The translations under genes and the position numbers were made by a program. DNA of 47,913 nucleotides from an uncultured Methanosarcinales archaeon (GTDB lineage: Archaea; Nanobdellota; Nanobdellia; Woesearchaeales; CAZZGN01), in assembly GCA_964654165.1 (NCBI GenBank), contig CAZZGN010000001.1, positions 1 through 47,913 of the forward strand, given 5' to 3'. Shown here piece after piece: positions 1 to 47,913 of this stretch. Every line of letters begins with the position of its first letter. Position 1 is the stretch's first letter. The notes beneath the pieces are model-generated. The model was not told the origin of the DNA. It saw only the letters and a program-made list of their open reading frames with translations, and searched no databases.

Positions 1-1
1 G

Positions 2-241
2 ATAGCTAACATTTGTAAAAAACACAATGTTGAAATACAGGTAGACAGTGAGGAACCAGGTATTGGATTTGTTGAAAATATAACCTGTAATGGTAAAGGG
101 TATTTGACTACAAATTGTAAAGACTTTACTCAATTAATATGTAGTAAATGTAAGGACACTCAAGGAATAAGTCCAAACAGCTATCCTGGAGATGAAGAAT
201 GTTATAACTGTGGAGTAATAGGGGAATGGAACGAAATATAA
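2..241 (+). CDS. 5'-truncated Cys-rich small protein (hypothetical)
   Basis: Frame 2 is open from the window edge to TAA at 239-241 (79 codons; ...CKKH...CNGKGYLTTNCKDFTQLICSKCKD...ECYNCG). It is absent from the ORF track because no start codon lies inside the window. The stop abuts the next ATG at 243. Confidence 0.4.
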   Translation: MANICKKHNVEIQVDSEEPGIGFVENITCNGKGYLTTNCKDFTQLICSKCKDTQGISPNSYPGDEECYNCGVIGEWNEI

Positions 242-242
242 A

Positions 243-482
243 ATGAAACCAAAAAAGATTAAGGTTGATGCACCTATAAAGGAATGGACAGACAAACAAC
301 TCAAAGATGAAGCATATGGATTACATGATATTGTGTATGTGGTAGATTGTTATTCCACAAGGGATATACTACGATTAAATGCAGTTATAGATGAACTACG
401 TAAAAGAAATTATGATGTGTATGAGGTATCAAAATTAATGATTAAAATTGATGATGGTGATGATGATGATACTGATGATTAA
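243..482 (+). CDS. hypothetical protein with poly-Asp C-terminal tail
   Basis: 79-aa ATG ORF packed 1 nt after the previous stop. Ends in DDGDDDDTDD. No recognisable family. Confidence 0.5.
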   Translation: MKPKKIKVDAPIKEWTDKQLKDEAYGLHDIVYVVDCYSTRDILRLNAVIDELRKRNYDVYEVSKLMIKIDDGDDDDTDD

Positions 483-576
483 CTCAAGTAATCAAAACAT
501 TGTTGTCTAACGCATATATTGTGCAAGGCTAAAATATGATAGCTTTTTATATGCTGTCAATCAATATATATCCCAA

Positions 577-924
577 ATGGTTAGAGTTCGAATAATGGAA
601 CGGGCTTCCGTTTGCAACAAATGCAAATGTCCTGTTCTAAAAGGGGAACCTATGGTGGGATGGCCTGCCAAGTTCGGACCTGCTAAATGGTGTAAAATAT
701 GTGGGATTAAATACCTCGCATCATTGCTTGTTGAGTTGGCTACCCTCGGACAGCAAAAGCCAACTGTCAAAGAGCAAACCACATTGACAGAAAAATGCTT
801 AAATGGGATTCATTCGTCTCGGAAATCAGAAAAGAGCTCGGAGCAGAAATCTCCATGTCAGGAACCATCAAAGGTTGGGAAACGAAAGAAGGTTCGTTCT
901 TCTGCAAAGAATGTGGACTTATAA
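577..924 (+). CDS. zinc-ribbon-like small protein (hypothetical)
   Basis: Contains CNKCKCP...CKICG pairs in the N-terminal half. An alternative ATG lies at 595. The 3' third (795-924) overlaps the next ORF out of frame and looks low-complexity, so the true end is uncertain. Confidence 0.35.
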   Translation: MVRVRIMERASVCNKCKCPVLKGEPMVGWPAKFGPAKWCKICGIKYLASLLVELATLGQQKPTVKEQTTLTEKCLNGIHSSRKSEKSSEQKSPCQEPSKVGKRKKVRSSAKNVDL

Positions 925-1040
925 GATTTTTTCCTTTTGATGAAACTGAGTATTTTGATATTATTGACTTAGCTGAACGCTTAGGTGTTCATACTCCTTT
1001 TAAAGATTTTGATATGATTGAATTTGAAGTAATCAAATAA
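795..1040 (+). CDS. hypothetical protein (one CKECG knuckle)
   Basis: 81-aa ATG ORF with protein-like composition. This frame is open upstream to 735. It overlaps ORF 577-924. Confidence 0.45.
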   Translation: MLKWDSFVSEIRKELGAEISMSGTIKGWETKEGSFFCKECGLIRFFPFDETEYFDIIDLAERLGVHTPFKDFDMIEFEVIK

Positions 1041-1061
1041 TGCTATATACCTCTGCATAGT

Positions 1062-1805
1062 GTGGCAGGGGATAACTTAATACCAAAAAATAAAATGGAT
1101 TTGCAAAACGAAATAGCACGGATAGCAAAAGAAACAGGACAAGCAGAAGCAGAAATCAAAGCACAATTAGACACCTTTAAGCAACAAGGATATTCTGACC
1201 AGGCTGCAGTGGCTGTATTGAAATCACAGCCAACAGTAAAGAATCGATTAGGGGGAAAAATAATCGATAACGCTCTCATAGTTCCATTCTCCAAAGATAC
1301 ACCTAGAGATGTAACTACAAAGAGAGGACCAGCTAAGGTGGCTAACGTATCTGTCTTTGTTAAAGACGCAGGTAAGTGGTCAGCTGCACAAATCTCCCTG
1401 TGGGATGATGCAATTGACGCAAGTTTAGCTAAGTTTGAAGTTGGTAAGCCAGTGAAGGCTACTATAAGAGCAAAGGAAGGAAGCGATAGAATCACCGTTC
1501 TTGGAGACATAAAACCTGATGCAACACCAGTAAAACCATTAGGTGAACTTGCAGAACAAGTTGGTTTGTTAAAGCTAAGTCAAATAGCTTCTGTCGTAGG
1601 CAATGATTGCTTCGTTAATGGAATCATTGGAAGAACCTTCACTACTCAATATGGTGGTGGAATAGAAATTAGTGATGTGGGCAGTAATCCAATTACTGTG
1701 TATGTTGAAGACCTCGGAACCATGAAAGTTGGTGACGAAGTTGTAGTTGCAGGAAGAGTGCTTGAAAAGAATGGTGCAATTACCATTCGTGGAACAATCT
1801 TATAA
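1062..1805 (+). CDS. putative OB-fold ssDNA-binding protein (RPA-like)
   Basis: GTG start as given in the track. Two OB-like segments (ISLWDDAIDASLAKFEVGKPVKATIRAKEGSDRITVLG and CFVNGIIGRTF...VGDEVVVAGRVLEKNGAITIRG). It leads the replication cluster. The call rests on motif resemblance only. Confidence 0.4.
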   Translation: MAGDNLIPKNKMDLQNEIARIAKETGQAEAEIKAQLDTFKQQGYSDQAAVAVLKSQPTVKNRLGGKIIDNALIVPFSKDTPRDVTTKRGPAKVANVSVFVKDAGKWSAAQISLWDDAIDASLAKFEVGKPVKATIRAKEGSDRITVLGDIKPDATPVKPLGELAEQVGLLKLSQIASVVGNDCFVNGIIGRTFTTQYGGGIEISDVGSNPITVYVEDLGTMKVGDEVVVAGRVLEKNGAITIRGTIL

Positions 1806-1900
1806 AGACTTAACCGTCTATATAAGCCCCTTTGACGAGGGTGCAATAACCTGAAAGGGAAGGGGGTTTTATCCGATTCCTCTTTCTCTTCATTTTTACA

Positions 1901-2188
1901 ATGGACTTTAATCGAAACGTAGACCCTAAGGAGGTCGAAGTTATACAGAAGTCCTTCAAACATTTAAACAAACCATTAGCCAAAAAAGCGACAAACCGAA
2001 TAGCGAAGGATTTTACAAAAATGACGAAGGCAAGTGAGTTCTTGAAACTTACTAAATATCTTAACGCATTACCAAAGTTAGAAAGAGAATATATTATATT
2101 GCACCTCTTGACAGGGGTTATGATGTTATATAATTCAGAATTGAGTAAGCAAATAGAAAAGGAAAGTACGGAGGGCTTATACATATAA
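1901..2188 (+). CDS. hypothetical protein
   Basis: 95-aa ATG ORF. Its stop lies 1 nt before the next ATG at 2190. Confidence 0.45.
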   Translation: MDFNRNVDPKEVEVIQKSFKHLNKPLAKKATNRIAKDFTKMTKASEFLKLTKYLNALPKLEREYIILHLLTGVMMLYNSELSKQIEKESTEGLYI

Positions 2189-2189
2189 A

Positions 2190-3023
2190 ATGGCATTTAT
2201 AAATCCAGATAATATAGCTCAGACTACAGCTACAGGGTCAGCACCAAAAGGAAAATATAGTGGGTTCACTGCGTCACCCTATGACAAGTGGAAGTGGAGA
2301 ATTAATCCAGAATTTAAAAGAGCACCAAGACATGCAACTGGAATAGGAACTGTTGACGAATTTCTTGGGGGAGGACTACCCAAAGGATTAACAATTATGT
2401 GGGGTGAATCTGGGTCTGGAAAATCACTTCTAGCAAGACAGATAGCAATTAACCAAGAGAAAGGACCTGTCTTATATTTATGCTGTGAAGTATTGACTGA
2501 TGCACCTGATAGAGAAAAGTATCCTCATGTGATGGTAGTAGATTATACTCGAATGAGACCTGCTTACAAAAATGCTGTAGGCGAACTGTTTGGAATGATA
2601 GAACACTTTAACCCATCATTGGTAGTCATTGATTCTGTAACATCATTTCTTGGAGTTACAAACAAAGCACTTCCTGAAAGTAGTATCAGAGAAGCAGTAT
2701 GGGATATACACTTAAACGCAGAAGGCTTATGCCCTATTCTTGGAACATCAGAAGTAAGGGGTAGTGGTTGGAACAGAAGCACAGCAGGTGGTGAAGCAGT
2801 AAAGCACGGTTGCTCTATGCTCATATATACTTACAAACACTTCTTAGTTAGAGAAGCACAACTATTTGGATTTCCAACACATTCACTTGGAGATGTAGTA
2901 TATACGATTGAAGTGCAAAAAGATAAGCATGGACTTGCAAAGAACAGACCACATGAACTGATATACAAAAGCGATACAGATTACAAATTGGTAGACCCTA
3001 GACCACATATACCAATAAAATGA
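2190..3023 (+). CDS. RecA-superfamily ATPase (KaiC/RadB/DnaB-C-like)
   Basis: FLGGGLPKGLTIMWGESGSGKS (Walker A preceded by the LGGG-hP-G motif) and a Walker B-like LVVIDSV. The length (277 aa) is typical of single-domain KaiC/RadB-like proteins. Confidence 0.7.
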   Translation: MAFINPDNIAQTTATGSAPKGKYSGFTASPYDKWKWRINPEFKRAPRHATGIGTVDEFLGGGLPKGLTIMWGESGSGKSLLARQIAINQEKGPVLYLCCEVLTDAPDREKYPHVMVVDYTRMRPAYKNAVGELFGMIEHFNPSLVVIDSVTSFLGVTNKALPESSIREAVWDIHLNAEGLCPILGTSEVRGSGWNRSTAGGEAVKHGCSMLIYTYKHFLVREAQLFGFPTHSLGDVVYTIEVQKDKHGLAKNRPHELIYKSDTDYKLVDPRPHIPIK

Positions 3024-3115
3024 GAAAAAGATGCCCTGAATGTAAGGGGGATAACTTAAAGTATCAGGGTGGCTGCGTTCAATGTATTGATTGTTTGTGG
3101 TCAGCTTGTGGATAA
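3020..3115 (+). CDS. 31-aa zinc-ribbon mini-protein
   Basis: Hand-translated: MRKRCPECKGDNLKYQGGCVQCIDCLWSACG. Its ATG overlaps the upstream TGA (ATGA at 3020-3023). It has a paralogue at 7430-7536. Confidence 0.5.
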   Translation: MRKRCPECKGDNLKYQGGCVQCIDCLWSACG

Positions 3116-3119
3116 CAAA

Positions 3120-3362
3120 ATGAAACATATGTCTACACTGAATAGGATGAAGGAAATTATTGATTTACTCAATACAATTCCTAAGGGGGAAATGATTAGC
3201 CAAGATTATATTATGAAAACTCTTGGCATCAAGTCAGGTTCTTGGAGAAATATCAAGGACATACTTGAAACGATACTGTATATACAAGAAGGACCTATTA
3301 TGGAAAGAAGGTTCTTTAGGCGAGGGAAAGTGACGATAACTAAATACAAATTGAAACGATGA
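3120..3362 (+). CDS. winged-helix DNA-binding protein (putative)
   Basis: ATG at 3120 lies inside track ORF 3069-3362. MKHMSTLNRMKEIIDLLNTIPKGEMISQDYIMKTLGIKSGSWRNIKDILETILYIQEG has a wHTH-like pattern. Confidence 0.5.
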   Translation: MKHMSTLNRMKEIIDLLNTIPKGEMISQDYIMKTLGIKSGSWRNIKDILETILYIQEGPIMERRFFRRGKVTITKYKLKR

Positions 3363-3619
3363 AGAACATATTCAAGAGAACAGAAGATTTCTACAATACG
3401 CCTGAAGAAGAACTTGTTAGTGAGCATTACTCTGCTCATTTAACTTGCATAATTGACGACTTGCAACTTGATATATATGAACATGGAAAAGGACTTTCCA
3501 AGCTACGCAAACACGATGCCATAATAGATACACATGTAAATGATATACTAACTACACATGAACTTGCCCCTACAGATTCACTTAATGATTCAAAGAAGGG
3601 GGGTAAGTCAAGATGTTAG
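3359..3619 (+). CDS. hypothetical protein
   Basis: 86-aa ORF with an ATGA start/stop overlap with the upstream gene. Confidence 0.5.
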   Translation: MKNIFKRTEDFYNTPEEELVSEHYSAHLTCIIDDLQLDIYEHGKGLSKLRKHDAIIDTHVNDILTTHELAPTDSLNDSKKGGKSRC

Positions 3620-3795
3620 TACGCATGAATCGAGACTTGGCTAAAAAAATAGTAATAATGTTTACTCCTGAAACAAATGAAGAAATGGCTCATATGGAAA
3701 CATATATGCTTTGGCTTCCTGAACTTTCAAGAGAAATTGCAATGAGTTCTTCTGCTGTTGGAACTGGAATAGATTATATGTTGGAGGTAAAATGA
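3613..3795 (+). CDS. hypothetical protein
   Basis: 60-aa ORF that overlaps both neighbours by a few nt, suggesting operon coupling. Confidence 0.4.
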   Translation: MLVRMNRDLAKKIVIMFTPETNEEMAHMETYMLWLPELSREIAMSSSAVGTGIDYMLEVK

Positions 3796-4907
3796 CTCTC
3801 TTTGATACTATATCAAATGAGTATGATACTCTCGGTTTAGTCAGAGTTCCATCTGCATTAGAACGCTTAACATCATCGATAGGTTGTCACATTCTTAATA
3901 TGTCAAACTTATCAAACAAGCGTTTCTTCTTTGGTGGTGGTCTTGAGAACTTTCGTATGTGTACGGTATTTATGGCACCTTCAGGATACAGCAAGAGCCA
4001 ACACTTTAACTTCTTTCTAAATCCTCGTTCAGGAATATTAGCTAAGTCGGGAGTACAGATATCTTTACGTGGAACTTTTTCACAAGAATCTTGGATGGGA
4101 ACTATATCAAATGGAGAAGCATCTAAAGGAATCTTTTCAACACACAAACAGGGAATAATCGGTGCTGATGAATTTATGCGACTTGGTAACATGATGAATG
4201 ATGTCGGTTCAAACAATGATGAAGTTTATCTTATGAAGGCTCTTGATTCTGATACAGTAACCAAAGACTTAGCTTATGGACAGATAGAAGAAACTGACAT
4301 CGGTTTAACCTTCTGGGCAGGAATGCGACCAACAGTACTTGGACTTAAATCTGGAATGGCAAGACGTTTCTGTTTCCAAATATTTTTACCTACAATTGAA
4401 GACAGTTCAAACTTCCGTAAAGCTTCACGGGGAGGTAGAATGTGTATCAAAGTATCTGAAGATGCACAGAACCAAGTAAGACAAGACATATTGGATATAG
4501 CAGAAAAGGTAAAAGATATTGACTCAATAAATTATCAAGAAGTGGAAGATTGGATAGACACACAAGGATTCATACCACACTTTGAGGAAATGCTATTCAA
4601 ACGTATAGCAGTAGGTTGGTCAATAGTATCTGACACCTTTCCAAACATAAAAATGACTCCTGAGTTAACCGCTTTACTTGAAGATGAAAGTAATGCTCGT
4701 GATGTAATCCGTTCAAATCCTGAGATAGAAGCAACAAGACGAATAGTGAAAGCAGCAGGGAAAGTAAAAGAAACACACCTTCGTAAATTCCTTGAGAAGA
4801 ACTATCAACTTCATAAAGTCCAAGTAGATGCCTTAATGAAAGAGATGTACAGACGTGAGGAACTTATGATGGATGGAGATTGGGTAAAATTAAAAGATGA
4901 AACCTAA
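3792..4907 (+). CDS. diverged MCM-like AAA+ ATPase (putative replicative helicase core)
   Basis: FMAPSGYSKSQ (Walker A-like), IIGADEFMRL (Walker B), then EVYLMKALDSDTVTKDLAYGQIEETDIGLTFWAGMRP. This is collinear with the MCM pattern GDPxxxKSQ / IDEFDKM / AIHEAMEQQTISIAKAG...AAANP. GGAGG lies upstream of the ATG. Confidence 0.5.
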   Translation: MTLFDTISNEYDTLGLVRVPSALERLTSSIGCHILNMSNLSNKRFFFGGGLENFRMCTVFMAPSGYSKSQHFNFFLNPRSGILAKSGVQISLRGTFSQESWMGTISNGEASKGIFSTHKQGIIGADEFMRLGNMMNDVGSNNDEVYLMKALDSDTVTKDLAYGQIEETDIGLTFWAGMRPTVLGLKSGMARRFCFQIFLPTIEDSSNFRKASRGGRMCIKVSEDAQNQVRQDILDIAEKVKDIDSINYQEVEDWIDTQGFIPHFEEMLFKRIAVGWSIVSDTFPNIKMTPELTALLEDESNARDVIRSNPEIEATRRIVKAAGKVKETHLRKFLEKNYQLHKVQVDALMKEMYRREELMMDGDWVKLKDET

Positions 4908-5262
4908 AGAAGATATTATAGAACATATAGAACTACTTACCAAAGCAGGCAAAGTAGTAAGAAAAACAGGAATAAAAAAAGGAATTCGCATGGACTTTGA
5001 GAAAATGGCTACTCGCAAGAGTGGTGGAAGATATAAGAAAAGTGAGATGTTTAATGCTAATTTTATGGAAGGTTTTTACAACACTTTATTATGGGTAAGG
5101 AACATGGAACCTGATGAAGCAACACTAAGAAGTAGCTACAAAGACATACAAGAAGTAATACTTGTAAAGAAACAGATTCCAAGTGAATTCTCTCGTTTAA
5201 TAGGTGAACGCAATGCTTGTGCATTTGCATTAAATTGGGATATTAACCCCAATGGAAGATGA
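4897..5262 (+). CDS. hypothetical protein
   Basis: 121-aa ORF that overlaps the upstream gene by 11 nt. Confidence 0.5.
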   Translation: MKPKEDIIEHIELLTKAGKVVRKTGIKKGIRMDFEKMATRKSGGRYKKSEMFNANFMEGFYNTLLWVRNMEPDEATLRSSYKDIQEVILVKKQIPSEFSRLIGERNACAFALNWDINPNGR

Positions 5263-5346
5263 AATTATAATACTTGAAACTAGGAAGACCGTCATATACA
5301 GTGGCGGAAAGCTAGTATCTGCTATAGGAAAAACAAGGAGAATACC

Positions 5347-6345
5347 ATGGAAATAACTACACAAAAACCAACGTGGATTGAAGTGTCCATAAAGTTATCT
5401 CCCGATGAAGCATTGGAGATGGCTAATGAAATGGAACACCTCGGAAGTAAGGATTCTCGCATATATGAAATATGTGAGGGAATCTTAAAGACAAATGGGT
5501 GGTCAGTACCTCAAAGGATAAGACATCTTCCTCCAGGAGTACTTGACACGCCACAGAAGACTGGAAGATATGGAAAGCGAGGCAAATATGTAAGTCGTAC
5601 CAATGTAGAAAAAGCACAAGAATACATGGAACAAACTGACAAACCATATATGGTACCCTCATATCTACAACAAAGATATGACATGCCTAATAAACAAGCT
5701 ATTAAAACACTTGAATATTTAGCAAGAAAAGGTACATTAGTACGCCAAGAAGTAAAATGGGGAAATAATACAAGACCACGTTATTACATACCAAAAGGAA
5801 ATGAAGAACCTTTTCCCACTTCTAAATCCTTAATGAAAGAAGAGGCACCATTAAAGCCTCCTCTTCCAAAGGAATTACGGGAAAAGGAATATACATGCGA
5901 CCCTAACTCTTCAACATATAGAGCTATGAAAGACATGACACTTTCTTCGGGTACACAGACAATAGAAACAGTAATACCGTACAACATAAATGATGAAAAG
6001 ATAACTACTTTCATAAGAAACGAAGGAATGAAGTTAGTAACTAATCTACGCTTTCATCCTATATCTGCAGAGTCAGCAAGAAAGCATTATCTAGCTTACT
6101 TAGAAGATGTAAGAGTTCGTTTCAAACAAGCATTTACACATGGAAGCGAAGACTTCTACACTTATGAGTTAGATAATAAGTTTATTGAAGTAACAGCACC
6201 TTTGATACACGATAGTTTATTGGATGCTCAAGAAGACGGTAGTGCAAGATACACACGGAGACTTACAAGTAGGGATATTGCAATAATGATGGCAAATGCA
6301 TTTTCCTTACCACTTGATAAAATCCAGTGTGCAGTAAAGACATGA
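5347..6345 (+). CDS. hypothetical protein with internal wHTH-like segment
   Basis: 332-aa ORF preceded by AAGGAG. The segment NKQAIKTLEYLARKGTLVRQEVKWGNNTRPRYYIPKG resembles a winged helix. It may be an origin-binding or initiator protein, judged by position only. Confidence 0.5.
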   Translation: MEITTQKPTWIEVSIKLSPDEALEMANEMEHLGSKDSRIYEICEGILKTNGWSVPQRIRHLPPGVLDTPQKTGRYGKRGKYVSRTNVEKAQEYMEQTDKPYMVPSYLQQRYDMPNKQAIKTLEYLARKGTLVRQEVKWGNNTRPRYYIPKGNEEPFPTSKSLMKEEAPLKPPLPKELREKEYTCDPNSSTYRAMKDMTLSSGTQTIETVIPYNINDEKITTFIRNEGMKLVTNLRFHPISAESARKHYLAYLEDVRVRFKQAFTHGSEDFYTYELDNKFIEVTAPLIHDSLLDAQEDGSARYTRRLTSRDIAIMMANAFSLPLDKIQCAVKT

Positions 6346-6543
6346 CTCTCACCAGCCCTTATTCAACAAGGAACCGACACAGCTATAGGACGAATGGACT
6401 AGCCCTTCATTCTTTCCTATGGCTATTATGCTTAGTTTCCAACTTAAAACTTGGATATATGAACCAAACCCCAATGGTTTATTCAACTATTTTACTAAAA
6501 TAAAAATAATATAATATTAAAATAAACCATAAGGAACTCAAGA

Positions 6544-6762
6544 ATGGAACAATCAAATAAAACTTATTATATGTTTCTAATTGGCTTATTCATAGCCACA
6601 GGTAGCCTCTCACTTATTGTAGAACATTATCTTTCGTGGGGATACCTTGAGTTTGAACCACTTGGTCATGAAACATATGGCTTAATAGGTACTATATTAG
6701 GACTCTTATTGATGAAACAATATCTAACTAAAGAAAATGAAAGACAAGATGGAAGCGAATAA
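6544..6762 (+). CDS. small membrane protein (2 TM)
   Basis: Two hydrophobic stretches: YYMFLIGLFIATGSLSLIV and YGLIGTILGLLLM. Confidence 0.5.
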   Translation: MEQSNKTYYMFLIGLFIATGSLSLIVEHYLSWGYLEFEPLGHETYGLIGTILGLLLMKQYLTKENERQDGSE

Positions 6763-6783
6763 AGAACTTGAAGAGATACAAAG

Positions 6784-7035
6784 ATGAAATTGACTAAATA
6801 TAAAGAACTAGTAGAATTGGAAGAATATGTGGCGTGGAAATTAGACCCTAAATGTCCTCTTCCTCAAAAGATACCTTGGGTCGGTAAAGGTGACTTACAG
6901 GTTATCCAAAAAGCGCTTAAACAAGCAGAACAACGAGAGCAAAAAAGATGTTTAGATATTGTGGATAAATGTATCTTACATGGATGGACTCTTGGAAACT
7001 GTTCTGAACTAATCAAAAAACCACAAGATGGATGA
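6784..7035 (+). CDS. hypothetical protein
   Basis: 83-aa ORF. Its ATG overlaps the stop of a 12-codon micro-ORF (6749-6787). Confidence 0.5.
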   Translation: MKLTKYKELVELEEYVAWKLDPKCPLPQKIPWVGKGDLQVIQKALKQAEQREQKRCLDIVDKCILHGWTLGNCSELIKKPQDG

Positions 7036-7192
7036 TACTGATGGAATACTTTTAAATTTTGCTCTCTCAATGTATATTGGTGAGAAATGTAAGTACTGTA
7101 AGAAAGAATACAAATGTGTTGCTGAAATAAAAGAAGCAAACCCACGATGCACAGGAGATAAAAAACATAAACTTGCCTGTAATACTTGTTGA
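7028..7192 (+). CDS. 54-aa Cys-rich mini-protein
   Basis: Hand-translated: MDDTDGILLNFALSMYIGEKCKYCKKEYKCVAEIKEANPRCTGDKKHKLACNTC. It overlaps the upstream stop by 8 nt. Confidence 0.4.
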   Translation: MDDTDGILLNFALSMYIGEKCKYCKKEYKCVAEIKEANPRCTGDKKHKLACNTC

Positions 7193-7214
7193 GAAAGAAA
7201 AAAAGGAATTTAAA

Positions 7215-7433
7215 ATGAAAGCAAAGAAAACACATAAAAAAGAATTTCCGGATATAGTTTATAAGGCAAATGAGATGGTTGCACAAAGACTCAATGGTGA
7301 AATGAGTTTTGTACCTGCTAAATTGATGGACCTAATTGATGCTGAACGAGATAAGTTTTATCTTCACATAAACAAACTCGAAGATAAAATAGATGTATTA
7401 AAAGAACTATTAAAAGAAGAGTTAATAAAATGA
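7215..7433 (+). CDS. hypothetical coiled-coil protein
   Basis: ATG at 7215 lies inside track ORF 7173-7433 and is preceded by AAGGAA. The track's upstream start is TTG and overlaps the previous mini-ORF. Confidence 0.5.
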   Translation: MKAKKTHKKEFPDIVYKANEMVAQRLNGEMSFVPAKLMDLIDAERDKFYLHINKLEDKIDVLKELLKEELIK

Positions 7434-7536
7434 ACAATAAAGGACAAGCAGGGGGGATATTGATTGTATTGGTAGTAATAAATTAAGATTTGAAGGTGGC
7501 TGCAAGCATTGTATATGCAGGTGGTCTGCTTGTTGA
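7430..7536 (+). CDS. zinc-ribbon mini-protein paralogue split across two frames at a G6 tract
   Basis: ATG at 7430 (ATGA overlap) reads MNNKGQAGG and then stops at 7484-7486. The -1 frame from the G6 run (7451-7456) reads DIDCIGSNKLRFEGGCKHCICRWSAC*, which is homologous to the 3020-3115 product. Confidence 0.35.
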
Positions 7537-7556
7537 TAATTTTCAAAGGAATTAAA

Positions 7557-7997
7557 ATGGTAGAAATAGATAAGTATGAATTAGACAGATTAAAAAGAGA
7601 TGCAGAAGACAATGTACCAATAAAAAATGCAATAAAAATAGGAGTAGCAATTATTGCTTTCTTTATAATTTGGGGAATAGTAATTAGTCCGATATGGGGT
7701 GTATGGGCAAGAGGGTTAGATGGTGAGGCACAGCTTAGAGAAGCTGAGTGGAATAGACAAATAGCAATAGAAGAAGCACAAGCAGAATTGATGTCAGCAG
7801 AGTTAAAGAAAGAAGCTGATATTATTCGAGCTGAGGGAACAGCAGAAGCTAATAAAATTATAGCTGAAAGTATTACAATGGAGTATATCCAATGGTTATG
7901 GGTGGAAGGTTTACATAATGGCCACAGCGAGGTAATTTATGTACCGACAGAAGCTAACTTGCCGATACTTGAAGCAACTAGAAACTTGGGGGTATAA
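7557..7997 (+). CDS. SPFH/band-7 (prohibitin-like) membrane protein
   Basis: ATG at 7557 lies inside the track ORF. An N-terminal TM (IGVAIIAFFIIWGIVISPIW) is followed by AELKKEADIIRAEGTAEANKIIAESI...YIQWLW...VIYVPTE, typical of the C-terminal part of SPFH proteins. Confidence 0.55.
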   Translation: MVEIDKYELDRLKRDAEDNVPIKNAIKIGVAIIAFFIIWGIVISPIWGVWARGLDGEAQLREAEWNRQIAIEEAQAELMSAELKKEADIIRAEGTAEANKIIAESITMEYIQWLWVEGLHNGHSEVIYVPTEANLPILEATRNLGV

Positions 7998-8025
7998 TCC
8001 CCTTTTATTTTTACACTAACCAAAA

Positions 8026-8241
8026 ATGACTGGATGTAAAAGTTGTAAGGAAGCTGGAATGAATGTGAACCAAGAAAAATCATTAGCGGCAAGAATTGCT
8101 AAAGTAGGATTAATTAATTTAGTCAAAGAACATAAAGCAGTCTGTAGGGGCCACTGCGATATATCCTTTATATTGATTAGAGCATGGCTAGAAGAAATGG
8201 GAGTTAGATTTACTAATGAAGAAAAAGAATTATTTTTATAA
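8026..8241 (+). CDS. hypothetical Cys-containing protein
   Basis: 71-aa ORF with CKSCKE...CRGHC. Confidence 0.45.
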   Translation: MTGCKSCKEAGMNVNQEKSLAARIAKVGLINLVKEHKAVCRGHCDISFILIRAWLEEMGVRFTNEEKELFL

Positions 8242-8255
8242 CAAAAATAGACAAG

Positions 8256-8429
8256 ATGGACATAAAAGAAGAAATTAAATTGCTAAAAAAGGTTGTCAAA
8301 GGTATGCGAAAGAATAATTGTTTAGAAGAAAATTGCATATCTTGTAATCCAAATTGTTTTGATGGGTTAGATGATGTAATAATAGGTTTAGAATTTAAAC
8401 AAAACAAAAGTAGACATGGAAGCGAATAA
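8256..8429 (+). CDS. 57-aa Cys-rich mini-protein
   Basis: Hand-translated: MDIKEEIKLLKKVVKGMRKNNCLEENCISCNPNCFDG...SRHGSE. The minus-strand track ORF 8213-8407 across this region looks spurious. Confidence 0.4.
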   Translation: MDIKEEIKLLKKVVKGMRKNNCLEENCISCNPNCFDGLDDVIIGLEFKQNKSRHGSE

Positions 8430-8595
8430 AGATAAGGAACTTATGGGGTGGTATTATGAATTGTTGGCTGGGTTAATGGTAATTATGCCCATTATAATCT
8501 GCATGATAAGCTATATTTTATTTAATGAAACAGGATTGATAATTGGTATTATCTTTGGTGGAATATGGTTCTATTATTGGTCATGGAAAATTTAA
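8416..8595 (+). CDS. 59-aa membrane mini-protein (2 TM)
   Basis: Hand-translated: MEANKDKELMGWYYELLAGLMVIMPIIICMISYILFNETGLIIGIIFGGIWFYYWSWKI. Its start lies within the 17-nt repeat shared with 6749. Confidence 0.4.
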   Translation: MEANKDKELMGWYYELLAGLMVIMPIIICMISYILFNETGLIIGIIFGGIWFYYWSWKI

Positions 8596-8614
8596 TCTAA
8601 AAAACCACAAGAAA

Positions 8615-8917
8615 ATGGAAATTAATAAATTACCAAAGAAAGTAAGTCGTATGGCAAAGACTAAAATTTGGATAATGAGACGTTTGCAAGAGCATAAGAA
8701 ACAAAGTTGTGATTCTATGCCATTTTCTTATAAACTGGCTCCTAATGACAAAATTTTAGAAGAGCCTCATAGGTTATATAAACAAAGCTCATTCTCTTGT
8801 GGGATAGCTAATTGCCTTTATTGCACAGAAGATAAGAAGAATAGAACAAGGCGTATTAAACTAACTAAACTCTTACCCGATGAAGAGTATGAAAATAATC
8901 AAAATAAACAAGAATGA
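8615..8917 (+). CDS. hypothetical basic protein
   Basis: ATG at 8615 (MEINKLPKK...) lies inside track ORF 8543-8917. The upstream part of that ORF is taken up by the 8416-8595 gene. Confidence 0.5.
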   Translation: MEINKLPKKVSRMAKTKIWIMRRLQEHKKQSCDSMPFSYKLAPNDKILEEPHRLYKQSSFSCGIANCLYCTEDKKNRTRRIKLTKLLPDEEYENNQNKQE

Positions 8918-9249
8918 ACATAATAAAATTCAGTAAGCCTTATTGGAAGCTACAAGTTATTGAAGAGAAAGCACCAGTTCACTTAATGGCAGTCTTTAAT
9001 GAAAACTCTAAGAATTTTAGCAAGATTTTCTTAAACTATGATACCGAAGCCATTGACGATACTCAATATGAACTCCAAAAGAACAGGGAGTATTTAGTAT
9101 TATTATTCTGTCAGGGTTACAATATCTTTACGACTATCAGAACGAAGATTGGATTTAGAGGAATAGACAAGGAAGAGTATTATCGCTCTAAAATAGGAGA
9201 ACCCTTTAAAATTGTGATTAAAGAACAAAACAAAAATAGACAAGAATGA
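8914..9249 (+). CDS. hypothetical protein
   Basis: 111-aa ORF with an ATGA overlap with the upstream gene. Confidence 0.5.
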   Translation: MNIIKFSKPYWKLQVIEEKAPVHLMAVFNENSKNFSKIFLNYDTEAIDDTQYELQKNREYLVLLFCQGYNIFTTIRTKIGFRGIDKEEYYRSKIGEPFKIVIKEQNKNRQE

Positions 9250-9563
9250 CCTTGAAATGCAAACTATGTAAGAAGGAAAGCGAGATGGAACTATTTGAAC
9301 CATATTGTTTTGATTGTGGAAGTGATATACAAGATATAGTTCTTCAAGCAGAGAAAGAACTCAAAGCAGAAATTGACCATTACAAGAAACTTGAAGCATC
9401 TGCAGAAGAAGTAATTATCTCACAGTTAAAAGCCATAGAATTTAGAGAACTAATGTGTAGGATACTTGCAGATTGGGTTGAGAAATATAACTGTTATTAT
9501 ATGCACAAAGACAAGAATTGGTTTAAAGAAGCAGAGAAAGAAGCAAGTAAAGAATTAAAATGA
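9246..9563 (+). CDS. hypothetical protein, N-terminal zinc ribbon plus coiled coil
   Basis: CKLCKK...CFDCG at the N-terminus. ATGA overlaps on both sides. Confidence 0.5.
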   Translation: MTLKCKLCKKESEMELFEPYCFDCGSDIQDIVLQAEKELKAEIDHYKKLEASAEEVIISQLKAIEFRELMCRILADWVEKYNCYYMHKDKNWFKEAEKEASKELK

Positions 9564-9646
9564 AATGTAAAAATTGTGAAAGCAAGAACGTTTCTGTTAT
9601 CAATGGAAAGATAATTGTTTGTAAGGATTGTAAAAGTTTTAACTGA
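9560..9646 (+). CDS. 28-aa zinc-ribbon mini-protein
   Basis: Hand-translated: MKCKNCESKNVSVINGKIIVCKDCKSFN. Its ATG overlaps the upstream TGA. Confidence 0.45.
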   Translation: MKCKNCESKNVSVINGKIIVCKDCKSFN

Positions 9647-9652
9647 AAGAAA

Positions 9653-9961
9653 ATGAACAGATTATATACAATAATGGCATTACTATGCTTAGTAAGCCTT
9701 GTTACAGCGTCATGTCCTTTCTCAGGATACGTACCTGGAATGAAAAGCGTAGTAATAAGTAAATGGGAAGACATCAATGCAACATTTTGTTGGGGTATAT
9801 GTCCAAGTAAATTAATTGAAGAACAAAGTGCATGGATAGAAATAAACACAACAGAAACAATTGGAACTATGCTTACTACAGAAGAACAGTTCTATGAAGA
9901 CTATGCAACTAATCTTGTAATAAAAGCTTTCTTAAATCTACCAAGATTTCTCCTAAGCTAA
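9653..9961 (+). CDS. secreted protein or lipoprotein candidate
   Basis: The N-terminus MNRLYTIMALLCLVSLVTASCPF looks like a signal peptide with a lipobox-like TASC. The mature part is Cys-containing. Confidence 0.5.
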   Translation: MNRLYTIMALLCLVSLVTASCPFSGYVPGMKSVVISKWEDINATFCWGICPSKLIEEQSAWIEINTTETIGTMLTTEEQFYEDYATNLVIKAFLNLPRFLLS

Positions 9962-9962
9962 G

Positions 9963-11027
9963 ATGGAGAACAATATCATACTAGAAGGGGATGCAATAGC
10001 TGTCTTAAAAGACTTACCACCTAAGGCTATAGATACCTGTTGCACTTCCCCTCCCTACTTTCAACTCAGGGATTACAAGATAGCTAATCAATTAGGTGCA
10101 GAAGCAACTCCTGAAGAATACATCTCATCTCTGTGTAATATCTTCGATGAAGTAAAACGCATACTCAAACCCACTGGCTTATGCTTTGTTAATCTCGGTG
10201 ATACATACAACGGCACAAAGATAAAATCAATCCCTTACAAATCACTCATGCAAATTCCTGCTCGCTTTGCTCTTGAAATGACAAACAGAGGATGGACACT
10301 TCGTAATAAAATCATATGGTATAAACCAAATGCTATGCCTTCATCAACAACAGACCGTTTCAGTGTGGATTATGAAGAAATTTTTATGTTCTCTCAGTCC
10401 CCACAATATTTCTTTGAGCAACAAATAGAACCCTATATTTCAGAACCAAACCATACTCTTCATGATAAAGCAAGTGAAAAATACAAAGATACAGACCTCT
10501 TCTCAGAAGGTGGGCGTGATTATTACTCTCGTGGAGGAAGAAACAAGCGTTGTGTATGGACTATAAACACCAAACCTTATCCTGAAGCACACTTTGCAAC
10601 CTTTCCAGAAACCCTTATTGAACCAATAATCTCTTCTTCATGCCCTTCTAAAACCTGTTCTGCATGTGGTACTCCTTATGAAAAGAAATGGGAAATCACA
10701 AAGAAAGGTTCAGCAAAAGCAGTTCCCGAATATATGGAATCAATTGGTTCTTCTCTTTCTCATGCTCACACTCGTGAACGTGGTGCAATAATCCCAGACC
10801 AAAGAAAACTAATTGGATTAATCCCCTTATGCTCATGCCCAACTTCTACCCCCTCACAACCAGGCATAGTCTTAGACCCTTTCTTTGGCTCTGGTACAAC
10901 AGGACTTGTAGCTCTCAAACAAAACAAATCCTTTCTTGGAATTGAATTAAATCCAGAATACATAACTCTTGCTCAGAAACGACTTCATCCTTGGCTTAAC
11001 CAATCACGCTTAGGCTCATTCATATAA
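9963..11027 (+). CDS. DNA amino-methyltransferase, beta-class (N4-C or N6-A)
   Basis: Motif IV CCTSPPYFQL lies near the N-terminus and motif I VLDPFFGSGTTGLVA near the C-terminus. NLGDTY and IIWYKPN are typical of N6_N4_Mtase-type enzymes. An insertion of about 100 aa carries CPSKTCSACG. Confidence 0.8.
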   Translation: MENNIILEGDAIAVLKDLPPKAIDTCCTSPPYFQLRDYKIANQLGAEATPEEYISSLCNIFDEVKRILKPTGLCFVNLGDTYNGTKIKSIPYKSLMQIPARFALEMTNRGWTLRNKIIWYKPNAMPSSTTDRFSVDYEEIFMFSQSPQYFFEQQIEPYISEPNHTLHDKASEKYKDTDLFSEGGRDYYSRGGRNKRCVWTINTKPYPEAHFATFPETLIEPIISSSCPSKTCSACGTPYEKKWEITKKGSAKAVPEYMESIGSSLSHAHTRERGAIIPDQRKLIGLIPLCSCPTSTPSQPGIVLDPFFGSGTTGLVALKQNKSFLGIELNPEYITLAQKRLHPWLNQSRLGSFI

Positions 11028-11040
11028 CAATGGCTTACCT

Positions 11041-11190
11041 GACATACTCTCACCGCTAAAGCAGGTGAGGTTCTAAGGTTAACATCATTCATGTTAGAGC
11101 CTCCTTGGGCGTATCAGTGTAGCCCTTGAACATATCTCTGTCTACGTTCAATTGACCAATACTTACTTGACGATTTGCTATATTGAATGA
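11041..11190 (-). ncRNA. predicted omega (right-end) guide RNA scaffold of TnpB-1
   Basis: Inferred from the known TnpB architecture, in which the omega RNA spans the tnpB 3' end plus the RE. The RE hairpin at 11049-11069 is seen. The extent and guide (flank below about 11040) are not verified. Confidence 0.3.
11049..11069 (-). repeat. IS200/IS605 subterminal hairpin (RE of element 1)
   Basis: CTCACC / 9-nt loop / GGTGAG. It is identical over 21 nt, in element orientation, to the hairpin at 30892-30912. Confidence 0.75.
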
Positions 11191-12093
11191 AGCATTACTA
11201 TCAGCATGGTCAACGTGTTCACAATGTGGACACTTAAAATTTTTCCCATTTCGATTACCTAGATAGCCGCATATGCTACAGTTTTGGCTAGTGTATGCAG
11301 GTTCTATATAAGCTACTGCCACACCATTCAGCTTGGCTTTGTATTCTATAAACTGTCCTAGTTGATAGAATGACCAACTGTTTAAGGTATGGTTGAATGA
11401 GCGTGAATGCTTACGTGATTTGCGAATACCTTTTATAGCTTCTAGTTTTATGCCTTGTTTGTTCTTCTTGGCTACTTCTACAACATGCTTGCTTATCTTA
11501 TGGTTTAAGTCTTTGATTTTATTTGATTCTCGATGTTTAATCTTCTTAACCAATCCATATTTACCTTGCTTCTGTAATGTCTTCCTGATATGTTTGTATT
11601 TATTGTGAATATATCCAGCTTCTTTGCCCATCTTTTCAACCTTGCCCGTTTCAGGATTACCCATAACCGCTATATGCCCTGTTGCATTTAGGTCTATACC
11701 TAAATAAGAGTTTGGTTCTACCAACTCTACTTCAGGAACAGTTACGCTTATGAATGCATATTCTTTATTTAACTCAACTTGGTTGACCTTTGTGAAGTTA
11801 TCTACGGGTATATCAAGCTCAAGTTTTAGACAAGTCATAGTAATATGTGTATTATCAACATATATATGTTGATTAGGTATTATGAGATTAACTGAACTTG
11901 CCACCTTTGCTTTCTTATTCCTACCATATTTTCGTAATATTTGACAAGAGATTGCTGCTTTCAATCCTATGTGTTTTACATATTTGGTTGAAAGTTTATC
12001 ACGATTACTAATTGCAAACTTAGCTATCTTTTTAGCTTTTTTAAGTTCAGTTGTGAAGTCTCGATTATGCTTCACTTTGTATGTGAGTATCAT
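11089..12093 (-). CDS. tnpB: TnpB RNA-guided endonuclease (IS605 OrfB family)
   Basis: RuvC I GIDLNATG, RuvC II IKLEAIKG, zinc finger CSICG...CPHCEH and RuvC III HADSNASFNIA are all intact. The start is taken at ATG 12093 (MILTYKVKHN), which overlaps the tnpA TGA. Confidence 0.85.
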   Translation of the reverse strand: MILTYKVKHNRDFTTELKKAKKIAKFAISNRDKLSTKYVKHIGLKAAISCQILRKYGRNKKAKVASSVNLIIPNQHIYVDNTHITMTCLKLELDIPVDNFTKVNQVELNKEYAFISVTVPEVELVEPNSYLGIDLNATGHIAVMGNPETGKVEKMGKEAGYIHNKYKHIRKTLQKQGKYGLVKKIKHRESNKIKDLNHKISKHVVEVAKKNKQGIKLEAIKGIRKSRKHSRSFNHTLNSWSFYQLGQFIEYKAKLNGVAVAYIEPAYTSQNCSICGYLGNRNGKNFKCPHCEHVDHADSNASFNIANRQVSIGQLNVDRDMFKGYTDTPKEALT

Positions 12094-12500
12094 CTTTTTT
12101 GTTCTGATATATATCTTTTTACAACTTCTAAAGTTATTGCACCAACCGTTGATATGAATTTGGATTTTGTCCACAAACTAGGTAATCGCTTTTTTAGCTC
12201 TGGAAATTCTTCTCTAAGTGTATGAGAAGTATATCCTTTAATTCTTTGAACGATTTTATATATACCATCACGAGGGTTTACCTCAAGCAATAAATGTATA
12301 TGGTCTGGTAGTACTTCCATTTCCAAAACTTCATATTTATATTCGATTTGTTTCTCTAAAACAAGTTCCTTTAATCTATCGCCAACTTTATCAGCTAATA
12401 CTGGTCTACGATATTTTGGACAGAATATCACATGATACTGGCAAGAATATATTAATTTGTTATCGCTCTTATATCGTTTTGAGCTATTAAGTATTTCCAT
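12090..12500 (-). CDS. tnpA: IS200/IS605 Y1 (HUH) transposase TnpA
   Basis: YHVIFCPKYRR, the HUH motif DHIHLLL, LWTKSKFISTVG, and the catalytic-Tyr helix VVKRYISEQ. 136 aa. Confidence 0.9.
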   Translation of the reverse strand: MEILNSSKRYKSDNKLIYSCQYHVIFCPKYRRPVLADKVGDRLKELVLEKQIEYKYEVLEMEVLPDHIHLLLEVNPRDGIYKIVQRIKGYTSHTLREEFPELKKRLPSLWTKSKFISTVGAITLEVVKRYISEQKR

Positions 12501-12558
12501 ATCAATTATATTTAATAGTTTAGTAGTTTATTATATATAAAACAAGGAGACATGTAAA

Positions 12559-12888
12559 ATGACACCACCAAAGGACAAAGGACTTGAGAAGATTGTTGAT
12601 AAGTATTTTGAAAAATGGGAAGACCCACTTATATCTGGACAAGCAATTGTACTGAAAAGAGAACTTAGAAAAGCTCTAAAAGAAGCAAGAGACTATGGTG
12701 AGTCTAAAGGACATTGGGCAGTTTGGGAAGATGGAGAAGACAAAAAAGAGAATTATGAGTGCAAGTTTCATAGCAAGGAAAAGATAGTTACAGAGTATGT
12801 TCAAAATGGAATTAAACATCGTGAAATTATATTCTTTAAACTAAAACAACCTTCACTCTGGCAACGAATTAAAAGGAAATTAAAATGA
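12559..12888 (+). CDS. hypothetical protein
   Basis: 109-aa ORF with AAGGAGA 7 nt upstream of the ATG. Confidence 0.5.
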   Translation: MTPPKDKGLEKIVDKYFEKWEDPLISGQAIVLKRELRKALKEARDYGESKGHWAVWEDGEDKKENYECKFHSKEKIVTEYVQNGIKHREIIFFKLKQPSLWQRIKRKLK

Positions 12889-13040
12889 CTAAAGAACATA
12901 AAGAAAATATTAGAAATCAGATATTTGATGTAACAGACGGTAAGATGAATATAACAGGATTAGTTGAGCTACTGTTTGAATACGAGGAAAGGATATACGC
13001 ATGTGAAGGAGACTGTAAGAATGCAAAATGGAAGAAGTAG
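12885..13040 (+). CDS. 51-aa hypothetical mini-protein
   Basis: Hand-translated: MTKEHKENIRNQIFDVTDGKMNITGLVELLFEYEERIYACEGDCKNAKWKK. ATGA overlap with the upstream gene. The minus-strand track ORF 12910-13152 is probably spurious. Confidence 0.4.
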   Translation: MTKEHKENIRNQIFDVTDGKMNITGLVELLFEYEERIYACEGDCKNAKWKK

Positions 13041-13207
13041 TAAATCGAACTGCAAGACCTGATTCAGTATCCTTTGGTACTCCCAGCACAGGTGTATGGA
13101 AAGCATATGTAGACTTACAGGATATGGAAGTAGCTAAGAAATTGATAGACAACGGAGCAGAGTTGTTTGAATACGCAAAGAAGAAGGATACAGAAGCTAG
13201 AGAATAA
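13028..13207 (+). CDS. 59-aa hypothetical mini-protein
   Basis: Hand-translated: MEEVVNRTARPDSVSFGTPSTGVWKAYVDLQDMEVAKKLIDNGAELFEYAKKKDTEARE. It is followed by a hairpin and a T-run. Confidence 0.4.
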   Translation: MEEVVNRTARPDSVSFGTPSTGVWKAYVDLQDMEVAKKLIDNGAELFEYAKKKDTEARE

Positions 13208-13222
13208 GGCTTCCTTTTTTTT
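13193..13222 (+). terminator. putative terminator (short stem plus T8 run)
   Basis: GAAGC (13193-97) pairs with GCTTC (13209-13) and is followed by T8 at 13215-13222. It sits at the end of a plus-strand gene string and before a 220-nt non-coding gap. Confidence 0.4.
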
Positions 13223-13444
13223 ATTCTAATTCTGATTCACGCTAATTTCCACACTCAACCGTCTTGTACTAACTTACAGAAAATTCTCCGTCTATTTATA
13301 GTAAAATGTCATTTTAATGCCCTTAAATGTAGCCGCTCTGCGGCTAAAGATAAGGATAAAGGGATATTTGGACTGTCCAATACCTTATTATACTATTATA
13401 TTATTTCTATATCGTATTTTAATAGAATAAACTATAAACATATC

Positions 13445-13627
13445 ATGAACAAGAAAGCAATTTTGATAACCGGACTTGTACTCGGTATCATTGGACTTGT
13501 GATTCCGGCATTAGCTTTTTGGGCTATTGCTGAGTTGACAGGGCATACAATAAATTATGGATTAAGTACATTTGCATCCTTTTGGATATTAATTGGACTT
13601 GCAAAAGGAAGTATTTCAAGGAGATAA
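13445..13627 (+). CDS. small membrane protein (2 TM)
   Basis: AILITGLVLGIIGLVIPALAFWAIA and FASFWILIGLA. There is no SD, and a TTTTAATA box ends 20 nt upstream of the ATG. Confidence 0.5.
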   Translation: MNKKAILITGLVLGIIGLVIPALAFWAIAELTGHTINYGLSTFASFWILIGLAKGSISRR

Positions 13628-13628
13628 A

Positions 13629-13946
13629 ATGGGAAGATATAAGAAAGGAGCTATGATAAGCGAAGATTATGTGCGTATTCCTAAATCTGTTTCTTTGCCA
13701 GCATATTTGGTTAGAGATTTGGAAGCACAAGGAAAGTTATCGATTATGATAACTGAGATATTAGAGACTCACAAAGAAGCTATTGGTGATGGTGTATACA
13801 AAGATGTTATGCAACGTAGGAAAGAATTGATAGTGCAGGAAGTAGATTCTGCATTAAGAGCAAGGTTACCGATAGTCTTAGATGAGATTGTAACTGATGT
13901 ACTTGAAGCAGTTATAAAAAGGAAAAATGAAAGGAAAGACATTTGA
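13629..13946 (+). CDS. putative ribbon-helix-helix-like DNA-binding protein
   Basis: ATG at 13629 follows AAGGAGA. The N-terminus RIPKSVSLPAYLVRDLEAQGKLSIMITEILETH resembles a CopG/Arc-type beta-strand plus helices. This is a weak call. Confidence 0.35.
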   Translation: MGRYKKGAMISEDYVRIPKSVSLPAYLVRDLEAQGKLSIMITEILETHKEAIGDGVYKDVMQRRKELIVQEVDSALRARLPIVLDEIVTDVLEAVIKRKNERKDI

Positions 13947-14373
13947 ATATGAAGTATCAGCTTCGCTTAAGGCAATAAGTGATGAAGAAAGATACTTCTT
14001 TTTCATGCGTCTTTTAGATAATGCTCGAGTTAGTATTACTGTTCCTGCTGATTTCTTTGCATTACATTCAGGTCAATCGTATATGTTTGAGTGTAAATCA
14101 TGTAAGTCAAGTACTTCGTTTCCATTTGCTAATATCAAACAGCATCAGTTAGATGATTTAGTAGATGTTGTTATTGCAGGTGGTAAGTCTTATGTTTTGA
14201 TAAAACATTCATGTAGAAAGCCTAAAGTTTATGCTATTGATGTGTATAAATTTATATTTCTTATGAGAGAATCTAAGCATAAAAGTTTTAAGTGGGAAGA
14301 ACTTGAGGATAAAGCTGTAGTTATAACGAAGAAGAATGGTATATGGGATTTATGGCCGTTGTTTAGAGTTTAA
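13927..14373 (+). CDS. Holliday-junction resolvase-like PD-(D/E)xK nuclease (Hjc/RecU-like)
   Basis: GKTFEYEV ... VPADFFAL ... YMFECKS gives the E / D / ExK arrangement in a 148-aa protein. Confidence 0.55.
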   Translation: MKGKTFEYEVSASLKAISDEERYFFFMRLLDNARVSITVPADFFALHSGQSYMFECKSCKSSTSFPFANIKQHQLDDLVDVVIAGGKSYVLIKHSCRKPKVYAIDVYKFIFLMRESKHKSFKWEELEDKAVVITKKNGIWDLWPLFRV

Positions 14374-15023
14374 GCCCAGTTATCGATTCCAACCTTTTTC
14401 TTTATTGTTCCTCCACCCTCTAATTCTATTTCAACTTCACGAGCAAGAGGAGAGTCATCAATGGCTTTTTCTTTTGCTTTCTTTTCATCTTTTTTTGACT
14501 GCTCGAACTTGTTGATTAGCCCCATCTTATCAAGTTCTTGCAATGCTTTACCAACTGATTTAGCGGTATTTTCTATTTGTTCATCTGTCTTAGGTAATGC
14601 ACCCATTAAAGAATTGGCTAGTTCTATTTGTGTACGCAGTTCTCCTATTATTTTAAGGACATCTGCACGTGCTTTACCATCACCATTTCGTGATGCATCG
14701 TTTGTATCTCGAAGTGTTTTCCAAGTAAATTCACTCAGCTTTTTAAAGTCACGTAGGATTTCAATGTAATGACCTTCAAGTTCATTGACATAACTTTCAC
14801 GCTTGAAGAGTTGATTAGGTGCAGCATCTGTTCTGGTTCGTAGCCATTTACCGAGGGTTACTGCATGTACATTGTACTTATATTTTTTCTTTAGTAAGTA
14901 CACTATTTCTTCGTTTGTCTTACCATGCATCTTCCACTGGACTATTGCTTGCTGCCATGGAATAGGGATAAAGTCTAGTTTTCCTGTGCCCTTTGGCATC
15001 TGACCATCACCTTGTAAAGCCAT
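14370..15023 (-). CDS. HTH-domain protein (late regulator or small-terminase-like)
   Basis: N-terminal HTH-like WQQAIVQWKMHGKTNEEIVYLLKKKYKYNVHAVTLGKWL, followed by a long helical and charged region. It is the last gene of the minus arm. Confidence 0.3.
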   Translation of the reverse strand: MALQGDGQMPKGTGKLDFIPIPWQQAIVQWKMHGKTNEEIVYLLKKKYKYNVHAVTLGKWLRTRTDAAPNQLFKRESYVNELEGHYIEILRDFKKLSEFTWKTLRDTNDASRNGDGKARADVLKIIGELRTQIELANSLMGALPKTDEQIENTAKSVGKALQELDKMGLINKFEQSKKDEKKAKEKAIDDSPLAREVEIELEGGGTIKKKVGIDNWA

Positions 15024-15024
15024 A

Positions 15025-15339
15025 TTATTCTTTATTAGTTGCTCTTAAAAACCAAAATAAAGTGAAAATATAGATATATACTGCAAGAGCGGTCAAATAA
15101 GGTATATACAGTGTATATAATTCTCTGTTGCCTGTCAATGCAGTAATTCCTGCTAAGCACCATATTATTCCTAGATAAGCTGAACCTATAAAGACATAAC
15201 TTAAAGCTCGAAAGAATCGTGAACCTTCTGGTTTACATTTATTGGCATTAGCTTGATAATAGATGTGTAAGTACATAGATATTGCAAACATTATAGCCCC
15301 ACCAGCAAGATACGAGCAATAGATGAATGTAGTAGGCAT
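15025..15339 (-). CDS. multi-pass membrane protein (holin candidate)
   Basis: 104 aa with 3-4 hydrophobic helices. It lies downstream of the tail genes. Confidence 0.4.
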   Translation of the reverse strand: MPTTFIYCSYLAGGAIMFAISMYLHIYYQANANKCKPEGSRFFRALSYVFIGSAYLGIIWCLAGITALTGNRELYTLYIPYLTALAVYIYIFTLFWFLRATNKE

Positions 15340-15564
15340 TTAAGGCAATACTCCCAGGACCTTTCCTGCACCTGCAAGGAAGATTAATGCTGCAATTGAG
15401 AATCCAAAGTATTTAGCTAAGTAACTTATACTTACTTTAATTTCCTGTGTGTTTGCTAATACTGCAATATGACTATCATTTAAGGTTTTTAGATTATCTC
15501 TTGTTTGCTTTTGAATTTCTTTCATTTCTACTAAGAGTTCTAGCCACCTATCATCTTTAGTCAT
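15340..15564 (-). CDS. XhlA-like coiled-coil protein with C-terminal TM (lysis-associated candidate)
   Basis: 74 aa. An N-terminal helical region is followed by the C-terminal TM FGFSIAALIFLAGAGKVLGVL, matching the architecture of the PBSX XhlA family. Confidence 0.35.
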   Translation of the reverse strand: MTKDDRWLELLVEMKEIQKQTRDNLKTLNDSHIAVLANTQEIKVSISYLAKYFGFSIAALIFLAGAGKVLGVLP

Positions 15565-15575
15565 TGTAATAATTT

Positions 15576-15956
15576 TTATTTAATTATTGTAAACTTACCT
15601 ATGTTGTTGGTTATACCAGGAACATCGTATACTACAGTTCCAAGCACGAATGGAATAAAACTTGCTTTACCATTCTCACTTGTTGTCATTAATAAAGTTG
15701 AACCATCTGCATAAACATTTTTTACAATTATGCCTTTAAGAGGAATTTCTGCTTTCGTTACTGTATTCAAAGCATACACATACCAAGTTAGTTTTTCATC
15801 AAGGTGAAAGATATTATCATCATCATCGCCTTTCTTTTCTACGAGACGGATATTACCATATATTTTATTTACTTCACCTGCCTCTTCGCAACCGCTTATA
15901 AGTTGTCTTTGATTTTCCTTAGCTATTGCAGCCATAAGTTCTTTTTGGTCTGTCAT
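15576..15956 (-). CDS. small beta-sandwich (CarboxypepD_reg-like) tail accessory protein
   Basis: IPLKGIIVKNVYADGSTLLMTTSENGKASFIPFVLGTVVYDV fits the pattern hP-G-x-V...TdxnG-F-hP...G-Y. Confidence 0.4.
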   Translation of the reverse strand: MTDQKELMAAIAKENQRQLISGCEEAGEVNKIYGNIRLVEKKGDDDDNIFHLDEKLTWYVYALNTVTKAEIPLKGIIVKNVYADGSTLLMTTSENGKASFIPFVLGTVVYDVPGITNNIGKFTIIK

Positions 15957-16468
15957 TTTGTGTTTCCCCTTAGTGATGTTATAAAAGCATAGAAAGCTGT
16001 TATAAAGCGTTTAAAGCTACTTTTTTTTTTAATATGCTTTGGTCCTTCCTCAATTGAGAAGTCGTCTGTATCATCATCTGATGCGTTTCCTGATGTATCT
16101 GGGTTAGGAATGATGACTGGTGCAATCATTGCACCTTCGACTGCATTAAGGCTAGTTACCACGCTACGTTTCTGATATATGTCATAATAAGACATATACC
16201 ATGTACCTGGTTTGTCTAGTTTAATTACTATTTTACCATTAGCATCAGTTACTTTGATTGTTGGTTTCTTCTTAGGATTGTAAATCGTTACTTGAATGCC
16301 AGAAATAGGTTTCTTTGTGTGTGTCTTGATATTATTCAACTGAATTAGATAAGATATCGGTTCATTCACCTCAAAGATGTTATCATTCTTTTCAGGATTC
16401 TCTTCAATAATAGTACCAAGTGTTGTCTTTTGGACTATTTTACCGCTAGTGTATGGACATTTAGCCAT
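15953..16468 (-). CDS. small beta-sandwich (CarboxypepD_reg-like) tail accessory protein
   Basis: KPISGIQVTIYNPKKKPTIKVTDANGKIVIKLDKPGTWYMSY. Has an acidic then basic C-terminal tail. Confidence 0.4.
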   Translation of the reverse strand: MAKCPYTSGKIVQKTTLGTIIEENPEKNDNIFEVNEPISYLIQLNNIKTHTKKPISGIQVTIYNPKKKPTIKVTDANGKIVIKLDKPGTWYMSYYDIYQKRSVVTSLNAVEGAMIAPVIIPNPDTSGNASDDDTDDFSIEEGPKHIKKKSSFKRFITAFYAFITSLRGNTK

Positions 16469-16492
16469 TGTAGTATTCTTCCCTTGCTACAC

Positions 16493-16894
16493 TTATAAAT
16501 TGTTATTTCTTGTTCTCTTCTTTGATTTTATAGGCTTGCTCGGTTTTAACTCTAAAACTAAATCTTCTTCATTAGGTAAATTTCCTTTTATAAATACTCC
16601 TAATGAGCCTGGTAATCCTATTGAAATAATTTTATCATCAGTCTTAAATGTTGCTTTTCCAGCCACAAAAGGTACATTAACTTTGTTTATAGTTACACTA
16701 TAACCTGTTGAATCATAAGCATCCTTTGTTATTTTATCATATAACTTACCTTTAACTATTACATCTCCATTGCTATTTTTTCCTATCCCATACCTAGCTT
16801 TAATATGACATGGAATACTATGGGTATTTGTAGATTTAGTTTTGCGAGTATATCGGTCTACTCGTTCCTGTAGTTCTTGTGTATTTAAGGTCAT
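16493..16894 (-). CDS. hypothetical tail accessory protein
   Basis: 133-aa ORF that overlaps the Tal-like gene stop by 4 nt. Weak beta-sandwich-like pattern (GDVIVKGKLYD...GYSVTINKV). Confidence 0.4.
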   Translation of the reverse strand: MTLNTQELQERVDRYTRKTKSTNTHSIPCHIKARYGIGKNSNGDVIVKGKLYDKITKDAYDSTGYSVTINKVNVPFVAGKATFKTDDKIISIGLPGSLGVFIKGNLPNEEDLVLELKPSKPIKSKKRTRNNNL

Positions 16895-19800
16895 TGCCTG
16901 TTTGTTTCAAAATATTTTAGATATAATGTCCCATCAATCCTACCTCTTCCATCTATTTCTATTTTAATTCCTTTCCAACCAGGTGAGTCACCAAGATAAG
17001 GTGATATATCAATATCTCTTTCTTTTCCATTTTCAAGATATGCTAAATCACGTCCTAATACAGTTTCAATTGCTGCAGTTCTATCAACATAACCATTACC
17101 ATCATCAATAAAGATTTTTGTATCTGTAGTATCCCACACAGTAGGTCCTTTGGTAATTCCGTAATCAATGGTGTGGGTATGTCGTGAATGGACTTCATAA
17201 GACATATTATTTATTGCATAGTCTTCATTTGTAAATGCAGTACCTGTATCAGATATAGAAGCCTCTATATCATATGTATAACCATATGGGTCTTCTGGAA
17301 TAAGTATATCAAAGAACCATGGAACTATTTGATAAGCAGGATATTCAACTTCTATATCACCATTCCAATCATATGATTCTTCTATATCAGTAAACTCACT
17401 ACCATCATATCCATACCCGTCTCCAACTTCGTGAGAGTGATGTGCTAGTCCCATACTAACACATACTCCCTCACTGGAAGGATAATATACAGTACTCCCC
17501 CCTGTACGTTTTACACGTATATTAAAACCCTGTAACCAAGCTGTATCGATACTACTTTGTAGTGACATCATTACAACACCTGAGGTTCTAATAAATATAC
17601 CATCTCCATGAGAAGTAATTTCTCCTGTACTTGTTTCCAAATCAGTTGGAGGGTCATCATCTTCATCCATTACAATAGAACTAGCAACACAAGCGTCATC
17701 TACTATATCACTGTTCTCACTGTTTACTTCTGTTGTAGGTGTGTAACTTATTCTGTATTTTGATAGGTTGAAAGACAAAGCTGCTTTATCTATTGAGATA
17801 GCTTCATCAGGAATGTAAAATGGCATTTCTAGGTCATACTTAGTACCGCCTGTACCATCACAATCATCATATTTATTTATACTTATTGTTTGTGGTACAC
17901 CTTGAGCATATACTGATAAGTTGCCTAGTTCTCTTTTTGTTTGTACTTGGTCTTTACTAAATGTATATTTATCATTACCGCATGTTAACTTTAGTTTACC
18001 TTGCTTTCCAATACCATCAGTAAACTCCATTTCATAGATGCGATAATCATCATCAACACCTGAATAGTATTCATCTGCAACTGTGACTGTATCACCAAGC
18101 CAAACTGTATTAAGGAATGATGGGGTAGTATCAATTGTTACAATTTCAGGTGGTATGTTAAAGTCAGTAATAATATTTCCACCTGCAACATCAAGAGCGT
18201 TTTGGTCTATTATTGTTGTATCTGTTTCTATTGTTCCTACAAAACCATAGGTTGCAATACTAGAACCTGCTTCAGGGTCTGCTGTAGTATATTGTGCATC
18301 CATAACAGGAGCACCTTCACCATGGGCATAATAAAGTTTAACTGCAGGTTCATATGTTCCAGCCCAATCAACACCTCTAGTAATTGTTCCACTTAATTTA
18401 TCTGTATCTGTTTTGGTAGTATATGTTATTTTTTCAAGACCAATCCATACAGGTTGTGCAAGTGCTTCACCATACACATAGAAACAAGTATCCTTTGCAT
18501 CATTAGAACCCCACGTACCAGTAAACTTTGCAACTGTATTACCATCAGCTGACCCATCCCAATCATAACCACTAACAAGATAATTTGAACTATCACCACC
18601 AGTATAAGTAACAACAACCACATAATAAGTATCAGCTTCAAGAACTATTTGGTCACCTCCACTAAAAGTAAACTCAGTAAGTTCATAATCTGTATCAATG
18701 GTGGATACATCTATAGTATCACTTGTAGCTAAAGCTGCACCCGTAGGTTTTCCATCATAACCATATACGCCTGTATGTGCATATACATTAGCAGTTGCAT
18801 TACCTGTTGGTGAATCAAATATCTTTAAATAAAATTTAGCAGATGTTAATGTCATGGCATTACTATTAGTCCATGTTTGTCCATGGTCTGAATATGCACC
18901 AGAATACAATTTTCTACCATCATCTTGATTAGATTCAGAATATGAATCAAGAATTATTGGAGTACCTGTTACAACTGGAAAATCTGTATTACTTTCAACA
19001 TAAATATAGGTTGGAGCAATATTGATTACTTGAGCATTTGAAGTATGTGCAGCAGCAACAGTAGATGATGTTGCTCGTGTACATCCTGTGAATGTAGTAC
19101 CTGTTTTACCTGTATAAGTTATTCTTTCTTGGTCTATTTCTACAGCACCTGTAGTTTCAAAACCATCTGTACTAGTTACATTAAGAGTAGTAGCAATAGC
19201 AGTTAAGTCAGCTGTAAGCCAAGTATCGAGAGCATACTTTAAGGTACTTCTATTATCGGTTGCATGATAACATATTGATTCAAGTTGATTTCTACCATCA
19301 CCAGCACCTAGTAATCTGACATGATTTATACATCTTGAAAAGTCATATTTACGTGATATGCGTGTTGTATTACCTCCATTAAATGTTTCTACAGGGGTAT
19401 TCTTTGCAGGATAAGCTGTTGCATCATCCCAGTCATATGCATTGAAACGGTCTATTTCGTGATAGTCATCAGAACCATAAACGTAGAAACATACATCAAT
19501 TGCTGCATCTGCAGTCCATAATGTTGTATATGAAGCTGAATTACCACTTGCAGAAAGTGTTACATCATCAATACCTACGTTTACATAATTAGCTGCATCT
19601 CCATCTTCATATTCAATTGTAATACAATAATATGTGGTTGTATCGAGCCTTCTTCTATCACCTGATGTGAAACTAAAAGTGGTAAGAGTTGGAGTTCCAT
19701 CAAGAGAAGATACATCGAATGCATCTGATGTTGCTAAAGCATCACCTGTAGGGATTGAATCTGTTCCGTACGTTCCTGAATGAGCATATAATTTAGCATA

Positions 19801-20481
19801 TGCATTACCGGTTGGGATTAATGTTTTGCTTAATATGAACTTACAACTATCAAGAGTAGTTTCAGTGGTACATGTAAATGACTGTGCTATTCCTGTGGTA
19901 GTGTTATCGAGTGTTAAGTCATCTGTTCTGGCTACTGCATTGCTGTCTACTGTTGAAACAGCAGGAGCTGGATGAGTTATTTGTGACCACAAATTCATCT
20001 TTTTGCATATACTTAATATAGGTGTTAGTCTATCTGTATTTTCTACACGGGTGGTTGTAGTACCATTTGAGTCGACTGTTCCTGCTTCAAGAATCCAATT
20101 GGATATACCACTATCATTGGTAGTTAATAATTTTTTAATTACTATGTCCTGGTCTTCATCAATATAATCACTTTTGGCTACAGTACTACGAGTAAGGAGT
20201 ACACCATTGTTACCAAGTAAACGTACAGTAAATTGCATAGATTTTTTACTTGTTGAAACAGGTTCTTCAAGTATTCCAGTTCCAAGGAGTATATCATTGA
20301 AGGTGATGGCAACAAAGTTACCCACATCAATATCAACAAGACCACCTACATATCGGTCTATTGTAAGTTCGACAGTAGGTATCCCATTTTTAGATGTTTT
20401 CCAGCGTATGCCTTGTGTTACTACTGAAACATCTTTTCGGTCTATGTAGACCCCATAGTTTCCAAGTTTATATAAATCCAT
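16891..20481 (-). CDS. tail-associated (Tal-like) protein / tail fibre, 1196 aa
   Basis: It is the second gene after the tape measure. The N-terminus (YIDRKDVSVVTQGIRWKTSKNGIPTVELTIDRYVGG) resembles siphovirus Tal N-termini. ITYTG...TGCTRA / ITYTT...GTITRG motifs are typical of tail fibre shafts. Contains an internal domain duplication of about 135 aa. Confidence 0.6.
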   Translation of the reverse strand: MDLYKLGNYGVYIDRKDVSVVTQGIRWKTSKNGIPTVELTIDRYVGGLVDIDVGNFVAITFNDILLGTGILEEPVSTSKKSMQFTVRLLGNNGVLLTRSTVAKSDYIDEDQDIVIKKLLTTNDSGISNWILEAGTVDSNGTTTTRVENTDRLTPILSICKKMNLWSQITHPAPAVSTVDSNAVARTDDLTLDNTTTGIAQSFTCTTETTLDSCKFILSKTLIPTGNAYAKLYAHSGTYGTDSIPTGDALATSDAFDVSSLDGTPTLTTFSFTSGDRRRLDTTTYYCITIEYEDGDAANYVNVGIDDVTLSASGNSASYTTLWTADAAIDVCFYVYGSDDYHEIDRFNAYDWDDATAYPAKNTPVETFNGGNTTRISRKYDFSRCINHVRLLGAGDGRNQLESICYHATDNRSTLKYALDTWLTADLTAIATTLNVTSTDGFETTGAVEIDQERITYTGKTGTTFTGCTRATSSTVAAAHTSNAQVINIAPTYIYVESNTDFPVVTGTPIILDSYSESNQDDGRKLYSGAYSDHGQTWTNSNAMTLTSAKFYLKIFDSPTGNATANVYAHTGVYGYDGKPTGAALATSDTIDVSTIDTDYELTEFTFSGGDQIVLEADTYYVVVVTYTGGDSSNYLVSGYDWDGSADGNTVAKFTGTWGSNDAKDTCFYVYGEALAQPVWIGLEKITYTTKTDTDKLSGTITRGVDWAGTYEPAVKLYYAHGEGAPVMDAQYTTADPEAGSSIATYGFVGTIETDTTIIDQNALDVAGGNIITDFNIPPEIVTIDTTPSFLNTVWLGDTVTVADEYYSGVDDDYRIYEMEFTDGIGKQGKLKLTCGNDKYTFSKDQVQTKRELGNLSVYAQGVPQTISINKYDDCDGTGGTKYDLEMPFYIPDEAISIDKAALSFNLSKYRISYTPTTEVNSENSDIVDDACVASSIVMDEDDDPPTDLETSTGEITSHGDGIFIRTSGVVMMSLQSSIDTAWLQGFNIRVKRTGGSTVYYPSSEGVCVSMGLAHHSHEVGDGYGYDGSEFTDIEESYDWNGDIEVEYPAYQIVPWFFDILIPEDPYGYTYDIEASISDTGTAFTNEDYAINNMSYEVHSRHTHTIDYGITKGPTVWDTTDTKIFIDDGNGYVDRTAAIETVLGRDLAYLENGKERDIDISPYLGDSPGWKGIKIEIDGRGRIDGTLYLKYFETNRQ

Positions 20482-21585
20482 TTAAACTGGTGTCCAACCT
20501 GAACTCCAATCAGTTGAATTAGCACCTAAATAAGTTGCAGGTGCAGTTTCAACTACAGAAACAGGTCCTATTGCTTCCCATTTATCGTCACAAGCTGAAC
20601 CCCTTCCTTCATTAAATAAACAATAATCATCTCCAGGTAAAGTACCTGCTCCCCATCTATTATTGTTTGAATCAAATAAGACTTTCATTTCAACACTCAT
20701 TCTAGTTGGATTATCTGCATCTTCCATGATACGAACATCATCAATTACACAATTTGTATACATCGCTTCAACACGACCACATGGTATTCTGCCATTCCAG
20801 GTAGATGAACCATTTAGTAATGTATCTCTTGTTAAGTTTGTAGAATAATTCCAAGTACCTTTGTACATTGGCATCCATTTGTCTTGCATTTGCTTTCTTA
20901 TTTGTAAATAAGTGTAACCTAAAGAATCAAGATATTTCCAAAAATTAGACCAATTCCAATAATTATAACCCCAATTCAAAGTAAGCGTTATTGGATTTGT
21001 AAAGTGTGATGCTTGCCCAGCAATACTACCTGAATCATTAGGTGATTCTTGTGCACCACTTCGCTTAGCCATTTCTTGTAATAAATATAGTTTTTGTGTA
21101 AGGGTATAAGCAGGTGAAAGTGTACCAAATGCACCATTTATTACACCTTCATCATAGGTTGTAAATGGCATTTCATCACGCCATACATCTGATTCTACTG
21201 AACAACTAAGAGTCATAGTATTACTTGAATTATATGCATTTGATGAGCCAAGTTTAGGACCCATATTATCATCAGTACCTGTTTCAGTGGTTATCTGAGG
21301 TCCATTTTGGTTATAGTCCATATCAATATCTGCTTTCTTATATCCATATGTGATTTTCTTAGTATTTAAGAATAGTTTATGGGCTGTATCAACATATCCT
21401 CTGAATGGTAATGTATTGTCAGCACTAGCTTGTAATCCTTCAATACCATTAGGTGATGTATTATCAATCCAATCAAAACCAACATCTATACCACTTGTTC
21501 TAGTATATTCCAAAGCAATGTTACCTTTATATTTAAGCCACATGCTGGATTCCTTATCCCCACCCCATACATTCCAATTAGTCAT
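20482..21585 (-). CDS. distal tail protein candidate (by position)
   Basis: It lies immediately downstream of the tape measure. The ATG at 21585 (MTNWNVWGG) is preferred over the track's TTG at 21600, which overlaps the TMP stop. Confidence 0.4.
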   Translation of the reverse strand: MTNWNVWGGDKESSMWLKYKGNIALEYTRTSGIDVGFDWIDNTSPNGIEGLQASADNTLPFRGYVDTAHKLFLNTKKITYGYKKADIDMDYNQNGPQITTETGTDDNMGPKLGSSNAYNSSNTMTLSCSVESDVWRDEMPFTTYDEGVINGAFGTLSPAYTLTQKLYLLQEMAKRSGAQESPNDSGSIAGQASHFTNPITLTLNWGYNYWNWSNFWKYLDSLGYTYLQIRKQMQDKWMPMYKGTWNYSTNLTRDTLLNGSSTWNGRIPCGRVEAMYTNCVIDDVRIMEDADNPTRMSVEMKVLFDSNNNRWGAGTLPGDDYCLFNEGRGSACDDKWEAIGPVSVVETAPATYLGANSTDWSSGWTPV

Positions 21586-21589
21586 TTTC

Positions 21590-24220
21590 TTAATATGCAA
21601 GTGCTCTTGCTTTTAATCTTCTTTCTATCTCGTCCATCATTGAGTTTACATCAAAGGAACTTGCAACGTTAACGTCACTCAATGACACACTTATATTATT
21701 TCCACCTGTTGATGAATCCTTATTAGTTTTAGATGAATAAAGTTGAGTTCCAACTCCAGGTACATTAGCACCACCTAATACACCAAGTAAACTTCTTGTA
21801 ATTCCTGCAGGTAATATCATTTCTCCACCGTGTACAACAGCTTGTTGTGGTCCAGTACCAGGAACTATACCACCTTGTTTGTACCATCCCATTCCTCGTG
21901 CAGCCGTTTGTGCAACATCACTAAGACCACCCCAAAAGTAATCCCATGCTGATTGAAGTGCACCTGTTATCATGCCTATAAGACCTAATGCCATATTAAC
22001 AAACATACTTGCCCAAGCATTAGGTGAGATACCACTGATAACCTTTCCTAGTGCATAACTTATATTATCAAGTGCAATTTTCCAACTATTTACATCTATC
22101 TCTTCAATTGCAAGTTTTAAAGCATCTGCTGCTGTAGTCATTATATCAGGCCAAGGCATATCTAAAATAGCTTGACCAAAAGCTTCACCAGCTTTAGTAA
22201 AGTGAGTTGTCCAATCAACACCATCCATTGCTACGCCTACTGTTTCAATGAGCTTAGTAATCAAAGAAAGAAACTCAGGTGTTCCAAGAGCTGCACTTAA
22301 TGCTTCTGCAACAGTACTAAATATATTTGCCCAATCAGAATCATTAAATACTTTTTCAATAGCTTGTCCCCAATTACTATTACCAAATACTCCTGTCCAA
22401 TCTTTATCAGATATTACAGTCCCTGCAGCAATACCCATAGGAGCTAAATGTGATTTCCAATTTATCTCTCCAAGTCTTGTTGTGAGAGATGATGCAAATT
22501 CAGATGATGCTCCTGTAAAATCAAATGCATCAAAGGCTGCACCAATTGCACCACCAATTCCTGTTGATAATTCTACGAATGGAAAGTTTTCTAAGAATAC
22601 AGTACCTGCATCTCTTAAGTCATCAAGAACAGGTTCCATAGATGGAGGCTCAAGTAATGGAAATTGAAAACCACCACCTTGCATTAATGCATTGAGATAA
22701 CTAAATGATGATTTAGCACCTTTAGCGTTTACACCCCACATGGCACCAACTTGTTTACCTAACCAACTGAACCAGTTACCCATGGTTTTAATACTGTTGA
22801 AAGTAGTCTTTTTAGATTTATCCATGGCATGAACAGCACCTTTGTTAGCACCTTTACCAAAGTTCTCCATCATGTCAGTACCCCAATTAGCAGCCATACG
22901 GTCATTAGCAGCATTATCAAAACCAATTGCTTTACCTATATCATCCATTACTTGCATTAAGGCATCCCAAACTTTTCCTGCTCCATTGATTATACCATTT
23001 ATAAAATTAGTTACTAAGTCTGCACCCCAATTGAATGCCTGAGCTATTTGGTCTTTGAATGTCCACAGTATCGCTACAACAGCTGCAATTGCGAGTATAA
23101 CTGCAATAATAGGAGCTGCAGCAATTGCAAGAGCACCAAGTCCAGCTGCGGCACCCCCTGCAGCAGCACCAACAGCTGTAAGTCCTGCTGCTATTCCAGC
23201 AGTACTACCAATCATTTGAACAATTGATAGTGCTGAACCAACGAAGAATAATGCATTACCAACATTTATAAGAGATTCAGAAGCATCACCAGCTGCTCCT
23301 GACATACCTATCATACTTGTAGCAAGACCTGCTATTGCAGTAATTCCACCTAGTTTACCACCAATAATACCAAGTCCTGCACCACCTTTTTTACTTCTTG
23401 GACCTTTACTCATTGCTGTAAAGGATAATCTACCTTTATTTGCTGCAGCATTAGCTGCAATAGCAATAGTATTTTGTTTAATTTCTTTAGTGTCATATGC
23501 AGTAACTGCAGCTTGTTTTACTTTACTCCTAGTTGCTATTTCAGTAGCAATTCTATTCATACGTTGTTTTTCAGTATTTCCCTGTATTCTTAAATTTAAT
23601 TCTGAGATGCCTCCTCTAAGGCTAGTTATAGCCATTTTAAAACTGAAGAAAGCAAGCATACCTTGACCTACTACTGATAATATGTCAGCTATAATAACTA
23701 CAATAGCGGTACCTTCACCACCTAAGGCTTTCATACCGCCTTTAGTAAGCTTTAGGTATTCCGTCCATATTGCTGAATCATCTAATGCCTTACCCATCTC
23801 ACGATTGGTTTCTTTTATTGCTTTTGTATATTTTTTACTTTCTTGAATAATTCCACTAAATTGTTTCTTGATTGCTTGACCAGCAAACATAACACCCAAC
23901 CATTCATATCTAAACTTTCTTGACTGAAGACCTGCTTGTTTTATTGCATCTGTTTGCTTTGTTAATCCTTGCCCTGCATCAGTCATTCCTCTTCTAAAAT
24001 CATTAGATAAGACCGTATTTATCTTAGTTTTGTATCCTTGTGTGGTTAGAGCATCATTAACAGTATTTATACCCTTTGCTTCAGCTTTAGCTGCTTTTGC
24101 AACTAACTGTTCTCTAAATACATAATCTTTTATATTGTTTGCTGCTTGTTTGCCTGATGTTGGTTGAGCCCCTATAACTTGACCTGGACTAAGACCTGAT
24201 TTAGAAAGCTTATTACGCAA
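21590..24220 (-). CDS. tape measure protein
   Basis: 876 aa. Has a helical N-terminal part and a long Gly/Ala-rich hydrophobic core (GAGLGIIGGKLGGITAIAGL...AAGLGALAIAAAPIIAVILAIAAVVAIL). It follows the G/T chaperones. The frame stays open upstream to 24442 (see findings). Confidence 0.85.
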   Translation of the reverse strand: MRNKLSKSGLSPGQVIGAQPTSGKQAANNIKDYVFREQLVAKAAKAEAKGINTVNDALTTQGYKTKINTVLSNDFRRGMTDAGQGLTKQTDAIKQAGLQSRKFRYEWLGVMFAGQAIKKQFSGIIQESKKYTKAIKETNREMGKALDDSAIWTEYLKLTKGGMKALGGEGTAIVVIIADILSVVGQGMLAFFSFKMAITSLRGGISELNLRIQGNTEKQRMNRIATEIATRSKVKQAAVTAYDTKEIKQNTIAIAANAAANKGRLSFTAMSKGPRSKKGGAGLGIIGGKLGGITAIAGLATSMIGMSGAAGDASESLINVGNALFFVGSALSIVQMIGSTAGIAAGLTAVGAAAGGAAAGLGALAIAAAPIIAVILAIAAVVAILWTFKDQIAQAFNWGADLVTNFINGIINGAGKVWDALMQVMDDIGKAIGFDNAANDRMAANWGTDMMENFGKGANKGAVHAMDKSKKTTFNSIKTMGNWFSWLGKQVGAMWGVNAKGAKSSFSYLNALMQGGGFQFPLLEPPSMEPVLDDLRDAGTVFLENFPFVELSTGIGGAIGAAFDAFDFTGASSEFASSLTTRLGEINWKSHLAPMGIAAGTVISDKDWTGVFGNSNWGQAIEKVFNDSDWANIFSTVAEALSAALGTPEFLSLITKLIETVGVAMDGVDWTTHFTKAGEAFGQAILDMPWPDIMTTAADALKLAIEEIDVNSWKIALDNISYALGKVISGISPNAWASMFVNMALGLIGMITGALQSAWDYFWGGLSDVAQTAARGMGWYKQGGIVPGTGPQQAVVHGGEMILPAGITRSLLGVLGGANVPGVGTQLYSSKTNKDSSTGGNNISVSLSDVNVASSFDVNSMMDEIERRLKARALAY

Positions 24221-24389
24221 TGAAGTTTTAACAGGATTAAAAGCCTTACCTTTAAGATTACTCTTATCAAGAGATTTACTAAGGTCAAGAAGACTAGCTT
24301 TAATAGCTTTTATTCCACCTTTACTATTATCGATTACACTAAATATAGCTTTGATTTCAGCTGTTTGACCTGAACTTATTGGTGGTATT

Positions 24390-24590
24390 TTAGAATCCTC
24401 CTTCCATAAAATCTTTACTTCCCGTTCCTTTTGTTTTTTCCATTATGTCTGCAAACCATTCAACCAAGATTTCACTCCTTAAATGAGGCATATCTAAGAC
24501 TTCTTCTTGATTTATGTTAAAGTAATATACCAGGAGACAAAGCATATCAGCAAGGTCATCTTCTTTATTAGCAGCCCTTGCATCACGCAT
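24390..24590 (-). CDS. tail assembly chaperone, -1 frame (gpT-like) segment
   Basis: This ORF lies in the -1 frame relative to 24602-24949. That frame is open back through the A8 slippery run, which predicts a G-T fusion. Confidence 0.55.
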   Translation of the reverse strand: MRDARAANKEDDLADMLCLLVYYFNINQEEVLDMPHLRSEILVEWFADIMEKTKGTGSKDFMEGGF

Positions 24591-24601
24591 AAGTCTTAAC
24601 C

Positions 24602-24949
24602 TTAAGCCTTCTTTTCCGCCTCCTGGCTTTTTTTTCCCTTTTCTTCTTGTTCTGCTTTATCTAATTGTTCTTGTGTTGACCAACCCATTGCAATAACAAG
24701 TTGTGTTAAAATTATATCCATTTTCTTAAGTACAAAAGATGCAATATCAGCTTTAGATTCAGTTGGATATGCAGCAACAAACATGTCTGTTAATGAGTCA
24801 CTTACATTTATAAATCCTTTTTCACTGGTGATATCATCCTTATCAATAGTTAAGAATTTAGCTATTTGTCTATTAGTTGGGGTAACAACCCATTCTTCTT
24901 CATCTACTATTAGTTTTATTTTTCCTGAGTATTTATCAAATTTTCCCAT
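24602..24949 (-). CDS. tail assembly chaperone (gpG-like)
   Basis: 115 aa and acidic. It sits between the tail tube gene and the tape measure, and ends with ...EEKGKKSQEAEKKA, which contains the slippery A8 run. Confidence 0.6.
   Translation of the reverse strand: MGKFDKYSGKIKLIVDEEEWVVTPTNRQIAKFLTIDKDDITSEKGFINVSDSLTDMFVAAYPTESKADIASFVLKKMDIILTQLVIAMGWSTQEQLDKAEQEEKGKKSQEAEKKA
24628..24635 (-). other. -1 programmed frameshift slippery site (A AAA AAA)
   Basis: The minus strand reads GGA AAA AAA AGC. The T8 run on the plus strand is at 24628-24635. The -1 frame is open from upstream of this site through the gpT-like ORF. Confidence 0.6.
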
Positions 24950-25193
24950 TTTTCTCTCCTTCTATAATGGCTAGCCTCTCCTCAATGGAGTCTAACCTCT
25001 GTGATTGATTAGCGTAATCAAGAAGCTTTTCAATAGCAACCCATCCTTTGTTACCTGCATGCCCCTTGGCGTAAGAAATAAAGCGAAAGTAAAGAGAACT
25101 AGGACAATTATAGATAACAAGGTTCTTACTATCCTCAGCACCAAGTCCCAAGCCTTCTTTAAGTCCTATCTCTTTATCTTTCTCTTTAGTCAT
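24936..25193 (-). CDS. hypothetical protein
   Basis: ATG at 25193 (MTKEKDKEIG...) overlaps the upstream TAA by 1 nt (TAATG). 85 aa. Confidence 0.45.
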   Translation of the reverse strand: MTKEKDKEIGLKEGLGLGAEDSKNLVIYNCPSSLYFRFISYAKGHAGNKGWVAIEKLLDYANQSQRLDSIEERLAIIEGEKNGKI

Positions 25194-25738
25194 TAGCTTC
25201 CTGCTTTGTACTCTTCGTAGTAATCTGTTATGATACACTTAGCTGTTAGTGTTTCTTCAACACTTCCATCTTGTGTAAGTGATATCTCTCTGTCTGTTAC
25301 ATACGAGTTGTTCATTAAGATGTTAACTTGTTCACCACTTGAAGAACAATCATATAACTTAAAGAACAATGCTCTCTTAGTTCTACAACCAGAATTATCA
25401 GCACCTTCAATTCTGTTAAAGCCTGTTGCTCCAATACTAATTCCAGTTCCATATGCTAATTCACCTATATCTTCATCTTGGTAAATAAGCGTAAACTCGG
25501 CTGATTTTAGCTCTGGACGCTTTTCATCCATCGCCTGATTATCTCCAAACAAGTTGAGTAACTCAACATCGAATGTACCACCACCAAGTCGTACTTCTTT
25601 ACATCTTCCAGTATAATCCGAGCCAGTTGCACTTGCATCGAATTGTGTCTCTAGGCTAGTTGTCGTCCCAATAGGAGTAAAAGCCTGCCCCATTTTCACG
25701 GTAGCTTCCCTGCTGTACCAAAGGTCTTGTAATGCCAT
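25193..25738 (-). CDS. major tail (tube) protein candidate
   Basis: 181 aa. Its position upstream of the G/T chaperones and tape measure supports a synteny-based call. Confidence 0.5.
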   Translation of the reverse strand: MALQDLWYSREATVKMGQAFTPIGTTTSLETQFDASATGSDYTGRCKEVRLGGGTFDVELLNLFGDNQAMDEKRPELKSAEFTLIYQDEDIGELAYGTGISIGATGFNRIEGADNSGCRTKRALFFKLYDCSSSGEQVNILMNNSYVTDREISLTQDGSVEETLTAKCIITDYYEEYKAGS

Positions 25739-25756
25739 TTTATTTTTCCTTATTTA

Positions 25757-25981
25757 TTAATTTATTTTACTTTTTACTAGCCACTTCTTTCGTGACCTTG
25801 TTTTTTTGGCAGCCTTCTCAATGGGCACGCTCTTCTTATTATCCTTAATTATTTCTACTTTAGTTCTCAATTCCGAAGCCATAACCTCGGGCCTTGTTAT
25901 TGGAACTTCCTTAGTATCTTGAGGATTTATCTTGATTCCTTTTATCCAGATAGCACCTTTACATGTATTTTTTAGTTTCAT
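25757..25981 (-). CDS. small basic protein (tail terminator/neck candidate)
   Basis: ATG at 25981 (MKLKNTCKG...) lies 1 nt after the upstream stop. The longer track ORF 25757-26206 overlaps the gp10-like gene out of frame. Confidence 0.4.
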   Translation of the reverse strand: MKLKNTCKGAIWIKGIKINPQDTKEVPITRPEVMASELRTKVEIIKDNKKSVPIEKAAKKTRSRKKWLVKSKIN

Positions 25982-25982
25982 T

Positions 25983-26429
25983 TTATATCTTAGTTGTAGC
26001 TGAAAACATTCTACGCTTAAGTTGATTATCAAGCCATGGTGCAAATTCTTGTAAACCCAAGTCCATAAAAGGAGTAGATTTACTAACATGAACAAATTTA
26101 CTATCAGGCATACTATATCCTGCTTTTGTATGAAGCCATATTGACTTAATATCGTGACCTTTATATCCATATGCTTGAAACTTTGCATATTCTCTACCCA
26201 ATCCATTACCAGCTGTAATCTCCCAAGTATTTCTATTTACTGCTCTTGAAGTGATAGATGCTTTCAAAGCACCAGTAGCTACAGGTGTATTTTTTCTTAT
26301 AGCTGATGCATATACTTCTCCACCCTCATGTGCTAAATCATTAGTCATATATCTAAGGTCACCTTCAAATTTACTGATTCTATTCATATATCTTTTAATA
26401 TCAGATGTTTTAACATTTATAGAAATCAT
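25983..26429 (-). CDS. HK97 gp10-like tail completion/neck protein
   Basis: IRKNTPVATGALKASI matches the tP-x-x-TG-x-L-x-x-SI signature of the HK97-gp10 family. Confidence 0.55.
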   Translation of the reverse strand: MISINVKTSDIKRYMNRISKFEGDLRYMTNDLAHEGGEVYASAIRKNTPVATGALKASITSRAVNRNTWEITAGNGLGREYAKFQAYGYKGHDIKSIWLHTKAGYSMPDSKFVHVSKSTPFMDLGLQEFAPWLDNQLKRRMFSATTKI

Positions 26430-26884
26430 CGTATATATTTAAAAGTAATTGTCATTTCCTTTATCCTAAGTAGTTCTGCAAATCCATCAATGTAACCATC
26501 ATTATTTCTACTTTGACAGCTTTCATATATCAATCCCTCTTTGTAAAGTGAATTAGTTCCATCATCATTAGAGTCATCTTGTAAGATAACCTTAATTTCA
26601 TCAGCAATATCATCTCGTTGTTCAATACCTTTTGCCCAAACCATAAGTCCAAGAACATATTTTATAGCAAAGCCATCTCTAAAGGATATTTGGTCTTCAG
26701 TACAAGATGATTGGTCAAGAACAACAGTAGGAAGATTAGAACTTTGATTCTTAACAGGACTTTTAAGTATCCAATCACTTCCAGAACGAGTTCCAAGTGG
26801 GTCAGTGAGGTTTTCTCTAAGGACATCTCTTATGAACAAAATACCATTATTTTCTAAGGTCCCTCTAGTTACGGTAAATACCAT
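26426..26884 (-). CDS. neck/head-tail adaptor candidate
   Basis: ATG at 26884 (MVFTVTRG...) lies 6 nt after GGAGAA. The call is by position only. Confidence 0.4.
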   Translation of the reverse strand: MVFTVTRGTLENNGILFIRDVLRENLTDPLGTRSGSDWILKSPVKNQSSNLPTVVLDQSSCTEDQISFRDGFAIKYVLGLMVWAKGIEQRDDIADEIKVILQDDSNDDGTNSLYKEGLIYESCQSRNNDGYIDGFAELLRIKEMTITFKYIR

Positions 26885-26984
26885 TGCAGTTTCTCCAATG
26901 AGTTGCTGTCTACACCCCTCCAAAGAAAGGTGTTTGCTAATGCCTCCAATGAGGCAAGTATTTAAGGTTGGCTACATTTAAAAA

Positions 26985-27362
26985 TCAAAGACTTTCATTT
27001 GATTCATCAAGATATGCCTTTGTATATACCAATCCATCAGCAAGATTATAAGGACTTACTTTTTTTATCTTGTAATTAAGTGAGTTATATTCAATGTAAT
27101 TACCAACACTTAATCCTTGGGTGGAAGTAACAGAATCAGGAAAATACATGACAAGGTCAGCATCACCAAGTCCACCAACATCTGACTCAATATCTTTAGT
27201 ACCACCCCTATTGAGCTTAGCATATACCCTATATTCTGTAGGAGTACCCGAAATATCATCTTGTTCATTGCGAGTAAAGGTAATTGCTTTGATAGTAACT
27301 TCTTCTTGAGATATACTTAGTATCTTCGCAAATCCACTACGAGCCATACTAAAGGCACTCAT
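26985..27362 (-). CDS. head closure / head-tail joining protein candidate
   Basis: 125 aa. Its size, position and C-terminal NYIEYNSLNYKIKKVSPY pattern resemble SPP1 gp16 / Phage_H_T_join proteins. Confidence 0.45.
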   Translation of the reverse strand: MSAFSMARSGFAKILSISQEEVTIKAITFTRNEQDDISGTPTEYRVYAKLNRGGTKDIESDVGGLGDADLVMYFPDSVTSTQGLSVGNYIEYNSLNYKIKKVSPYNLADGLVYTKAYLDESNESL

Positions 27363-28054
27363 TGTAAAACAAAACCTCCAGTATCAAGATAATTAAGTCC
27401 TATCTGCTCTGCACTTTCAAGTAATTCACCACTATTGATAAGTCTTATAATTTCTTCATATGTTTGTGACCACAATCCAAATGGACTGTTCTTACTTTGT
27501 CCACCTGCATAAGCAGTTATTGCAAAGTCACCAAGGTCTAGTTTTTGATAATCATCAGCACGAATCTTCATATACGCTAGGGACGCTGATAACGCTTTGC
27601 ACGCATCTTTTATAAGTCTATGGGGGGTAGACTCATCAAGCGGTGCCCTAGCATAAGTTATGAAGATATTTGTGGATGAAACAGGGGCGGAAGCGAGTGT
27701 GATTTTTCCATATTGCCAATCTACTGCAGAAACAACAGCCTCAGTTTTAAGTCTTGTTGATGTATCGTAAAGCCAAACCGTTACATCATTTTCATCAACA
27801 TCACCATCATTATCGTAATCTCCAATATAGTACTTATAAGAATCTTGTACATAGTAAACGGTATTAGAACCATCAATCTTATTCTCACGGTATTGGTCTA
27901 TATATAATGCTCTTTCCTCTCGTATAATCAAATTTATATCAGCGTTAAGTCTTGCTGTAGCTGATGTTATAACAGCATTCATTTGTGATGTAGTAACATC
28001 TGAACTAGTTACACCACTCATTGCAAATATTTCATTAGCTGTGCAATAAACCAT
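27359..28054 (-). CDS. gp6-like head-tail connector with Ca-binding-type insertion
   Basis: The N-terminus YCTANEIFAMSGVTSSDVTTSQMNAVITSATARLNADIN resembles Phage_connect_1. Contains a DYDNDGDVDENDV motif (27785-27820). Confidence 0.45.
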   Translation of the reverse strand: MVYCTANEIFAMSGVTSSDVTTSQMNAVITSATARLNADINLIIREERALYIDQYRENKIDGSNTVYYVQDSYKYYIGDYDNDGDVDENDVTVWLYDTSTRLKTEAVVSAVDWQYGKITLASAPVSSTNIFITYARAPLDESTPHRLIKDACKALSASLAYMKIRADDYQKLDLGDFAITAYAGGQSKNSPFGLWSQTYEEIIRLINSGELLESAEQIGLNYLDTGGFVLQ

Positions 28055-28056
28055 GA

Positions 28057-28212
28057 TTATTTGTGATATACTCCAGTCGTATTACTTCCGTTATGGTACA
28101 CACTTATAACATTACTCATTGGTACTTTCTCAGTTTCTAATGCACCAACAACCTCAGCATCTGTCCCTATTAACGTAGTATATCTTCCGTATTGTGTTTT
28201 AGCTACAACCAT
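28057..28212 (-). CDS. 51-aa hypothetical protein
   Basis: Hand-translated: MVVAKTQYGRYTTLIGTDAEVVGALETEKVPMSNVISVYHNGSNTTGVYHK. TGAGGT lies 5 nt upstream of the ATG. It fills the gap between flanking genes. Confidence 0.45.
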   Translation of the reverse strand: MVVAKTQYGRYTTLIGTDAEVVGALETEKVPMSNVISVYHNGSNTTGVYHK

Positions 28213-28253
28213 AATTACCTCACTTAAGTTAGAACCAATTACATTTATAAACG

Positions 28254-28619
28254 TTATTGCTTCATGGCCAAAGCTTTAAAGTTTACAATAAGTCTTGTTT
28301 CTATGGCAAATAGATGGTCAAACCATTTCTTATTCCATTCACCAAGATAATTATTATAAGTCCCTGCAACAAGAACAACAGGAACAGGTTCAAGAATAGT
28401 ACCTGCATAGAATCCAAAATGTCTTGCACCATTGGCAGTATCAACAGTAATAACATCTCCAAATTCATAGTTACCTCTAATTAATCCAGCAATATATCGC
28501 CCATCTTTATCAGCCTTCTTTTTCTCTTCAGGTGATGTTCTTAGCGTTGCCCCAGCGGAAGCCATTCTACCAGCTCGTTCGATACTGGAAATCGCTTTAA
28601 TTCCTCTATCGTCCTGCAT
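28254..28619 (-). CDS. hypothetical protein
   Basis: 121-aa track ORF. An alternative ATG lies at 28565. It overlaps the GT2 3' end. Confidence 0.45.
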   Translation of the reverse strand: MQDDRGIKAISSIERAGRMASAGATLRTSPEEKKKADKDGRYIAGLIRGNYEFGDVITVDTANGARHFGFYAGTILEPVPVVLVAGTYNNYLGEWNKKWFDHLFAIETRLIVNFKALAMKQ

Positions 28620-29275
28620 TTTGCTTTTTCATAATATATAGCCTGAACTGGATTTGCATCAAAGGTAATAGAGTCTAAATGATTGCGATACAAGTACAAT
28701 GGTAAATCAGTATAAGCAAATTTAGCTCCTGTTATAGCACATTTACAGATAAAGTCAAAGTCCATACTCGCTGGAAACTTTTCATCATAATCAATGTTTT
28801 GATATAACTCATTCTTGACAACTAAACTACCTGTTCCTACCATTGGTCTTTCTAAAAATGCTTCTAAACTAAAGTCCCTGTTTGGAGTATAAACCATCTG
28901 GTTATTTAAGGCAAGTGTATACCTAGCAGAATACCCCATATCTGCATCTGTTTCTTCCATCATCTGGCTATACATCTCCAAAGCACACGGAACTAGCATG
29001 TCATCATCATCAAAAAATTTAACAATCGGAGCAGATACTTTGTCTTTAATAAAATTCAATGCTCCTGATTTTCCCTTGGCTCCTCCATTTTCATAAACCT
29101 TAATACGCCTATCTGCGACAGTTGATAATATAAAGTTGGTATTGTCTTTACAATAATCTTGTACAATTACACATTCCCAATCATTAATGGTCTGATTCAT
29201 AATACTTGAAAGTAACCCCTTTAGAAGATGTCCACGGTCTTTAGTTGCTACTACAACTGCTATTCTTGGTGTCAT
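28541..29275 (-). CDS. family-2 (GT-A) glycosyltransferase
   Basis: IAVVVATKDRGHLLKGLLSSIMNQT...ECVIVQDYCKDNT...FFDDDDML, the classical GT2 N-terminal pattern with a DxD motif. Confidence 0.8.
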   Translation of the reverse strand: MTPRIAVVVATKDRGHLLKGLLSSIMNQTINDWECVIVQDYCKDNTNFILSTVADRRIKVYENGGAKGKSGALNFIKDKVSAPIVKFFDDDDMLVPCALEMYSQMMEETDADMGYSARYTLALNNQMVYTPNRDFSLEAFLERPMVGTGSLVVKNELYQNIDYDEKFPASMDFDFICKCAITGAKFAYTDLPLYLYRNHLDSITFDANPVQAIYYEKAKCRTIEELKRFPVSNELVEWLPLGQR

Positions 29276-29288
29276 TTTAATTCAGTAG

Positions 29289-29834
29289 TCATTGTTTTTT
29301 GAATACAATAAAATATGCACTTTTACCAGTTCTCCAAATAAGTTCTTCCTCAGTATATGTACCATGCAGAGGACCGAAGGTTCTCTGTTTTCCTGTGTTT
29401 AAAAAATAATGCCGTAAGGCATTTGGTGGATACGGCTTAATATGTGAGAAATCTGTATAGAAATGTTCATTCATCATTGGTGTTCTGATAACAATAATAC
29501 CACCTGGTTTTACTAAGAAATCCATACAAGCCATTACTTTATGTGCATCTTCAGGAACCATGTGTTCAATTACATGCGAACAATAGACCCCATCAAATGA
29601 CTGCTTATCCATATCAAGTTTAAGATTCCTTATATCTCTTCTATAAACCTTATATCCCTCATTTTTAATCTGTTTAATACTATCATAATTCCAATCAAGT
29701 CCAGTTACAGTATCTTTATTAGGAAACATTTTTAGAAATGCACCTTCACCACAACCTAAGTCTAAAACGTTATCACAATTCTTTAACAAGACATATGCCC
29801 TTTCATCAATTTGTTCACGAGTAAATTCAATCAT
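29289..29834 (-). CDS. class I SAM-dependent methyltransferase
   Basis: Motif I VLDLGCGEGAF, FDGVYCSHVIEH and VKPGGIIVIRTP. Confidence 0.8.
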   Translation of the reverse strand: MIEFTREQIDERAYVLLKNCDNVLDLGCGEGAFLKMFPNKDTVTGLDWNYDSIKQIKNEGYKVYRRDIRNLKLDMDKQSFDGVYCSHVIEHMVPEDAHKVMACMDFLVKPGGIIVIRTPMMNEHFYTDFSHIKPYPPNALRHYFLNTGKQRTFGPLHGTYTEEELIWRTGKSAYFIVFKKQ

Positions 29835-30886
29835 TCTTTATAGACCTCCTTGTACGCCTTAATCAATTGAGGTAATACCGAAGTTTCTAAATCATGTACT
29901 TTGATAGCATAATTTCTTGCTTCTTTACCTATCTCAAATCTTAATTCTGGGTCCTCTTTTAAAGCAGTAATTGTATCTTCAAGTATAACTCTATCAGATA
30001 TAACAAAAGGTAATTCCTTACCATAACGTTCTACTGCAGCATCATAATATTGTTTATTAAGATTACATATACATGGGATACCCATCGAAGCAAACTCAGC
30101 AGTATTAACTCCATAATATCCCTGAAGGTGGTCAAATCCAACGTGACATCTTTGTTTCATCCAAAGACATTCTTCCCAAGGTGTATCAGTCATGAGTATT
30201 AGTCTCATATTCCTTTTTGACTTTGAATTAAGTACTTGAACAGACTTAGCAAGATAATCAGTATCTAACTGTTTTATACTAGGATTATAATCAACCTTAC
30301 CATGTTCTTGAAATATATCTTGAACTAAATCAGTATCCTTAATCTCCCATCTATGTACTTCTCCAGGTGCATGACCAACAGCAAAATAAGGGAACTTATC
30401 TTCAATAGGAATAGGCATAAATCTCGGGTCATTAGTAGGGATTGGAAATGGAAGCCATTCAGTCCTACACACTTCATCATCTAAGTAATCAAACATAATA
30501 GGCATAGTAACAAGAGTTTTATATTTATTCTCTTCTACCTCTTTTCTTATAGGTGGGGTTCTTCTGAATACTGTACCATGAAACTGCATTATAACTTTCT
30601 TACCTTGCTTAACATACTCTCTAAAATCAACATTACCTATTCCACAAGACGGTGGCCATATGTTAAAGTGAAGAATATCAGCCCAATCACACAATGCCCT
30701 AAGTTTTGTTTCATCAAGATTAGCATCCCATAAATATTCAAAAGGATATTCTCTTGTATTGAGATGACGAATAACAGAATGAGCTTCATGTTTAGTGTTA
30801 GCATTGATGGAATCACAGAGCATCTTACTAATTCCACATGTGTCCTCAGAATTAATGTTCAGGATGTTCATAATATCATATTGCAA
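29831..30886 (-). CDS. GT-B fold glycosyltransferase (GT1/GT4-like)
   Basis: The C-terminal YGVNTAEFASMGIPCICN...ALKEDPELRFEIGKEARNYA fits the E-x7-E region of GT4-type enzymes. The track start is TTG 30886, and the first ATG is 30871. The IS hairpin begins 6 nt upstream of the TTG. Confidence 0.6.
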   Translation of the reverse strand: MQYDIMNILNINSEDTCGISKMLCDSINANTKHEAHSVIRHLNTREYPFEYLWDANLDETKLRALCDWADILHFNIWPPSCGIGNVDFREYVKQGKKVIMQFHGTVFRRTPPIRKEVEENKYKTLVTMPIMFDYLDDEVCRTEWLPFPIPTNDPRFMPIPIEDKFPYFAVGHAPGEVHRWEIKDTDLVQDIFQEHGKVDYNPSIKQLDTDYLAKSVQVLNSKSKRNMRLILMTDTPWEECLWMKQRCHVGFDHLQGYYGVNTAEFASMGIPCICNLNKQYYDAAVERYGKELPFVISDRVILEDTITALKEDPELRFEIGKEARNYAIKVHDLETSVLPQLIKAYKEVYKE

Positions 30887-30891
30887 GGAAA

Positions 30892-30912
30892 CTCACCTGC
30901 TTTAGCGGTGAG
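30892..30912 (+). repeat. IS200/IS605 subterminal hairpin (LE of element 2)
   Basis: CTCACC-TGCTTTAGC-GGTGAG, identical to the element-1 RE hairpin read in element orientation. Confidence 0.7.
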
Positions 30913-30975
30913 AGGAATTGCAATGTTGCCCTTTAATGAGTTTTTATACTTAGTATTGCTAACTAATGAATATAA

Positions 30976-32046
30976 ATGAAACGAGCTATTAAACTGGTCT
31001 TGCCCTACGACAAGCGTGTTGCCAAGACAGTTATCACCTACAACAAAGCCTGTAACTTCATTATGAAACGAGGTTACGAGCTGGGGACTTTCAACAAGCT
31101 CAAGCTCCACCATGCCACTTATAAGGAAACTCGTAAGCGGTTTCCCAATCTTACAAGTAGTCTTGTTTGTGCTGCTCGTGACCAAGCCAGTGATATGCTC
31201 AAGCGAGAAAAGCTCGAAATTCTCCCCGTCAAAAAAGAGTTCTCTTCCATCCGATACAATTTGAGAACTTTCCATCTCTACCTTGACAAAGGTATTATAA
31301 CTTTGTCCACGTTGTTTGGTCGTATCAAGCTTCCAATTACAATCCCTGCCCACTTTAAACCATATATCTCTTGGAGAATTGCAGGGACAACCCTCAGCAT
31401 CAAGAATGGTAAAATTATACTCAATCTTATTGCCGAAACTGATGACCCCGACAAGCTCGCCATCACTAAAGCAATCGGTATTGACCGAGGAATCATTAAC
31501 CCAGTCGTCACAAACGATGCTCAATTTTTTAACAGCCGAGAACTTCGTGCTGTCAAAGGTAAATATCAGTGGCTTAAATCGCAACTGCAAAGTAAAGGCA
31601 CTCGTTCCGCAAAGAGGCATCTTAAAGCTCTCAGTGGAAGAGAAAATCGGTTTGTTAGAGATGTGAACCACTGTATCAGTAAGCAAATAGCTACTAGCGA
31701 TGCTCAACTCTTCGTTCTCGAAAAGTTGCACATTAAGCGTAAAAAAAAGAATGGAAGGCGATTCAATAAGCTCTTGGGTAACTGGAGCTATATGCAATTC
31801 GAGCAGTTCCTCACCTACAAAGCTGACGCTTTGGGAAAAACTATCGAGCACATCAATCCCAAATATACCAGTCAGACTTGTAGTGCTTGCGGACAAATCC
31901 GAAAAGCTAATCGTAAAGGTGTTTGGTATTCCTGTAACAATTGCGGACAAACTATTAACTCCGACCTTAACGCTGCTAGAAACATCGTTGCTTTGAGCAA
32001 GTTCTTTAAGCAACAGGTTGCTGTCAACCAGCCAATCGTGACATGA
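30976..32046 (+). CDS. tnpB: TnpB RNA-guided endonuclease (IS605 OrfB family)
   Basis: RuvC I AIGIDRGI, RuvC II FVLEKLH, zinc finger CSACG...CNNCGQ and RuvC III NSDLNAARNI. 356 aa. It is a distinct lineage from TnpB-1. Confidence 0.85.
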   Translation: MKRAIKLVLPYDKRVAKTVITYNKACNFIMKRGYELGTFNKLKLHHATYKETRKRFPNLTSSLVCAARDQASDMLKREKLEILPVKKEFSSIRYNLRTFHLYLDKGIITLSTLFGRIKLPITIPAHFKPYISWRIAGTTLSIKNGKIILNLIAETDDPDKLAITKAIGIDRGIINPVVTNDAQFFNSRELRAVKGKYQWLKSQLQSKGTRSAKRHLKALSGRENRFVRDVNHCISKQIATSDAQLFVLEKLHIKRKKKNGRRFNKLLGNWSYMQFEQFLTYKADALGKTIEHINPKYTSQTCSACGQIRKANRKGVWYSCNNCGQTINSDLNAARNIVALSKFFKQQVAVNQPIVT

Positions 32047-32096
32047 ATTTATTTTCATAGTTACAAGCTCACCTCTTTAGGGGTGAGAAGTTGACA
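31950..32096 (+). ncRNA. predicted omega guide RNA scaffold of TnpB-2
   Basis: Inferred from the TnpB paradigm. The RE hairpin CTCACC-TCTTTAGG-GGTGAG at 32068-32087 is followed by AAGTTGACA. The extent is not verified. Confidence 0.3.
32068..32087 (+). repeat. IS200/IS605 subterminal hairpin (RE of element 2)
   Basis: Same 6-bp stem as the other two hairpins, with a different 8-nt loop. Confidence 0.65.
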
Positions 32097-32134
32097 ACTA
32101 CTTTAGATAATACTTTAATAAAAATAAAATGCTA

Positions 32135-32569
32135 TTATATTATAATAAAGTATGGATGTACATCATAATCAACTATTTTATTTGTCTGCGGTTCAACGTA
32201 AACTAAGTCTCCATAAGGTAATATAACAACATTAAGCATATGAGTCCCAGCATTAAGCTTAACAGCCGCCTCTCCGACAGCAATATTGCCAAATAATATA
32301 TGAAGAGTAGCAGAAGCAGTTCGTGCATAATCATCACAATCGTATTCGTTTTTCCTAAATTTTAACAATTTCAAAGCATTACTTTTGAATAATCTTTCTA
32401 TGTCACCATATGCAGGAGCAATATAGCTGTCATCAGTAACAAAATAATCTTTTACACCTGCACTCTTGATAGCTTTCCTAACATCATCGCTAAGAATAGT
32501 CGTAAAGTCTATGTCTTTCTGCATAAACAAACGCCTAAAGGCGTTAAAATTTAGTTGCATATTAAACAT
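32135..32569 (-). CDS. putative papain/transglutaminase-fold Cys peptidase-like protein
   Basis: EYDCDDYARTASATL ... AGTHMLNVVI ... VYVEPQT gives a possible Cys / His / acidic triad spacing. This is a weak call. Confidence 0.3.
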   Translation of the reverse strand: MFNMQLNFNAFRRLFMQKDIDFTTILSDDVRKAIKSAGVKDYFVTDDSYIAPAYGDIERLFKSNALKLLKFRKNEYDCDDYARTASATLHILFGNIAVGEAAVKLNAGTHMLNVVILPYGDLVYVEPQTNKIVDYDVHPYFIII

Positions 32570-32609
32570 TTTATTAGTATAATTTATGTGGTGGGCGTGT
32601 GTAAGAATT

Positions 32610-32627
32610 AAAAAAAAGAAAAGAAGC
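32610..32627 (-). terminator. oligo-T tract after small capsid-adjacent gene
   Basis: The minus strand reads GCTTCTTTTCTTTTTTTT immediately after the stop at 32628. No convincing hairpin is present. Confidence 0.3.
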
Positions 32628-32801
32628 TTAGGAAGACGATACCGTTTCCCAAGCTGAACCCGTGTAAATTCTCAAAGAGCCATCTCCAGACCTAACATAC
32701 ATATCACCTTGGGTTGCCGTATCAGGGTCCCCTGCTCTAGGTGTTATCTTAAATAGGTTTGCTGTGATTTTACCACTTCTGAATTTATATTTTCTTGACA
32801 T
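32628..32801 (-). CDS. 57-aa protein with fibre-tip-like motif (possible head decoration)
   Basis: Hand-translated: MSRKYKFRSGKITANLFKITPRAGDPDTATQGDMYVRSGDGSLRIYTGSAWETVSSS. GDMY...LRIYTGSAW resembles a motif recurrent in phage fibre proteins. Confidence 0.4.
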   Translation of the reverse strand: MSRKYKFRSGKITANLFKITPRAGDPDTATQGDMYVRSGDGSLRIYTGSAWETVSSS

Positions 32802-32820
32802 TTTTATTGTTTAGCACTTC

Positions 32821-32857
32821 TCCCTAAAAAAGGGAAACCGAGGGAATTACGTCCCTC
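32821..32857 (-). terminator. tandem hairpins downstream of the capsid gene
   Basis: The minus strand reads GAGGGA-cgtaat-TCCCTC, then ggtT-TCCCT-TTTTT-AGGGA. It starts 17 nt after the capsid gene stop. Confidence 0.4.
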
Positions 32858-32873
32858 ACCGCTAAGTTATTGT

Positions 32874-34880
32874 TTACTGGTCAGTTACATTCAATCGGAC
32901 GATTGCATCTTTCTGGAGAACCTTTGACTCGTACTCCATATTCATGATAATCATCTTCTTGTCTTCAATTGGCCAATCAAACGCCTTGATAGAAGGCTTT
33001 TGTCCCCAAGCAATTCCACCGCAGTACTGTGACTTAACAAGCATACACTTGTGTCCATCTTCTGCACCAGCACCAAAGTTTGCATATGCAGGAGCGTTGT
33101 TTGATACAACAACCTTACATCCGAGGTACTTACCAATTTCTCCGTTCAACACAACTTCATTTCCACCGTATTCTGCGGCATTAACAAATTGGCTGTCGGT
33201 TAGTAATACTTCTTCTTGTTCAGGAGCTACGAACAACACATATGGAGAGTCGGTTGTATTCTCCCATGGATTCTTGAAATCTGTATCCTTGGTAAATGTA
33301 CCACCATCCCAGTAATAGTTGTACTTGCTTCTAAGTACACGCTTAGCTTTTGCAATCATATCTGTGGTTAGTGTATCACCAGCTCTAAGAGTTGCAAGTG
33401 ATGTTGCATCACCACCGTATACATCTGCTGTTCCAGGTACGCCAACTGCTGCGGCTGTACCAGCTGCGAGAGCTGTTGCAACTGCTGCGTCAACATCATT
33501 GGACCACTTATATGCCATTTCTTCACGTGCGTATCTCATGAGGTCGATTGCATTCGTGTTTACTGCCTTTTGGGTAATAGCTACTCTGTAGTTATACCTG
33601 GTTGGAGTAAACTGAACACCATCCATATCATCAAGTACTGTGGCTAGGACGTTAGTATCAATTGCATATTCTTCTGCTGAAGTTTCCCAGCTACTTTCAT
33701 ACTTATTCCTTATTGGCATAATGTAATCATTAACGCCTTTTGGAACTGTAGCTTGTCTTACAACATTGGAGAAGAACATTAAATTCTTACCACCATCTAC
33801 AACAGACTTAGCCCACTGAGTCGGGAGTAAGTTATATGCAGTCCTTGATGTGCCTCTAACATCGGTAACAACTGTTGCAGTTGTTGCTAAAGTAAAGGTC
33901 ATCCATGGTAAACCTGAATCTTCATCTGCTTCCAGTGAAAGTTCAAAAGTCTCACTACCTCTTCCTAGGTTTTGAAGATACTTTACCATTCCAGCATCAG
34001 TATTTAAGAAACTTCCTTGTGTATTATCTGTACCCAATTCTGATTCTTTTACAGTTTGCCTGATTGGCTCACCTAATGGAATAACTGTTGCAGGTTCTTT
34101 AACTTTTACTTCAGCCGGAGTTGCTACTTCAGTCTTTTTTTCCATATCGTCTATCTTATCCGTTACTTTTGCAAAACCTGCGGAGATAGTCTCCGAAAGC
34201 TTAGCAATGAGCTCAGCTGATTTATCAACTGTAGGCTCAATCTTAGTCTCGGGTTGCTTATCTTCAAGCTTTTCCTCGACCTTTTCCTGTGGTTTGTCTG
34301 TTTTTTCCATGTCTACCTCTTTTTCAGTAGTTTTTGGTTTCTCTTTATCAACGATAACAGGTTCTACTGTTTCTGTTGATTCCTCTTTGTCTTCTTGATT
34401 TAGAAACGTAGTCTTACATGCTGGGTCTACAACAACACTAAAGTTCTTGTATGACGCACCTTTAACAGTACCATCTACACCTTTACCTGCGAGCTTTGGA
34501 CTTACTCCAAACTTAGCTCCAAGTATGAGTTTCTTTGCATAATCCTTATCAACAAGTACCAAATCACCTATCTGGTCATCACCTGCCATCTTTGGATTAC
34601 GTACATATCCAATCCATGCAGATGTATTCTGGTCTTGATGGTCAGCAAACAATGCAAGATTAGACGTATTAGTCCAATCTGTATTATTGTATGCATTATG
34701 CATCTCTTCGGGTGAGTAATACCATTGGTTCCAAACCCCTGGTGACATAAGAATCTTATCTTTGAAAACGTAGGCTTTCATCTCCTCGCCATCAATTACA
34801 ATTTTCTCTACATCAGGGTCACCTATAGGCTGTTGGACAGAGTTACTAAACTCAGATAATTTAAAATCCATTCTAGTCAC
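32874..34880 (-). CDS. prohead protease-like / scaffold-like / HK97-fold major capsid fusion protein
   Basis: The N-terminus LALFADHQDQNTSAWIGYVRN...DDQIGDLVLVD...GAKFGVSPK fits S78/XkdF-DUF2213-like His...Ser spacing. The middle is acidic and Lys-rich (EKVEEKLEDKQPETK). The C-terminal ~330 aa are MCP-like (...GEIGKYLGCKVVVSN...). Confidence 0.7.
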   Translation of the reverse strand: MTRMDFKLSEFSNSVQQPIGDPDVEKIVIDGEEMKAYVFKDKILMSPGVWNQWYYSPEEMHNAYNNTDWTNTSNLALFADHQDQNTSAWIGYVRNPKMAGDDQIGDLVLVDKDYAKKLILGAKFGVSPKLAGKGVDGTVKGASYKNFSVVVDPACKTTFLNQEDKEESTETVEPVIVDKEKPKTTEKEVDMEKTDKPQEKVEEKLEDKQPETKIEPTVDKSAELIAKLSETISAGFAKVTDKIDDMEKKTEVATPAEVKVKEPATVIPLGEPIRQTVKESELGTDNTQGSFLNTDAGMVKYLQNLGRGSETFELSLEADEDSGLPWMTFTLATTATVVTDVRGTSRTAYNLLPTQWAKSVVDGGKNLMFFSNVVRQATVPKGVNDYIMPIRNKYESSWETSAEEYAIDTNVLATVLDDMDGVQFTPTRYNYRVAITQKAVNTNAIDLMRYAREEMAYKWSNDVDAAVATALAAGTAAAVGVPGTADVYGGDATSLATLRAGDTLTTDMIAKAKRVLRSKYNYYWDGGTFTKDTDFKNPWENTTDSPYVLFVAPEQEEVLLTDSQFVNAAEYGGNEVVLNGEIGKYLGCKVVVSNNAPAYANFGAGAEDGHKCMLVKSQYCGGIAWGQKPSIKAFDWPIEDKKMIIMNMEYESKVLQKDAIVRLNVTDQ

Positions 34881-34934
34881 CGCTACTTTATGTACCTCTT
34901 CATATAAATAGTGTAACCTAATGCATGTTATTCA

Positions 34935-36344
34935 TCACACATATCCTAATACCTTTTGATATTGGTATACAGTCCTGCCAGAACATCCAACAGTCTCTGC
35001 AATCAGGCTTCGTTCTTTTTTGGCTTTAGTAAGTTCTATTATGCTATCTATTTGTTCATTAGATAAGTCGTGTCCACTCTTTCTGTTTACTTCGGTTACA
35101 TTAGCTTTCCATGTATTGCCTTCAAGTTTAAGCTGGAATACATCTTTCATCTTAGCACCCATAAATCTTAGAACCTTATGAGTAGGTGTATTCTCATAAA
35201 CTATACAATTACCCCAATCAATAGCATTTGCAAAGCGAGGACCTTCATCAGATAAAGTCAATATTCCTACTTTACAAGCATCTATAGAAACATCTACTTT
35301 ACTCTTTTTCATTAGAAACTCAACACGAGGTACTGTAAACTCTGTAAAATTAGTACCTGTCTTTAGTTTCATGTTAAGTGAACCATTAACATATAAGTGA
35401 TATTGTTCTTCTTCACGAGGAATCCATTCTTTGAGTACAGTATAAGTTGCATTGGGTATATCTGTTAAAGGCATATACAAACGTCCTTCACTCATATCAT
35501 TGATAAGAGTACGTTTGGTTCCATTACAAATTGAGGGGTCTTCATGTTTCCAATACATACGATTATTAGGTATATATTTACGTATTTTACGGGGTAAACA
35601 GGATAAATTATAGGATACGGTGAAATCATTTTTGAGTGACTCATATGAAAGTACATAAGGTATAGGATTTGTAAATGAACTTGAATATGAACAAGTCCAA
35701 TCATAACTTAACTTATTATTTGATAAGGATTCTACTCGATTTATTGAAAGTACACCATCAATACTTGAACCATGTAAGAATATCTCAACTACAGAATCAG
35801 ATAGTCCTGTGTCTTTAATTGCACCGTATTCTACAAGACCACAATCAATTTGCTTTTGTATAAATTCTCCTGCAGGACGTTCAAACTTAACATCTATATT
35901 ATTTGTAACTCCATTCCTTTGTAATGAATTAGCCCACCTAATATTATTATCTAAGTCCTCTGCAATTTCAATAGCATCAACAGATATGTCTACTTGTGAA
36001 GATTTAGGCATTATATATATTGTCTTTGATGAATTGTTTGTTTCACAAGTCAATTCAAAGAAATGGTCTTGTCCTTGATAACAACTATTAAGACCAAAAC
36101 GATACATCTTATCTTCACTACGTTCAAATTCAATACCTTGTACATCGGTTTCTTTCTTAAGTTTTGAAATTATCTCATCAGCTTCAGTTCTATATTCAGC
36201 TAATTCAGCTTCAATGCCTTCTTTCATCTTAGCTGTATCCTTCAAATTCTCTTGTAAAGCTAACTCAGTAACAGCTATCTTTTCACGTAACTCATTGTGA
36301 CGTTCCTTAGCTTTTGTAAGAGTTTTAGGGTTGTTTGATGTCAT
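34935..36344 (-). CDS. hypothetical 469-aa protein, N-terminal coiled coil and C-terminal HTH
   Basis: The N-terminal 70 aa are helical and charged. The C-terminus ERSLIAETVGCSGRTVYQYQKVLGYV is a resolvase/sigma-r4-type HTH. Confidence 0.5.
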   Translation of the reverse strand: MTSNNPKTLTKAKERHNELREKIAVTELALQENLKDTAKMKEGIEAELAEYRTEADEIISKLKKETDVQGIEFERSEDKMYRFGLNSCYQGQDHFFELTCETNNSSKTIYIMPKSSQVDISVDAIEIAEDLDNNIRWANSLQRNGVTNNIDVKFERPAGEFIQKQIDCGLVEYGAIKDTGLSDSVVEIFLHGSSIDGVLSINRVESLSNNKLSYDWTCSYSSSFTNPIPYVLSYESLKNDFTVSYNLSCLPRKIRKYIPNNRMYWKHEDPSICNGTKRTLINDMSEGRLYMPLTDIPNATYTVLKEWIPREEEQYHLYVNGSLNMKLKTGTNFTEFTVPRVEFLMKKSKVDVSIDACKVGILTLSDEGPRFANAIDWGNCIVYENTPTHKVLRFMGAKMKDVFQLKLEGNTWKANVTEVNRKSGHDLSNEQIDSIIELTKAKKERSLIAETVGCSGRTVYQYQKVLGYV

Positions 36345-38298
36345 TTTTTAAAGTTGTATTCCATAGATGATTACTGTATACTATCCCTTCGACTTTATTT
36401 TTATGTCCTCTAAAGAAGACAGGTAAGAATGTGTATGCGGGTAATATTTTCTTAGTATCTTTGATTACTACAGGCATAAGTCCTGGTCCTGAACATTTAT
36501 GAGATGGGTATAGTTCAGTTAAAGCACCATGCATATTAATAAGATTATCTATTATATGATGATTAGATACAGCTCCTATTGGAGAATTAGCTATCCTTTT
36601 AGTACCATCAACAACATTAACAGCAAAGAAATCCTGCTTCATAAATGGAGCGCCCTTTAAAGTATGTAAACATTCAGAATCAGCATCAATATATATTCCC
36701 CCATATTTCTTTAATATTTCTACTCTTGCTATATTAGCTGCACCATTGTAACATTTCTTTTTATAATAATCATCATAAACTTTTCTATTGACTAAACCAA
36801 GCTCATCAATTGCTTTCTCATCCCAAAACATGAATCCAAATTCTGGATTCATTTTCTTCCAAGTGTTCAATAATTTTGTAGGCTTCTTTTCTGGACCAAT
36901 CCATATCTGATGTATTATTGGTGGTATGCTGTTCAATCGCCCATACCAAAGCTTTGCCTTTCCACTATCTATCCAATCATAGGTATAACCATCAAAGCCT
37001 GCTGCATAACGGGGTCTTTCTGCATCATGTAAAAAGACAATTCCATTAGGCTTTAGAAGTTCCTTTGCTTTCTTAAGACAATTAACTCTGTTTCTACCAT
37101 CCACATATATAACATCATACTTCTTTTTAGGTGGGATGAGATAATCAGCAGAGTTTTGAGTAGCATATTTAAGAGTTACATCCTTTACATTCCAAGTCAA
37201 TATTTCATCATACCAACCTTTATTATGCTCAATAGAATCCCATGTGTAATCTATTCCTTCTTGTTCCAGCATCTTTGGAAAGTATTTAGTACTATATCCT
37301 GCACCCCATTCTAAGACATCTACTTTTTTGTATTCCTTTAATATATTCTCAAAGAAAATCTTAGGCTCATCTAATAAATCCATAGGATGTTCAGCTTTTG
37401 AGACAGTCGCTAAATCAACTGGTTTTTTCTTAGGTGCTCTAACAAATAATACATGTCTATTATCACATAACTCAGAAGCTTTAACCCAAAACGCACTATT
37501 ATTAGAACCTGTTATCTCAGACATAAATACCATCGCTTCTTTGAAATTTGCATTAATTCTAAGAGCTTCTAATGTACTTTCCTGAGCTTCTCTTAGATTT
37601 CCTAATTTATGATTAGCTCTAGCCTTTTGTAGATTAGCTTCAGCCATCTCACCAGCGAAATGGGCTTGTTGTAAGTATATATCATACCAAGTAATTGCCA
37701 TCTTCCATTGCTTACGATACATATACTCACGAGCTAAGTAAAATATTTCTCTTGGACCTACACCTTTAGCTACTTCTTTTTGTAATATTCTAAGAGCTCT
37801 ATCAGGGTCCTTACTATGAGCAGGAGAATAACCAAATACTATTTTTGCTCCTGAAGCAGTATCAGCAAGTACATTAAGATGATTATGTATTGCACCTTTC
37901 CAAAGTATTTTAGGACTATTTTTATAAACACGGGGAAACTCAAATGATTGTGCCGTAGATGTCATCACAACACTTACTGCATTCTTTGCAGTCTTAATTG
38001 CTTTTCTTATTGCTTCAAGACCACCAGGTTGTAGTTCTTCATCAGCATCAATAGTTAAAATCCAATCAGTATCCGCCTTAGACTTCGCAAAGTTACGGGC
38101 TTCAGCAAAGTTATCATTCCACACATATTCGTCTTCAATTACATTGGATGTGTACGTCTTGGCTATCTCAATTGTTTTGTCTGTTGAACCAGTATCAACA
38201 ATAAATATTTTATCAATACCTTCAAGTGAAGACAAGCATTTATCCAACATTGCTTCTTCATTTTTAACTATTAATACGGCTCCAAGAGATGTCATCAT
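36325..38298 (-). CDS. four-module enzyme: GT2 - TPR - class I SAM-MTase - GT32-like glycosyltransferase
   Basis: GT2: LIVKNEEAMLDKCLSSL...IVDTGSTDKT...ILTIDADEEL. TPR-like: YLQQAHFAGEMAEANLQKARANHKLGNLREAQES. MTase: VDVLEWGAGYSTKYF...YDVIYVDGRNR...LKPNGIVFLHD. GT32-like: IIHQIWIGPEKKP...GGIYIDADSE. Confidence 0.75.
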   Translation of the reverse strand: MMTSLGAVLIVKNEEAMLDKCLSSLEGIDKIFIVDTGSTDKTIEIAKTYTSNVIEDEYVWNDNFAEARNFAKSKADTDWILTIDADEELQPGGLEAIRKAIKTAKNAVSVVMTSTAQSFEFPRVYKNSPKILWKGAIHNHLNVLADTASGAKIVFGYSPAHSKDPDRALRILQKEVAKGVGPREIFYLAREYMYRKQWKMAITWYDIYLQQAHFAGEMAEANLQKARANHKLGNLREAQESTLEALRINANFKEAMVFMSEITGSNNSAFWVKASELCDNRHVLFVRAPKKKPVDLATVSKAEHPMDLLDEPKIFFENILKEYKKVDVLEWGAGYSTKYFPKMLEQEGIDYTWDSIEHNKGWYDEILTWNVKDVTLKYATQNSADYLIPPKKKYDVIYVDGRNRVNCLKKAKELLKPNGIVFLHDAERPRYAAGFDGYTYDWIDSGKAKLWYGRLNSIPPIIHQIWIGPEKKPTKLLNTWKKMNPEFGFMFWDEKAIDELGLVNRKVYDDYYKKKCYNGAANIARVEILKKYGGIYIDADSECLHTLKGAPFMKQDFFAVNVVDGTKRIANSPIGAVSNHHIIDNLINMHGALTELYPSHKCSGPGLMPVVIKDTKKILPAYTFLPVFFRGHKNKVEGIVYSNHLWNTTLKNDIKQP

Positions 38299-38315
38299 AC
38301 ATCAAGTAAATATAC

Positions 38316-38501
38316 TTAAACTTTAGTTTTAGCTGCAAAACCAGCAGCTGCTATCTTTGCTTTTGCTTTTAACTTGGTATGTTCCTCAGCATATTCCTCT
38401 ACCGTGAGTAAGCCAATGTCTTTTAATCGCTTAATTGAATTTGCGGCTTTCTCAATTTCCCATAATTCCTGTAATTCAGAAGATGTTTGTATTTCAGCCA
38501 T
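38316..38501 (-). CDS. SHOCT-like small protein
   Basis: IKRLKDIGLLTVEEYAEEHTKLKAK resembles the SHOCT motif (L-x-x-L-x-x-G-hP-hP-T-x-E-E-F/Y). Confidence 0.4.
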   Translation of the reverse strand: MAEIQTSSELQELWEIEKAANSIKRLKDIGLLTVEEYAEEHTKLKAKAKIAAAGFAAKTKV

Positions 38502-38538
38502 TTTTTAATATTTGTATATAATTATATTGTTATTGTAT

Positions 38539-39213
38539 TTAATTACGAGAGAGGCACAATACATCTTCACCTCTACTGTCAAGTATCCAAATATTTTTTC
38601 CGTCAAAATTTCCAGTTTTTCTATCGTAATTTCCATCAAAACAATGTCCTCGAGGTAAGTCAGTAATTCCACTTAAACTTAGAGTTTGAATTTTGTTCCC
38701 GTCATAATCTATCTGAATGACTCTATCCACATCTTGTGTTGCCACCCATAAATTATGCCCATCAAAAGCAACCCCTCTAACCTTATTAGCTATTGTAGAA
38801 GTGTCTAATGTCTTGATTACTTGTCCTTCTTTATTCATAAAGGATAAATCAAGGGCAGTAGAACCAAATACAGCAATAATCTTTCCGTCTGTTGCCATAT
38901 ATTGAGGGTCTACTATAATTGTACCAGATATATCAATGGTTTCAATTGCTACAAATTCTGAATTATAATGATTCAAAGTTCCATCAGCCTTAGAAACTGC
39001 CCAAAAATCTTTCCCATCAAAACAAAGTCCATCAACATCAGTCTGTGAACCTGTTACATCATAAGTATCAATTAATTCCCCCTTACGACTTACCTTAAAA
39101 ATAGTATCTGCTTGAGCCCCATAAAAATATAAATAATCACCATCAAATGCCATTGATATAGCACCTGTTTCTATACCGCTTATATCAAAATGAGTAATTT
39201 CTTTAAGTGCCAT
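38539..39213 (-). CDS. six-bladed beta-propeller repeat protein (NHL/YVTN-like)
   Basis: Six spaced FDG/TDG repeats: AFDGDYLYF, CFDGKDFWAV, ATDGKIIAV, AFDGHNLWVA, CFDGNYD, NFDGKNIWIL. Confidence 0.55.
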   Translation of the reverse strand: MALKEITHFDISGIETGAISMAFDGDYLYFYGAQADTIFKVSRKGELIDTYDVTGSQTDVDGLCFDGKDFWAVSKADGTLNHYNSEFVAIETIDISGTIIVDPQYMATDGKIIAVFGSTALDLSFMNKEGQVIKTLDTSTIANKVRGVAFDGHNLWVATQDVDRVIQIDYDGNKIQTLSLSGITDLPRGHCFDGNYDRKTGNFDGKNIWILDSRGEDVLCLSRN

Positions 39214-39593
39214 TAGTACCCCCTCGTTATGCCTATAAAACGAACACTTATAGCAAAATAATTAGAAGCGTCTGCACCTGTTGCCGTAACTTTAATAGCT
39301 GTGTAATCCCCACAATCAGGAACTTTAATAGTTTCTGCTTTAGTGCCTGATGCATTAGAGTAACGCAAATCACCTAATGGACCATCCATGACTTTGTGTG
39401 TTGGTGATGCACTCATTCCCGTTAATACTTCAACTATTACGTCCGTGGGGGCTAATGTGTTTGCCACATCAATTTCAATGTAACCATAATCAAAGTCTGA
39501 AGTATCAATATCGGCTGACGTGTATGTCATCGGGCTGCCGTCTAGTTGAACCGCATCAACTGCAAGAGTTCCTGATTTAGTTGTTGCTGTCAT
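39213..39593 (-). CDS. stand-alone paralogue of the collagen-like protein C-terminal globular domain
   Basis: The 126 aa align end to end with aa ~680-805 of the upstream protein (IDTSDFDYGYIEIDV / [15 protein letters not shown]; [23 protein letters not shown] in both; ...RFIGITRGY / ...RFIGVTSGY). Confidence 0.65.
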   Translation of the reverse strand: MTATTKSGTLAVDAVQLDGSPMTYTSADIDTSDFDYGYIEIDVANTLAPTDVIVEVLTGMSASPTHKVMDGPLGDLRYSNASGTKAETIKVPDCGDYTAIKVTATGADASNYFAISVRFIGITRGY

Positions 39594-39595
39594 TA

Positions 39596-42009
<2,414 letters not shown>

Positions 42010-42013
<4 letters not shown>

Positions 42014-42381
42014 TCTGTTATGTCCGTAGTTACTTCACCAGTTATCACAAAATCATCAACGGTAAATGTTGTAACAAGTTCTCCAGCAGTTACTAATTGT
42101 ACATCATAATAATAATATGCAGGTACAATAGCTGTATCAGCATGTGTTAAAATAAATGTAGTAATACCTGCTGTTGGGTCAGTATGGTCACCAGGTCCAT
42201 TAATCTTTTGTATCAATGCACCAGAATCTAAAGAACCAGCAGCTGTACTACTTGCTGTAGTTTTTACAGTAAAAAAGATAGTTGATGTGGTTATATTAAC
42301 AGCATCACCATCCTCGTCAGTAATAGTAAACCTTAATGATGCATCATCACCTCTATATATGATTAGTTTATTTCTTCCCAT
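42010..42381 (-). CDS. Ig-like / BppU-N-like small structural protein
   Basis: [35 protein letters not shown]...YYYDVQL...FVITGEV. This pattern is common in phage fibre-associated Ig-like domains. ATGA overlap with the collagen-like gene. Confidence 0.4.
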
Positions 42382-43744
42382 CTTTAGTCATATCTTTAGT
42401 ATTCTCATCTTCTGGATTATTATCCAATGCTTTTGTATTAGCAGTAGCAATCTTTTGTGCTTCTTTCTTCACTTTAGCTTCTAAACCAGGTGGTTCAGCA
42501 GGAAGATTCTCCATCTTACGTATAATCTGTCTTATATTAATATCAGATAACAACAATCCTGAATTAGTATAATCAACAAGTCTTGATGTCTTTGAATCAA
42601 GATATTCAATGCTTGGTGGGTCAAATTCAAGTAATGGATTACTAGCTAAATTATAATCAGAAACTAAACGTGGGAATATCTGACTCTCTACAGAATAAGA
42701 AATATTCTTTTGCATCTCCATAATATTCCTTTCATATCCAAGGTTAAGTCCTTTAAATGTACTTCTCGGTGTTTGGTCACCAGAACCTACAATATATGGT
42801 TTTGGAACACCTGTAGCAGCTGATACCTTATCTACATAATAAGATAAGTGAGGTTCCAAGGAAGGAATATTAGCAGAAACATAAGCAACCTTATCGGGAT
42901 AAGGAATTGATAAAACAGATTGAGATGTTGCACTCCTAAGCAATTCAGTCATCTTTTGTATGTTAGTCTTATTAGCCTTGTGCATATCATCGCCAACAGT
43001 ACCAACTAATAATGGACTTGTAGCTTTTTTCATAGCAATACCCCAGTCCTTTTCAATTTGAATCTTAGCCATCAATGCATTCCACATAGGCTCAATCAAA
43101 CCAATACCATTTAATGAATCACCTACAGTCCAAATAGTAAAGTGAGCAATCTCATCAGTTTCAAATCTGATACCAGTACCTGAACTCATTTCAAACTGTG
43201 GAGAACTATGTTCAACTAATCTATCCTCCTTTGAATTAGGAACTGTCGCCCCCATAGGCAATACTTGAACATAATACTCAGGATTATTATAACTATCATA
43301 TTTTATTCTACCTGAAGAATCCCGTGAGAAATCCATAACCTTTGGGTCAACATGGTCAAACGCAACTAACTTTCCATTGTTATTAGCTACAAGCTCAACC
43401 CAAGCATTACCATAAATACAACAATGAAGAACAATCTTACGAAGGATAATATCAAAACGAGTATTTTTAAGGAACTCATCCATCCACCTTTTAGTCTTTT
43501 CATCCTCTGTTTCGATATAATAATTAGAAGACATAAAAGTTTTTACTATATGATTAATAGCTGCAAACGTATCAGCATCCCTTCGATATAACTTTTCAAG
43601 AGTTAAAAAATCAACAGGGTCACTTATTGCATCAATACTCCTCTCACTAATGGGTTTAGAGTCTTCAGGAAGAGTTGCACCTTCAACATTAATAAATTCC
43701 TGTTGCTTATTAGAAAATCCAGGAATATTCTCATACCATGCCAT
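42368..43744 (-). CDS. portal protein
   Basis: About 458 aa and the next large gene after terL. The ATG at 43744 (MAWYENIPG) lies 11 nt after AAGGTGG. The track's GTG at 43759 lies inside that SD. The C-terminal tail is acidic/basic. Confidence 0.7.
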   Translation of the reverse strand: MAWYENIPGFSNKQQEFINVEGATLPEDSKPISERSIDAISDPVDFLTLEKLYRRDADTFAAINHIVKTFMSSNYYIETEDEKTKRWMDEFLKNTRFDIILRKIVLHCCIYGNAWVELVANNNGKLVAFDHVDPKVMDFSRDSSGRIKYDSYNNPEYYVQVLPMGATVPNSKEDRLVEHSSPQFEMSSGTGIRFETDEIAHFTIWTVGDSLNGIGLIEPMWNALMAKIQIEKDWGIAMKKATSPLLVGTVGDDMHKANKTNIQKMTELLRSATSQSVLSIPYPDKVAYVSANIPSLEPHLSYYVDKVSAATGVPKPYIVGSGDQTPRSTFKGLNLGYERNIMEMQKNISYSVESQIFPRLVSDYNLASNPLLEFDPPSIEYLDSKTSRLVDYTNSGLLLSDINIRQIIRKMENLPAEPPGLEAKVKKEAQKIATANTKALDNNPEDENTKDMTKDGKK

Positions 43745-43967
43745 TAATAGTTTATCCACCTTACATTTAAAAACAGAAAAGCCGACTCGCTTTTATATAG
43801 TAACACTTTTAAATACCTCACTCCGTTCGGTAAAAGGATAATAAGACGGTGTTAATGTGTGTTTGTAAAAACGAAATGTGTTTGGGTACGTACGTTTTGG
43901 TGTGGATATTATAATATTATAATAAAAAATAAATAATATAATATTGGAATAAGGTATAGGGGTATAA

Positions 43968-45485
43968 TTACCACCCTTTAGGTGGTCTTGTCAGTTCCAA
44001 TGGATTTGCATCTTCTCTGGTATATTCAATAGAAGTTTGGTCTTCATTACGGAAATCAACCGCACCCTCCATGTATTCACAAGCAGGACCGTATTCTGTA
44101 GCACCTATAGCTGAGAGTGCAAAACTCATAACACTATCATCGTGCTTACCAATTGATTTGTAAGTACGCATTCCTGTGGGTGTAGTATCAAATATTATCT
44201 TTTGTAACTCGTCAGTTAGGTTCGCTGTCTCTGCAATGCAGTCTGAATTCTCCTTGTTTCGTGGTATAACGACTTTATTACCCTCTAATAGCCTCATAAG
44301 ATTATCTAATATCTTGTTTCGATTGTCGGGAGTGAACTTAAACGGCTCTGCAGGGATGCCCATTTCTCGTAAATCAGAGACAAAGATTTCTCCAAAGACT
44401 GATTTATCAACAATTACTCTTGTTGGTTTGAAATCAGCATACAATTGTCGAATCATATTTTCTTGGTCTTTGTAATGGATACCACGTACTCTTTGTATCT
44501 TTCTGATATACAATTTCTCTCCAATTAATTCTGTTACAGTATATACACTGTAGTCTCCATGTGGAGACATAGCTAAGTCAATTCCAATGAAGTATGTACC
44601 CCATGTTGTTTCACCATCTGTAGTCTTATATTCTTGTCCTACATTTCTAAAGGTTTCATCTCGATTATAAGAACGTACAATATCAGCTAACTTAAATGGC
44701 ATGATACCTTCATCGACACGTTCACATAAGTATTCTCGTCTGAATGTAATTATACCTATCTCTGCTTTTATCATATCCAGCTTATTCTTATCAAATCTAG
44801 ATGGCCACATACTGGTTTGTTCTTCCTCATTCCACATAGCATAAGTTAAAGCATGATAGCCACGTTGAGGTTCACTAAGAGTGCTAAGTAAGTCTGTTTC
44901 TGTTTTGGGTGTACCGATTACCATGATGTGACCGTTCTTGTGGTTAACGGTTGGTACTATACCGTCAAAGAAAAGGTTAGTATCACGGTTGTCGATTTCT
45001 CCACCTTCGTCTAACAACGCATAGTTAACGTGTTGACCACGAATACCTTTCCCAGTATAAGCTCGGACAACGATTTGGCATCCCGTCTTTGTTTTTAGTT
45101 CAGATGTAGACCAAGATGTACTTTTTCCTGCAGGGGTAAGTAAGGCATCGAGTAACTCATTTTCTTCAATAGCGTTACGTATTTCCTTTACTATGTCTTT
45201 TGCTTTGTCTTTACTTGCAGCTACTATCAAGAATCGTTGGTCTGACTTAAAGATACTTATCCATATAGGAAAAGCTACTCCCAGCTGGAATGTTTTACCA
45301 CTACCACGGGGAGCTGTTATGCATGTTCTGCGTTTGCTTAAGAAACATTCTATCCAATATTGATGGTAAGGCATAATTTCTAAGCCCATCACAGATTCTG
45401 CGAAGAACTTAAAGTCCATCCTACATTTAATTAAGAATGAACCAAAGTCATCCTCAGCACCCATTATTTCTTTTAATGTTCTCAT
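43968..45485 (-). CDS. terL: terminase large subunit
   Basis: Walker A TAPRGSGKTF and Walker B NYALLDEGGE. The C-terminal nuclease-like part has IGIDLAMS...HDDSVMSF. 505 aa. Confidence 0.9.
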   Translation of the reverse strand: MRTLKEIMGAEDDFGSFLIKCRMDFKFFAESVMGLEIMPYHQYWIECFLSKRRTCITAPRGSGKTFQLGVAFPIWISIFKSDQRFLIVAASKDKAKDIVKEIRNAIEENELLDALLTPAGKSTSWSTSELKTKTGCQIVVRAYTGKGIRGQHVNYALLDEGGEIDNRDTNLFFDGIVPTVNHKNGHIMVIGTPKTETDLLSTLSEPQRGYHALTYAMWNEEEQTSMWPSRFDKNKLDMIKAEIGIITFRREYLCERVDEGIMPFKLADIVRSYNRDETFRNVGQEYKTTDGETTWGTYFIGIDLAMSPHGDYSVYTVTELIGEKLYIRKIQRVRGIHYKDQENMIRQLYADFKPTRVIVDKSVFGEIFVSDLREMGIPAEPFKFTPDNRNKILDNLMRLLEGNKVVIPRNKENSDCIAETANLTDELQKIIFDTTPTGMRTYKSIGKHDDSVMSFALSAIGATEYGPACEYMEGAVDFRNEDQTSIEYTREDANPLELTRPPKGW

Positions 45486-45778
45486 GCTACGTCCACTGCT
45501 CGTGATGCCCGTTTATTAATATTTACAGGTTCATCATCACAAGAAGAGGGAGGAGGGGTTATATTTGCGAGTACTTTAGTTAAGGTTTCATAAGCTTTTT
45601 CACTGGTTTCATCAGTGACTGTATAATGAGTAACGGAATAACCACCTGGGTCATTGCCATCAGAGTATCTGCAATGTTCTTCATAAATGCTGACCATACA
45701 CTTGTCTCCGCTATGTATTACTTCTTTCCATACCTGTTTCTCAGCCACTCTAGGTTCTTCTTTTTTAAATTTATCCAT
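45482..45778 (-). CDS. hypothetical protein in the small-terminase position
   Basis: ATG at 45778 (MDKFKKEEPR...) and an ATGA-type overlap with terL. No recognisable TerS motif. Confidence 0.35.
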   Translation of the reverse strand: MDKFKKEEPRVAEKQVWKEVIHSGDKCMVSIYEEHCRYSDGNDPGGYSVTHYTVTDETSEKAYETLTKVLANITPPPSSCDDEPVNINKRASRAVDVA

Positions 45779-45779
45779 A

Positions 45780-45917
45780 TTAATAATCCTGTGGTATCTT
45801 GATTGTTTTCTGTATTGTATCAACACATGTACCACAGATATGTCTACTTATTCCTATACGTGGTTGTAAAGGATATAGTATCTCATCCTTTTCAGAACAT
45901 AAATCGCATTCACTCAT
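45780..45917 (-). CDS. 45-aa zinc-ribbon mini-protein
   Basis: Hand-translated: MSECDLCSEKDEILYPLQPRIGISRHICGTCVDTIQKTIKIPQDY. It overlaps the upstream stop by 8 nt. Confidence 0.45.
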   Translation of the reverse strand: MSECDLCSEKDEILYPLQPRIGISRHICGTCVDTIQKTIKIPQDY

Positions 45918-46158
45918 CTTCTTCATACCCCTCTAAATAATAATCATCTAGCCATGTATCAGGCAGTCCTGTTTCACCATCATAAAGAAGGGTTAATTTA
46001 ATATCTATTCCTTCTGTGGTTGCCATTATTACCATATCCATTACATTACTAGGTTTAATCTCTCTACTTCGAAATGTCATCTTTAGATTCTCAAAGATAT
46101 CATCCCATGACTCACCATCTTCTACCATTAGATTCAACGTATGTTCTTCCATTCTCAT
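45910..46158 (-). CDS. hypothetical acidic protein
   Basis: 82-aa ORF in the operon string. Confidence 0.5.
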   Translation of the reverse strand: MRMEEHTLNLMVEDGESWDDIFENLKMTFRSREIKPSNVMDMVIMATTEGIDIKLTLLYDGETGLPDTWLDDYYLEGYEEDE

Positions 46159-46442
46159 TTCTTGTCTCCTCTACCTATTAGATATGCGTCTTCTATCTGC
46201 TGTACGAACTCACCTAAGTTAGCTTTAACACTTAAGCTTTGGTCTTTCTTTCTCATAATCTTAATCCATCTGATTAACTCAACTTCTTTATGTGACTTAG
46301 CAATCTTGGGCATTCCTTTCCAGGTTCCTCCATCAACCTGTCTTACTTGTTGCTTGACATCATCTAACTTATAGTTATGAGGAGAATTACCAACCCGTTT
46401 ATGTGGGTCTGTCATTGGAAGACCACTTATTCTTTCGTCCAT
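46155..46442 (-). CDS. hypothetical protein
   Basis: 95-aa ORF with a 4-nt overlap with the downstream gene. Confidence 0.5.
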   Translation of the reverse strand: MDERISGLPMTDPHKRVGNSPHNYKLDDVKQQVRQVDGGTWKGMPKIAKSHKEVELIRWIKIMRKKDQSLSVKANLGEFVQQIEDAYLIGRGDKK

Positions 46443-46621
46443 TCGTCACCTATCTTTCTGTATCCTGCTTTCTTTACTGCACCCCAAGCTATCTGTGCTG
46501 CGGTACCATCAGAGTTTGATGACTTATACCCACTGTTGAAGGCCGCCAGGTATATTTCTTGGGCTTTCTTTGGAAGCTGCTGGATAGCTGCCGGTAGGTC
46601 CCGTGTTGTTTTGTATGGCAT
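46427..46621 (-). CDS. ChaB-domain protein
   Basis: DLPAAIQQLPKKAQEIYLAAFNSGY...AAQIAWGAVKKAGYRKIGDEW matches the ChaB signature (LP...Aq.iy..afn...e..a..iAW.avK..y.K.gd.W). Confidence 0.65.
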   Translation of the reverse strand: MPYKTTRDLPAAIQQLPKKAQEIYLAAFNSGYKSSNSDGTAAQIAWGAVKKAGYRKIGDEWTKE

Positions 46622-46832
46622 TTTGTTTGTCTATATATTTAGCTTCTGCTAATCCATCATTGTGTAATTGTGCTTTACATTCTGGGCTATCGGGGTCACC
46701 ATCAGAAGTATATGTTACAGAGCACCCCATCAATGTCTCACATGACATAGTAACATTCTTTATGCGTGGATTCTTGTACAACTCATAAGCAGCTTTCTTA
46801 AGTTCTGCTTCCATATCAGATATGTAGTCCAT
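46524..46832 (-). CDS. hypothetical protein (3' end overlaps the ChaB gene out of frame)
   Basis: ATG at 46832 (MDYISDMEAELKK...). The last ~33 codons overlap the ChaB gene and look low-complexity. Confidence 0.35.
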   Translation of the reverse strand: MDYISDMEAELKKAAYELYKNPRIKNVTMSCETLMGCSVTYTSDGDPDSPECKAQLHNDGLAEAKYIDKQNAIQNNTGPTGSYPAASKESPRNIPGGLQQWV

Positions 46833-47017
46833 TATAGTGAAGTGGCGAGCATACGAACTGTTGCTTGTATTTGGCATATACAGAACAATTAAATACCAAC
46901 AATTCATGTGAATGGCTACCAACCAAGGCATTCAAAGTTTAAAACCAGTTCAAGCGTCGTATGCTGCCAAGTATATTATGGGTTTAGCATTTAAAAACTA
47001 TTAAGATTTATCTCACC

Positions 47018-47149
47018 TTAATCGCTATGCTTAATCAAACCGAATGGTTTAACGTTCATTACATACTCTTCATGGCAATCACTGCATGTTATATCTACAT
47101 TCACTTCATCCTGATTGTTACAATAGGGACATCGTATTCTTTTCTTCAT
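47018..47149 (-). CDS. 43-aa zinc-ribbon mini-protein
   Basis: Hand-translated: MKKRIRCPYCNNQDEVNVDITCSDCHEEYVMNVKPFGLIKHSD. TGAGGT lies 7 nt upstream of the ATG. Confidence 0.45.
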   Translation of the reverse strand: MKKRIRCPYCNNQDEVNVDITCSDCHEEYVMNVKPFGLIKHSD

Positions 47150-47189
47150 CTTATAACCTCATTACTTAGTGGTTGCTATTAATATATCA

Positions 47190-47281
47190 ATATAGCTATC
47201 GCTATATATGTATTATTGATTGTAAACGTATATAAATGGTTGTATACAACCATTAGGGAATATTTTCATAAATGAAAATAT
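47190..47281. promoter_or_regulatory. cluster of three perfect palindromes in a 150-nt intergenic region
   Basis: ATATAGC-tatc-GCTATAT at 47190-47207. AATGGTTGTATACAACCATT at 47235-47254 (perfect 20-mer). ATATTTTCAT-aa-ATGAAAATAT at 47260-47281. A TTTATATA box (minus strand) lies at 47229-47236. Confidence 0.45.
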
Positions 47282-47300
47282 GATAAATGGCTTTTAGAAG

Positions 47301-47906
47301 TTAGTTTTTCCCACCAATTACTAGTATCCTCTCAAAAGGAACAGCATCTTCAATTGGAAACTTCTTCATAACCACTGGTTTGAATTTCTTTAGCTTAGTT
47401 AATATTTCTTTTTCAGTAAATGCATGTGGTTCTGTTACTCTTGCTTCAGGTTGTAAGTTAAGATTAAATCTTATTTCCCCACCAGGCTTAAGTATTCTCC
47501 ACAATTCATCTAATGTTTGTTCTAAATTATCAACATGGTCTAAGGAATTTACAGACAAAATAACATCTACTGTTTTATCTAACAAAGGTATCTCTTCACA
47601 ACCACTTGCAAGATATATCATATCCTGTTTGCCACCCATCTTAAACAAATAATCATAAGCTTTAGCTAAAGGTTCAACACCATATTTAGTCTTTGCTTCA
47701 AAGTTATGTAATGTACCTCTAGGCCCACATCCAACATCCATAATCACTTTTCCTTTGTATGTATCTTTCTGTATCTGTAACATCTTACAATACCTCTTTG
47801 TAATCATTTCAAAATTACGGTCACTAAAATATGCTCCTCTCTTTTCTTCACAGTAAACTCTAGTCCAATAAGAAATCTCTGCCAACTCTTTAATGTCTGT
47901 TATCAT
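47301..47906 (-). CDS. class I SAM-dependent methyltransferase
   Basis: Motif I VIMDVGCGPRG, VDVILSVNSLDHV and LKPGGEIRF. 201 aa. Confidence 0.75.
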   Translation of the reverse strand: MITDIKELAEISYWTRVYCEEKRGAYFSDRNFEMITKRYCKMLQIQKDTYKGKVIMDVGCGPRGTLHNFEAKTKYGVEPLAKAYDYLFKMGGKQDMIYLASGCEEIPLLDKTVDVILSVNSLDHVDNLEQTLDELWRILKPGGEIRFNLNLQPEARVTEPHAFTEKEILTKLKKFKPVVMKKFPIEDAVPFERILVIGGKN

Positions 47907-47913
47907 TTTTTAT

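Follow-up and report, generated by a model that had tools for sequence, protein, structure and literature searches.

How does a transposable element that encodes an RNA-guided nuclease come to lie backwards in the late operon of a virus, directly adjoining an opposite-strand gene at its start codon, and at what cost to that virus? The question is raised by positions 30872-32095 of the window, the 47,913-nucleotide stretch analysed here, which is the whole of a 47.9-kb contig (C1) from a 1.4-Mb bin that is 83% complete; DNA of the contig is also contained in salt-lake metagenome runs, and among the runs listed as containing it there is no RNA run. The host DNA is that of an uncultured archaeal tailed virus. 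We are in very little doubt that these 1,224 bp are a tnpA-less IS200/IS605 element of IS605 type with the ends given here, its left end (LE), tnpB and right end (RE) having been mapped against relatives; we call it element 2, a tnpA-bearing element 1 being present elsewhere in the window. It lies on the + strand, antisense to the minus-strand late genes on either side, as a preliminary sequence-only reading had stated and as the strands of the open reading frames confirm. The family is a very common one, and a solo TnpB copy of it in an archaeal virus is in itself nothing out of the ordinary; what sets the locus apart is the manner in which the element meets the genes around it.

The protein encoded by element 2 (tnpB no. 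2, 30976-32046, + strand) is 356 aa long, with a RuvC triad (D170/E249/D330) and a zinc ribbon (C302/C305/C320/C323), and matches OrfB_IS605 in Pfam at 32.3 bits (cut-off 30.5) and Cas12f1-like_TNB at 78.8 bits (cut-off 26.3). The triad and the four cysteines are unchanged among 16 sequences (TnpB no. 2 and 15 aligned homologues) and line up with their counterparts in solved TnpB chains; matches to solved TnpB/Cas12f chains include ISDra2 TnpB. The intact TnpB of the sequence-only reading is thereby upheld, and the misaligned catalytic residues that would have spoken against it were not seen. TnpB no. 2 is apparently an active nuclease. Its named homologues are mostly from DPANN archaea, Thermoplasmatota and methanogens. 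Its nearest relative is 72% identical, and the DNA of relatives (designated L plus a number) was compared at 30-72% TnpB protein identity. Ahead of the gene, a TATA-like box some 31 nt from the ATG and a conserved word immediately preceding the start form a probable tnpB promoter (30941-30968, + strand), both words preceding tnpB at equal spacing in L017, L018, L020-22, L024 and L099.

The window has three hairpins with the stem CTCACC/GGTGAG where 0.01 would be expected, and no further one was found elsewhere in the 1.4-Mb bin. Two of them (30892-30912 and 32068-32087) flank tnpB no. 2, as had been claimed, and the third (11049-11069) belongs to element 1. The left boundary, however, is not at the hairpin, where the earlier reading had implied it to be: LE (30872-30924, + strand) reaches to about 30872, with a spacer (30872-30879) and an outer stem (30880-30886/30918-30924) around the inner hairpin at 30892-30912. 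As DNA it folds at -11.1 kcal/mol (z -3.4), and the RNAalifold consensus of 17 relatives has 16 pairs, 15 of them with compensatory changes. At 17 independent insertions, all with different flanks, homology begins at a word YCAT and continues into this two-storey stem-loop, the word being present at all 17 sites; in the window it is TCAT (30868-30871, + strand). No repeated word flanks element 2, so that no target duplication is visible, and the two tips, compared by eye, share no inverted repeat. The pattern suggests insertion 3' of a fixed YCAT word without target duplication, and by analogy YCAT is the probable TAM of TnpB no. 2.

At each of 15 tabulated sites, and in L017 and L022, which were read by eye from their flanks, the initial base of YCAT goes with the base that stands 3 nt ahead of the inner hairpin: a T is matched there by A and a C by G. 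At least two independent switches are implied by this, and the covariation resembles the DNA-guided choice of cleavage site in IS608, where the site is reportedly chosen via a DNA guide (Barabas 2008; Guynet 2009). At the other end, RE (32056-32095, + strand) comprises the subterminal hairpin at 32068-32087 and the terminal word GTTGAC, and about 40 relatives have in common an RE word, a covarying hairpin stem and the terminal GTTGAC. Some close relatives are multi-copy, with the same element at three sites (L020-22) or four (L025-28), and these copies diverge straight after GTTGAC; because homology stops there, we place the right end of element 2 at 32095. Both ends are thus conserved in other copies, whereas their absence from such copies would have told against the element as it was originally read.

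It had also been proposed that the last part of tnpB together with RE be modelled as an omega RNA. Folding and covariance modelling of the terminal 170 nt, up to the right end, in 36 relatives indeed gives a conserved structure at about 31988-32095 (+ strand), with helices 31988-92/32008-12, 32023-28/32090-95, 32038-45/32056-64 and 32067-76/32079-88, the last of which is the RE hairpin. The consensus has 30 pairs, 21 of them compensatory; 94.1% of scaffold cells are paired, against 27-49% when the partners are slid, and the covariation score is 0.562, against 0.06-0.12 in controls. The single-sequence RNA fold has a z of -3.1, and one helix pairs a word within the tnpB coding region with the terminal GTTGAC. 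A structured RNA over the 3' end of tnpB and RE fits an omega RNA ending at 32095, while in Rfam no family was matched at gathering score and hits at E up to 10 were noise alone. The predicted guide segment (32096-32115, + strand; length taken as 16-20 nt) is placed by analogy with ISDra2, whose layout we take to hold here, with the guide starting at 32096. The 16-mer from that position matches only its own flank within the bin.

The short left part of element 2 bears on its history. Full relatives carry tnpA on the opposite strand between LE and tnpB, in the IS605 layout, with 480-530 nt from LE to tnpB, whereas the interval is 108-111 nt in element 2 and L018 and about 120 nt in L017, and in all three LE is joined to the conserved TATA-like tnpB promoter. 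Because the interval is short and full relatives carry the Y1 gene there, element 2 appears to be a tnpA-deletion derivative, the deletion lying between LE and the tnpB promoter. The Y1 (HUH) TnpA that serves as a criterion of the IS200/IS605 family is not encoded in the 108 nt between LE and tnpB; since full relatives do carry tnpA, element 2 is a non-autonomous member of that family.

A possible source of the missing transposase is element 1 (11039-12500, - strand), with tnpA at 12090-12500, tnpB no. 1 at 11089-12174, an RE hairpin at 11049-11069 and its tip at 11039, the tip being placed by relatives that end in a hairpin and a fixed 10-nt tip. The left ends of those relatives lie after TTAC and have AAAG before the hairpin; element 1 itself has no LE, a search for one having given no third copy of the 21-mer (at up to 3 mismatches) and no structure in 12500-12640. 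Since TnpB no. 1 and TnpB no. 2 are 34% identical over their C-terminal halves, half their length, the two elements are assigned by sequence to different branches, which agrees with the earlier statement that two different RNA-guided nucleases are carried by one virus, on the same contig. The inner hairpin of the element 2 LE is nevertheless the RE hairpin of element 1, as had been noticed, at 21 of 21 nt, or 26 of 27 when extended in element orientation. Because its apical part is typical of the branch of element 1, the shared hairpin points to sequence exchange or co-adaptation. An inversion that swapped the left ends of the two elements was considered and rejected, since the late genes would then no longer be co-oriented, and since outside the inner hairpin LE is that of its own family (as in L018).

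The resident TnpA, the only one in the bin, would likely bind the element 2 hairpin. Mobilisation in trans by this TnpA, as first suggested, is plausible because the hairpin is identical; on the other hand, the resident TnpA is 28-34% identical to the cognate TnpAs of the TnpB no. 2 family, and element 1 is without LE. On balance we would lean slightly against it while keeping it as a serious possibility.

A high G+C content had been taken as a sign of recent arrival, and only the first half of that statement stands. The G+C of element 2 is 0.415, against 0.363 for the window (sd 0.035 in windows of the same size) and 0.34 and 0.37 for the flanks, a value reached by just 6% of windows; the excess is real but modest, and is silent on recency. 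Nor is a recent insertion supported by the nearest relative at 72%, the single copy in the bin (a search for a second found none) or the wider occurrence of the insertion. The virus is found with it in four further salt-lake runs, where contigs span the junction on the left (X3, X4) and that on the right (X3); a joint skipping element 2 was not found in the contigs of these runs, which have a depth of 3-5 and whose uncovered parts are uninformative. The comparison with related viral genomes free of the insertion, proposed in the sequence-only reading, yielded no empty site in any of the sources searched: a DNA search of INPHARED for an empty site or related virus gave no match, nor did the protein or alignment of the adjoining glycosyltransferase-like (GT) gene against IMG/VR, nor the GT protein against 300 genomes of the same order. 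A capsid protein search returned one distant virus (L178, 44% identity).

The junction of element 2 with the GT gene is where the locus becomes unusual. The 11 GT homologues (54-81% identity) all begin at residues encoded from the ATG at 30871, and for this reason the native GT start appears to be that ATG, so that the gene (29831-30871, - strand; 346 aa, followed by a coupled methyltransferase and GT2) keeps its own start codon; this minus-strand codon reads, on the opposite strand, as the last three letters of the target word TCAT. The TTG (30886) that opens the listed GT open reading frame, and the four codons after it, are element sequence. The distances to the TTG and the ATG given previously therefore hold, while the accompanying claim that the translation-initiation region of the gene had been replaced does not, the native ATG being kept; what the insertion did was to displace the native upstream region by 1,224 bp. 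An AT-rich TATA-like word at 32113-32124 (- strand), 19-30 nt upstream of the RE tip, belongs to repeat family D7 and is a candidate native promoter of the GT operon, now displaced. In a search beside RE for a defined viral promoter word, the simple AT-rich pattern was not commoner than chance.

Insertion at a start codon is not peculiar to this copy. When the empty sites of the 17 independent insertions were rebuilt from their flanks, the CAT of the target was the first ATG of an opposite-strand open reading frame of at least 69 aa at nine of them, against 8.5% for all YCAT words in the same DNA (P 3e-6). A looser null, in which any opposite-strand frame of at least 42 aa was accepted, gave 35% (P 0.011) and was set aside in favour of the stricter test. 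Several of the rebuilt sites have a TATA-like box about 25-30 nt upstream, and at others the ATG directly adjoins the stop codon of a gene upstream.

The second peculiarity lies on the complementary strand of element 2, where a frame of 396 codons (30868-32058, - strand), in codon register with tnpB, opens with an ATG 37 nt inside RE and closes with a TGA that overlaps the GT start codon as ATGA. It is open since tnpB no. 2 uses TTA, CTA or TCA for none of its 34 leucine and 21 serine codons: 13.0 antisense stops are expected from the gene's own third-position use, and none is observed (P 2e-6). By comparison, tnpB no. 1 has 20 such codons, and in the rest of the virus they make up 5.6% of codons. 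The depletion recurs at P<4e-3 in about 26 relatives, while in about 40 relatives of similar G+C the counts are as expected, and it is confined to the in-register antisense frame, where stops number 0.37 per 100 codons, compared with 3.98 in closed relatives. Across several deep lineages the frame is open in 24 of 63 relatives, and on a quick tree 7 changes suffice to explain the open or closed label, compared with 19 after shuffling. Closed members occur inside the open clade (L024-28, L097-99), among them copies that lack a recognisable LE (L097-99) and very AT-rich ones; since several relatives within that clade are closed, the frame is dispensable. We nonetheless consider it likely, from these counts, that the open frame is under selection.

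The stop codon of the frame falls between -15 and +49 nt of the boundary in 13 of the 15 open elements with a mapped LE, and overlaps a flanking ATG as ATGA in element 2 and L120. NTGA is the commonest coupling motif in archaea, and coupling fades beyond 30-40 nt (PMC12548453); termination-reinitiation coupling at NTGA overlaps was described by Huber et al. (2019, 2023) and is reviewed in PMC12548453. The ATGA at the GT start is like such overlaps, and the GT, methyltransferase and GT2 genes are chained likewise. It differs in that the upstream cistron here is a 396-codon frame antisense to a transposon gene, and is seemingly kept just for its openness. FttA, acting on untranslated RNA, is the likely cause of polarity in archaea (PMC12548453), and the bin encodes a Beta-CASP protein, of the family that includes FttA. 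The purpose of the antisense frame may be to serve as a ribosome bridge that avoids polarity, the simplest reading of the sequence and one towards which we lean, if only somewhat. How ribosomes would enter is less straightforward: the ATG of the frame lies 76 nt past the stop of the upstream 144-aa gene, which exceeds the measured coupling range, and its sole Shine-Dalgarno-like word is within the RE hairpin. A literature search found nothing describing an antisense or bridging frame in TnpB/IS605 elements.

We hypothesize that element 2 inserted 3' of TCAT, backwards, between the upstream region of the GT operon and the GT ATG. Viral late transcription would run into it from its right end, and ribosomes starting at the ATG 37 nt inside would translate the stop-free antisense frame across the element, end on the ATGA overlapping the GT start and re-initiate there, so that the insertion would come at little cost to the virus. 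From its own strand the element would supply TnpB and an omega RNA made from its last ~110 nt, with a guide read from the viral DNA to its right; TnpB and omega RNA would cut sibling genomes without the insertion, at TCAT plus a guide match, and the element would thereby be retained. Its movement would need a TnpA in trans, with that of element 1 as a possible helper. As an overall explanation, a non-autonomous IS605-type TnpB element combined with start-codon insertion at YCAT and an antisense ribosome bridge seems to us probable. The polarity on GT suggested earlier would not be expected under this reading, given that the stop-free frame reaches the ATGA on the GT start and the family seems built against polarity. 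One may go further and propose that a whole archaeal branch of TnpB elements of the IS605 type is adapted to insertion exactly at the start codons of opposite-strand genes, many of them leaderless. Its antisense frame, opening just within RE and closing at or beside that codon, would let ribosomes cross into the interrupted gene on transcripts from the host or viral promoter, in effect a built-in anti-polarity device; on this wider proposal our judgement is evenly balanced.

The antisense frame might instead be a real second gene, whose 396-aa product, fused to TnpA in some relatives, would for example regulate transposition or TnpB. Selection for openness is clear and would suit a gene; the ATG just inside RE is conserved in element 2, L017, L018, L020-22 and L106; and in L020-22 the frame continues in phase into tnpA, the Y1 domain occupying residues 386-505 of 515, with L104 showing the same in-phase continuation, which could mean something other than a bridge. 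Yet the product has no Pfam domain, the start is shifted by about 100-130 nt in the L03x/L04x group, and beyond tnpB the frame differs by lineage: unlike in L020-22, in L033, L038 and L041-43 it is open across tnpA in a different frame, giving 476-500 codons without a Pfam domain. What is conserved there is openness rather than protein sequence, and we think a second gene improbable. More improbable still is a functionless by-product of the donor's codon usage, in which an ordinary and possibly polar insertion is simply tolerated by the virus. The in-register antisense frame is indeed the easiest to leave open through codon bias, the G+C-rich L126 and L106 expect only about 8 stops, and closed relatives seem to do well. 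Against this, the depletion survives correction for each gene's own third-position A use, both in the window and at the other ~26 loci; the many relatives of the same G+C have the stops expected of them; members with a G+C of 0.38-0.42 are still open; and the frame is open outside tnpB too, through LE and, in another frame, across tnpA.

A different alternative concerns the element rather than its frame, namely that element 2 is stranded or domesticated, immobile without a usable TnpA, and that TnpB is retained to serve the virus as a weapon, for instance when relatives free of the insertion co-infect. Its isolation is consistent with this, a single copy in the bin whose nearest relative is 72% identical, as is its presence in four other salt-lake runs, where contigs bridge both junctions and none skips the element; element 1, moreover, has lost its LE, and the resident TnpA is distant from the cognate ones. 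But in its two ends, its target word and the place of its guide, element 2 agrees exactly with mobile relatives; the guide matches its own flank only, as in a selfish element, and the LE inner hairpin is identical to one carried by element 1, to which the resident TnpA belongs. DNA-DNA pairing in cis, and not the protein, selects the cleavage site in IS608, and contigs at depth 3-5 are compatible with rare empty sites. We regard stranding as rather unlikely, and return to a non-autonomous selfish element that would bridge its own insertion as the preferred reading.

Several parts of this reading have counterparts in known systems. Like IS605 and IS608 of Helicobacter pylori, which move by a Y1 TnpA in a peel-and-paste manner, element 2 has imperfect subterminal hairpins, no inverted terminal repeats and no junction duplication, inserts 3' of a fixed tetranucleotide and has a base 5' of the LE hairpin that covaries with the target (the IS608 rule). 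The divergent tnpA and tnpB of IS605 are seen in its full relatives, and the TTAC target with AAAG of IS608 is the same in relatives of element 1. Element 2 differs from IS605/IS608 in having no tnpA, a YCAT target and a two-storey LE stem-loop, and its family differs in its archaeal hosts (DPANN, Thermoplasmatota and methanogens, with this copy in a tailed virus) and in the conserved stop-free antisense frame. With solo tnpB elements of the IS1341 type and with ISDra2 (PDB 8exa, 8h1j) it shares a TnpB-only content, the RuvC triad and the zinc ribbon; as in ISDra2, a structured RNA from the 3' end of tnpB and RE is predicted, with a guide from the flank and a TAM expected to equal the target word. 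The similarity of TnpB no. 2 to ISDra2 TnpB is weak (E 1.3e-8), and its RNA, as noted above, matches no Rfam family.

The target word, both ends and the omega-RNA scaffold of the TnpB no. 2 family are now defined from covariation, which leaves a compact archaeal TnpB of 356 aa with a testable TAM (YCAT) and guide. For annotation, antisense frames and false upstream starts such as the TTG at 30886 are liable to be mis-called. If the proposed bridge is real, a selfish RNA-guided nuclease would be able to sit within essential operons, here the late operon of a virus, at little cost. Start-codon targeting combined with a selected, transposon-wide antisense frame suggests that the polarity caused by an insertion sequence can be cancelled through its own evolution, which bears on the persistence of transposons where genes are densely packed, in genomes and viruses alike.

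In many relatives of TnpB no. 2, the 356-residue protein of the solo-tnpB element (30872-32095, plus strand), the tnpB frame extends through the hairpin of the right end, and the stop codon is the TGA within the terminal word GTTGAC (L020-22, L030, L033, L035, L046, L099, L121). The transposon end therefore encodes the final 10-15 residues of TnpB in those relatives. The open reading frame in the window (30976-32046) stops 49 nt earlier than that position. The closest relatives in which the frame antisense to tnpB is closed are L097, L098 and L099; no left end is recognisable in any of the three, and the right-end hairpin is degenerate in L097 and L098. All three resemble stranded copies that have kept an open tnpB but lost the antisense frame to decay.

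Directly adjoining the right end of the solo-tnpB element is one of three window copies (32103-32157; the others at 6480-6534 and 43907-43961) of an AT-rich, intergenic repeat of 55 nt, D7, a possible terminator and promoter module of the virus. No enrichment of a simple D7-derived pattern was found. At the opposite boundary lies the glycosyltransferase-like gene (29831-30886, minus strand), whose start differs between gene callers: the mechanical open reading frame begins at a TTG inside the transposon, and the public protein cluster P0121, identical to the glycosyltransferase, has its start placed at an internal Met, giving 330 aa. Comparison with homologues shows that the true start is the ATG at 30871. 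In the salt-lake sequencing run X5, two contigs terminate at window positions 30880 and 32096, adjoining both boundaries of the solo element; at a depth of 3-5 these ends may reflect chance or a fork in the assembly graph, and they do not count as evidence of an empty site.

Relatives of element 1, the tnpA-bearing element of the window (minus strand), were found in IMG/VR contigs (L153-L175, L142-L146), with TTAC approximately 17-19 nt ahead of a left end of the AGAAAG-hairpin type, and with a right-end hairpin followed by a fixed 10-nt tip. This end grammar is similar to that of IS608, here in uncultured viral contigs. The right end of element 1 itself is typical of its family, with its tip at 11039, and the predicted guide would overlap the stop region of the DNA methylase gene (gene end 11027). 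No left end was found in the window up to 12640; the 140 nt upstream of tnpA (12090-12500) are without structure and continue into an open reading frame at 12559-12888. Because element 1 lacks a left end, the sole transposase of the genome bin is carried by an element that is probably immobile.

Follow-up and report, generated by a model that had tools for sequence, protein, structure and literature searches.

The locus between the portal and capsid genes of the DNA analysed here (the window, a stretch of 47,913 nucleotides from an uncultured tailed virus) probably encodes a trimeric collagen-like virion fibre of 805 aa together with its dedicated modifier, a four-module enzyme of 657 aa. Relatives of this enzyme recur next to G-X-Thr collagen genes in other loci, and it is this pair only that, judging from gene content, appears to travel as a unit. 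No description of such a fibre-plus-enzyme pair in a phage context was found in the literature, and its recurrence points to a putative, as yet undescribed way of sugar-coating virus particles. The first-pass annotation of the window had proposed a BclA-like collagen fibre with a dedicated glycosyltransferase, made by a self-contained module of seven genes. The G-X-Thr fibre, the homology of the enzyme to protein glycosyltransferases and the recurrent pairing speak for the first part of that proposal, whereas the seven-gene module was not borne out, the five remaining genes (for the Ig-like protein, the stand-alone C-terminal domain, the propeller, the 61-aa peptide and the 469-aa protein) being absent from the other enzyme loci examined.

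Layout of the locus

All seven open reading frames reported between the portal and capsid genes are indeed present there, on the minus strand (Table 1). The frame originally taken for the capsid does contain a capsid protein (PHROG major head protein, E 2e-15; N4-gp56-type capsid, E 3e-15) but is not capsid alone: it is a fusion, the two halves of which correspond to individual genes for protease and capsid in Altiarchaeum virus BK059162, and this accounts for the absence of stand-alone protease or scaffold genes. Overlapping or nearly adjoining ends, with ATGA and TAATG junctions, link the portal, Ig-like, collagen, 126-aa and propeller genes; the stop codon of the Ig-like gene overlaps the collagen start codon in an ATGA, and an overlap likewise joins the stop of the 126-aa gene to the start of the FDG-repeat gene. 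From portal to propeller, the genes are predicted to be translationally coupled inside a late structural operon, and more than 15 kb separates the collagen gene from those for the tape measure and the distal tail.

Directly downstream of the capsid block is a second candidate sugar-modifying cluster, recognized by Pfam annotations on the public contig and NCBIfam matches (in which its 351-aa protein is without a family match); it may contribute to the same glycan as the 657-aa enzyme. Glycosyltransferase and methyltransferase genes flank the capsid gene on both sides. The fibre/enzyme cassette is considered accessory because the nearest relative of this virus (L001) does not carry it.

Table 1. 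Features of the portal-to-capsid region and its flanks, with the modules of the 657-aa enzyme
Feature	Position	Strand	Basis
Portal protein (landmark)	42368..43759	-	Portal_Mu E 8.8e-12; phrog_12 E 6e-15
Ig-like (BppU_N-like) protein, 123 aa; proposed fibre adaptor	42010..42381	-	phrog_1084 E 2e-14
Collagen-like fibre protein, 805 aa	39596..42013	-	Pfam Collagen E 2.6e-70
Stand-alone paralogue of fibre C-terminal domain, 126 aa	39213..39593	-	E 2e-59
FDG-repeat protein, 224 aa	38539..39213	-	Repeats; phrog_8401 'beta-propeller repeat' E 3e-4
Helical peptide, 61 aa	38316..38501	-	ORF listing
Four-module enzyme, 657 aa	36325..38298	-	Pfam and PHROG matches, fold model
Enzyme module GT-A (GT2)	aa 1-165		Pfam GT2 E 6e-20
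Enzyme module TPR	aa 167-275		Profile and fold
Enzyme disordered linker	aa 276-309		
Enzyme module, class I methyltransferase fold	aa 310-455		Fold and motifs; Methyltransf_24 below threshold
Enzyme module GT-A (GT32-like)	aa 460-650		Pfam Gly_transf_sug (GT32) E 1.8e-10
Protein with C-terminal HTH, 469 aa	34935..36344	-	HTH_7 E 3.9e-4
Prohead protease, scaffold-like linker and HK97-type major capsid protein, one ORF (landmark)	32874..34880	-	
Second candidate sugar-modifying cluster	28541..30886	-	351-aa protein, 181-aa SAM methyltransferase, 244-aa GT2

The collagen-like protein and its small neighbours

The description of the 805-aa protein as collagen-like with mostly G-X-T triplets holds, with Thr at the Y position in 135 of 190 G-X-Y triplets (71%; triplets in runs of at least four), a repeat number that is approximate because the collagen gene is broken in other assemblies of the same virus and no exact copy of the protein was found in the collection searched. 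The triplets, with mainly Pro, Ser or Ala at X, form 13 runs separated by short STVT-type breaks. They are preceded by a 20-aa N-terminal segment, in which no signal peptide or membrane anchor was seen on reading the sequence by eye, and followed by a globular all-beta C-terminal domain (aa 681-805); a CBM5/12-like insert occupies aa 254-304 (Pfam CBM_5_12, 20.6 bits, under cut-off). In a sister virus (L123) the collagen protein exceeds 1087 aa and ends in this C-terminal domain too.

The 126-aa protein is, as first annotated, a stand-alone copy of this C-terminal domain (87/124 residues identical, 70%; nucleotide identity 71%, the codons differing synonymously at 39 places and non-synonymously at 37), and its orthologue in L123 (87% identity) occupies the equivalent position. 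Among 77 remote relatives of the family, the domain always stands alone or at the extreme C-terminus. Its low-confidence model of eight strands is jelly-roll-like and matches generic jelly rolls only, which does not bear out the suggested C1q/TNF-like fold.

The 224-aa protein is probably a beta-propeller, judging from its FDG repeats and sub-threshold NHL, SGL and WD40 matches; the six blades initially assigned to it were not borne out, as the sequence shows five repeats, each of 42-43 aa, and two additional DG motifs that are short. Its place beside the 126-aa gene is kept in L123. In one other virus (L121), a C-terminal-domain protein is followed by a weakly similar repeat protein (E 0.003) between MuF and protease/capsid genes, i.e., within the head module, with neither a collagen gene nor a GT2-TPR-methyltransferase-GT32 enzyme. 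The C-terminal-domain protein and the propeller thus appear, by gene order, to be a pairing separate from the enzyme-collagen pair, with a counterpart in a single further head module.

The 469-aa protein, listed as an unknown member of the block, is present but probably lies outside the fibre/glycosylation unit, as only its last 43 aa (the HTH) match (42% identity) a 1185-aa protein whose gene in L001 holds the same position, immediately upstream of that for the capsid. The SHOCT-like label given to the 61-aa peptide proved weak (E 0.064, 13.5 bits vs. a cut-off of 27).

The four-module enzyme

The GT2-TPR-methyltransferase-GT32 architecture read from the sequence at first pass is upheld by a confident AlphaFold model with four domains (pLDDT 87.1), and the catalytic motifs DTGSxD, DADE, EWGxGxST, DGRNR, IHQIW and GGxYxDAD are invariant in 25 full-length homologues (43-56% identity). 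Many shorter homologues carry GT2-TPR fused to other class I methyltransferases. Profile matches to the PDB include GmaR (1.8e-44), SunS (1e-24), SetA (9e-12) and YeGT, while Foldseek matches of the model include ThuS/SunS (4e-16), YeGT/PaToxG (6e-8) and class I O-methyltransferases (~1e-6); for the methyltransferase module there was no strong PDB sequence match. Among solved and characterised relatives, the GT2-TPR part is by sequence and predicted fold closest to the protein/peptide glycosyltransferases GmaR and SunS/ThuS, and the GT32-like part is closest to protein-glycosylating toxins, with PDB coverage biased towards toxins. Glycans or lipids are frequent substrates in the GT32 family. 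The possibility raised at the outset, that these modules have no protein acceptors, finds no support here, as the closest relatives of known structure, for both glycosyltransferase domains, modify proteins or peptides.

Recurrence of the enzyme-collagen pair

A G-X-Thr collagen ORF lies near every one of the full-length homologues first examined, which come from unrelated phage contexts. Across a broader set of uncultured viral and cellular relatives (69 clusters, dereplicated at 80% identity), such an ORF is present in 40/69 clusters and within 500 nt of the enzyme gene in 25/69, mostly on the same strand. The density of collagen ORFs is 1.26 per 10 kb at <2.5 kb from the enzyme vs. only 0-0.28 at distances of 5-10 kb (Poisson p ~3e-21 for the enrichment beside the enzyme). 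For the other 29 clusters no collagen ORF turned up in the sequence examined, many of these contigs being short, and in view of these clusters the family may have other acceptors. In Clostridia, distant homologues (23-28% identity) are encoded directly downstream of G-X-Thr collagen genes.

The collagen partners in other loci bear typical phage fibre domains: the C-terminal domain of several matches cyanophage gp82 (E 1.8e-6), some have a terminal domain common to cyanophage neck fibre and cement proteins, and one ends in a Phage Tail Collar domain. No close counterpart was found among cultured phages, and the pair is not a cassette commonly annotated in them.

Proposed mechanism and location of the fibre

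In the mechanism that we propose, the GT2 domain (SgtA/GmaR/SunS-like, inverting) would transfer the first sugar from a nucleotide-sugar to the hydroxyl of the Y-position Thr of ~135 G-X-Thr triplets, as homology and gene pairing suggest, while the TPR domain would hold the repetitive acceptor chain, as is usual for TPR domains in enzymes of this kind. To judge purely from domain content, the retaining, GT32-like domain and the class I methyltransferase would then extend and cap the glycan. Further viral genes close to that for the capsid, encoding glycosyltransferases, methyltransferases and acyltransferases, may take part as well. With its Thr densely O-glycosylated, a collagen helix without hydroxyproline would be stabilised and shielded, and the particle would gain a glycan 'nap' comparable to the spore exosporium. 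The BppU_N-like Ig protein, small and encoded immediately upstream, probably holds the fibre, and the jelly-roll-like C-terminal domain of the fibre, its stand-alone paralogue and the propeller (a candidate lectin in the first-pass annotation) may represent a separate conserved trio.

Attachment at the head or neck is weakly favoured over the tail on genomic grounds, because the C-terminal-domain and propeller genes lie within the head-gene block in both L123 and L121; the placement of the fibre gene between portal and capsid genes, the precedent of SPP1 gp12 and the neck-fibre/cement domains of partners in other loci lend further support. It is possible, though less likely, that the protein is instead a tail or baseplate fibre (receptor-binding or side fibre), docked via the BppU_N-like adaptor and still glycosylated by the enzyme. 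Homologues of the Ig-like protein (P0217 and P0219) match PF10651 BppU_N (an Ig-like domain), and in lactococcal phages adaptors of the BppU_N type belong to the baseplate; at two loci (L119, L120) the Ig-like homologue follows Dit in the tail-tip module, and the very next gene encodes an 836-aa fibre with an N-terminus similar to that of the collagen protein. The Tail Collar domain of one partner and the matches of the 805-aa protein to many PHROG 'tail fiber' families point the same way, although the latter run through the repeats. However, the gene is distant from the tape-measure and distal tail genes, the Ig-like homologue is also found directly after the portal gene (L117, L118), the domain-propeller pair of L121 sits in a head module, and collagen-like capsid and neck proteins are already known.

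Less likely still, the enzyme would act on another virion protein (capsid, tail tube) or on a host envelope glycan, its proximity to collagen genes reflecting shared variable structural regions. Mycobacteriophage capsid and tail-tube subunits are glycosylated by phage glycosyltransferases, according to PMC12619734, and the sugar-modifying genes on both sides of the capsid gene, as well as the 29 clusters without a collagen ORF, would fit such an acceptor. So would the two loci (L005/L006) where the enzyme gene ends the replication module, but even there a G-X-Thr collagen ORF lies a few kb off. The close, mostly same-strand spacing with its sharp fall-off with distance argues against this reading, as do the clostridial pairing, a counterpart of an experimentally shown enzyme-substrate pair, and the enrichment of Thr in the partners at exactly the position modified by SgtA. 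That the collagen-like protein is a non-virion product of infected cells (a moron, such as a host surface adhesin or matrix protein) modified there by the enzyme is very improbable: the cassette is accessory and bacterial collagen-like proteins are mostly surface proteins, but the N-terminus has no visible signal peptide or anchor, the gene is coupled into the late structural operon and the partners elsewhere bear phage fibre domains.

Comparison with known systems

A glycosylated virion fibre, as favoured here, has partial parallels in several viruses. The trimeric neck-attached fibre gp82-gp81-gp80 of cyanophage A-1(L) is linked to this family by the gp82 match, which belongs to partners in other loci and not to the window's own fibre; unlike the latter, it is without a collagen region, and no glycosylation is reported for it. 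Bacillus phage SPP1 gp12, a collagen-like trimer on the capsid surface, has its gene between those for the scaffold and the major capsid protein (PMC6316719). It is likewise collagen-like and encoded inside the head module, but has 64 aa, few triplets and no associated glycosyltransferase. To our knowledge, gp12 is not G-X-Thr-rich and no glycosylation of it has been reported.

Mycobacteriophages also encode glycosyltransferases near structural genes that glycosylate virion proteins (Freeman et al. 2023, via PMC12619734); there, the capsid and tail-tube subunits accept the sugar on extensions at their C-terminus, vs. collagen repeats here. Mimivirus has both collagen-like proteins and an enzyme for their glycosylation, L230 (PMC9614988). 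In this eukaryotic giant virus, however, the modification is of the animal type (Lys hydroxylation and hydroxylysine glucosylation) by an unrelated enzyme, without Thr glycosylation.

Among cellular systems, Listeria GmaR and Bacillus SunS/ThuS are the best solved-structure matches of the N-terminal half of the 657-aa enzyme but do not have its fused methyltransferase and GT32 domains; GmaR acts on flagellin Ser/Thr and SunS/ThuS on Cys of a small peptide. Bacillus anthracis BclA resembles the 805-aa protein in being a G-X-Thr collagen-like filament with a short anchor at the N-terminus and a globular domain at the C-terminus, and reportedly carries O-linked oligosaccharides, a methylated sugar among their components. 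It belongs to a spore rather than a virus, and the 805-aa protein has no Pfam BclA_C match and no exosporium-targeting motif was seen in it. Clostridioides difficile SgtA (GT-A plus four TPRs), the gene of which adjoins bclA3, transfers beta-O-GlcNAc in vitro onto Thr of the G-X-Thr collagen repeats of BclA3, a glycoprotein of the exosporium (PMC7157674). The terminal domains of the 805-aa fibre are unrelated by sequence to BclA, and the 657-aa enzyme differs from SgtA in being viral, encoded within a virion-gene block and extended by a methyltransferase and a GT32-like domain. In layout, the basis of this comparison, the two are nevertheless alike, with a GT2-type GT-A domain followed by TPR and a gene adjoining a collagen-like gene rich in G-X-Thr, an arrangement also found for the clostridial distant homologues of the 657-aa enzyme.

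Organization of the Gene Block Between Portal and Capsid

The virus is a highly diverged tailed one, and the region under study falls within a single long late operon on its minus strand; all seven ORFs listed by the first-pass annotation between the portal and capsid genes proved to be real and correctly placed (coordinates are collected in the table). Against a G+C content of about 35% in the window, a rise to 51% is confined to the collagen gene. The portal, Ig-like (123 aa), collagen, 126-aa, and repeat-protein (224 aa) genes overlap or nearly abut through ATGA/TAATG junctions, the pattern expected of co-translated partners, and three small genes separate the collagen gene from the enzyme gene.

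Positions of the features discussed (window coordinates unless another locus is named)
Feature	Position	Strand	Remarks
Large terminase	43968-45485	-	start of the gene order, before portal
Portal	42368-43759	-	followed by seven ORFs, then the 668-aa capsid ORF
Collagen-like protein, 805 aa	39596-42013	-	
Shadow ORFs of the collagen gene	40095-41978	+	PVGPV repeats, at most 184 aa
Enzyme, 657 aa	36325-38298	-	
GT-A domain (GT2) of the enzyme	aa 1-165		predicted model; PF00535, E 6e-20; DXD motif DADE invariant
TPR helices of the enzyme	aa 167-275		predicted model; consensus TPR and OGT TPR profile matches
Disordered linker of the enzyme	aa 276-309		predicted model
Seven-stranded Rossmann domain of the enzyme, with terminal hairpin typical of class I methyltransferases	aa 310-455		predicted model
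Second GT-A domain (GT32-like) of the enzyme	aa 460-650		predicted model; PF04488; DXD motif present
HTH of the 469-aa protein	34935-35063	-	
HTH of the 1185-aa protein (relative L001)	L001 9753-9881		
Capsid ORF, 668 aa	32874-34880	-	prohead protease, charged scaffold-like linker, HK97-type capsid
Protease-capsid fusion, 789 aa (L001)	L001 9932-12301		
Collagen protein (sister virus L123)	L123 3-3835		
TnpB, first gene	30976-32046	+	NCBIfam guided_TnpB, E 4.6e-48
Shadow ORF opposite the first TnpB gene, 396 aa	30868-32058	-	present in public gene calls
TnpB, second gene	11089-12174	-	
GT2 (244 aa), SAM methyltransferase (181 aa), 351-aa protein	28541-30886	-	351-aa protein without family match
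Methyltransferase, 201 aa	47301-47906	-	window end
Hexapeptide-repeat acyltransferase	L113 2363-2842		just past the window, in a public contig (L113) from this virus
Tail block	16891-28054		
KaiC/RadA-like ATPase; N6/N4 DNA methylase	2190-3023; 9963-11027	+; +	early region

The capsid ORF is a three-part fusion, which accounts for the lack of stand-alone protease and scaffold genes between portal and capsid. Its two halves match the protease and the capsid protein that Altiarchaeum virus BK059162 encodes in separate, adjacent genes, and the same protease-capsid fusion occurs in the relative L001, whose capsid is 44% identical. The gene order in L001 is terminase, portal, a 70-aa ORF, a 1185-aa protein (MBL-fold plus ATP-dependent ligase-like), and capsid, with the cassette absent; the cassette is therefore accessory. 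The 469-aa protein was rejected as a cassette member, the only thing that it has in common with the same-position gene of L001 being the HTH: its last 43 residues match the 1185-aa protein (42% identity), the remainder is unrelated, and both genes stand directly upstream of the capsid gene. We take the 469-aa protein to be a putative lineage-typical gene upstream of capsid and not a fibre component.

An archaeal host is only hinted at by these sequence comparisons. The capsid protein matches only an Altiarchaeum virus (its nearest annotated capsid relative, which is archaeal) and a search of 185,579 species genomes with it was negative. No cultured phage has a TerL more than 25% identical, and no tRNAs were found in the window. 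The entire tail block and most other window proteins have no Pfam match, and the early region carries a KaiC/RadA-like ATPase and an N6/N4 DNA methylase. Two TnpB genes (IS200/IS605-type RNA-guided nuclease) are also present, one of which runs antisense within the late operon and separates the capsid block from the downstream sugar-gene cluster; in its place, public annotation gives an opposite-strand shadow ORF.

The Collagen-Like Protein

The 805-aa protein matches the Pfam Collagen family (PF01391, E 2.6e-70) and contains 190 G-X-Y triplets in 13 runs of 5-40 triplets, a number that is approximate, since independent assemblies of the same virus all break within the collagen gene and the exact 805-aa sequence was not found in the protein collection. 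Thr occupies the Y position in 135 of the 190 triplets, and Pro, Ser, or Ala the X position in 130. Outside of the collagen runs there are a 20-residue N-terminus, short STVT-type breaks, a 51-residue CBM5/12-like insert (under the Pfam threshold, yet seen repeatedly in proteins of this kind), and a C-terminal domain of 125 residues. In the sister virus (L123), the corresponding protein exceeds 1087 aa, with 236 triplets, the same CBM5/12-like insert, and an extra globular insert of ~200 aa; its gene is followed by that of a 126-aa paralogue (87% identical) and then by the repeat-protein gene. The three-gene order is kept, and collagen length is plastic.

The codon pattern GGT-NNN-ACC is its own reverse complement and can give rise to G-X-Thr collagen-like ORFs on both strands, which may mislead gene callers. 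An antisense origin of the window's ORF was rejected, as the plus-strand shadow ORFs read PVGPV and the minus-strand ORF has a conserved C-terminal domain and is coupled to its neighbours.

Domain Composition and Relatives of the Enzyme

Full-length homologues of the 657-aa enzyme (25 sequences, 43-56% identity) align to it over its entire length and share the invariant motifs DTGSxD, DADE, EWGxGxST, DGRNR, HDAxR, IHQIW, and GGxYxDAD, which suggests that selection acts on all three catalytic modules. The AlphaFold model derived from this alignment is confident (mean pLDDT 87.1) and comprises four domains. By PDB profile search, the GT2 part is nearest to GmaR (E 1.8e-44), followed by SunS and ThuS (~1e-24), the middle matches OGT-type and consensus TPRs, and the GT32 part matches SetA, YeGT, PaTox, and TcdA/B. 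Foldseek with the model gave a concordant set of ThuS/SunS (top, 4e-16), YeGT/PaToxG (6e-8), and class I O- and N-methyltransferases (~1e-6). The enzyme is not a SunS equivalog, as it reaches 39.8 bits with the NCBIfam SunS model, where 350 are required. Its homologues are annotated with TPR Pfam families, and Gly_transf_sug (PF04488) scores 41.8 bits against a cut-off of 23, with both GGxYxDAD and IHQIW invariant.

The methyltransferase module is weak by sequence (Methyltransf_24, 23.8 bits vs. a cut-off of 26.3; best PDB match 3cvo, E 0.005). In the model, alternating strands and helices (aa 325-454) are followed by the terminal hairpin at a pLDDT of ~90, and it is this predicted fold, together with the glycine-rich motif EWGxGxST, that carries the class I assignment, which we consider settled at the level of the structural model.

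Consistent with the protein-modifying role proposed in the first-pass annotation, the nearest characterised relatives of the glycosyltransferase modules act on proteins or peptides and not on DNA, nucleotides, or cell wall, an argument that is weaker for the GT32 domain because toxins are over-represented in the PDB among GT32-like folds. By fold, motifs, profile similarity, and gene context, the N-terminal half of the enzyme is predicted to belong to the GT2-TPR protein glycosyltransferase group. Many shorter homologues carry GT2-TPR fused to other class I methyltransferase families, so that methylation repeatedly accompanies this glycosyltransferase. Uncharacterised multi-domain relatives in BFVD come only from uncultured phages, one Synechococcus phage, and giant viruses. 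Among cultured phages, the Ig-like protein has no match and the enzyme has only partial matches of 25-37% (jumbo Erwinia and Dickeya phages, Listeria fragments); this is therefore not an already annotated cassette.

Recurrent Pairing of the Enzyme With G-X-Thr Collagen ORFs

An alignment scan of IMG/VR yielded 269 relatives of the enzyme, for which 80 loci were fetched, and a species-genome scan added 24 further relatives. After dereplication at 80% enzyme identity, 69 clusters were obtained, and a collagen ORF was counted as a partner if it had at least 20 triplets, at least 30% of them G-X-Thr. Such an ORF was found in 40 of the 69 clusters and within 500 nt of the enzyme gene in 25, mostly on the same strand; many of the loci that lack one are contigs of 4-5 kb with missing flanks. 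The density of collagen ORFs per 10 kb falls from 1.26 at less than 2.5 kb from the enzyme gene to 0.28 at 5-7.5 kb and 0 at 7.5-10 kb. Taking the outer flanks of these loci as background, 39 ORFs were observed near the enzyme gene vs. 5.2 expected (Poisson p ~3e-21).

The pairing recurs in unrelated phage contexts, where full-length enzyme homologues are found behind the capsid gene in a phage whose portal is of the SU10/P22 type (locus L004), at the end of a PolA/primase/helicase module (L005, L006), and on contigs binned with a Kiritimatiellia MAG (L007, L008), each with a G-X-Thr collagen ORF within a few kb. In three of the enzyme loci (L005, L006, and L009), the apparent collagen ORF is on the strand opposite to the enzyme; GGT-NNN-ACC repeats read G-X-Thr both ways. 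The relatives from species genomes include homologues in Clostridia and other Bacillota (23-28% identical) whose genes immediately follow long G-X-Thr ORFs, the same arrangement as in SgtA/BclA.

The terminal domains of the collagen partners are very diverse, including Phage Tail Collar, C1q-looking tips, and a domain shared with a phage protein, gp82, and the enzyme thus goes with the collagen repeat and not with a particular fibre type. In five loci (L027, L032, L045, L070, and L078), the partner ends in this last domain (~150 aa, motif DDVIQPVG...FNPSM), which matches gp82, a neck-fibre protein from cyanophage A-1(L) (8keg, E 1.8e-6), and, at a weak level, Phage_cement_2. Collagen partners with such an end may be neck- or capsid-anchored fibres.

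None of the 80+ other enzyme loci encodes a detectable relative of the Ig-like, 126-aa, repeat, 61-aa, or 469-aa protein. Thus, of the synteny anticipated in related viral contigs, the enzyme-collagen pair recurs and the company of the other five genes does not, and the notion of a self-contained seven-gene module had to be abandoned. The window therefore combines three separable pieces: (i) adaptor plus fibre, (ii) C-terminal domain plus propeller, and (iii) enzyme plus collagen.

The C-Terminal Domain and the Small Genes

The 126-aa protein is a 70%-identical copy of the C-terminal domain of the 805-aa protein. At the nucleotide level the identity is 71%, with synonymous and non-synonymous codon changes nearly equal in number, and the copy appears from its sequence to be old and maintained. 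Both domain copies occur in the same order in the sister virus, each nearer to its orthologue than to its paralogue. The 77 remote relatives of this domain family are either stand-alone (117-157 aa) or form the extreme C-terminus of proteins of many lengths. A 21-sequence family profile gave nothing meaningful against the PDB. The structural model, built from only three sequences, has eight strands at low confidence (pLDDT 57.6), and a test of the fibre tip for a C1q/TNF-like fold, by Foldseek with this low-confidence model, returned many generic jelly rolls (TM ~0.5), which speak neither for nor against such a fold.

Two descriptions of the small proteins required revision: the 224-aa protein, previously read as a six-blade propeller, has five 42-43-aa repeats plus two short extra motifs, with all propeller matches (NHL/SGL/WD40-like) under threshold, and the 61-aa peptide, previously called SHOCT-like, matches PF09851 only at E 0.064 (13.5 bits vs. 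a cut-off of 27). In another virus (L121), a C-terminal-domain protein and, after it, a repeat protein of weak similarity (E 0.003) are encoded between a MuF gene and S78 protease/cement/capsid genes, a head-gene block that contains neither collagen nor this enzyme.

The Putative Adaptor and the Site of Fibre Attachment

A head or neck location of the fibre is weakly favoured because (i) the gene lies between portal and capsid, at a distance of over 15 kb from the genes for the tape measure and the distal tail, (ii) the pair of C-terminal domain and propeller stands in the head-gene block of L121 as it does in the window, and (iii) gp12 of SPP1 provides a precedent of a collagen-like capsid protein whose gene lies between the scaffold and capsid genes (PMC6316719). 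A tail location, with the fibre attached through a BppU_N-like adaptor, is a serious alternative. The Ig-like window protein itself has no Pfam match, and two of its homologues (~40% identity) carry a weak match to PF10651 (BppU_N). One Ig-like homologue lies in a tail-tip module directly before the gene of an 836-aa fibre, the first 22 residues of which resemble the collagen N-terminus; in another virus (L117/L118), the homologue comes directly after the portal(-MuF) gene. In this virus the packaging genes are also preceded by many clustered sugar-related genes, a large group of GT47/RXYLT1-like, GT1-like, and methyltransferase genes together with a Mom-like gene.

Proposed Mechanism and Implications

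Taking the sequence features, domain folds, gene pairing, and operon structure as established, we propose that the GT2 domain would start an O-linked glycan on the Y-position Thr and that the TPR domain would bind the repetitive collagen chain, both by analogy with SgtA. From domain content, the GT32-like domain may add a further sugar and the methyltransferase may cap the glycan. Candidate contributors are the separate GT2, the two further methyltransferases, the 351-aa protein, and the hexapeptide acyltransferase encoded just past the window, so that sugar-chemistry genes are found on both sides of the head genes.

Our tentative overall reading, to which we assign somewhat less than an even chance, is that SgtA-like GT2-TPR enzymes and G-X-Thr fibres make up a system of virion O-glycosylation that is widespread among uncultured tailed viruses. 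The window would be its most elaborate example: a collagen "nap" anchored at the head or neck, with a methyl-capped oligosaccharide that one four-domain enzyme builds. Collagen helices that lack hydroxyproline, such as those of worm cuticle, are stabilised by glycosylated Thr in the Y position, and the modification would thus have a structural role besides a shielding or adhesive one.

If this reading is true, many environmental viruses bear thread-like collagen fibres with hundreds of Thr-linked sugars, following the same enzyme-substrate logic as the exosporium hairs of spore-forming bacteria. It would offer a concrete candidate role, with virion proteins as acceptors, for some phage "glycosyltransferase" genes of the kind commonly assigned to the modification of DNA or the host surface. 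A single polypeptide would start, extend, and methylate a protein-linked glycan, which is attractive for glyco-engineering of collagen-like materials. The proposed system makes the stabilisation of a hydroxyproline-free collagen helix testable in viruses, and it bears on the sticking of particles to surfaces, hosts, or mucus as well as on evasion of proteases and immune recognition.

Comparison With Known Systems

To our knowledge, glycosylated phage particles have so far been known from a few mycobacteriophages. In these phages the sugars are carried by capsid and tail-tube tails (PMC12619734). A search of the literature on phage collagen combined with glycosyltransferase or TPR returned no description of collagen fibres paired with such enzymes. 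The logic of collagen-Thr O-glycosylation, collagen-like phage proteins, and virion glycosylation are already known; new are the combination of these known parts in viruses, its breadth, and the four-domain enzyme.

The closest characterised pair is formed by the O-GlcNAc transferase SgtA and the collagen-like exosporium protein BclA3 of Clostridioides difficile. SgtA is described as combining a GT-A/WcaA-type domain (aa 1-255) with four TPR repeats behind it (aa 262-358), its gene lies immediately upstream of bclA3, and the recombinant protein transfers beta-O-GlcNAc from UDP-GlcNAc onto Thr (and Ser) of BclA3 collagen-repeat peptides (PMC7157674). As judged from this published description, the first 275 residues of the window enzyme have the same architecture and the same kind of neighbour. 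The fibre shares with BclA a collagen region dominated by G-X-Thr; however, its gene belongs to a tailed-virus structural operon and not to a spore exosporium, its C-terminal domain has no match to Pfam BclA_C, and its 20-aa N-terminus resembles the N-terminus of another phage fibre. Overall, by analogy, the system would work like SgtA/BclA3 and BclA while not being a member of the BclA family.
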